NCBI GenBank assembly: GCA_964441745.1
Contig: CAYTYR010000002.1
Coordinates: 106,325-126,324, forward strand
From: an uncultured Clostridia bacterium
Lineage (GTDB): Bacteria; CAYTYR01; UBA6262
Direction: 5' to 3'
DNA: 20,000 nt
The translations under genes were made by a program, and so were the position numbers. Below, piece by piece: positions 1 to 20,000 of this stretch. Numbering within the stretch: the stretch's first letter is position 1; every line of letters starts with the position of its first letter. The notes under the pieces are model-generated. The model worked only from the letters and a program-made list of their open reading frames with translations. It did not search any database and was not told the DNA's origin.

Positions 1-1
1 A

Positions 2-352
2 GGAGGTAGTGGACGTGTGGAAACCGGGCAGAATTGGTTGACGAATTCAGATGCCCGATATAAAACCAATATAACCACTCTTGAAGGAGCCCTGCCTAAA
101 ATATTATCATTACGCGGTGTTAGATATGACATGAAAACAGAAAAGAATATTATTCCAGGTAAAGGCAAGCAAATTGGTTTTATTGCCCAAGAGCTGGAGC
201 AACAGTTTCCGGAATTCGTAGTTACAGACAATAAAGGCTATAAAGCAGTGGCATATGATAAACTTACAGCTATTTTAGTAAATGCTATAAAAGAACAACA
301 AGCCCAGATCGAAGATCTGAAGAAACAAGTAGCTGAATTGTCGAAAAAATAA
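2..352 (+). CDS. C-terminal fragment of a protein ending in a Peptidase_S74 (intramolecular chaperone/autocleavage) domain plus coiled coil; 5' end lies outside the window
   Basis: The frame is open from base 2. It shows the S74 signature SDARYKTNI...LRGVRY...IGFIAQELEQQFPEFV...VAYDKLTAILVNAIKEQQAQIEDLK. Confidence 0.85.
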   Translation, partial: GGSGRVETGQNWLTNSDARYKTNITTLEGALPKILSLRGVRYDMKTEKNIIPGKGKQIGFIAQELEQQFPEFVVTDNKGYKAVAYDKLTAILVNAIKEQQAQIEDLKKQVAELSKK

Positions 353-364
353 GTGGAGCTATTA

Positions 365-2143
365 ATGAAGTTCTTTAATTTAAAACTGGTTGTGCTCCTG
401 TCTATTCTATCAACTATCAACTATCAACCATCAACTGTCTCCGCCAGTGTGACTCTTGACTCTGGTGAAACAGTTATCCTGGCGTTGAGTGAGGAAATAA
501 ATATTTCCGGTAGTTTGACTATTGCCAACACTGCTACGCTGGATACCTCAGCCGGCGACATCGGCATCACCTTGAGCGGCAGTTGGCTCAACTCCGGCGC
601 CTATCTCCCGGGCACGACGGATATTACTTTTACCGGGACGGGAAATTCAGCGATCACCGGGAGTAACACCTTTTGTAACTTTACCTGTACTGCGCCTGGC
701 AAACAATTCACTTTTGAATCCGGCAAAGAACAAATTATCACCGGCAAGCTTACTTTAGCCGGCTCCGCCGCCAATAAGATCCTTTTACGCGCCTTAACTG
801 CCGGGTCCCGCTGGTCTTTCCAGATGCAAAATAATACCCAGCAGATCGATTATGTGGATGTCCAAGACAGTAATGCGCCAGCCAAGATCATTAATTGTTA
901 TCATTCTCTTGATTCCGGCAACAATACCGGTGAATGGGAATTTGTTTCCCTGACTATTGACGATCCTGTCTCCGGAGCCACGGTTAATACTACCCCGGCC
1001 GTTTTCGGCAAAGCCGGCGCGAATGCCACAGTCAGCCTCAAAGACCAAGCTGGCCTAAAAGTAGCCACTGCTGGGGCAGATAGTTCTGGCAATTACTTTA
1101 CTTTTGTTTCTACTCCCATCTCTGCCGGCGCCAACACCCTGACCGCGTATGTAGATACCATTCAGGGGCAATCTATTGATCTGACCGTCACTACCGCGCT
1201 GGCCGGGGGGCAGGTCCCGGAGATCCTTTCCCTGGCTACGGGTGACACCATTAGAGGAACGGTGCCAGATATTTCCGGTAAAAGCACTCCTGGGGCTTCA
1301 GTTAATCTTTTAAAAGTAACAGCCTTGCTTACAGCATCCCTGGTTCCCAGTTTCAGTGATGCTGAATATAGATATGACCTGATCGCGGCGGCGATAGCTG
1401 ATGCCAATGGCAATTTTACTTTTGCCGCGGCTGTTTATCAAGATTATCTTATCCCCGGTGTCAATAATTTCATGGTTACGGCCAATGGCGCCCGTTCCAG
1501 TATCCTGGCGGTCAAGGTTGCCACTCCCTTAGGCATAGTTTTTGATGCTAAGACCAATCATGCCCTGTCTGGGGCGAGTGTTTCTTTATATCGGTCAAAT
1601 GGCACCTTGGCTCAGCCTGGGGTTGATCTCCCGGCGGCTGACACTAATCCGCAGACAGTCGCTGCCGATGGCTCATATGGTTTTGTTTGCAACAGCGGGG
1701 ATTATTATTGCACTGTCAGTTATTCAACATATCGCTACCCGTCAATCCGGAGTATCTTTGATGCTTCCAGAAAGATCATCATTGGTTCCAAAATGGATAC
1801 CTTTACAGTCGGCAGCCGTATTTTCCAGATGGACCTGCCGCTTGATCCAAGTGAAGCCTTCTTCTGCTATCCCAATCCATTCAATCCCAATCAACAAGAC
1901 CTGGCTATTCAATACTATTTGGAAAATGACGCTAATGTCTCTATCGCTATCTATAATCTGGCTGGGGAAATGGTCAGGAGCTGGGAGATACCAGCCGGCG
2001 GGCAATATGCCCAGGCCGGGATGAACCGGATTTACTGGAATGGCCGTAACGATGCCGATGCCAAATCAGCCTCTGGAATCTACTTTATTTTAGTGAATTG
2101 CGGCGGGTCTAAAAAGACCTTTAAAGTGGCCTTGGTCAAATAA
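365..2143 (+). CDS. Secreted/surface protein with Ig-like and carboxypeptidase-regulatory-like domains and a C-terminal FlgD-Ig/T9SS type A sorting-like domain
   Basis: GGAG at 355-358 precedes ATG 365. There is an N-terminal hydrophobic signal, a Gly/Thr/Ser-rich beta body and GIVFDAKTNHALSGASVSLY. The C-terminus reads CYPNPFNP...IYNLAGEMVR...WNGRND...SGIYF...KVALVK. Confidence 0.75.
   Translation: MKFFNLKLVVLLSILSTINYQPSTVSASVTLDSGETVILALSEEINISGSLTIANTATLDTSAGDIGITLSGSWLNSGAYLPGTTDITFTGTGNSAITGSNTFCNFTCTAPGKQFTFESGKEQIITGKLTLAGSAANKILLRALTAGSRWSFQMQNNTQQIDYVDVQDSNAPAKIINCYHSLDSGNNTGEWEFVSLTIDDPVSGATVNTTPAVFGKAGANATVSLKDQAGLKVATAGADSSGNYFTFVSTPISAGANTLTAYVDTIQGQSIDLTVTTALAGGQVPEILSLATGDTIRGTVPDISGKSTPGASVNLLKVTALLTASLVPSFSDAEYRYDLIAAAIADANGNFTFAAAVYQDYLIPGVNNFMVTANGARSSILAVKVATPLGIVFDAKTNHALSGASVSLYRSNGTLAQPGVDLPAADTNPQTVAADGSYGFVCNSGDYYCTVSYSTYRYPSIRSIFDASRKIIIGSKMDTFTVGSRIFQMDLPLDPSEAFFCYPNPFNPNQQDLAIQYYLENDANVSIAIYNLAGEMVRSWEIPAGGQYAQAGMNRIYWNGRNDADAKSASGIYFILVNCGGSKKTFKVALVK
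407..438 (+). repeat. 7-nt tandem repeat (CAACTAT)x~4 inside a signal-peptide coding region
   Basis: ctat CAACTAT CAACTAT CAACCAT CAACTGT, encoding STINYQPSTV. Confidence 0.85.
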
Positions 2144-2167
2144 TCAGGTATTTTGCGAAAAAACCCC

Positions 2168-2196
2168 TTGACAGAACATGCAATATAATGTATATT
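2168..2196 (+). promoter_or_regulatory. Sigma70-type promoter of the abiE pair
   Basis: TTGACA (2168-2173), 17-nt spacer, TATATT (2191-2196). Confidence 0.65.
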
Positions 2197-2233
2197 TATT
2201 TCAGAAACTCCTAATTTAATAGGATAAGCTGAA

Positions 2234-2866
2234 ATGAATTACTTAGTATTAATAAAAAATCTACAAAAACGTAAATATTTCCTTTTTTCACTGCAGGATT
2301 TGATCGTTCTTTTCCCAAATGCCGGTAAAAAGACGCTTCAAAACCAACTTACAGCCTGGGTTGGCAAAGGCTATATCAGGCATCTCAAACAAAATCTATA
2401 TGAATTAATAGACAAAGGAGATCCGGATCAGGTAATTCCTGATCTCTATATCGCTAATAGGCTTTATTCGCCTTCATACGTTTCTTTGGAGACCGCTCTT
2501 TCTATTTACAATATTATCCCGGAAGTTGCTTTTGGTGTAACCGCGGTAACGACCAAGCCTACCCGTGTTTTCAAAAACCAGTACGGTCAATTTAGATATT
2601 TTTCTTGTCAGCCAAACGCCTATATCGGATATGTCATAAAAGAATATTCCGGGTATAAAGTTTTTATGGCGGAACCAGAGAAAGCGATCATTGATTTCCT
2701 GTACTTTCGGTTCAGGGGAAATGATCTTCCCAATTTTGCCGCTGAAAGAATGAATATTGCCTTACTCCAGAAATTAGATTGGCGCAAAATTTCCAAATAT
2801 TGCGGGTTATATAATAAACGAATGCGTAAACATGTCCGGAAGCTAAAGGAGTACGCAGGATGCTGA
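2234..2866 (+). CDS. abiEi: Type IV toxin-antitoxin antitoxin, AbiEi family (wHTH transcriptional regulator)
   Basis: Motifs IANRLYSPSYVSLETALSIYNIIPE, VTTKPTRVF and AEPEKAIIDFLY. The gene overlaps the downstream nucleotidyltransferase gene. Confidence 0.88.
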   Translation: MNYLVLIKNLQKRKYFLFSLQDLIVLFPNAGKKTLQNQLTAWVGKGYIRHLKQNLYELIDKGDPDQVIPDLYIANRLYSPSYVSLETALSIYNIIPEVAFGVTAVTTKPTRVFKNQYGQFRYFSCQPNAYIGYVIKEYSGYKVFMAEPEKAIIDFLYFRFRGNDLPNFAAERMNIALLQKLDWRKISKYCGLYNKRMRKHVRKLKEYAGC

Positions 2867-3645
2867 CCAGAGAAGGATTGCGAGCCCAAGCCAAGCTGTT
2901 AGGCTTGCCTTTAAATAAAGAAAGAGCGATCATCAGGGAGTATGCGCAGACTATTGTTTTGAAAGCTATTTATCAGAGTGAATTTGGCCGGAAATTGTTA
3001 TTCAAGGGCGGTACAGCTCTGAGATTTGCTTATAACTTGGGGCGTTTTTCCGAAGATCTGGATTTTACCGGTCAGGATTTCCCGGCGGATGATTTTTCAG
3101 CCGTGATCGCTTTATGCCGGAAGGCTTTGAACCAGGAAGGATTTAAATGCGTAACCTCGGAAAAGAACAAGGAAAATATAAAAGCCGGATGGATAAAATT
3201 AACCAATATCCTGCAAGAATATAAAATTACCAATATTAAAAGTGAAAAGCTGATGATCAAGCTGGAAGTGAGTCTTCCCGAGCGCCCTCTACAAAGAGAA
3301 CCGGCAGTCATAGATAAATATGGTTATTTGTTTACGGTTTCTTTGCTGGAGCAGGGCGGTATTTTTGCAGAAAAGATTGATGCTTTACTGCGTCGTTGCC
3401 GCGGCCGGGATATTTATGACTTGATTTTCCTGCTTAGAAATAAATTCTTGATCAATGAACAGGTTTTCCAGGCAAAAGGCTGGAAGATAGCGCCGCGCCA
3501 GGCAATCCTTGAAAGAATGGAGAAATTAACTCCTAAAGAATTGAACCGTTTAGCGGCGCAATTAGAACCTTTTCTGTTAAAGGAAGAAGAAACAGAGTAT
3601 ATAATCAATGCTAAAACATATGTGAAAGCTTTGAACATAACTTGA
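2860..3645 (+). CDS. abiEii: Type IV TA toxin, AbiEii/AbiGii-family nucleotidyltransferase
   Basis: Motifs LLFKGGTALRFAY...RFSEDLDF and AEKIDALLRR...GRDIYDL. Confidence 0.9.
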   Translation: MLTREGLRAQAKLLGLPLNKERAIIREYAQTIVLKAIYQSEFGRKLLFKGGTALRFAYNLGRFSEDLDFTGQDFPADDFSAVIALCRKALNQEGFKCVTSEKNKENIKAGWIKLTNILQEYKITNIKSEKLMIKLEVSLPERPLQREPAVIDKYGYLFTVSLLEQGGIFAEKIDALLRRCRGRDIYDLIFLLRNKFLINEQVFQAKGWKIAPRQAILERMEKLTPKELNRLAAQLEPFLLKEEETEYIINAKTYVKALNIT

Positions 3646-3669
3646 CAAAACAGGATTTTCTGCTATATT
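3642..3669 (+). promoter_or_regulatory. Sigma70-type promoter upstream of the nucleotide-sugar genes
   Basis: TTGACA 3642-3647 overlaps the abiEii stop codon. An extended -10 TGcTATATT follows at 3661-3669. Confidence 0.6.
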
Positions 3670-3686
3670 TAATAAAAGTAATCATA

Positions 3687-3808
3687 AAGTTAATAGTCAC
3701 AGGTTGAAGGTTGTAGAAGTAGGTATGGAAGTAGGAAGTAAGGCTTTAAGCCCAACTTCCTCAGACCTAAGACTAAACCTACTTCCAAAACCAATACCCT
3801 TTAACTGT
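3687..3808. repeat. Imperfect palindromic element (GGAAGTAGG/CCTACTTCC family), ORF-less copy 1
   Basis: AGGTTGTAGAAGTAGGTATGGAAGTAGGAAGTA-AGGCTTTAAGCCC-AACTTCC...AAACCTACTTCCAAAACCAATACCCTTTAACTGT. Very similar to 7238-7358 and to the arms at 9218-9278/9711-9770. Confidence 0.85.
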
Positions 3809-3831
3809 TTTTAGTATTAATAGGAGATCTC

Positions 3832-4779
3832 ATGTCAAAGTTTTTAGTTACCGGCGGGGCTGGCTTCATCGGCTCCAATATCACCGAAGCCCTGCTGCAG
3901 AAAAAGCACAAAGTCCGTATCCTGGACAATTTCGCTACCGGCAAGCTTTCCAATCTTGCCGGCTTCCGCTCCAAAATTGACATCATCAAGGGCGATGTCC
4001 GCGATGTCAAGACGGTCAACCGGGCAGTCCAAGGGGTGGATTATGTTCTCCACCAGGCCGCTTTGCCTTCAGTGGCCCGTTCCGTAGCTGATCCTGCTCT
4101 TAGCAATGCGGTCAATATTGACGGCACCCTGAATGTCCTGATTGCGGCCCGTGACCACAAGGTCAAAAGGGTAGTCTATGCCGCCTCCAGCTCTGCTTAT
4201 GGCGATACGCCAGTCTTGCCCAAGGTGGAGACGATGGCTTCCAATCCGCTCTCTCCCTATGCGACTACTAAACTAGCCGGAGAATTATACTGCCGCAATT
4301 TTGCCAGGATCTTCGGCCTGGAAACAGTCTGCCTGCGCTATTTCAACGTCTTTGGCCCCAAGCAGGACCCGGCTAGTTTTTACAGCGCGGTCATTCCCAA
4401 GTTTATCAGTGCTATGCTCATGGGAGAATCCCCGCGTATCAATGGTGACGGCCGGCAAAGCCGTGACTTTACCTATATCGAAAATGTAGTTTCAGCTAAT
4501 ATCCTGGCTTGTACCGCGCCCAAGGCCTCCGGCGAAGTATTTAATGTCGCCTGCGGCCGGCGTTATACTGTGCTGGAATTAGCAGAAAAAATAGCCCGCA
4601 TCCTGCGGATGGCCCTGAAACCGGAATTCGGTCCGGCCGCGCCCGGTGATGTGAAACATTCCCTGGCAGATATCCGCAAAGCCAAAAAAATATTAAAATA
4701 TACCGTGAAAGTGAACTTTGACGAAGGTCTGCGCCGCACTATTCACTGGTTTATTACCGGAGGAAAACAAGATGCATGA
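3832..4779 (+). CDS. NAD-dependent epimerase/dehydratase (extended SDR), WbpP-like UDP-N-acetylhexosamine 4-epimerase
   Basis: Motifs TGGAGFIGS, HQAALPSV, YATTK (YxxxK), LRYFNVFGPKQDP and SRDFTYI. RBS AGGAG. Confidence 0.9.
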   Translation: MSKFLVTGGAGFIGSNITEALLQKKHKVRILDNFATGKLSNLAGFRSKIDIIKGDVRDVKTVNRAVQGVDYVLHQAALPSVARSVADPALSNAVNIDGTLNVLIAARDHKVKRVVYAASSSAYGDTPVLPKVETMASNPLSPYATTKLAGELYCRNFARIFGLETVCLRYFNVFGPKQDPASFYSAVIPKFISAMLMGESPRINGDGRQSRDFTYIENVVSANILACTAPKASGEVFNVACGRRYTVLELAEKIARILRMALKPEFGPAAPGDVKHSLADIRKAKKILKYTVKVNFDEGLRRTIHWFITGGKQDA

Positions 4780-6619
4780 GGAAAGACTAAAAAAGATCGT
4801 GGAGAAAAAGGCTAAAGCCGCTATTATCGGTCTCGGCTATGTCGGACTGCCCCTGGCGGTAGAATTGGCCAAGGCTGGCTTTGATGTGACAGGCATAGAT
4901 GTGGATAAGCGTAAGACAGATGCTATCAACAAAGGTCTTTCTTACATCCAGGATGTACCTTCAGCCGAAGTCAAAGAGCTGGTCAAAGCCGGCAAACTCC
5001 GGGCGACCACTGACTTTAGCGTCCTCAGGCATATCGACACTATCAATATCTGCGTCCCGACGCCTTTGCGCAAATCAAAAGACCCGGATATTTCCTATAT
5101 TCTCTCGGCTACTGCAGAAATAGCCAAATACCTGCACAAGGGCCAGCTCATTATCCTGGAAAGCACCACCTATCCTGGCACCACCGAAGAAGTCATGCAG
5201 CCGATGCTGGAAAAGAAGGGGCTCAAAGCCGGCCGTGATTTCCACCTGGCTTTTTCACCGGAGCGCGTGGACCCGGGCAATCCCCAGTTTAAGACCAAGA
5301 ATATTACCAAAGTTGTCGGCGGCTATACTCCCCACTGCACCGAGTTGGCCGTGGCTCTTTACAGCCAGGCCATTGATAACGTCTTGCCAGTCAGCTCCAC
5401 CCGGGTAGCCGAGACAGTCAAGCTGTTGGAAAATACCTTCCGCTCGATCAATATCGGCATGGTCAATGAAATGGCCATTATCTGTGACAAGCTCGGTATC
5501 GATGTCTGGGAAGTGATCGATGCGGCTGCGACCAAGCCATTCGGCTTTATGCCATTCTATCCTGGCCCTGGCATTGGGGGGCATTGTCTTGCCGCTGATG
5601 AATACATCTTCGTAAAAAATGATATGGGTGTACAGACTATTAAAATCGGAGATTATGTAAATAATTTAAGCAATTCTGATTCCACTTTAAAGCATCAACT
5701 AAGGGATATTACCTTAGTTAAACCTCAAAATGCCCAAACCCTTTCTTTTGATATGCAAAGCAAGACCTTCTCTTATAAAGATATTAATATTATGTCCAAA
5801 AGAGCATATAACGGGGAAATGAAAAGGATCAGCACTACTGATGGCCGTAAGATCACCGTCACAGATAAGCATCCCATGCTGGTTCATGATGCTGAAGGCA
5901 CTATACAGATCAAATTGGCTCAAGATATTCAGCCGGGAGATAGACTGCCACTTTGTTCTTTTTGGAAAGAAACAACAGAAAATATCAGTAAAAAGTTCAA
6001 AAGACACGATTCTTTTGCTACCGTAGAAGTAAAAGCTGTTGACACCATGCCTGGGCAGGATGTTTATTCTATGGAAGTGGATGATACTAACACTTTTGTA
6101 TCGTCTTATGGCATTGTTACCCATAATTGCATTCCATTAGACCCGCATTACCTGTCCTGGCGGGTACGGCTGGAAGGGTATGAAGCCAGGTTCATCGAAC
6201 TGGCTGGACAGATCAACCGCTCCATGCCAGAATATGTCATCAACAAGCTCAACGATGCTCTCAATGACAAGGGTAAGTCAGTGAAAAATGCCAAGATCCT
6301 GGTCCTGGGAGTGGCTTACAAGAATGACATTGATGATGTCCGCGAATCGCCGGCTATTGATTTCATCAAGCTCCTGCAGAAAAAAGGCGCCAAAGTTAAC
6401 TACCACGACCCGTTTATTCCAAACCTGGGACATGAAGGCATTAATTTAAAGTCTGTGCCCCTGACTGAGAGCACGGTCAAGTCTGTGGATGCGGTAGTCA
6501 TCATCACCAGGCACAAGGCTATCGACTACAAATGGCTGGTTTCCAAGGCTAAATTGGTCATCGATACCCGTAATGCCACCAAATCCCTTGGTAAACGGGC
6601 TAATGTGGTGAAACTATAA
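4772..6619 (+). CDS. wbpA: UDP-N-acetyl-D-glucosamine 6-dehydrogenase (WbpA-type nucleotide-sugar dehydrogenase) containing an intein
   Basis: GGAGG precedes ATG 4772, which overlaps the upstream stop. Motifs IGLGYVGLP, ICVPTP, ESTTYPGTT, FSPERVDPGN, KLLENTFR, PGPGIGGH-[intein]-CIPLDPHYL and GVAYKNDIDDVRESP. Confidence 0.88.
   Translation: MHEERLKKIVEKKAKAAIIGLGYVGLPLAVELAKAGFDVTGIDVDKRKTDAINKGLSYIQDVPSAEVKELVKAGKLRATTDFSVLRHIDTINICVPTPLRKSKDPDISYILSATAEIAKYLHKGQLIILESTTYPGTTEEVMQPMLEKKGLKAGRDFHLAFSPERVDPGNPQFKTKNITKVVGGYTPHCTELAVALYSQAIDNVLPVSSTRVAETVKLLENTFRSINIGMVNEMAIICDKLGIDVWEVIDAAATKPFGFMPFYPGPGIGGHCLAADEYIFVKNDMGVQTIKIGDYVNNLSNSDSTLKHQLRDITLVKPQNAQTLSFDMQSKTFSYKDINIMSKRAYNGEMKRISTTDGRKITVTDKHPMLVHDAEGTIQIKLAQDIQPGDRLPLCSFWKETTENISKKFKRHDSFATVEVKAVDTMPGQDVYSMEVDDTNTFVSSYGIVTHNCIPLDPHYLSWRVRLEGYEARFIELAGQINRSMPEYVINKLNDALNDKGKSVKNAKILVLGVAYKNDIDDVRESPAIDFIKLLQKKGAKVNYHDPFIPNLGHEGINLKSVPLTESTVKSVDAVVIITRHKAIDYKWLVSKAKLVIDTRNATKSLGKRANVVKL
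5585..6127 (+). mobile_element. Mini-intein (181 aa, no homing endonuclease visible) inserted at the catalytic Cys of the dehydrogenase
   Basis: Starts CLAADEYI (block A), has ITVTDKHPML (block B TxxH) and VYSMEVDDTNTF (block F), and ends IVTHN|C (block G). Removal restores GGHCIPLDP. The segment is visibly AT-richer than the exteins. Confidence 0.93.
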
Positions 6620-6629
6620 TGAATCTGCG

Positions 6630-6938
6630 TTGATTTATTCTTTAACTGCTAAAGGTAATTTTTCTAAAGACTGGGGCCTAAAGGAACAGATACAAAGAGC
6701 CTCGGTTTCCATAATGAGTAATATTGCTGAGGGATTTGACTGTAGTTCTAGTATAGAATTTGCCAGGTTTCTTGGAATAGCACGAAGGTCAGTTTCAGAG
6801 GTTCAAAACCAGCTTTATATTGCTCAAGATTTAGACTATATTAGTGTGGCTGAATTTAAACTCTTATATAATAACCTAGAAGAAACAAGAAGACTAATAA
6901 CTGCCTTTATCAAGTATCTTAAAAGCCATAAGTCTTAA
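6630..6938 (+). CDS. Four-helix-bundle protein (23S rRNA IVP/S23/Avd-like family), apparently N-terminally truncated and possibly a pseudogene
   Basis: Motifs GLKEQIQRASVSIMSNIAEGFD and FLGIARRSVSEVQNQLYIAQDLDYI. The usual N-terminal F.DL..WQ segment is missing, there is an in-frame stop at 6609-6611, and only a TTG start without an RBS is available. Confidence 0.8.
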   Translation: MIYSLTAKGNFSKDWGLKEQIQRASVSIMSNIAEGFDCSSSIEFARFLGIARRSVSEVQNQLYIAQDLDYISVAEFKLLYNNLEETRRLITAFIKYLKSHKS

Positions 6939-6998
6939 CTCGCAACTCGCAACTCGCAACTCGCAACTCGCAACTCGCAACTTGGAACTCGTAACTGT
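6937..6998 (+). repeat. 7-nt tandem repeat (AACTCGC)x6 plus degenerate units, ending AACTGT
   Basis: Six perfect AACTCGC units (6937-6978), then AACTTGG AACTCGT AACTGT. The array starts in the stop codon of the four-helix-bundle gene. Confidence 0.95.
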
Positions 6999-7012
6999 AT
7001 TATGCATTTCGC

Positions 7013-7041
7013 TTGACAAACCCGATTTTGTCTGCTATGTA
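7013..7041 (+). promoter_or_regulatory. Putative sigma70 promoter with a dyad in the spacer
   Basis: TTGACA 7013-7018, 17-nt spacer, TGcTATGTA, with a GACAAA...TTTGTC dyad. It resembles the promoter at 3642. Confidence 0.5.
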
Positions 7042-7058
7042 TCTATATATCTTTAAAA

Positions 7059-7104
7059 CCCGCCTGCCCTCGCATCTTTGATTTGCAGGCAAATCAGCAG
7101 AGGG
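7059..7104 (-). repeat. REP-like GC-rich hairpin, copy 1
   Basis: Its reverse complement CCCTCTGCTGATTTGCCTGCAAATCAAAGATGCGAGGGCAGGCGGG matches 13799-13847. Core stem TGATTTGC/GCAAATCA. Confidence 0.75.
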
Positions 7105-7142
7105 TAACCTTATTTTAATGTAGTTTAGTAGATTCCCTACAG

Positions 7143-7184
7143 GCTACAAAAGTGTATCACTACACTTATGTAGCTTTTTATTTT
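7143..7184 (+). terminator. Putative intrinsic terminator
   Basis: GCTACAAAAGTGTA-tcac-TACACTTATGTAGC stem followed by TTTTTATTTT. Confidence 0.65.
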
Positions 7185-7237
7185 CAAAATAGTTGGTATA
7201 ACCTGGTATAACCAAATCGTACAATTTCAATAAAATA

Positions 7238-7358
7238 TGTTTAAAGTTTGAGGTTGTAGAAGTAGGTATGGAAGTAAGAAGTAGGTCTTAAGGCTTAAAG
7301 CCCAACTTCCAAAGACCTCAAACCAAACCTACTTCCAAAACCAACACCCAATAACAGT
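7238..7358. repeat. Imperfect palindromic element (GGAAGTAGG/CCTACTTCC family), ORF-less copy 2
   Basis: AGGTTGTAGAAGTAGGTATGGAAGTAAGAAGTAGG...AGGCTTAAAGCCCAACTTCCAAAGACCTCAAACCAAACCTACTTCCAAAACCAACACCC. Confidence 0.85.
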
Positions 7359-7399
7359 ATTTATCTCTGTAATCGTTTTTAAGAGGAGGTTACTTAAGT

Positions 7400-7576
7400 A
7401 TGAATGGTCATCTGACAGTATGTCAAGTTTGCCAAAGACTCCATTGCCATCCCAATACTCTCAAGAGATGGGAGAAACGGTTGAGCCTGCGTGTCAAACG
7501 GGATTACCGTAACTATCGTATTTACACCGAAGACGACATCAAGAGGATCGAATCCTATATTACCCAGGAAAAATAA
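7400..7576 (+). CDS. Small stand-alone MerR-type helix-turn-helix protein (58 aa; not in the ORF track)
   Basis: Strong RBS GAGGAGGT at 7383-7390. My translation is MNGHLTVCQVCQRLHCHPNTLKRWEKRLSLRVKRDYRNYRIYTEDDIKRIESYITQEK, which has the MerR HTH pattern TLKRWE...R...NYRIYTEDDI. Confidence 0.85.
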   Translation: MNGHLTVCQVCQRLHCHPNTLKRWEKRLSLRVKRDYRNYRIYTEDDIKRIESYITQEK

Positions 7577-7597
7577 TTTTCCCGAAAAGGACCCCCC

Positions 7598-9214
7598 ATG
7601 AAAAGTAGAATTTTTTTAATTATTTTTACTCTAACTGTAATCTGTCCGCTGTCCGCTGTCCGCTGTGTTTGCGCTGCTAACTTCGACGAACAGCATCCCA
7701 CTGCCCGTACTGCCGGCATGGGTGGCGCTTTTACCGGCCAGGCAGATGATATCGGTGCTCTCTGGTTCAACCCCGCTGGTACAACCCAGCTGACCCAGAC
7801 CCAGGCTATCTATACCAATCTATCCCCATATATCACCCGGGAGAATGTCCCCTATTATCTGTCCCAATCCTTTAGTATGGCTTTCCCTTTAACCACAAAT
7901 AATGCTTTGGGCTTTGGCTGGAACAATTATCGGGTCAATTATACCTACCAGGAAAATACACTGCTGATGAATTATTCCCAGAAAATCAATCCATTTATCC
8001 CTTGGGAAATCAATGACCTGTCTTTTGGCTTGAACCTCAAAGGCCTCTTCTATGCGCCCAGTGGAGCTGGAGAGGATATTTTTGATTCCCTTTCTGGCGG
8101 TGACAAGGCCAGGAACGCTTTAGGAATTGATGCTGGTGTGCGCTATAAGATCAACACGGCGCTTAATTTTGGCCTTTCTTCTATGAATATCAATGAACCT
8201 GCGGTGCATATCACTGATCAGTATCAGCGTCTGCCCATCCAAACCAGGATAGGTCTTTCCTATAAAGTGCCCATGCCCGAAGCTCTCAAGAACATCGGTA
8301 TCGAGCAAATCACTGCCAATCTCGATGGGATCCTGGCCCAGGCTGAATGGGAGTCCAATATCGGAACGGAATTATCCCTGTTCAATAATGCCATTGCCTT
8401 GCGCGGAGGAGCTAATTCAACTGAAGCGTCTGCCGGGCTTGGCCTGGGGAGCATACAAACAAAGAAATTTGCCTTTGCGTTGGATTACGCATTTATCTAT
8501 GGCTACGGCCGGGACTTGCGTGACCGCCAGCATATAATATCCATCAATGTCAGCCGCCTGCTCACCAAGAAACCAGAAACAGTAGAGACGCCGGAAGAAG
8601 AAGTATCACCTTACCGTTTAGGGCCGGATGACGTCCTGCAGATCATTACCCGCAATCATGATGAATTTAGCGGCAAATTCGCAGTCGATCCCTATGGCAA
8701 GATCTTGATCCCGATGATCGGCGAGATCAAAGCCGAGGATCTGACCCGTGAAGAATTCACTGATGTCTTGAGAGAAGAAATCGGCAAATATGTCGAAGAA
8801 GCCAATGTCATAGTCTCTATTATCCAATACCGCAGTAAGGTGGTATATATCCTGGGTGAAGTGCGCACCCCTGGCAAATACCCGGTGGAAGGCGATTCTA
8901 TCGCCCTGCGCGACGCTATTGCCGCCGCCGGTTTCCCGACTGGCCTGGCTGCCACCTGGAGAGTCTACATTATTAAGCCCAGGACTGTCCGCCCCAGCTA
9001 CAAAATAGTGAACTTATACAAAATACTTTATCGCGGCAAGATGAAAAATAACATCATGATCACTCCTGGTGACATTGTCTATGTGCCGTCTACCATGCTG
9101 GGCAAGCTGGCTAACAGCCTGAGCCATTTGCTTGATCCATTCTATAAGACCAGGAGCCTGGTTACGCCATTATCAACACCGACGCCATTAGTCGATGAGG
9201 ATACAACGAACTAA
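7598..9214 (+). CDS. Fusion of an N-terminal PorV/PorQ-like outer-membrane beta-barrel with a C-terminal Wza/OPX polysaccharide export module (Poly_export plus SLBB)
   Basis: Signal peptide, then ARTAGMGGAFTGQADDIGALWFNPAG and ...ALRGG...LDYAF...QHIISINV (barrel), then linker KKPETVETPEEEVSP. From aa ~339: YRLGPDDVLQI, VDPYGKILIPMIGEIKAEDLT, VYILGEVRTPGKY and ITPGDIVYVP. Confidence 0.8.
   Translation: MKSRIFLIIFTLTVICPLSAVRCVCAANFDEQHPTARTAGMGGAFTGQADDIGALWFNPAGTTQLTQTQAIYTNLSPYITRENVPYYLSQSFSMAFPLTTNNALGFGWNNYRVNYTYQENTLLMNYSQKINPFIPWEINDLSFGLNLKGLFYAPSGAGEDIFDSLSGGDKARNALGIDAGVRYKINTALNFGLSSMNINEPAVHITDQYQRLPIQTRIGLSYKVPMPEALKNIGIEQITANLDGILAQAEWESNIGTELSLFNNAIALRGGANSTEASAGLGLGSIQTKKFAFALDYAFIYGYGRDLRDRQHIISINVSRLLTKKPETVETPEEEVSPYRLGPDDVLQIITRNHDEFSGKFAVDPYGKILIPMIGEIKAEDLTREEFTDVLREEIGKYVEEANVIVSIIQYRSKVVYILGEVRTPGKYPVEGDSIALRDAIAAAGFPTGLAATWRVYIIKPRTVRPSYKIVNLYKILYRGKMKNNIMITPGDIVYVPSTMLGKLANSLSHLLDPFYKTRSLVTPLSTPTPLVDEDTTN
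7635..7669 (+). repeat. 7-nt tandem repeat (CTGTCCG)x3 inside a signal-peptide coding region
   Basis: CTGTAAT CTGTCCG CTGTCCG CTGTCCG CTGTGTT. Confidence 0.85.
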
Positions 9215-9217
9215 TTG

Positions 9218-9770
9218 ATAGTTAAAGGGTGAAGGTTGTGGAAGTAGGTATGGAAGTAGGTCTAAAGTTTTTAGGTTTAAAATAATTTGAAAGGTAAATA
9301 ATGGAAACTAAGAAAATCATCAGGAGTTTTTACGATTTAGATGTGTATCAAAGTACATATAATGCAAGCATAAAAGTAATGACTAAGATACTTCCAACAC
9401 TACCAGAAAGTGAGAAATTTGATCTAAGAGATCAATTATCCAGATCCAGCAAAGCGATACCAAGATTAATAGCAGAAGGGTATGCGAAAAAGCATCAAAA
9501 AATGGGATTCCAGAAATATCTGGATGATGCTATGGCAGAAAATAATGAAACAATCGTAAGCTTAAGTCACTGCAGAGATATTTATTCTGATAAAATTGAT
9601 ATTGATTTATGTAAAGAGCTTATAAACTTGTATGACATCGCCGGGAAACAGTTATATAGGCTTTCACTGGCTTGGACGACATTTAAACGGAAGGAAAGTT
9701 AGTAAGTAGTAGCCTAACACCCTACACCTTACTTCCATACTTACTTCCAAAACTTTCAACAATTAACCAT
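9218..9770. mobile_element. Putative palindromic element carrying a four-helix-bundle gene in its loop
   Basis: The left arm 9218-9278 (ATAGTTAAAGGGTGAAGGTTGTGGAAGTAGGTATGGAAGTAGG...TAGGTTT) and the right arm 9711-9770 (AGCCTA...CCTTACTTCCATACTTACTTCCAAAACTTTCAACAATTAACCAT) are imperfect inverted repeats. Mobility is inferred, not shown. Confidence 0.6.
9301..9702 (+). CDS. Four-helix-bundle protein (23S rRNA IVP/S23/Avd-like family)
   Basis: Motifs SFYDLDVYQ, LPESEKFDLRDQLSRSSKAIPRLIAEGY and FQKYLDDAMAENNET. Confidence 0.88.
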   Translation: METKKIIRSFYDLDVYQSTYNASIKVMTKILPTLPESEKFDLRDQLSRSSKAIPRLIAEGYAKKHQKMGFQKYLDDAMAENNETIVSLSHCRDIYSDKIDIDLCKELINLYDIAGKQLYRLSLAWTTFKRKES

Positions 9771-9797
9771 ATTTTAAAAAGGGGAATTAAAACAACT

Positions 9798-11171
9798 ATG
9801 GACCAAATCACCTTCAGCATCCGCGATTACTTAATGATTTTCTTCCGCCGCAAATGGATCTTTATCGTGGCTTTGTCTCTTTGCCTCATCGGCGGGATCA
9901 TCTATGCCCTTACTGCTCCCAAGGTATATAATTCCGCATCTATTATCTATATCCAGAAAGCGGACATTCTTAATCCCCTGATGGATAAGATGGCCATCAC
10001 CAGCCAATATACTGAGACTGTCAAGACCATGAGAGAACGTGTCTTGAGCTGGCCCCGGCTGGTCACTATGAGTGAAAGCATTAAACTGGCCAAGAATATC
10101 AAGACGCCGCTGGAATTCGAAAAGTACATTATTAACCTCAGGAAAAGGATCAATATTGAAATGTTTAACCAGGACTTGGTGCGCATATCCTTTGAAGACC
10201 AGGATCCTTATATTGCAAAACAAGTCGTTGAATATCTCACTAATAACTTTATCGACGAAACCATCCAGCTCAAAAGCGAAGAAGCAGTCAAGGCTATTGA
10301 ATTCATTAGGGACCAGTTGAATGTCTATCGCGACAGATTGGAAGCCTCTGAAAAAGACCTGGGTGAATTAAAAGTTAAAGCGGAAATTGAAAATATTGAT
10401 AAACTGAAAGGGCTGATTAAAGACCAACTTTCCAGGCAAGACAAGGTGGTAATATCAGAAGTCAAAAAAGAACAGAACCCGGTCGTTAGGCAACTGAATG
10501 ACCACTTGGCGAAATTAGAGAGAGAGCTCAGCGGTTTGCTCATTGACTCTACTGAACAGCATCCCCGGGTCCAGGAATTGCGCAAGGAAATCTCCAAAAC
10601 CAAGGCCAAATTATCCTCGGAGCTGGAAAATACCACTTCGGTCAGTGTGGAAGAGAAATCAGCTTCTAATCCGATTTACTCTGAACTGGACCAGAGACTT
10701 AAGGCCCTGGAATTAAAACGGGAAGAATTACTGCAAAAGCAGGAAGAAATAAAAAAGAAAAGCAGTAAATATAAACTGTCTAATGTGAGCGATGCCGAGC
10801 TTTCAGCCATGGACCGCGATGCCAAAGTCAACGAAGCTCTCTACACTTCGCTCTTATCCAAGATGGAGAGCGCGCGTATCTCGCAACAGATGGAAACCCT
10901 GGACAAAGGCACCAGGTTTAAAGTGATTGACCCGGCTCGTATGCCCTTAAAGCCATCCAAGCCGAACATTTTTAAATCGCTGCTCATGAGTATTGCTTTG
11001 GGACTTGGTTTGGGCTTTGCCGGTATCTACCTATTGGAATATCTGGACCATTCCTTGAGAAATATTGAAGACGCCAAGGCCTTCTTCGATAAACCGATAC
11101 TTGGCGCTATCTCCAAGATTTCCCTGGAAGAAGACGCCAATAAAAATCTCAATCGAGTCATCCGTTCATAG
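9798..11171 (+). CDS. Polysaccharide co-polymerase/chain-length determinant (GumC/Wzc N-terminal-like)
   Basis: DYLMIFFRRKWIF plus a TM helix and PKVYNSAS, a long coiled coil with TEQHPRV, then FKVIDPARMPLKPSKPN plus a second TM helix and EYLDHSLRN. Confidence 0.9.
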   Translation: MDQITFSIRDYLMIFFRRKWIFIVALSLCLIGGIIYALTAPKVYNSASIIYIQKADILNPLMDKMAITSQYTETVKTMRERVLSWPRLVTMSESIKLAKNIKTPLEFEKYIINLRKRINIEMFNQDLVRISFEDQDPYIAKQVVEYLTNNFIDETIQLKSEEAVKAIEFIRDQLNVYRDRLEASEKDLGELKVKAEIENIDKLKGLIKDQLSRQDKVVISEVKKEQNPVVRQLNDHLAKLERELSGLLIDSTEQHPRVQELRKEISKTKAKLSSELENTTSVSVEEKSASNPIYSELDQRLKALELKREELLQKQEEIKKKSSKYKLSNVSDAELSAMDRDAKVNEALYTSLLSKMESARISQQMETLDKGTRFKVIDPARMPLKPSKPNIFKSLLMSIALGLGLGFAGIYLLEYLDHSLRNIEDAKAFFDKPILGAISKISLEEDANKNLNRVIRS

Positions 11172-11215
11172 CTCTTGTTCTAATTGATGTAATCATTTCC
11201 AGAAAGGAAATTTAA

Positions 11216-11962
11216 ATGGAAAACGACAATATTCACTTAGGCAAATCCAGGACTGCGGCTGTTGATGAAAAAGTCATCGTCCCCAGTACATCTTCCGGCA
11301 TAGACAAAAGTATCCTGACCTATTACCAGCCCAAAGGAGCCATTGCCGAGCAATACCGCACTTTGCGCACCAATCTCAAGAGGATTAACAAAGAAAATCC
11401 AGTCAAGACCATCGTCTTGACCAGCTCAGTGCATAATGAAGGTAAATCTACTACTGCGGTCAATCTGGCCATAGCTATGTCCTATGAAAAAGAGCGTAAG
11501 ATACTATTAATCGATGGTGATTTGCGCAAGAGCAAGATTCATCTTCTGCTGGGCATGACAAATACCAAAGGCCTTTCTGAACTGCTTAAGTCACGGGCTA
11601 CTGCTGAAGAAGTGATACGCAACACCCAAATCCCTGGCTTGGATATCATCACCTCCGGCACAGTGCCATCGGATCCCAGTGAATTATTGGAGTCCCAGAA
11701 AATGAAGGATTTCCTCTTATCTATGAAATTACAGTACGATTTCATTATTGTTGATACTCCGCCGATCATCCCGCTCACTGATGCCGCCGCTTTAGGGGTC
11801 AATGTGGATGGGGTAGTGATGGTCGTGCAGACCAACCGGACCAAAAAGGAAGTAGTCACCCAGGCCGAGAACCTTTTACAGCAGGCAGGATGCAATCTCC
11901 TGGGCTTCATCCTGACCAATGTCGAATACTACATCCCCAGCTACTATTACAAGTATGTTTAG
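11216..11962 (+). CDS. CpsD/CapB-family bacterial tyrosine kinase (cytoplasmic half of a split Wzc)
   Basis: AEQYRTLRTNL, Walker A SSVHNEGKST, A' LLIDGDLRK, Walker B IIVDTPP, and a C-terminal Tyr cluster EYYIPSYYYKYV. Confidence 0.92.
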   Translation: MENDNIHLGKSRTAAVDEKVIVPSTSSGIDKSILTYYQPKGAIAEQYRTLRTNLKRINKENPVKTIVLTSSVHNEGKSTTAVNLAIAMSYEKERKILLIDGDLRKSKIHLLLGMTNTKGLSELLKSRATAEEVIRNTQIPGLDIITSGTVPSDPSELLESQKMKDFLLSMKLQYDFIIVDTPPIIPLTDAAALGVNVDGVVMVVQTNRTKKEVVTQAENLLQQAGCNLLGFILTNVEYYIPSYYYKYV

Positions 11963-11964
11963 TA

Positions 11965-12012
11965 TTGACAAATAGTCTACTCATGAGTATACTAATCGTA
12001 AGTAGACTATTT
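11965..12012 (+). promoter_or_regulatory. Sigma70 promoter with a perfect 12-bp inverted-repeat operator
   Basis: TTGACA 11965, 17-nt spacer, TATACT 11988-11993. The inverted repeat is AAATAGTCTACT (11970-11981)/AGTAGACTATTT (12001-12012), with an internal TACTCATGAGTA palindrome. Confidence 0.75.
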
Positions 12013-12025
12013 AGGGAAAGGCAAT

Positions 12026-13417
12026 ATGACATTCATAAACAGAAAGAAAGAATTAGCCAGCTTAAGCTCAATGTGGAAAGAACGCCGGAGCCATTTTGTG
12101 GTCATTTACGGCAAAAGGCGGGTCGGTAAGACCGAGCTTATCAAGCAATTCATGAAGAAGAAGCCGGGTATCTATTTCTTATCCGATAAAAGATCCAATC
12201 ACGATCAACTGCGTGAATTAAGCAGGATGTTCGGGGAATACTTTAACGATCCTTTATTGACCAAACAAGGATTTGGTGATTGGCTGGATGTTTTCCGTTA
12301 CCTTAAAAGAAATGTCCGGAAGCCATTTGTTTTCGCAATTGACGAATACCCCTATCTGGTGGAGGTGGATAAAGCTATAAGCTCGGTATTTCAGAAGGGG
12401 TGGGATGAATATCTGAAAACCAGCCAAGTCTTTCTTATCTTATCCGGCTCAAGTATCTCTATGATGGAATCAGAAGCTTTGATATATACCTCGCCCTTAT
12501 TCGGACGCCGGACAGGACAATATTTGATCGAGCCAATGCCATTTCAGGCCAGCCGGAAGTTTTTCCCGAAATTAGGGTTTAAGGAGTCCTTGAGAATATA
12601 TACGATAACTGGCGGTATGCCAGCCTATCTCTTGCAATTTGAGAAAAATCTTTCTCTGGAAGAAAATATTAAGCGAAGTATAATCAATAAAACCAGCTAT
12701 CTCTATAATGAAATTGAGTTTATCATCAAAGAGGAGTTAAGGGAGCCGAAGAACTATCTGTCCATATTGAGCGCTATTGCCTGGGGTAAGGCGAAATTCG
12801 GGGAAATCGTCAATGATACCGGCCTGGAGAAAAACGTACTGAACAAATACCTGGACACTTTAGTCAAACTGCATTTGATAGAGAAAGAGGTCCCGATCAC
12901 TGAAGATAAACCGCATAAATCCCGTAAAGGGATATACAAAATCGCCGACAATTATTTCCGGTTCTGGTTCCATTATATTTTCCCCTATAAGAGTGTCCTG
13001 GAGATTAACGACAGCGATCAGGTCCTGCGGGCTATAAAAGATAGTTTTACCGGTTTAGAAGCTCTTACCTATGAAAAAATATGCCGGGAAATGCTTTGGC
13101 AGTTCAAAGTAAAGATTTTTCCCTTTGAACAAGTAGGCAGGTGGTGGGATAAAGAGCAGGAGATAGATATGATAGGGATCAATGAGAACACAAAAGAAAT
13201 AGTCTTCGGGGAAGTCAAGTGGTCAAAGAATGAAGTAGGGACTGATATATATGAAAAATTAAAAGAAAAAGCCGGGAAAGTAGCCTGGAATTCCGGTAAC
13301 CGGAAGGAATATTATATTTTATTCAGCAAAAGCGGCTTTACGAAAAACATGAAAGACCTGGCCAAAAAAGAAAATGTTTTCTTAGTTCGCCAGGATAGAT
13401 TGCTATCATTAAACTAA
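12026..13417 (+). CDS. Archaeal-type ATPase (ATPase_2) with wHTH and a C-terminal DUF234/PD-(D/E)XK-like domain
   Basis: FINRKKEL, Walker A YGKRRVGKT, Walker B AIDEYPYL, GRRTG, TGGMPAYL, DNYFRFWF and GRWW...EIDMIG...FGEVKW. Confidence 0.88.
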   Translation: MTFINRKKELASLSSMWKERRSHFVVIYGKRRVGKTELIKQFMKKKPGIYFLSDKRSNHDQLRELSRMFGEYFNDPLLTKQGFGDWLDVFRYLKRNVRKPFVFAIDEYPYLVEVDKAISSVFQKGWDEYLKTSQVFLILSGSSISMMESEALIYTSPLFGRRTGQYLIEPMPFQASRKFFPKLGFKESLRIYTITGGMPAYLLQFEKNLSLEENIKRSIINKTSYLYNEIEFIIKEELREPKNYLSILSAIAWGKAKFGEIVNDTGLEKNVLNKYLDTLVKLHLIEKEVPITEDKPHKSRKGIYKIADNYFRFWFHYIFPYKSVLEINDSDQVLRAIKDSFTGLEALTYEKICREMLWQFKVKIFPFEQVGRWWDKEQEIDMIGINENTKEIVFGEVKWSKNEVGTDIYEKLKEKAGKVAWNSGNRKEYYILFSKSGFTKNMKDLAKKENVFLVRQDRLLSLN

Positions 13418-13428
13418 AGGAGCCCAAA

Positions 13429-13788
13429 ATGAAAAAAGTTATATTGCTATTAAGTCTTTTACTGCTGACTGCCGTCTGCCATCTGCCGTCCAGCCACGCC
13501 GCGTTAAAAGACAATCTCTCCGAATCCTATCTCTACCCCAATCCTGTCCGCACCTCCTTGGGACATGATAAGGTGACTTTTGAAAACCTGACCAATAATG
13601 TCATTATCAGGATATTCAAAACTAATGGCAATTTAGTCCGGGAGATCAATGCCACTGACACCACTGGCGCCGTCACCTGGGACCTGAACAACGATAACGG
13701 CAAAAAGATCGCCAGCGGCATGTATCTTTATCTTATCACCAATGACCGTGGCCACAAACTCAAAGGCAAACTCGCCATCATCCGGTAA
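13429..13788 (+). CDS. Small secreted protein consisting of a signal peptide plus a FlgD-Ig/T9SS type A sorting-like domain only
   Basis: RBS AAGGAG and an MKKVILLLSLLLL signal, then YLYPNPV...IRIFKTNGNLVREI...WDLNNDNGKKIASGMYLYLI...GKLAIIR. Confidence 0.8.
   Translation: MKKVILLLSLLLLTAVCHLPSSHAALKDNLSESYLYPNPVRTSLGHDKVTFENLTNNVIIRIFKTNGNLVREINATDTTGAVTWDLNNDNGKKIASGMYLYLITNDRGHKLKGKLAIIR
13462..13489 (+). repeat. Degenerate 7-nt tandem repeat (CTGCCGT) inside a signal-peptide coding region
   Basis: CTGCTGA CTGCCGT CTGCCAT CTGCCGT. Confidence 0.7.
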
Positions 13789-13798
13789 ATACAGTTTT

Positions 13799-13847
13799 CC
13801 CCTGCTGATTTGTCTTAAAGGACAAATCAAAGACGCGGGGACAGGGG
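13799..13847 (+). repeat. REP-like GC-rich hairpin, copy 2
   Basis: CCCCTGCTGATTTGTC-ttaaag-GACAAATCAAAGACGCGGGGACAGGGG, an inverted homolog of 7059-7104. Confidence 0.75.
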
Positions 13848-13879
13848 AGTTTTGAATTTAGGTAAATTAATTTTACAGG

Positions 13880-14251
13880 ATGGATCTATTGATAAAAAAC
13901 GACATTGAGAAAAGGACGCGTAACTACGCTATACAAGCAATTAAATTAGCAAAGAGTATTGAAAAAGACGATATAAATCGAATACTGATTAGACAATATG
14001 TTAGATCAGCCACATCGCTTGGAGCTAATGTAGCTGAAGCCCAAGCAGCTTCAAGCAGAAAAGATTTCGTTAATAAGATGCAAATAGCAAGTAAGGAGGC
14101 TCGTGAAACAAAGTATTGGCTAAGCATAATGCGCGATATAGAAGTTTGCACTAAGGCTAAAATAGCAGAGAACATCCAGGAAGCAGGTCAAATTATCAAT
14201 ATAATAACAGCTATAGTAAAAAATACTCAAAAAAATGAAGCCTATTTTTAG
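13880..14251 (+). CDS. Four-helix-bundle protein (23S rRNA IVP/S23/Avd-like family)
   Basis: RQYVRSATSLGANVAEAQAASSRKDFVNKMQIASKEARETKYWL. Confidence 0.9.
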   Translation: MDLLIKNDIEKRTRNYAIQAIKLAKSIEKDDINRILIRQYVRSATSLGANVAEAQAASSRKDFVNKMQIASKEARETKYWLSIMRDIEVCTKAKIAENIQEAGQIINIITAIVKNTQKNEAYF

Positions 14252-14269
14252 GCCAGGGAGGAAATAATA

Positions 14270-15277
14270 ATGTTGTTTAACCTTAACTCAAAACTCAAAA
14301 CTTATGACTCAAAACTGTTTTTAACATTGCTGCTTCTATGCGCCGTAATCCAACCACGAACTCTCTTGGCCCAAAGCCATAAAAACTCCGGCGCCAACGG
14401 CGCCCAAATATTGGAATTAAAAACCGGCGCTCGCCCCTCCGCCATGGGCGGCGCGTTTGTGAGTATCAGCGATGATTCTAATGCTGTCGCCTACAATCCA
14501 GCCGGCTTGGCTTATTTGACCAAAACAGAGCTTCAGCTCAACCAGAACAAATTATTTTCTGAAGCTACTTCCAACTACATTGGCTGGGTCTATCCCTTGG
14601 ATGAAATGCATGCCCGCAATGTTTTTGACCTGGGTACTTTAGCTGGCAACCTGAACTTTGTTGATTATGGCAAGATAGCCGGTCGCGATAATTTGGGCAA
14701 TGACACCGGAGAATTCGGAGCCAGGGACAGAGTCATCTCTCTGGCCTATGGCAAGGCCTTTACTACTAACTTTGCCGTTGGCTTAACTGCCAGGCAAATT
14801 CGGGAAGAGATTGCCGCTGTCACTGCCAATGGTTACAGCTTTGATGCCGGTATGCTCTTCACCAATATTATGGATACCTTTAATATCGGCATTGCTGCCC
14901 AAAACTTGGGAGACAAGATCACCTTTGAGCAGGAAGCCAATCCTCTGCCCGCCAATTATGTCATCGGTACCTCCTTAAACCTCTTTGATAACAGCTTGAC
15001 CTTAGCCGCTGACCTGAACAAGCCAGTCCATGACTACTACCATTGGAACTTTGGCAGTGAATATTGGCTCACCAGTGTCTTAGCTCTGCGTCTGGGCTAT
15101 GATACCAAGCATGATATCGGCAACGGGCTCTCAACAGGAATCGGCGTTAGTTTGCAGGATTTTGAATTTTCCTTTGTCCCGCTCTCTGAACTGGCGATCA
15201 ACTATGCCTATGTTTCCCGCGGTGACCTTGGTGTCATCCACCAGATAGAGTTGGTGCTAAAGATAGGTATTGAGTAA
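14270..15277 (+). CDS. PorV/PorQ-family (UPF0164-like) outer-membrane beta-barrel protein
   Basis: RBS GGAGG and a signal peptide. Motif GARPSAMGGAFVSISDDSNAVAYNPAGLA, alternating beta strands, and FGSEYW...LALRLGY...INYAY...GDLGVIHQIEL. Confidence 0.85.
   Translation: MLFNLNSKLKTYDSKLFLTLLLLCAVIQPRTLLAQSHKNSGANGAQILELKTGARPSAMGGAFVSISDDSNAVAYNPAGLAYLTKTELQLNQNKLFSEATSNYIGWVYPLDEMHARNVFDLGTLAGNLNFVDYGKIAGRDNLGNDTGEFGARDRVISLAYGKAFTTNFAVGLTARQIREEIAAVTANGYSFDAGMLFTNIMDTFNIGIAAQNLGDKITFEQEANPLPANYVIGTSLNLFDNSLTLAADLNKPVHDYYHWNFGSEYWLTSVLALRLGYDTKHDIGNGLSTGIGVSLQDFEFSFVPLSELAINYAYVSRGDLGVIHQIELVLKIGIE
14285..14319 (+). repeat. 7-nt tandem repeat (AACTCAA) in the 5' coding region, ending AACTGT
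   Basis: AACTCAA AACTCAA AACTTAT GACTCAA AACTGTT, encoding NSKLKTYDSKL. Confidence 0.8.
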
Positions 15278-15301
15278 AGGAGAAGTTTTAGAAAATACAT
15301 A

Positions 15302-15387
15302 TTCCGGTTTTAGAGTGCGGCCAACGGGAGTCTCCGCCAACAAGCTTTGGCGGACGCAGCGCAGAAGCCTTAGTGGAGGAGAAGAGT
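15302..15387 (+). repeat. Intergenic imperfect-palindrome repeat, copy 1 (lacks the 5' CTCCGCCAC)
   Basis: TTCCGGTTTTAGAGTGCGGCCAACGGGAGTCTCCGCCAACAAGCTTTGGCGGACGCAGCGCAGAAGCCTTAGTGGAGGAGAAGAGT. Confidence 0.9.
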
Positions 15388-15453
15388 TTCCTGGTTATTA
15401 GATAGAGATAGTCATCAAGATTAGCATGGAATAAAGCCACTGTAAATAGCATA

Positions 15454-15516
15454 ATTAGTATATTATACTTGACAATTTATTAGTATATATAGTATATTAA
15501 TATTAGTAATTACTAA
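15454..15516 (+). promoter_or_regulatory. Sigma70 promoter with operator-like repeats
   Basis: TTGACA 15469-15474 and TATATT 15493-15498. ATTAGTATAT occurs at 15454 and 15479, and the perfect palindrome TTAGTAATTACTAA at 15503-15516. Confidence 0.6.
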
Positions 15517-15554
15517 AGTAATGCACCTGCAAAACAGAAGGGGCGCTCTAAACA

Positions 15555-16844
15555 ATGCCTGAGAATTTTAGAAGAAAAATATTTACAAATCTTAAGAGTT
15601 TTATTAAAGATAAAGAAATTATTGTTATCCATGGTTCCCGCCAAGTTGGGAAGACATGGCTTATGCGTTATATTACAGACCAACATCTTAAAGATCTGGT
15701 GCCGAATAATAACATATTCTATTTTGACCTTGAAGATTTTCGCTTATTGGAGCTATGTAATTCATCCGCCGAAGAGGTCGTTTCCTACCTCAAAGCAAAG
15801 GGGGCAGATTTTCAACAAAAAATCTTTTTACTCATAGATGAGATCCAATATCTCAACAATCCCTCTAGTTTTCTCAAATATTTTTATGATCACTACCAGG
15901 ATAATGTAAAATTAATAGTATCCGGCTCTTCCAGTTTATTAATAAAGAGAAAATTTCAGGATAGCCTGGTAGGAAGAACAATGGAATTTGAGTTGTTTAC
16001 TTTGGATTTTGAGGAATTCCTGAAGTTTAAGAAATATAATTACGATCTTGAAGGAGATCTGCCCAAAAAACTGCATGAAGAGTTAAAAGTACTTTACCAT
16101 GAGTTTGTGCTTTTTGGCGGATATCCGGCTGTTGTATTGGAGAATGAAACAGACAAAAAAGAGTTAAAGCTGAAACAAATAATAAATACTTATATTAAAA
16201 AAGATATTCGGGACTTGGCCGAGATCAGGGATATAGATAAATTTAACAATTTGGTAAAGATGGTTTCCGCGCAAACAGGAAGTCTAATGAATGTTTTAGA
16301 GTTGGCTACTACGCTTGGCTTAGCTAAGCAAACAGTACAGGGATACCTGTTTCTTCTGGAAAACACTTACATTATCAGGAGAATTAAACCCTTTCACCGC
16401 AATATAAGAAGCGAACTTAGCAAAATGCCAAAGGTTTTCCTGGAAGATACCGGCTTGGCAAATGTTTTAATCAATAAAACATTTTCTTTTAATATGGATG
16501 GTAATTTACTGGAAAACAGCGTTTATTCCCAAATTCGCAAGAATATTCCGGTAGAAAATATTAATTATTGGAGAACCATTAAAAAACAGGAAGTTGATTT
16601 TGTAATTGATTACATCGATCGAGAAGGCAAAAAGGTGTTATTGGCTGTAGAAGTGAAAAACATGTTTCTGAATAAATATAGTTCTAATCTCCGCTACTTC
16701 AAACAGCAATATAAGCAAGCCGAGATATATTTTTGTTGCCTGGATAAAAAGGAAACATCAAAAGATAGCCAGGTTAAGATTATTTATCCCTGGGAATTAT
16801 TAAAAACCCTGAATCTCAAGGTTAAGCCAGGGATTCCTTACTAA
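15555..16844 (+). CDS. AAA_14-family ATPase with a C-terminal DUF4143 (PD-(D/E)XK-like) domain
   Basis: Walker A HGSRQVGKT, Walker B LLIDEIQY, VSGSSS, SLVGR, FGGYPAV, MPKVFLEDTGL and YWRT...EVDFVI...AVEVK. Confidence 0.88.
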   Translation: MPENFRRKIFTNLKSFIKDKEIIVIHGSRQVGKTWLMRYITDQHLKDLVPNNNIFYFDLEDFRLLELCNSSAEEVVSYLKAKGADFQQKIFLLIDEIQYLNNPSSFLKYFYDHYQDNVKLIVSGSSSLLIKRKFQDSLVGRTMEFELFTLDFEEFLKFKKYNYDLEGDLPKKLHEELKVLYHEFVLFGGYPAVVLENETDKKELKLKQIINTYIKKDIRDLAEIRDIDKFNNLVKMVSAQTGSLMNVLELATTLGLAKQTVQGYLFLLENTYIIRRIKPFHRNIRSELSKMPKVFLEDTGLANVLINKTFSFNMDGNLLENSVYSQIRKNIPVENINYWRTIKKQEVDFVIDYIDREGKKVLLAVEVKNMFLNKYSSNLRYFKQQYKQAEIYFCCLDKKETSKDSQVKIIYPWELLKTLNLKVKPGIPY

Positions 16845-16846
16845 TG

Positions 16847-16970
16847 ACTCCGCCACTGCCGGTTTTAGAGTGCGGCCAATGGGAGTCTCCGCCAACATCC
16901 TCCAATAAGCTTTGGCGGACTAAAGAGCTTTGGCGGACGCAGCGCAGAAGCCTTAGTGGAGGAGAAGAGT
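16847..16970 (+). repeat. Intergenic imperfect-palindrome repeat, copy 2 (internal duplication of AGCTTTGGCGGAC)
   Basis: ACTCCGCCACTGCCGGTTTTAGAGTGCGGCCAATGGGAGTCTCCGCCAAC...GCAGCGCAGAAGCCTTAGTGGAGGAGAAGAGT. It begins 3 nt after the ATPase stop codon. Confidence 0.9.
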
Positions 16971-17041
16971 GGGTAAAATAGGCAGCTTTCACGATTCAGT
17001 GCCTGCCCTTGCAGTTTTATATTAAGGTTATTGATAAATCC

Positions 17042-17085
17042 TTGACACTTAGTAGTAAATATGTTATTCTTACAGTAGTAAATAT
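17042..17085 (+). promoter_or_regulatory. Sigma70 promoter with a direct-repeat operator
   Basis: TTGACA 17042, 17-nt spacer, TGtTATTCT. AGTAGTAAATAT is repeated at 17051-17062 and 17074-17085. Confidence 0.7.
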
Positions 17086-17103
17086 TACCAGGAGGTGATA
17101 AAT

Positions 17104-17376
17104 ATGCTCGCCAAAGTCAGTATTAAACACCAGATTACGATTCCCAAAAACATCGCGGTTGCTTTTAATCTCAAAAAAGGGGACTTTCTGGAAATTGAGA
17201 GAAAGGGAAATAAGATTATTATGATTCCAAAAGAAGTTATTCTTGAAGATAAATATCCACAGGAAAGCCTGGCGGCCGCGGAAAAAATCCTGGCCAAAGG
17301 CCTGCCTAAAGAAGAAATCACCTTTAACTCAGGGGTAGCCGTGGTAGACTTTTTTAAAAAAAGGGTTAAAAAATGA
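17104..17376 (+). CDS. AbrB/MazE/SpoVT-family DNA-binding protein (putative antitoxin)
   Basis: GGAGGTG RBS precedes ATG 17104. Motif AKVSIKHQITIPKNIAVAFNLKKGDFLEI...KIIMIP. ATGA overlap with the next gene. Confidence 0.85.
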   Translation: MLAKVSIKHQITIPKNIAVAFNLKKGDFLEIERKGNKIIMIPKEVILEDKYPQESLAAAEKILAKGLPKEEITFNSGVAVVDFFKKRVKK

Positions 17377-17660
17377 GATATTTTGTTCTGCGTTCGTTTG
17401 TCAAAAAATTTGATAGCTGCACAAAAACAGAACAGGAAGCAATTAATCTTGTCATAGAGCAAATCAAAAATTATTTGGAAACCAATCAGGAGCCTTATGG
17501 ATTGAGAATTAAAAGTCTTTCCTTAAGGATTTATGAAGCCAGAGTTAATATTCACCTGCGGATTGTTTATTTTCGCCAAAAGGACATAGTAAAATTCTTT
17601 TGTTTAGGCGATCATGACGATATCAAAAGGTTTCTTAAAAACGTAAAGAAATTTCTGTAA
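17373..17660 (+). CDS. Putative RelE/ParE-superfamily toxin
   Basis: Basic 95-aa protein coupled to the AbrB gene, reading SFVKKFD...GLRIKSL...IYEARVNIHLRIVY...LGDHDDI. Confidence 0.7.
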   Translation: MRYFVLRSFVKKFDSCTKTEQEAINLVIEQIKNYLETNQEPYGLRIKSLSLRIYEARVNIHLRIVYFRQKDIVKFFCLGDHDDIKRFLKNVKKFL

Positions 17661-17750
17661 AACTCCGCCACTTCCGGTTTTAGAGCGCGGCCAATGGGAG
17701 TCTCCGCCAAGAAGATAGGCGGACACAGCGCCGAGTATTAGTGGAGGAGT
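17661..17750 (+). repeat. Intergenic imperfect-palindrome repeat, copy 3
   Basis: AACTCCGCCACTTCCGGTTTTAGAGCGCGGCCAATGGGAGTCTCCGCCAAGAAGATAGGCGGACACAGCGCCGAGTATTAGTGGAGGAGT. It abuts the toxin stop codon. Confidence 0.9.
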
Positions 17751-17773
17751 AAAGTGATTAAATGAGTAGTATT

Positions 17774-17827
17774 TATACGATACAATCGTATATTTTCTTG
17801 ACAATATATACGATATTATCGTATAAT
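17774..17827 (+). promoter_or_regulatory. Sigma70 promoter overlapped by two palindromic operators with identical arms
   Basis: TATACGAT-N3-ATCGTATA at 17774-17792 and 17807-17825. TTGACA 17798-17803 and TATAAT 17822-17827. Confidence 0.8.
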
Positions 17828-17843
17828 TAGCTAGGAGGGATAA

Positions 17844-19022
17844 ATGGAAACTCTATTTTATCGCTATAACCCCTGGTGGGAAGGAAAGTTAACTTTAGAG
17901 GGCATAATAGAGCGGTCTAAGCCGTTGTCTATAATGCGCAGAAATCTCCAGACCAAGCAGATAGTTCTCTTAACTGGTTTAAGAAGGGTAGGGAAAACCA
18001 CTCTTCTTAAGCTTTTTATCAAGAGTCTTATAGAAAGAGAGAACATTGACGCGAAACATATATTTTATATAAGTCTTGATGATTATTTATTAACAAAAAA
18101 ATCGATAATAGAGATAGTAGATGAATTCAGATCGATCAATAAGATAAGTTTTAAGGAGAAAGTATATCTTTTCTTTGATGAGATCACTTATAAAAAAGAT
18201 TTTGAGCTTCAATTAAAGAACTTGTACGATAGCCAGGAAGTAAAAATATATGCTTCTTCTTCCAGCGCGTCTGTTTTAAGGAGCCGCAAACCTTATTTAA
18301 CCGGGCGGCATGTTACTTTAGAAATTATGCCATTAGACTTTCAGGAATATTTAATATTTAAGCAAATCAATATTCAAAAAAGTGACCAGCACCTGGTCGC
18401 GTCGCATTTTGAAGGTTTCCTCTTCACTGGAGGATTGCCTGAATATGTTCTTCATGGGGATATAGAGTATTTAAAGGAACTGGTTGATGACATTATATAC
18501 AAAGATATCGCTTCCTTTTATAAGATCAGAAAACCTCAAATATTAAAAGATTATTTTGTTCTGCTGATGGAACGCGCCGGCAAAGTGGTAAGTATAAATA
18601 AAATAGCTCATATATTAAAGATTTCTCCGGATACCGCTAAAAGGTATCTAAAGATGTTTGCTGATACTTATCTGATATATTTAGTATCAAGGCACGGCAA
18701 AACAAATGATAACATCCTTGCGCCCAAGAAAATCTATGCGGCTGATCTGGGGGTAAGATGCATATTTACAGGAAACAGGGATAAGGGGAGCCTTTTTGAA
18801 AACTATATTTATCTCAAGATCAAGGATGAAAATCCGAAATATCTATATCAGGATGGGACGGAAATAGATTATTTAACTGAAGATAAGACTCTTATTGAAG
18901 TAAAGTATGGGAAAGATTTAAATGAAATTCAGGAGAAATTATTTAAGAAATTCAAGGCAGATAAGAAGGTTATTATTAAAAGCAACTATGATTTGGAAAA
19001 ATATCTGGAAAAAGAGTATTAG
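17844..19022 (+). CDS. AAA_14-family ATPase with a C-terminal DUF4143-like domain
   Basis: YNPWW, Walker A TGLRRVGKT, Walker B FFDEI, LTGR, TGGLPEY, PKKIYAADLG and EIDYL...LIEVKY. RBS AGGAGG. Confidence 0.88.
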   Translation: METLFYRYNPWWEGKLTLEGIIERSKPLSIMRRNLQTKQIVLLTGLRRVGKTTLLKLFIKSLIERENIDAKHIFYISLDDYLLTKKSIIEIVDEFRSINKISFKEKVYLFFDEITYKKDFELQLKNLYDSQEVKIYASSSSASVLRSRKPYLTGRHVTLEIMPLDFQEYLIFKQINIQKSDQHLVASHFEGFLFTGGLPEYVLHGDIEYLKELVDDIIYKDIASFYKIRKPQILKDYFVLLMERAGKVVSINKIAHILKISPDTAKRYLKMFADTYLIYLVSRHGKTNDNILAPKKIYAADLGVRCIFTGNRDKGSLFENYIYLKIKDENPKYLYQDGTEIDYLTEDKTLIEVKYGKDLNEIQEKLFKKFKADKKVIIKSNYDLEKYLEKEY

Positions 19023-19033
19023 ATTAACCGTAA

Positions 19034-19128
19034 AACTCCGCCACTTCCGGTTTTAGAGTGCGGCCAATGGGAGTCTCCACCAAGAAGATAGGCGGACACA
19101 GCGCCGAGTATTAGTGGAGGAGAAGAGT
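19034..19128 (+). repeat. Intergenic imperfect-palindrome repeat, copy 4
   Basis: AACTCCGCCACTTCCGGTTTTAGAGTGCGGCCAATGGGAGTCTCCACCAAGAAGATAGGCGGACACAGCGCCGAGTATTAGTGGAGGAGAAGAGT. It starts 12 nt after the ATPase stop codon. Confidence 0.9.
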
Positions 19129-19204
19129 TAAGGTCACCTTCAATGCGGGAATGAAGGTGGCAGCGCATGACCCAGCAGTTTTTTGTAGGATCGGTTAATA
19201 AAAC

Positions 19205-19262
19205 TTGACAGTTTAGATGTAAAATGGTTTATTTTTAATTAAAACTGTCGCCAAACGACAGT
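19205..19262 (+). promoter_or_regulatory. Putative promoter/operator of the second abiEi-like gene
   Basis: TTGACA 19205-19210 with a weak -10. Inverted repeats GACAGTTT (19207-19214)/AAACTGTC (19242-19249) and ACTGTCG/CGACAGT (19244-19262). Confidence 0.5.
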
Positions 19263-19274
19263 ATTAAGGATAAT

Positions 19275-19910
19275 ATGCTAAATATTATTGAAGAAATCAG
19301 AGAAAATATTCCTCAGGATATTCTAACAGATGATATCCTTATGAATCTTAGGGATGGAAGTCCGAATAAGCGTTACGGAGTTGTTAAACGGGCGATTGCT
19401 AAAGGGGAGTTAGTCCATATTAAGCGGGGACTTTATCACTTGGCAAAAAAATATCAACGTAAAAGCCTTAATCTATTTGAATTGGCACAATGGATTTATG
19501 GGCCTTCCTATATTAGTTTTGAATCAGCTCTTTCTTATCATGGCTGTATTCCTGAATCGGTTTATGCTGTGATTAGCGCCTGCTCTCGAAATGCCAAAGA
19601 GTTTCACACCCCAGCGGGTTATTTTATTTATAAACGGATTCCTTATCCCATGCTTTATCTGGGTGTTGAACGAGTAAAATCCGAAAATAGTACGTTCTTT
19701 ATGGCCTCTCCTTTAAGAGCGGTTATGGATTATGTTTATGTTTATCGAAAAAACTGGAGAGGCATTGATCCGCTAATCAAAAGTTTGCGGATAGAAGAGC
19801 AGGCCATTAATCAATGGAATTATAGTTTAGGCTCTTCTCCTTTTCAAGTGGATGAATCTGACAGTTTTGGAAGCATACACGTAAGGACTTTGAGCCGTAG
19901 ATATTCTTGA
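19275..19910 (+). pseudogene. AbiEi-family antitoxin/regulator interrupted after codon 185 by an ISL3 insertion; the last ~26 codons are IS-derived
   Basis: Motifs GELVHIKRGLY, IYGPSYISFESALSYHGCIPE, MASPLRAVMDYVY and SLRIE. The sequence from 19830 onward is an IS end. Confidence 0.75.
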
Positions 19911-20000
19911 TCCTTGAGCCCGTAGGCTCTTCGTTGAAACACCCTGATTTTGTTATTGAGGCCTTCGACAAAGCCCAGGGAAACATTGTTCTTGTTTTCT
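19830..20000 (-). mobile_element. Right end of an ISL3-family insertion sequence (continues beyond the window)
   Basis: The terminus GGCTCTTCTCCTTTTCAAGTGG starts at 19830 (ISL3-type GGCTCT end). It lies just past the transposase stop and next to an AT-rich target. Confidence 0.85.
19844..19999 (-). CDS. C-terminal fragment of an ISL3-family transposase
   Basis: My minus-strand translation is ENKNNVSLGFVEGLNNKIRVFQRRAYGLKDQEYLRLKVLTCMLPKLSDSST*, which has the ISL3 motif EG.NNKI....RRAYG. Confidence 0.88.
   Translation of the reverse strand, partial: ENKNNVSLGFVEGLNNKIRVFQRRAYGLKDQEYLRLKVLTCMLPKLSDSST

Follow-up and report, generated by a model that had tools for sequence, protein, structure and literature searches.

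A hairpin-enclosed four-helix-bundle gene in a polysaccharide-export operon: a candidate transposase-less cassette of the intervening-sequence type

The window analysed here is the whole 20,000-nt stretch taken from a contig of an uncultured Clostridia bacterium. Every gene in it lies on one strand, including the ORF at 9301-9702, which a polysaccharide-export operon carries between its wza-like and wzz-like cistrons and which is enclosed by the arms of a large palindrome. Its product belongs to the protein family of 23S rRNA intervening sequences (IVSs). The preliminary description of this DNA counted a single family gene; the window holds three PF05635 genes. The features discussed below are as follows.

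3694-3808, + strand: ORF-less palindrome copy A, in the 5' leader of an epimerase gene (ATG 3832); from repeat search, fold and profile.
6630-6938, + strand: second family gene (PF05635/TIGR02436), 5'-truncated, with the profile match running from position 16 of 106.
6937-6990, + strand: what is left of the right arm of the second family gene, with AACTCGC heptamers, about seven in tandem, right after the stop codon.
7239-7357, + strand: ORF-less palindrome copy B, in the leader of a MerR-like ORF and the wza-like gene; from repeat search, fold and profile.
9218-9275, + strand: left (5') arm of the filled palindrome; from inverted-repeat search, fold and duplex calculation; profile positions 5-62.
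9290-9294, + strand: RBS-like AAAGG, in the loop and 6 nt 5' of the ATG; kept in the STB_132 ortholog.
9301-9702, + strand: four-helix-bundle gene of the 23S rRNA IVS protein ('S23p') family, 133 aa (PF05635, TIGR02436).
9713-9770, + strand: right (3') arm of the filled palindrome; from inverted-repeat search, fold and duplex calculation.
13880-14251, + strand: third family gene (PF05635/TIGR02436), with weak degenerate arms at 13847-13875 and 14268-14296.

The 133-aa product of 9301-9702 scores 59.0 bits against PF05635 (cut-off 33.8; E 6.1e-16) and 50.4 bits against TIGR02436 (cut-off 24; E 2.2e-13), which bears out its earlier assignment to the 23S rRNA IVS family. Its AlphaFold2 model has four helices (pLDDT 95.5). 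Foldseek places the model close to 2GSC (TM 0.79/0.89), 2RLD (TM 0.68/0.80) and Avd 4DWL (TM 0.68/0.81), so that the structural kinship to Avd proposed at first reading also holds, and it finds a further resemblance to the Avd chains of the diversity-generating retroelement (DGR) ribonucleoprotein 8UBB. Among solved structures its nearest relatives, Xcc0516 and BT_0352, do not belong to DGRs, and the sole PDB sequence match is a marginal one to 2GSC (E 0.006). There are five chains in 2GSC and 2RLD, and a PF05635-type protein is pentameric according to the portion of PMC4990558 used here. The 133-aa protein is functional; compared with its ortholog in the MAG STB_132 it is under strong purifying selection (dN 0.041, dS 0.587, dN/dS 0.07).

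The repeat search of the window gives arms of 58 nt each, 74% complementary and 437 nt apart, built of GGAAGTAGGTAT / ATACTTACTTCC unit types. The left arm is G/A/T-rich and comprises an outer GGGTGAAGGTTGT segment and two GGAAGTAGGT(A/C)T units; the right arm is C/A/T-rich and starts with the apex motif of the palindrome family. The period of the arm unit is about 12, not 7. An RNA fold of 9205-9785 has the left arm paired to the right arm, with the ORF looped out between them, in the MFE and centroid structures alike; its energy of -133.7 kcal/mol (z -4.45) is equalled by 0 of 100 shuffles. The arm-arm duplex alone comes to -55.8 kcal/mol; with the right arm shuffled 300 times the value is -28.0 +/- 3.8, and no shuffle equals the real duplex. 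At z -7.3, the ~60-bp imperfect inverted arms previously reported around the gene are upheld. The stem of the antisense strand is similarly stable (-57.9 vs -55.8 kcal/mol). Flank-inverted-repeat scores set this gene apart: it scores 48, the remaining 17 window genes 11-18, and 300 random 400-nt control intervals average 14.7 (sd 2.9). At the apex junction the left side ends TAGGTTTA and the right side resumes AGCCTAACACCC, as in the original account, which had the RBS and ORF replacing the loop. This junction fits the main-subfamily apex of related MAGs (...GGTTTAG/AGCCTAAC...) better than it fits the window's own two empty copies.

Between the wza-like stop codon and the ORF (9214-9300) no promoter- or terminator-like site was found. 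The outer ends carry no direct repeat of the target-site duplication kind, either in the window copy or in its STB_132 ortholog; the flanks there, as well as those of a plasmid cassette described below (loci L100, L115 and L116), tend to prolong the palindrome. A domain scan of the window ORFs finds no transposase domain, in line with the earlier claim that none is encoded, and nothing in the window matches Rfam, rRNA included, at E up to 1.

A profile made from 26 copies of the palindrome hits the window at exactly 3694-3808, 7239-7357 and, in split form, 9221-9279 plus 9690-9766. The two ORF-less copies, first placed at 3687-3808 and 7238-7358, are real with these refined ends, and their apex, AAGGCTT(T/A)AAGCCC, reads as it was first given. 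The direct-repeat families that make up the palindromes in the window (D3, D5 and D6) are 75-85% identical. Copy A lies just 3' of a promoter-like TTGACA-17-TATATT site. Copy B lies upstream of the small MerR-like ORF at 7400-7576, and STB_132 has it at the orthologous place (L054). As hairpins they fold at -36.9 kcal/mol (copy A, z -3.5) and -29.8 kcal/mol (copy B, z -3.25), and both fold better as antisense RNA than as sense. All three window copies end 24-42 nt 5' of gene starts (ATG 3832, 7400 and 9798) with an RBS-like motif in between, which substantiates the placement of the copies just 5' of the RBS of a backbone gene.

Beyond the window the palindrome is dispersed. An exact 18-mer defines 37 distinct copies. 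Three belong to the window, and four MAGs contribute 22, 8, 3 and 1 (34 in all, drawn from 87 returned stretches); to these the profile adds at least four. Full ORF-less copies account for 28 of the 37, short forms for five and left halves for two; the only two filled ones are the window copy and its STB_132 ortholog. Two further candidates for filled copies, L003 and L041, were rejected as left halves followed by ordinary genes. A tblastn search of the 34 loci with the three window family proteins returns the STB_132 ortholog only, as does the family HMM run over all ORFs of the 87 loci, the sensitivity of the HMM being incomplete since it missed the annotated plasmid members L103 and L106. 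Where neighbours were called on both sides (n = 31), 26 copies lie in sense orientation between co-directional ORFs, three are antisense and two mixed (p 1.5e-5).

Mismatches in 18 stems give no excess of sense-strand wobble (G.U 36 vs A.C 27, p 0.31), RNAalifold of 26 ORF-less copies yields only 12 near-invariant pairs with zero compensatory changes, and column-based co-variation between the arms amounts to one pair picked by eye, a weak signal (Fisher p 0.03). Because antisense stems are of equal or better stability, no visible adaptation of the pairing to the sense RNA emerges.

In STB_132 the locus L053 aligns to window 7253-11170 at 79.5% identity and carries the insert as well. Protein identities between the two are 90% for the four-helix bundle, 84% for the wzz-like and 72% for the wza-like protein. 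Filled and empty forms of the palindrome, as posited initially, both exist and the empties are dispersed, but with this one ortholog no filled/empty polymorphism was seen at 9218-9770. Presence/absence variation among relatives is seen for a different family gene: window 6623-7111, which contains the gene at 6630-6938, corresponds to about 98 nt in the STB_132 ortholog, while no such variation was seen for 9301-9702. Megablast for a gene-less allele of a Planktothrix family locus found the gene in all three records (3/3 filled); a Dolichospermum query to the same end returned the cassette in different contexts.

The other two family genes pass both family cut-offs (100.4 and 71.5 bits; 102.1 and 84.6 bits) and use arms unlike the palindrome at 9218-9770. 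The second gene lacks a left arm and adjoins the stop codon of a UDP-glucose dehydrogenase gene. The third has CTCAAAA heptamers on its right side and a flank score of 25, the 99th percentile of controls; its arms have a duplex energy no better than shuffles (z -0.24). Neither AACTCGC nor CTCAAAA arrays occur across the 34 palindrome-family loci, and the three window proteins do not match one another by tblastn at E 1e-3.

We evaluated arms more widely in a sample of 30 family genes, comprising the three in the window and 27 plasmid loci picked by hand out of 72 record hits so as to cover a wide range of taxa; the plasmid loci are mostly cyanobacterial, and the sample spans the window and seven named phyla. 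Against 600 random intervals, flanking inverted repeats exceed the 99th percentile in 19 of the 30 genes and the 95th in 22, with eight at or below the latter, so the idea that family genes tend to be flanked by inverted repeats was not refuted. Of these 19 genes, 12 have a left arm with a period of 7 or 14 (13 if either arm counts), and 13 have a purine-rich 5' arm, against none with a pyrimidine-rich one (p 2.4e-4). The repeat unit differs at almost every locus. An rRNA positive control, the 23S IVS of Azospirillum (L090), has heptamer-built arms of 36 nt that are 86% complementary. The family gene points the same way as both annotated neighbours in 20 of 27 loci; in five it is antisense to both, and one of these, L088, bears the best arms in the sample. 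Sampled loci lie in restriction-modification, DISARM/BREX-like, CRISPR-Cas, efflux and polysaccharide operons; the neighbours at the 27 loci are varied operon genes, with no reverse transcriptases. In cas loci, 18 PF05635-type genes have been counted (PMC3936711).

Evidence of mobility comes from the plasmids. A (TAATTCG)x4-ORF-(TTACGAA)x4 cassette occurs in L100 and in L115/L116, on Dolichospermum and Nostoc plasmids, with identical arms, proteins 86% identical and unrelated flanking proteins; its ends have no target-site duplication. At L096 the family gene is flanked on each side by a complete ORF-less palindrome of about 110 nt, the two copies being in direct orientation. The Dolichospermum plasmid has 10 occurrences of the heptamer array in 50 kb, eight of which lie no more than 6.4 kb from the gene, and they provide ample homology for recombination.

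A close known counterpart is the rRNA IVS. ORF-bearing 23S IVSs occur in Leptospira, Coxiella, Xanthomonas and Brucella. These share the build of the window cassette: a family ORF, preceded by its own RBS and read in the same sense as the host transcript, occupies the loop, and a long stem of terminal inverted repeats encloses it. Their arms contain tandem heptamers, and short ORF-less forms exist as well, as in the palindrome family. The sections of PMC4990558 on Coxiella describe an S23p ORF in the loop of a 28-bp stem cut by RNase III, preceded by tandem heptamers, and the part of PMC2672173 consulted records ORF-less rRNA IVSs of the Salmonella type. The window cassette differs in residing in a polycistronic mRNA or 5' leader rather than in 23S helix 9, 25 or 45, in having an ORF-less palindrome form dispersed in dozens of copies, and in that selection on its protein is strongly purifying, the Coxiella ORF being described in those sections as decaying.

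Three kinds of repeat and one protein also invite comparison. REP, BIME and REPIN elements of proteobacteria resemble the palindrome family in being short imperfect palindromes in tens of copies, in transcribed spacers and with an orientation bias; there is no sequence relation, however, and no RAYT gene in the window. No REP is known to hold a gene at its apex. MITEs share terminal inverted repeats, small size, multiple copies and a longer 'filled' relative with matching ends, but here the filled form encodes a four-helix bundle and not a transposase (in the window and in 2-kb flanks of the other copies), and the whole window element is a single palindrome rather than two short terminal repeats. 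The label 'MITE-like' in its strict sense is not supported, the parent transposase being absent and no target-site duplication seen. The heptamers of cyanobacteria (STRR), Xanthomonas and Beggiatoaceae are intergenic and often form inverted pairs, like most of the sampled family-gene arms, whereas in the window the arm unit recurs about every 12 nt. Convergent GGGAATC pairs number 70-75 per Xanthomonas genome in the portion of PMC4692102 covered, and TAACTGA arrays of Beggiatoaceae are described in that of PMC4679880; the two papers contain no occurrence of S23, four helix or intervening sequence, and so make no link to PF05635 genes. Avd is a four-helix bundle of similar size and fold to the 133-aa protein; sequence similarity is marginal, and the window has neither a reverse transcriptase nor template/variable repeats.

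On balance we think that 9218-9770 is a transposase-less gene cassette of the IVS type, residing in operon mRNA. The promoter-less cassette would be transcribed by read-through of the host operon, and its arms would pair in the transcript to give a stem of about 45 bp. By analogy with rRNA IVSs, RNase III would cut this stem, releasing the ORF-bearing loop and parting the flanking cistrons; such cutting would let the cassette reside cheaply within operons or rRNA. The ORF-less palindromes would be a cargo-less version of the same hairpin, REP-like in leaders and intercistronic spacers. Spread would proceed without a transposase of its own, and recombination via dispersed repeat copies is the most economical route, though a guess. 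Against this reading stand the absence of a wobble excess, the comparable or better stability of antisense stems, the lack of compensatory changes, the eight of 30 family genes at or below the controls' 95th percentile, the five of 27 that run antisense to both neighbours, and the hand-picked, largely cyanobacterial make-up of the plasmid sample. Since 35 of 37 palindromes are empty and the other window family genes have different arms, the link between this hairpin and the family gene rests on one ancestral locus.

A rather unlikely alternative is that the palindrome is an independent REP/BIME- or MITE-like repeat, with its transposase elsewhere, and that the gene landed in or was captured by one ancestral copy; the palindrome would then serve as an mRNA end-protector or processing site. 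This accounts for 35 of 37 palindromes being empty with a single ancestral locus filled, for the different arms of the other two window genes, and for the REP-like sense bias and fixed distance from neighbouring genes. It also suits empties that are 75-90% alike, yet window family proteins that fail mutual tblastn at E 1e-3. What it leaves unexplained is the systematic association of family genes with arms of varied units (19/30 vs about 1% of controls). The identical arms-plus-ORF unit in unrelated contexts (Dolichospermum, Nostoc) likewise argues against it, and no RAYT or IS200-like gene is present in the window.

The arms may instead act as DNA, as a hairpin or cruciform substrate for a host recombinase or for array recombination or gene conversion that would insert, excise or homogenise the cassette, with RNA pairing a by-product. 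We regard this as unlikely. In its favour are the lack of a strand-specific wobble signal, the similar stability of both strands, near-perfect arms of equal copy number in two contexts, the L096 gene between two direct ORF-less palindromes of about 110 nt, and the 10 arrays per 50 kb of the Dolichospermum plasmid. However, arm polarity (5' arm purine-rich in 13/19, the reverse in 0/19) and the sense bias of empties (26 vs 3) indicate a constraint on the transcribed strand, and a recombinase link is absent and no target duplication was seen.

A broader proposal, that PF05635 proteins are the trans-acting partner of a widespread class of transposase-less hairpin cassettes, is one that we consider distinctly doubtful. 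Under it a ring-shaped oligomer would read the mostly 7-nt tandem units of its own arms, as RNA or single-stranded DNA, and would thereby govern how the hairpin is processed, protected or copied; intergenic heptamer arrays and palindromes in this lineage and in cyanobacteria, Xanthomonas and Bacteroidota would be cargo-less members of the class. The TRAP ring, which reads triplet repeats, offers a likeness. Three observations lean towards a partner role and are not decisive: arrays of about 4-7 units stand beside a protein with pentameric solved relatives, the 133-aa protein is under strong purifying selection, and AATC-type units are common to L096, L104 and L106, whose proteins are closely related.

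A DGR remnant or satellite, with an Avd-type accessory protein serving a reverse transcriptase, is highly improbable and at this locus close to refuted: it has in its favour the Avd-like fold (4DWL, TM 0.68/0.81; 8UBB Avd chains) and the standing of PF05635 as the commonest Pfam family near DGRs in the part of PMC10053308 consulted, but a reverse transcriptase domain occurs in 0 of 21 window ORFs scanned, the window repeats hold no template/variable pair, the closest solved relatives (Xcc0516, BT_0352) are non-DGR, and operon genes of many kinds rather than reverse transcriptases lie beside the 27 family loci.

Our literature search found no paper on hairpin-enclosed PF05635 cassettes of such a kind. 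For annotation, family genes with their arms split operons and can pass for CRISPR-like repeats, and in defence islands such genes can mislead guilt-by-association calls. If the IVS is the rRNA-borne case of a general operon cassette, the question of its function and of that of its four-helix-bundle protein, open since the early 1990s, could leave rRNA and become workable in tractable hosts. Many unexplained intergenic heptamer arrays and palindromes would then have a reason, and the known mobile genes would be joined by a kind able to do without a transposase.

The ORF at 9301-9702 (133 codons, ATG start, AAAGG 6 bases 5′ of the ATG) lies within a palindrome at 9218-9770. A repeat search gave inverted arms of 58 nt each (9218-9275 and 9713-9770), 74% complementary and separated by 437 nt. 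Minimum-energy and centroid RNA structures of 9205-9785 alike pair the left arm with the right one, leaving the whole ORF in the loop; the fold energy is -133.7 kcal/mol (z -4.45), which none of 100 shuffles equaled, and the arm-arm duplex has -55.8 kcal/mol, against -28.0 +/- 3.8 with the right arm shuffled (n = 300). The flank-inverted-repeat score is 48 for this ORF versus 11-18 for 17 other window genes (300 random 400-nt intervals: mean 14.7, sd 2.9). These results bear out the preliminary description of a palindrome with an ORF at its apex, and its ORF-less copies are likewise recovered: a profile made from 26 ORF-less copies and scanned over the window identified 3694-3808 (copy A), 7239-7357 (copy B) and the filled copy, split as 9221-9279 and 9690-9766, and no palindrome copy beyond those three. 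The apex and junction motifs given there were correct when checked against the sequence, and the filled junction, TAGGTTTA ... AGCCTAACACCC, agrees with the apex found in the main empty-copy subfamily of related genomes.

Neighbors of the cassette and further family genes in the window
7598-9214, + strand, Wza-like exporter gene, upstream neighbor of the cassette
9798-11171, + strand, Wzz/GNVR chain-length gene, downstream neighbor, with a tyrosine-kinase-like ATPase gene next
6630-6938, + strand, second family gene, 5′-truncated, with ~7 AACTCGC heptamers after it
13880-14251, + strand, third family gene, with weak arms and CTCAAAA heptamers to the right

The cassette protein scores 59.0 bits against PF05635 (curated cut-off 33.8) and 50.4 bits against TIGR02436 (cut-off 24), and a search of 1.84 billion representatives returned 690 relatives at E ≤ 0.001. 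Its AlphaFold2 model, from an alignment of 38 sequences, has four long helices (pLDDT 95.5). The top solved structural matches are Xcc0516 (2GSC, TM 0.79/0.89), then BT_0352 (2RLD), with Avd (4DWL, TM 0.68/0.81) and the Avd chains of the ribonucleoprotein of a diversity-generating retroelement (DGR; 8UBB) ranking lower; by sequence, 2GSC is the sole match among solved structures (E 0.0064).

All called window genes are on the + strand, and no promoter-like or terminator-like site was found between the exporter stop codon and the ORF. Copy A occupies the leader of an epimerase gene, immediately 3′ of a TTGACA-17-TATATT site, and the leader with copy B also contains a promoter-like site resembling this one, together with a strong terminator-like hairpin. 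The promoter-like motif (CTTGACAAA ... TTTTCTGCTATAT) is common to 3643-3676 and 7012-7050, upstream of both polysaccharide gene blocks, and its second copy is followed by the hairpin, which spans 7141-7176 and has a U-run (-20.4 kcal/mol, z -4.25); both features are kept in the ortholog described below. This arrangement suggests a regulated leader. A third palindromic element occurs in opposite orientations at 7041-7115 and 13787-13867 (45-nt and 29-nt blocks, 76-79% complementary); both copies fold as hairpins (z -2.0, -3.1), and the latter adjoins the left arm of the third family gene. The called start of the PorV/FadL-like outer-membrane gene (14270-15277) falls within the heptamer array after that family gene; ATG 14304, ahead of a signal-peptide-like stretch, is the more likely start. 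Other window features are AbiEi-like antitoxin and AbiEii toxin genes upstream of copy A (2234-3645), a MazE-like gene (17095-17376) and a second AbiEi-like gene near the window end (19275-19910). A separate repeat family (15302-15387, 16842-16970, 17657-17755 and 19030-19128; ~45-100 nt, 61-100% identity) trails four successive genes, including AAA_14/DUF4143 ATPase genes; Rfam has no match for it, and it folds no better than shuffles (z -0.3, -1.3).

An orthologous region in the MAG STB_132 (loci L053 and L054) aligns to window 5360-11170, with L053 covering 7253-11170 at 79.5% identity and carrying the same gene, the same hairpin and the same two flanking genes. The cassette protein is 90% identical (dN 0.041, dS 0.587), the Wza-like and Wzz-like proteins 72% and 84%. 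It follows that the site has long been filled and that selection maintains the protein. The cassette gene's dS is below its neighbors' (1.05, 1.76), a comparison based on just 133 codons. Window 6623-7111, with the second family gene and its heptamer array, corresponds to ~98 nt in the ortholog, the sole presence/absence difference seen. Between its leader hairpin and palindrome B, the ortholog carries a 338-codon ORF (L054, reverse strand) that the window does not have there. The UDP-glucose/GDP-mannose dehydrogenase ORF (4718-6619) contains a mini-intein (Pfam Intein_splicing, residues 333-470; window 5597-6125); the STB_132 gene aligns on both sides of it but has no counterpart to these ~530 nt, so only one of the two relatives carries the intein.

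Arms were then scored across the gene family. The three window proteins matched 14, 31 and 27 PLSDB plasmid records by tblastn, from which 27 loci (6, 13 and 8 per list) were hand-picked for taxonomic spread, a non-random and cyanobacteria-rich sample; with the three window genes they form a test set of 30. The score was the best local alignment between the 150-nt flank preceding the start and the reverse-complemented 150-nt flank following the stop, and controls were 380-nt intervals drawn at random from these loci (n = 600, mean 15.9, sd 2.9, 95th percentile 21, 99th 25). Family genes exceeded the 99th percentile in 19 of 30 cases, an excess of flanking inverted repeats in a hand-picked rather than genome-wide sample, and the 95th in 22; eight scored 21 or less (the truncated window gene and plasmid loci L089, L114, L113, L110, L107, L103 and L092). 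Among non-cyanobacterial plasmid loci 6/9 were above the 99th percentile. The arms adjoin the ORF, vary in sequence between loci and are tandem arrays: the best period of the left arm is 7 or 14 in 12/19 (13/19 for either arm), whereas five have period 8 and the window arm has period 12. Purines make up at least 65% of the 5′ arm in 13/19, and it is pyrimidine-rich in none (p 2.4e-4). Hairpin architecture is a property of the gene family as sampled here.

At the 27 loci the family gene shares its strand with both annotated neighbors in 20 cases and opposes both in 5, the other 2 being mixed. Operons are often interrupted by it (RND adaptor / permease, hsdS / hsdR, helicase / methylase, DUF1156 / Swt1-HEPN), among them CRISPR-Cas gene pairs (cmr2 / cmr3, cas6 / cas4, csx2 / cas1). 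An unannotated family gene between hsdS and hsdR on a Monoglobus plasmid (L095, 3001-3336) is probably a broken copy, the HMM matching a 54-residue piece only; its arms are well preserved (24 nt, score 38).

Species-representative genomes were scanned once with an exact 18-base left-arm motif, so that diverged copies are under-counted. Of 87 matching stretches, 34 are distinct palindrome copies: 22 in MAG STB_132, 8 in MAG STB_115, 3 in 'Elusimicrobia bacterium UBA6262' and 1 in a Clostridia-labelled MAG. The remaining 53 are unrelated, mostly one conserved Bacillaceae coding stretch. With the three window copies the total is 37 (28 full and ORF-less, 2 filled, 5 short ones without the inner part and 2 consisting of the left half), and a profile search added at least four copies without the exact motif. 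The left arm usually begins 13-47 nt past the upstream stop, and the next gene starts shortly 3′ of the right arm. For 31 copies with both neighbors, the strands at MAG copies coming from a crude ORF call, 26 lie sense between co-directional ORFs, 3 antisense and 2 mixed (binomial p 1.5e-5). Replication-linked and transcription-linked causes of this bias cannot be told apart because the gene strand bias of the lineage seems extreme.

Arms and gene also recur together. On a Dolichospermum plasmid (L100) a family gene with arms (TAATTCG)x4 / (TTACGAA)x4 has a helicase gene on one side and, on the other, a hypothetical gene and then a methylase gene; in two Nostoc plasmids (L115, L116) the same arms at the same copy number enclose a gene whose product is 86% identical across 115 residues. 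The proteins flanking it there have no similarity to the Dolichospermum neighbors (best blastp E 0.35 or worse), and no target duplication is visible at the three cassettes. TAATTCG / CGAATTA arrays number 10 in 50 kb of the Dolichospermum plasmid pAfl69 (L117), eight within 6.4 kb of the gene, and occur in other Nostocales plasmids. The eight (L117 17269-23643) lie close together within and beside a helicase-methylase defence-like operon, several of them in annotated coding sequence, where copy-number change could shift the reading frame. On a Chlorohelix plasmid (L096, 2865-3495) the family gene is flanked on each side by a complete ~110-nt ORF-less palindrome, the two copies in direct orientation, so that alternative pairings are possible, each hairpin separately or the inner arms around the gene. 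Such dispersed arrays and the duplicated palindrome would make homology available for recombination.

The cassette would work like an ORF-bearing rRNA intervening sequence (IVS). In an Azospirillum locus (L090) a 23S rRNA gene (Rfam LSU, 2448 bits) harbors a family gene between heptamer-built arms (36 nt, 86% complementary), and the classical IVS thus has the same build. Work on the Coxiella IVS describes terminal inverted repeats that form a 28-bp stem with the ORF in its loop, RNase III cuts within the stem in vitro with mapped ends, and GACAGAT heptamers in tandem 5′ of the ORF in varying number (PMC4990558). The cassette is nevertheless not an rRNA IVS, as it lies outside rRNA, the defining location. 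Its empty copies behave similarly to REP elements, but no REP-linked transposase gene (RAYT) was seen in the window. The preliminary term 'MITE-like' fits loosely and fails in the strict sense, with neither a transposase-bearing parent nor a target duplication seen. A DGR part is rejected, the window having no reverse transcriptase and no template repeat. In full-text literature, with most subscription journals outside its scope, neither inverted tandem-repeat arms at non-rRNA family members nor dispersed ORF-less forms were found described; earlier description elsewhere is possible. The nearest statements are the Coxiella anatomy, 18 family genes recorded within cas loci (PMC3936711), the occurrence of the family in rRNA insertions of CPR bacteria (PMC11270868) and two heptamer-array papers whose searched text has no occurrence of 'S23', 'four helix' or 'intervening sequence' (PMC4692102, PMC4679880).

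Arm polarity, the sense bias of the empty copies, co-direction with neighbors and the rRNA precedent favor a constraint at the RNA level or on the transcribed strand. Other results count against such a constraint or at least lend it no support: mismatches in 18 stems have no significant G.U excess (36 G.U versus 27 A.C, p 0.31), the window stem and both empties are equally or more stable as antisense RNA, and the 26 empties have almost no compensatory change (one pair at p 0.03). A live rival is therefore that the arms act at the DNA level in recombination, with which RNA processing may coexist. In the probable mechanism, the host operon would be transcribed through the cassette, and pairing of the arms would give the transcript a stem of sufficient length for RNase III. 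Cutting of that stem, as happens in rRNA IVSs, would release the loop with the ORF and separate the cistrons on either side, which would explain how the gene can reside in operons and in rRNA.

Follow-up and report, generated by a model that had tools for sequence, protein, structure and literature searches.

Sedentary chromosomal integrons carry highly homogeneous attC sites: imperfect palindromes, all in direct orientation, located directly 3' of open reading frames (ORFs). In Neisseria, the dRS3/NIME and Correia elements are mosaic intergenic repeats, and minimal mobile elements are small strain-variable modules between conserved flanking genes, for which exchange through homologous recombination has been proposed. 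The pdif sites of Acinetobacter plasmids are 28-bp XerC/D targets that flank toxin-antitoxin (TA), resistance or accessory modules, each site being inverted relative to its neighbour. IS200/IS605 elements and PATEs, their palindrome-associated non-autonomous derivatives, carry subterminal hairpins of one strand at both ends, are mobilised by Y1 (HUH) transposases and insert by a short specific sequence; single-strand HUH transposition requires hairpins on the same strand, and cargo-carrying arrays are, to our knowledge, not a described feature of these elements. In REP sequences, a GTAG-type tetranucleotide is conserved on the 5' side of the hairpin. REP/BIME and REPIN-RAYT elements are described as short, GC-rich, extragenic imperfect palindromes (PMC3337134, PMC3116915), and storage of defence systems has been reported for sedentary integrons (bioRxiv 10.1101/2024.07.02.601686).

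The window analysed here is a stretch of 20,000 nucleotides from an uncultured Clostridia bacterium, in which four direct copies of a palindromic repeat bracket three gene units. The features are as follows:

14270..15277, + strand: conserved outer-membrane-protein (OMP) gene, FadL/PorV-like (weak Pfam matches to Toluene_X, UPF0164 and PorV)
15302..15387, + strand: repeat copy 1, subtype A, without the 5' outer arm, 24 nt past the OMP stop (covariance model, CM, R1: 79.6 bits)
15469..15498, + strand: promoter-like site of unit 1 (TTGACA, 18 nt, TATATT; 11/12 matches)
15555..16844, + strand: unit 1, AAA_14 + DUF4143 ATPase (AAA_14 7e-32, DUF4143 3e-36, PADLOC PDC-S01 5e-77)
16847..16970, + strand: repeat copy 2, subtype A, with the full 5' arm and a 29-nt insertion (16897-16925)
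16986..17010, + strand: solo motif of ~25 nt, right after repeat copy 2
17042..17070, + strand: promoter-like site of the TA unit (10/12 matches, with TG)
17095..17376, + strand: unit 2a, AbrB/MazE-type antitoxin (MazE_antitoxin 5e-8; AbrB family 3e-11)
17373..17660, + strand: unit 2b, RelE/ParE-like toxin (nearest Atlas clusters RelE/ParE, score 0.96)
17661..17755, + strand: repeat copy 3, subtype B, beginning at the base right after the toxin stop (CM 88.2 bits)
17770..17829, + strand: operator-like 27-nt inverted repeat, 85% complementary
17844..19022, + strand: unit 3, second AAA_14 + DUF4143 ATPase (PADLOC PDC-S01 3e-68)
19034..19128, + strand: repeat copy 4, subtype B, with a G>A change in the inner stem (CM 83.4 bits)
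19135..19162, + strand: small dispersed hairpin other than the repeat, with copies on contigs C7, C10 and C17
19275..19825, + strand: AbiEi-like antitoxin gene, 3'-truncated (AbiEi 8e-52, aligned to residues 3-180)
19826..20000, - strand: end of a multi-copy mobile element, which is also where the contig ends (99% match to contig C1)

The layout of four copies around three units had been proposed in a sequence-only reading of the window, and it was recovered together with the gene content listed there (an AAA_14 ATPase, an AbrB/RelE-like pair, another AAA_14 ATPase and then an abiEi-like gene), the AbiEi gene being truncated. The OMP gene is the last core gene before this island and serves as synteny anchor, and the GC content across 15-19 kb is 0.33-0.39 versus 0.456 for the contig. 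By its PADLOC match, the unit 1 ATPase is a PDC-S01 defence candidate. In unit 2, the start of the toxin gene overlaps the stop of the antitoxin gene (ATGA); the toxin had no Pfam family and a weak PADLOC match to CARF_RelE (E 0.0055). The AbiEi gene is cut at ~19826 by the repeated mobile fragment, which contigs C28, C32 and C36 also have at their ends. No Pfam family was found for this fragment at E<=0.001, and its C-terminal peptide resembles what we take to be the tail of an ISL3-type transposase.

The four repeat copies have in common a 43-nt block with 91-93% identity, and their similarity is far above chance (blastn, E 1e-13 to 1e-43). Copies 3 and 4 share 96% identity over 99 nt, and copies 1 and 2 agree at every position (100%) across 45 nt of their right halves. 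The division into two subtypes (A, copies 1-2; B, copies 3-4), which differ in the loop and the right half, and the absence of the 5' arm from copy 1 are as the earlier reading had them. The copies are near-identical, their left and right halves form a mosaic, and GTAAA/TAAA recur as flanks. The repeat starts 24, 2, 0 and 11 nt after the preceding stop codon in copies 1 to 4, so that copies 2-4 do lie within the 12 nt suggested earlier. The ATPases of units 1 and 3 are 26% identical to each other, versus more than 90% for the repeats behind them, which, on sequence grounds, would fit concerted evolution or recent recombination.

The predicted fold is an imperfect hairpin, as had been suggested, with outer arms complementary at 9 of 10 positions and an inner stem of 6 bp. 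The gain over shuffled sequences is modest (DNA z -0.5, -1.8, -2.9 and -1.5 for copies 1-4), and copy 3 gives the best predicted hairpin. Rfam returned no family match for the repeat at E<=1. The hairpins are not followed by a T-tract, nor was any terminator-like site predicted at them.

Each unit is preceded by a strong promoter-like site, in line with the claim that each has its own promoter. The three best sites on the + strand (12/12, 11/12 and 10/12 matches) each precede one of the three units, while promoter-like sites are not enriched across the region (15 vs 12.9 +/- 3.7 in shuffles). The perfect site before unit 3 (17798-17827) is spanned by the inverted repeat at 17770-17829, and two direct AGTAGTAAATAT boxes, read directly, follow the site of the TA unit.

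Beyond the array, the core hairpin of the repeat (TCCGCC, loop, GGCGGA, then C.CAGCGC) occurs at 27 further loci, spread over 18 contigs, versus 0 in three shuffled genomes. Fifteen of the 27 lie no more than 14 nt from the stop codon of an ORF encoding 100 aa or more, 11 in the orientation of the ORF and 4 opposite to it, and a 16th lies 34 nt from a stop codon. The genes upstream of these 16 loci include PGK, class II aldolase, FtsW/RodA, L21, PlsY and a TonB receptor (pgk, ftsW, rplU and plsY are also used as names here), and none of the 16 is a TA or defence gene. CM R1 gave matches at E<1e-10 in five genomes of the genus (5 in this genome, G000, 6 in G001 and 1 each in G003, G004 and G005) and 0 in G002; at E<=1e-6, none of three genomes outside the genus had a match. 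In sister species, full-length relatives are found in either orientation next to MFS, GT9/GT1, HD-GYP and GDT1 genes, and all five strong full-length copies in G000 adjoin TA or defence genes. The repeat core belongs to a family of REP-like elements confined to this genus.

The family is, like the REP/BIME and REPIN-RAYT elements, short, GC-rich, extragenic, dispersed, lineage-restricted, modular or mosaic and concentrated at gene 3' ends. It differs from REP/BIME in its low copy number (the core hairpin occurs ~30 times, the full-length repeat 5 times) and from REP in the 5' flank, which is GATTAC or GGGAGTC, with no GTAG-type tetranucleotide. The sequence-only reading had weighed against its own proposal a repeat dispersed behind housekeeping genes with a gene order conserved across strains. 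This is borne out in part: the core hairpin is dispersed behind such genes, and full-length relatives adjoin ordinary genes in sister species.

In G002, G003 and G004, the Wza-Wzz-ParA-tail-OMP order is conserved and the upstream order is kept, with OMP orthologues of 80-82% and 61% identity. Other genes lie directly downstream of OMP in G003 and G004, the two sister genomes with assembly past OMP; units 1-3 are absent from the orthologous site in both (2/2), and no repeat was found there with CM and filters off (best E 0.27). The modules are strain-specific. In a contig of run X3, a de Bruijn assembly of another metagenome in which strain crossing inside the shared repeat is possible, an OMP orthologue (~80% identity) is followed by 41 nt and then by 17661-18454 at 98% identity. 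A complete repeat therefore abuts the OMP stop there, at it or within ~2 nt (an estimate from the 41 unaligned letters), and the sequence runs on into the second ATPase. The absence at both sister sites, the X3 junction and the divergence of the ATPases bear out the earlier claim of separable accessory modules bounded by the repeat. In G005, a TA homologue matches at 88% identity across its promoter and the start of the gene, with unrelated sequence and no repeat upstream, indicating that the TA unit can move without the repeat.

Similar arrays exist elsewhere. For instance, contig C11 of G000 has a Phd-ParE pair between two direct composite repeats of ~220 nt, whose R core is intact in the downstream copy and degenerate in the upstream one. 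The whole 10.8-kb contig G004:C13 contains six direct composite repeats, which separate WYL, HNH, Y1_Tnp and BrnT/CopG units. The mosaic intergenic repeats and strain-variable gene modules resemble those of Neisseria, in another phylum and with other sequences; in minimal mobile elements it is the core genes on either side that supply the homology, whereas here repeats lie between the modules. As in the pdif systems, discrete TA, resistance or accessory modules and short recombination sites are stacked in arrays, but the sites of the window are hairpins of 90-125 nt, all direct.

We consider it somewhat probable that the copies are REP/BIME-like modular elements, sited at the 3' ends of genes, which double as junctions for the gain and loss of modules by recombination. 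The repeat is a compact member of a genus-restricted palindromic family that lodges at, or a few bases from, stop codons, and the four direct copies would mark the 3' ends or junctions of independently acquired, self-promoted defence and TA modules, accreted downstream of the conserved OMP gene at the end of the polysaccharide-export cluster. Near-identical direct copies would provide homology that travels with the modules: by host recombination of the Campbell type, a module carrying a single repeat could be excised as a circle and then integrate at any other copy. Such exchange would yield arrays in which repeats and modules alternate, as well as the mosaic of left and right halves. No recombination product was seen directly. 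'Scars of serial integration at one site', as the locus had also been described, is a possible reading. On the RNA, the predicted hairpin would probably act as a 3'-end insulator or stabiliser between self-promoted units, against which stands the lack of T-tracts and called terminator-like sites at the hairpins.

Several observations count against recombination between modular REP/BIME-like elements. The 5' end of the repeat abuts three different stops (toxin, 0 nt; first ATPase, 2 nt; OMP in X3), which is suggestive of a defined terminus of the element, or of a preferred target, more than of a homologous crossover. The TA homologue of G005 is repeat-free, and the Phd-ParE homologue on G005:C109 lacks any sub-motif. 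With 5 of 5 strong G000 copies beside TA or defence genes, the distribution is not as a neutral REP would predict.

The abutting 5' ends and the recurring GTAAA/TAAA flanks would suit another explanation, which we regard as unlikely: that the units are non-autonomous transposable cassettes whose direct same-strand hairpins are ends for a Y1 (HUH) transposase, so that an enzyme of the IS200/IS605 or RAYT type, or another dedicated one, moves hairpin-bounded cargo to post-stop sites. The array hairpins are all on the same strand, as in IS200/IS605 and PATE elements, and 7-8 Y1_Tnp genes are present in the genome, several of which encode fusions with a DnaA_C HTH domain. Y1 genes are likewise part of REPIN-RAYT systems, but here they are multi-copy with DnaA_C, and the repeat copies form a direct array bracketing whole genes. 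The solo motif after copy 2 also makes up the terminal inverted repeats of an element on contig C8, whose Y1_Tnp+DnaA_C gene is flanked by 43-nt inverted copies with 90.7% identity; the motif's exact 13-nt core is present at 10 sites genome-wide (the one at 16986..17010 included), the motif is also found inside the composite repeats flanking Phd-ParE on C11, and a Y1_Tnp+DnaA_C gene lies within the G004:C13 array. However, these terminal repeats are a motif other than the window repeat, and the motif stands beside only one of the four copies. The core hairpin is near only 2 of 7 Y1 genes, and CM found no strong copy adjoining them. By eye, the four copies show no consistent target-site duplication and no conserved cleavage motif; of the two hallmarks of a MITE, terminal inverted repeats and target-site duplication, only the former has a counterpart here, in the outer arms with their 9 of 10 complementary positions. 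No tnpA is found in the units and no transposase in or beside the array, the window ending in an unrelated mobile fragment.

It is about equally doubtful that the repeats have no part in module movement, being simply 3'-end elements of RNA or DNA (hairpins that are terminator-like or act as stabilisers or insulators, or else selfish REP insertions) which spread into an island whose modules arrived by other, unrelated routes. Stop-proximal placement behind housekeeping genes is a habit of the whole family, the units would benefit from insulation because each has its own promoter, and the TA homologues in G005 lack the repeat. Such elements would leave aside that four same-orientation copies lie within 3.8 kb versus one other full-length copy in the 2.07-Mb genome, that these are near-identical with a left/right mosaic, that the OMP-to-repeat junction recurs in another metagenome and that parallel arrays exist on C11 and G004:C13.

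The non-canonical integron proposed by the sequence-only reading did not hold up. As in VCR-type arrays, an imperfect palindrome follows directly 3' of each ORF, all in one orientation, the repeats are far more alike than the genes, the cargo is TA and defence, and the content is strain-variable. The genome does encode an integron integrase at C1:57158-58108 (TIGR02249, 405 bits vs a cut-off of 265; the sole match above it), whose reading frame carries an in-frame TAA and which has its own array with canonical attC sites (ATCTAAC...GTTAGAT) that bear no resemblance to the repeat. The strict RYYYAAC...GTTRRRY pattern had 0 sites in 15200-19300, agreeing with the earlier remark that these boxes are not conserved, versus 2 in the C1 array as positive control, and no R boxes were read by eye at the repeat boundaries. 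The window holds no recombinase, the integrase being absent as had been noted, and neither intI nor attI nor a Pc promoter adjoins the array. The attC reading is thus not supported, with 0 R''/R' sites here and the real integron on another contig. An integrase-less attC cluster (CALIN) or non-canonical array served in trans from C1 is highly improbable, for all its attC-like palindromes and the defence systems reported in sedentary integrons: every unit has its own promoter, and the family also stands behind housekeeping genes.

Copy 2 has one further feature, which the sequence-only reading did not mention: the 29-nt insertion at 16897-16925 gives its centre the 'long form' (~70 nt) seen among the dispersed hairpins, and this central part also matches dispersed elements of G002-G004.

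Behind the outer-membrane-protein (OMP) gene, the last core gene of the locus, the island is built around four direct copies of one repeat. The sequence-only reading had claimed these copies, and they were recovered by repeat detection, MAFFT alignment and direct reading. The elements are located as follows (window positions).

14270-15277, OMP gene
15302-15387, direct, repeat copy 1 (subtype A)
15555-16844, ATPase1
16847-16970, direct, repeat copy 2 (subtype A)
17095-17376, AbrB/MazE-type antitoxin
17373-17660, overlapping 95-aa ORF of the toxin-antitoxin (TA) pair
17661-17755, direct, repeat copy 3 (subtype B)
17844-19022, ATPase2
19034-19128, direct, repeat copy 4 (subtype B)

All four copies have a 43-nt block in common with 91-93% identity (MAFFT, repeat detection). 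Over 99 nt, copies 3 and 4 show 96% identity; copies 1 and 2 have the same 45 nt in their right halves, and copies 2-4 agree at about 96% in their left halves. The two proposed subtypes exist and diverge only from the inner-hairpin loop rightwards, and copy 1 indeed lacks the outer 5' arm (alignment, direct reading). Copies 2-4 start close behind the preceding stop codons (gaps of 2, 0 and 11 nt), as had been noticed. Owing to a 29-nt insertion (16897-16925), the centre of copy 2 has the ~70-nt “long form” of the dispersed core hairpin described below; this long form is scattered in three sister species (G002-G004). In the long imperfect hairpin proposed for the repeat, 9 of 10 positions of the outer arms are complementary and the inner stem is 6 bp long; predicted stability is just modestly above that of shuffled sequences (DNA fold z-scores of -0.5, -1.8, -2.9 and -1.5 for copies 1-4; RNA values are similar). 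RNAalifold supported the inner stem and a GCGC/GCGC stem and found no compensatory changes in the repeat stems, and an Rfam search of the window (E<=1) matched no family.

Both ATPases are AAA_14+DUF4143 proteins matching PDC-S01, a single-gene defence candidate of PADLOC (E 5e-77 and 3e-68), and they are only 26% identical, so a recent tandem duplication of an ATPase-plus-repeat unit was ruled out. For the 95-aa ORF, the nearest Atlas clusters are RelE/ParE toxins (score 0.96). The three best promoter-like sites on the plus strand of the region are predicted upstream of the three units, in agreement with the claim of one promoter per unit, and that of ATPase2 lies within a 27-nt inverted repeat. 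With a GC content of 0.33-0.39, the island is richer in AT than its contig (0.456); the genome comprises 2.07 Mb in 39 contigs with GC of 0.41-0.47. An AbiEi gene does follow copy 4, from 19275 (E 8e-52), but a multi-copy mobile element (19826-20000) truncates it at about 19826. This fragment also ends contigs C28, C32 and C36, its sole other internal copy is a 147-nt remnant on C1, and its transposase tail is presumably ISL3-like. The 63-aa peptide at the window end matches no Pfam family, and the last base of the window is the contig end.

To describe the repeat family, we trained a covariance model (CM) on the four copies in the window plus six relatives. In the source genome, full-length copies are limited to the four in the window and one on contig C11, while the core hairpin (TCCGCC, loop, GGCGGA) with its 3' tail occurs at 27 more loci on 18 contigs; the same pattern had no match in three shuffled genomes. 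Dispersed copies typically read GATTAC-CCGCC-loop-GGCGGG-CGCAGCAC-AGATTA, with flanks of the GATTAC/CAGATTA type. In more than half of these loci (15 of 27; 11 co-oriented and 4 opposite), a long ORF has its stop codon no more than 14 nt away, and in a 16th the distance is 34 nt. Among the 16 upstream genes are those for phosphoglycerate kinase, class II aldolase, FtsW/RodA, ribosomal protein L21, PlsY, DAP/ornithine decarboxylase and a TonB receptor, and none of the 16 is a defence or TA gene.

The CM gave matches with E<1e-10 in the source genome (5) and in the sister species G001 (6), G003, G004 and G005 (1 each), and none in G002. The comparison set comprised nine genomes of the phylum, and the three outside the genus had no match at E<=1e-6. 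A DNA search with the repeat found matches in four of the five sister species and in none of 35 other genomes. The full-length copies of the sister species adjoin MFS, GT9/GT1, HD-GYP, GDT1, BRO-N and similar genes in both orientations. Two pattern scans of metagenome contigs returned no stretch for the window-specific left half and none for the genus-wide core. A scan of genome contigs returned 17 loci, 4 of them from one MAG record; the others, single matches in unrelated, mostly GC-rich taxa, were taken as probable chance matches. A tRNA origin of the weak CM matches of ~70 nt was rejected, as ARAGORN found no tRNA gene in seven such loci; they are the long-form hairpin element.

Given the dispersed core, its place at the 3' ends of housekeeping genes and its limits to the genus, the repeat is a compact form of a modular, REP/BIME-like element whose family is confined to the genus and usually lies directly after stop codons. 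A simple REP dispersed behind housekeeping genes was what the sequence-only reading had named as evidence against itself, and this picture applies in part.

Direct arrays of such hairpins were found at two other places. On C11, two direct composite repeats of ~220 nt enclose a Phd-ParE pair; the repeat core is intact in the downstream one (CM 71.8 bits) and degenerate in the upstream one. Next come further small ORFs of unknown function, separated by related hairpins, as far as an ankyrin-repeat gene. In the sister species G004, the entire 10.8-kb contig C13 (1-10788) carries six direct composite repeats spaced by 0.9-2.4 kb. The units set apart in this way are a WYL protein, an HNH protein, a block with a Y1_Tnp+DnaA_C gene (Y1_Tnp being the HUH-type transposase domain), several small ORFs and a BrnT/CopG pair, and the array adjoins a Thi4 gene. 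Direct hairpin arrays around small accessory units thus recur as an architecture in the genus. The features of the source genome concerned here and below are these.

about 3600-5900 of C11:38000-48000 (-), mini-array, composite repeats
C8:5314-5356 and C8:6324-6365, inverted, 43-nt repeats of the Y1 element

Integrases, transposons or homology of flanking core genes are the usual explanations of defence islands. Defence hotspots are treated in PMC10121019 and PMC10250203. On the upstream side of the island, the order Wza, Wzz, ParA-like, T9SS-tail protein and OMP is kept in G002, G003 and G004. In G003 and G004, unrelated genes begin ~10-30 nt after the OMP stop; these have no orthologues in the source genome, and neither island units nor a repeat (CM with filters off, best E 0.27) were found there downstream of OMP. 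The G002 contig ends exactly at the OMP stop. We placed the Logan contigs of four metagenome runs on 14300-19800 and obtained one solid bridging record, a 1422-nt contig of run X3 (another study, another habitat label). It consists of an OMP orthologue (~80%), 41 letters and then 17661-18454 (~98%), so that in this population a complete repeat including the 5' arm stands right at the OMP stop and leads into ATPase2, with ATPase1 and the TA pair skipped. A strain switch inside the shared repeat is possible in this de Bruijn assembly, but the junction of OMP stop and repeat start stands regardless.

Several weaker signals were set aside. ATPase1 is covered in run X4, and ATPase1 with the TA pair in X5, with none or nearly none of ATPase2 in both; this was not counted as a sign of separate units, since holes in contig cover prove nothing. 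The X4/X5 joints 16844>16953, 16895>19095, 17000>19135 and 19182>17022 are hints only (sides of 27-53 nt, 88% likeness). A joint 15434>19025 (side 25) and a loose end at 15370 in run X2 are best explained as copy 4 misplaced on copy 1, because the right ends of both are identical. Two candidate att cores, namely the shared 8-mer GTTTTAGA immediately ahead of copy 1 and a vague similarity to the native sequence after OMP in G003, were dropped as probably coincidental.

On balance we lean towards the reading that REP/BIME-like 3'-end hairpins separate independently acquired, self-promoted defence/TA units in a strain-variable island and act as junctions for their gain, loss and reshuffling by recombination. 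Near-identical direct repeats would provide the places where units come, go and change order, and recombination at them would explain the array form, the mosaic left and right halves and why the repeats resemble each other far more than the genes do. Of the cassette-like character claimed for the array, a modular make-up joined at the repeats is supported in part, and an integron is not supported. pdif modules and IS200/IS605 ends are comparison systems for repeat-bounded modules. Related elements are described in PMC3337134 and PMC3116915 (REPIN/RAYT) and in PMC3082526 and PMC2649163 (Neisseria minimal mobile elements and Correia elements).

It is rather unlikely that a dedicated enzyme, the best candidate being a Y1 transposase, moves the hairpin-bounded units, although the 5' end of the repeat abuts three different stop codons, which favours such an enzyme. 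The genome has 7-8 Y1_Tnp genes, and on C8 inverted 43-nt copies of a motif (90.7% identity) bound a 315-aa Y1_Tnp+DnaA_C gene. This Y1-end motif closes both C11 composite repeats, and a solo copy of 25 nt lies 3' of copy 2 (16986-17010), one of 10 genome sites with its exact 13-nt core. However, the motif is not the window repeat and accompanies copy 2 alone, just two of seven Y1 genes have core hairpins nearby, and no strong CM copy stands beside Y1 genes. Solo copies of the motif are also scattered through the genome, several at contig ends, and tandem GACCCCATTGTTTA-type repeats follow the C8 gene.

We give a similarly small chance to the hairpins being RNA or DNA 3'-end elements only, with no role in mobility. 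Stop-proximal REPs reportedly affect translation in E. coli. Two observations in the sister species G005 point to movement without the repeat: a stretch matching the TA promoter and gene start at 88% has unrelated upstream sequence and no repeat, and a 75% Phd-ParE homologue on its contig C109 lacks all sub-motifs. The junction reading is instead favoured by the likeness of the repeats and their mosaic halves. Rather unlikely, too, is that REP-like hairpins were co-opted in this small candidate phylum as cassette boundaries without an integron integrase, where self-promoted defence/TA genes between same-strand hairpins would be excised and re-inserted directly after stops by a Y1 (HUH) transposase with a DnaA-type HTH domain or by another dedicated enzyme, building the arrays of the window, C11 and G004:C13.

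If the repeats mediate exchange, by host recombination or Y1, they would offer a simple route to cassette-style shuffling without an integron, and direct hairpin arrays could be a practical guide in searches for accessory and defence genes of uncultivated bacteria. With a role as 3'-end hairpins only, the repeats would be REP-like decoration of an ordinary defence island. Small palindromic repeats, normally dismissed as REP or terminator clutter, stand at every junction of three seemingly swappable defence/TA arrays in a barely studied lineage.

The integron reading was not borne out. A strict R''/R' pattern of integron cassette sites (attC) has no match in 15200-19300 and two in an array on C1, and the window repeat has no sequence in common with the C1 attC sites. 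The genome does have an integron integrase (TIGR02249, 405 bits, cut-off 265), located on C1 and not on the contig of the window, and its gene is split by one in-frame TAA; that IntI acts in trans on non-canonical sites is very improbable. The C1 integron spans about C1:52400-58132, with the array divergent from intI, canonical attC sites (ATCTAAC ... GTTAGAT/GTTAAAT) and cassettes that code for an HNH protein, an MNT/HepT pair and a BrnT-like toxin; the array also encloses a broken Y1_Tnp fragment (C1:53435-53686). Storage of defence systems by sedentary integrons is described in bioRxiv 10.1101/2024.07.02.601686.

Several other elements were observed in the window. An ATPase_2+DUF234 protein (12026-13417; PADLOC PDC-S27, E 3e-49) is encoded between the ParA-like and T9SS-tail genes and has no tblastn match in the orthologous regions of G002, G003 and G004, so it is another strain-specific insertion in the polysaccharide cluster. 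With a complete AbiEi/AbiEii pair (2234-3645), upstream of sugar-nucleotide genes, the window has an AbiE system in addition to the truncated AbiEi. The UDP-glucose/GDP-mannose dehydrogenase gene (4718-6619) is split by an intein (Intein_splicing domain, residues 333-470). A 23S-rRNA-IVS-protein gene (9301-9702) lies inside a 58-nt inverted repeat (9218-9275 / 9713-9770; 74% complementary), with related repeats at 3690-3813 and 7233-7363 and copies of the arms without a gene elsewhere in the window, and a second IVS-protein gene lies at 13880-14251. Directly 3' of an ORF, the heptamer AACTCGC is repeated in tandem about eight times (6930-6989).
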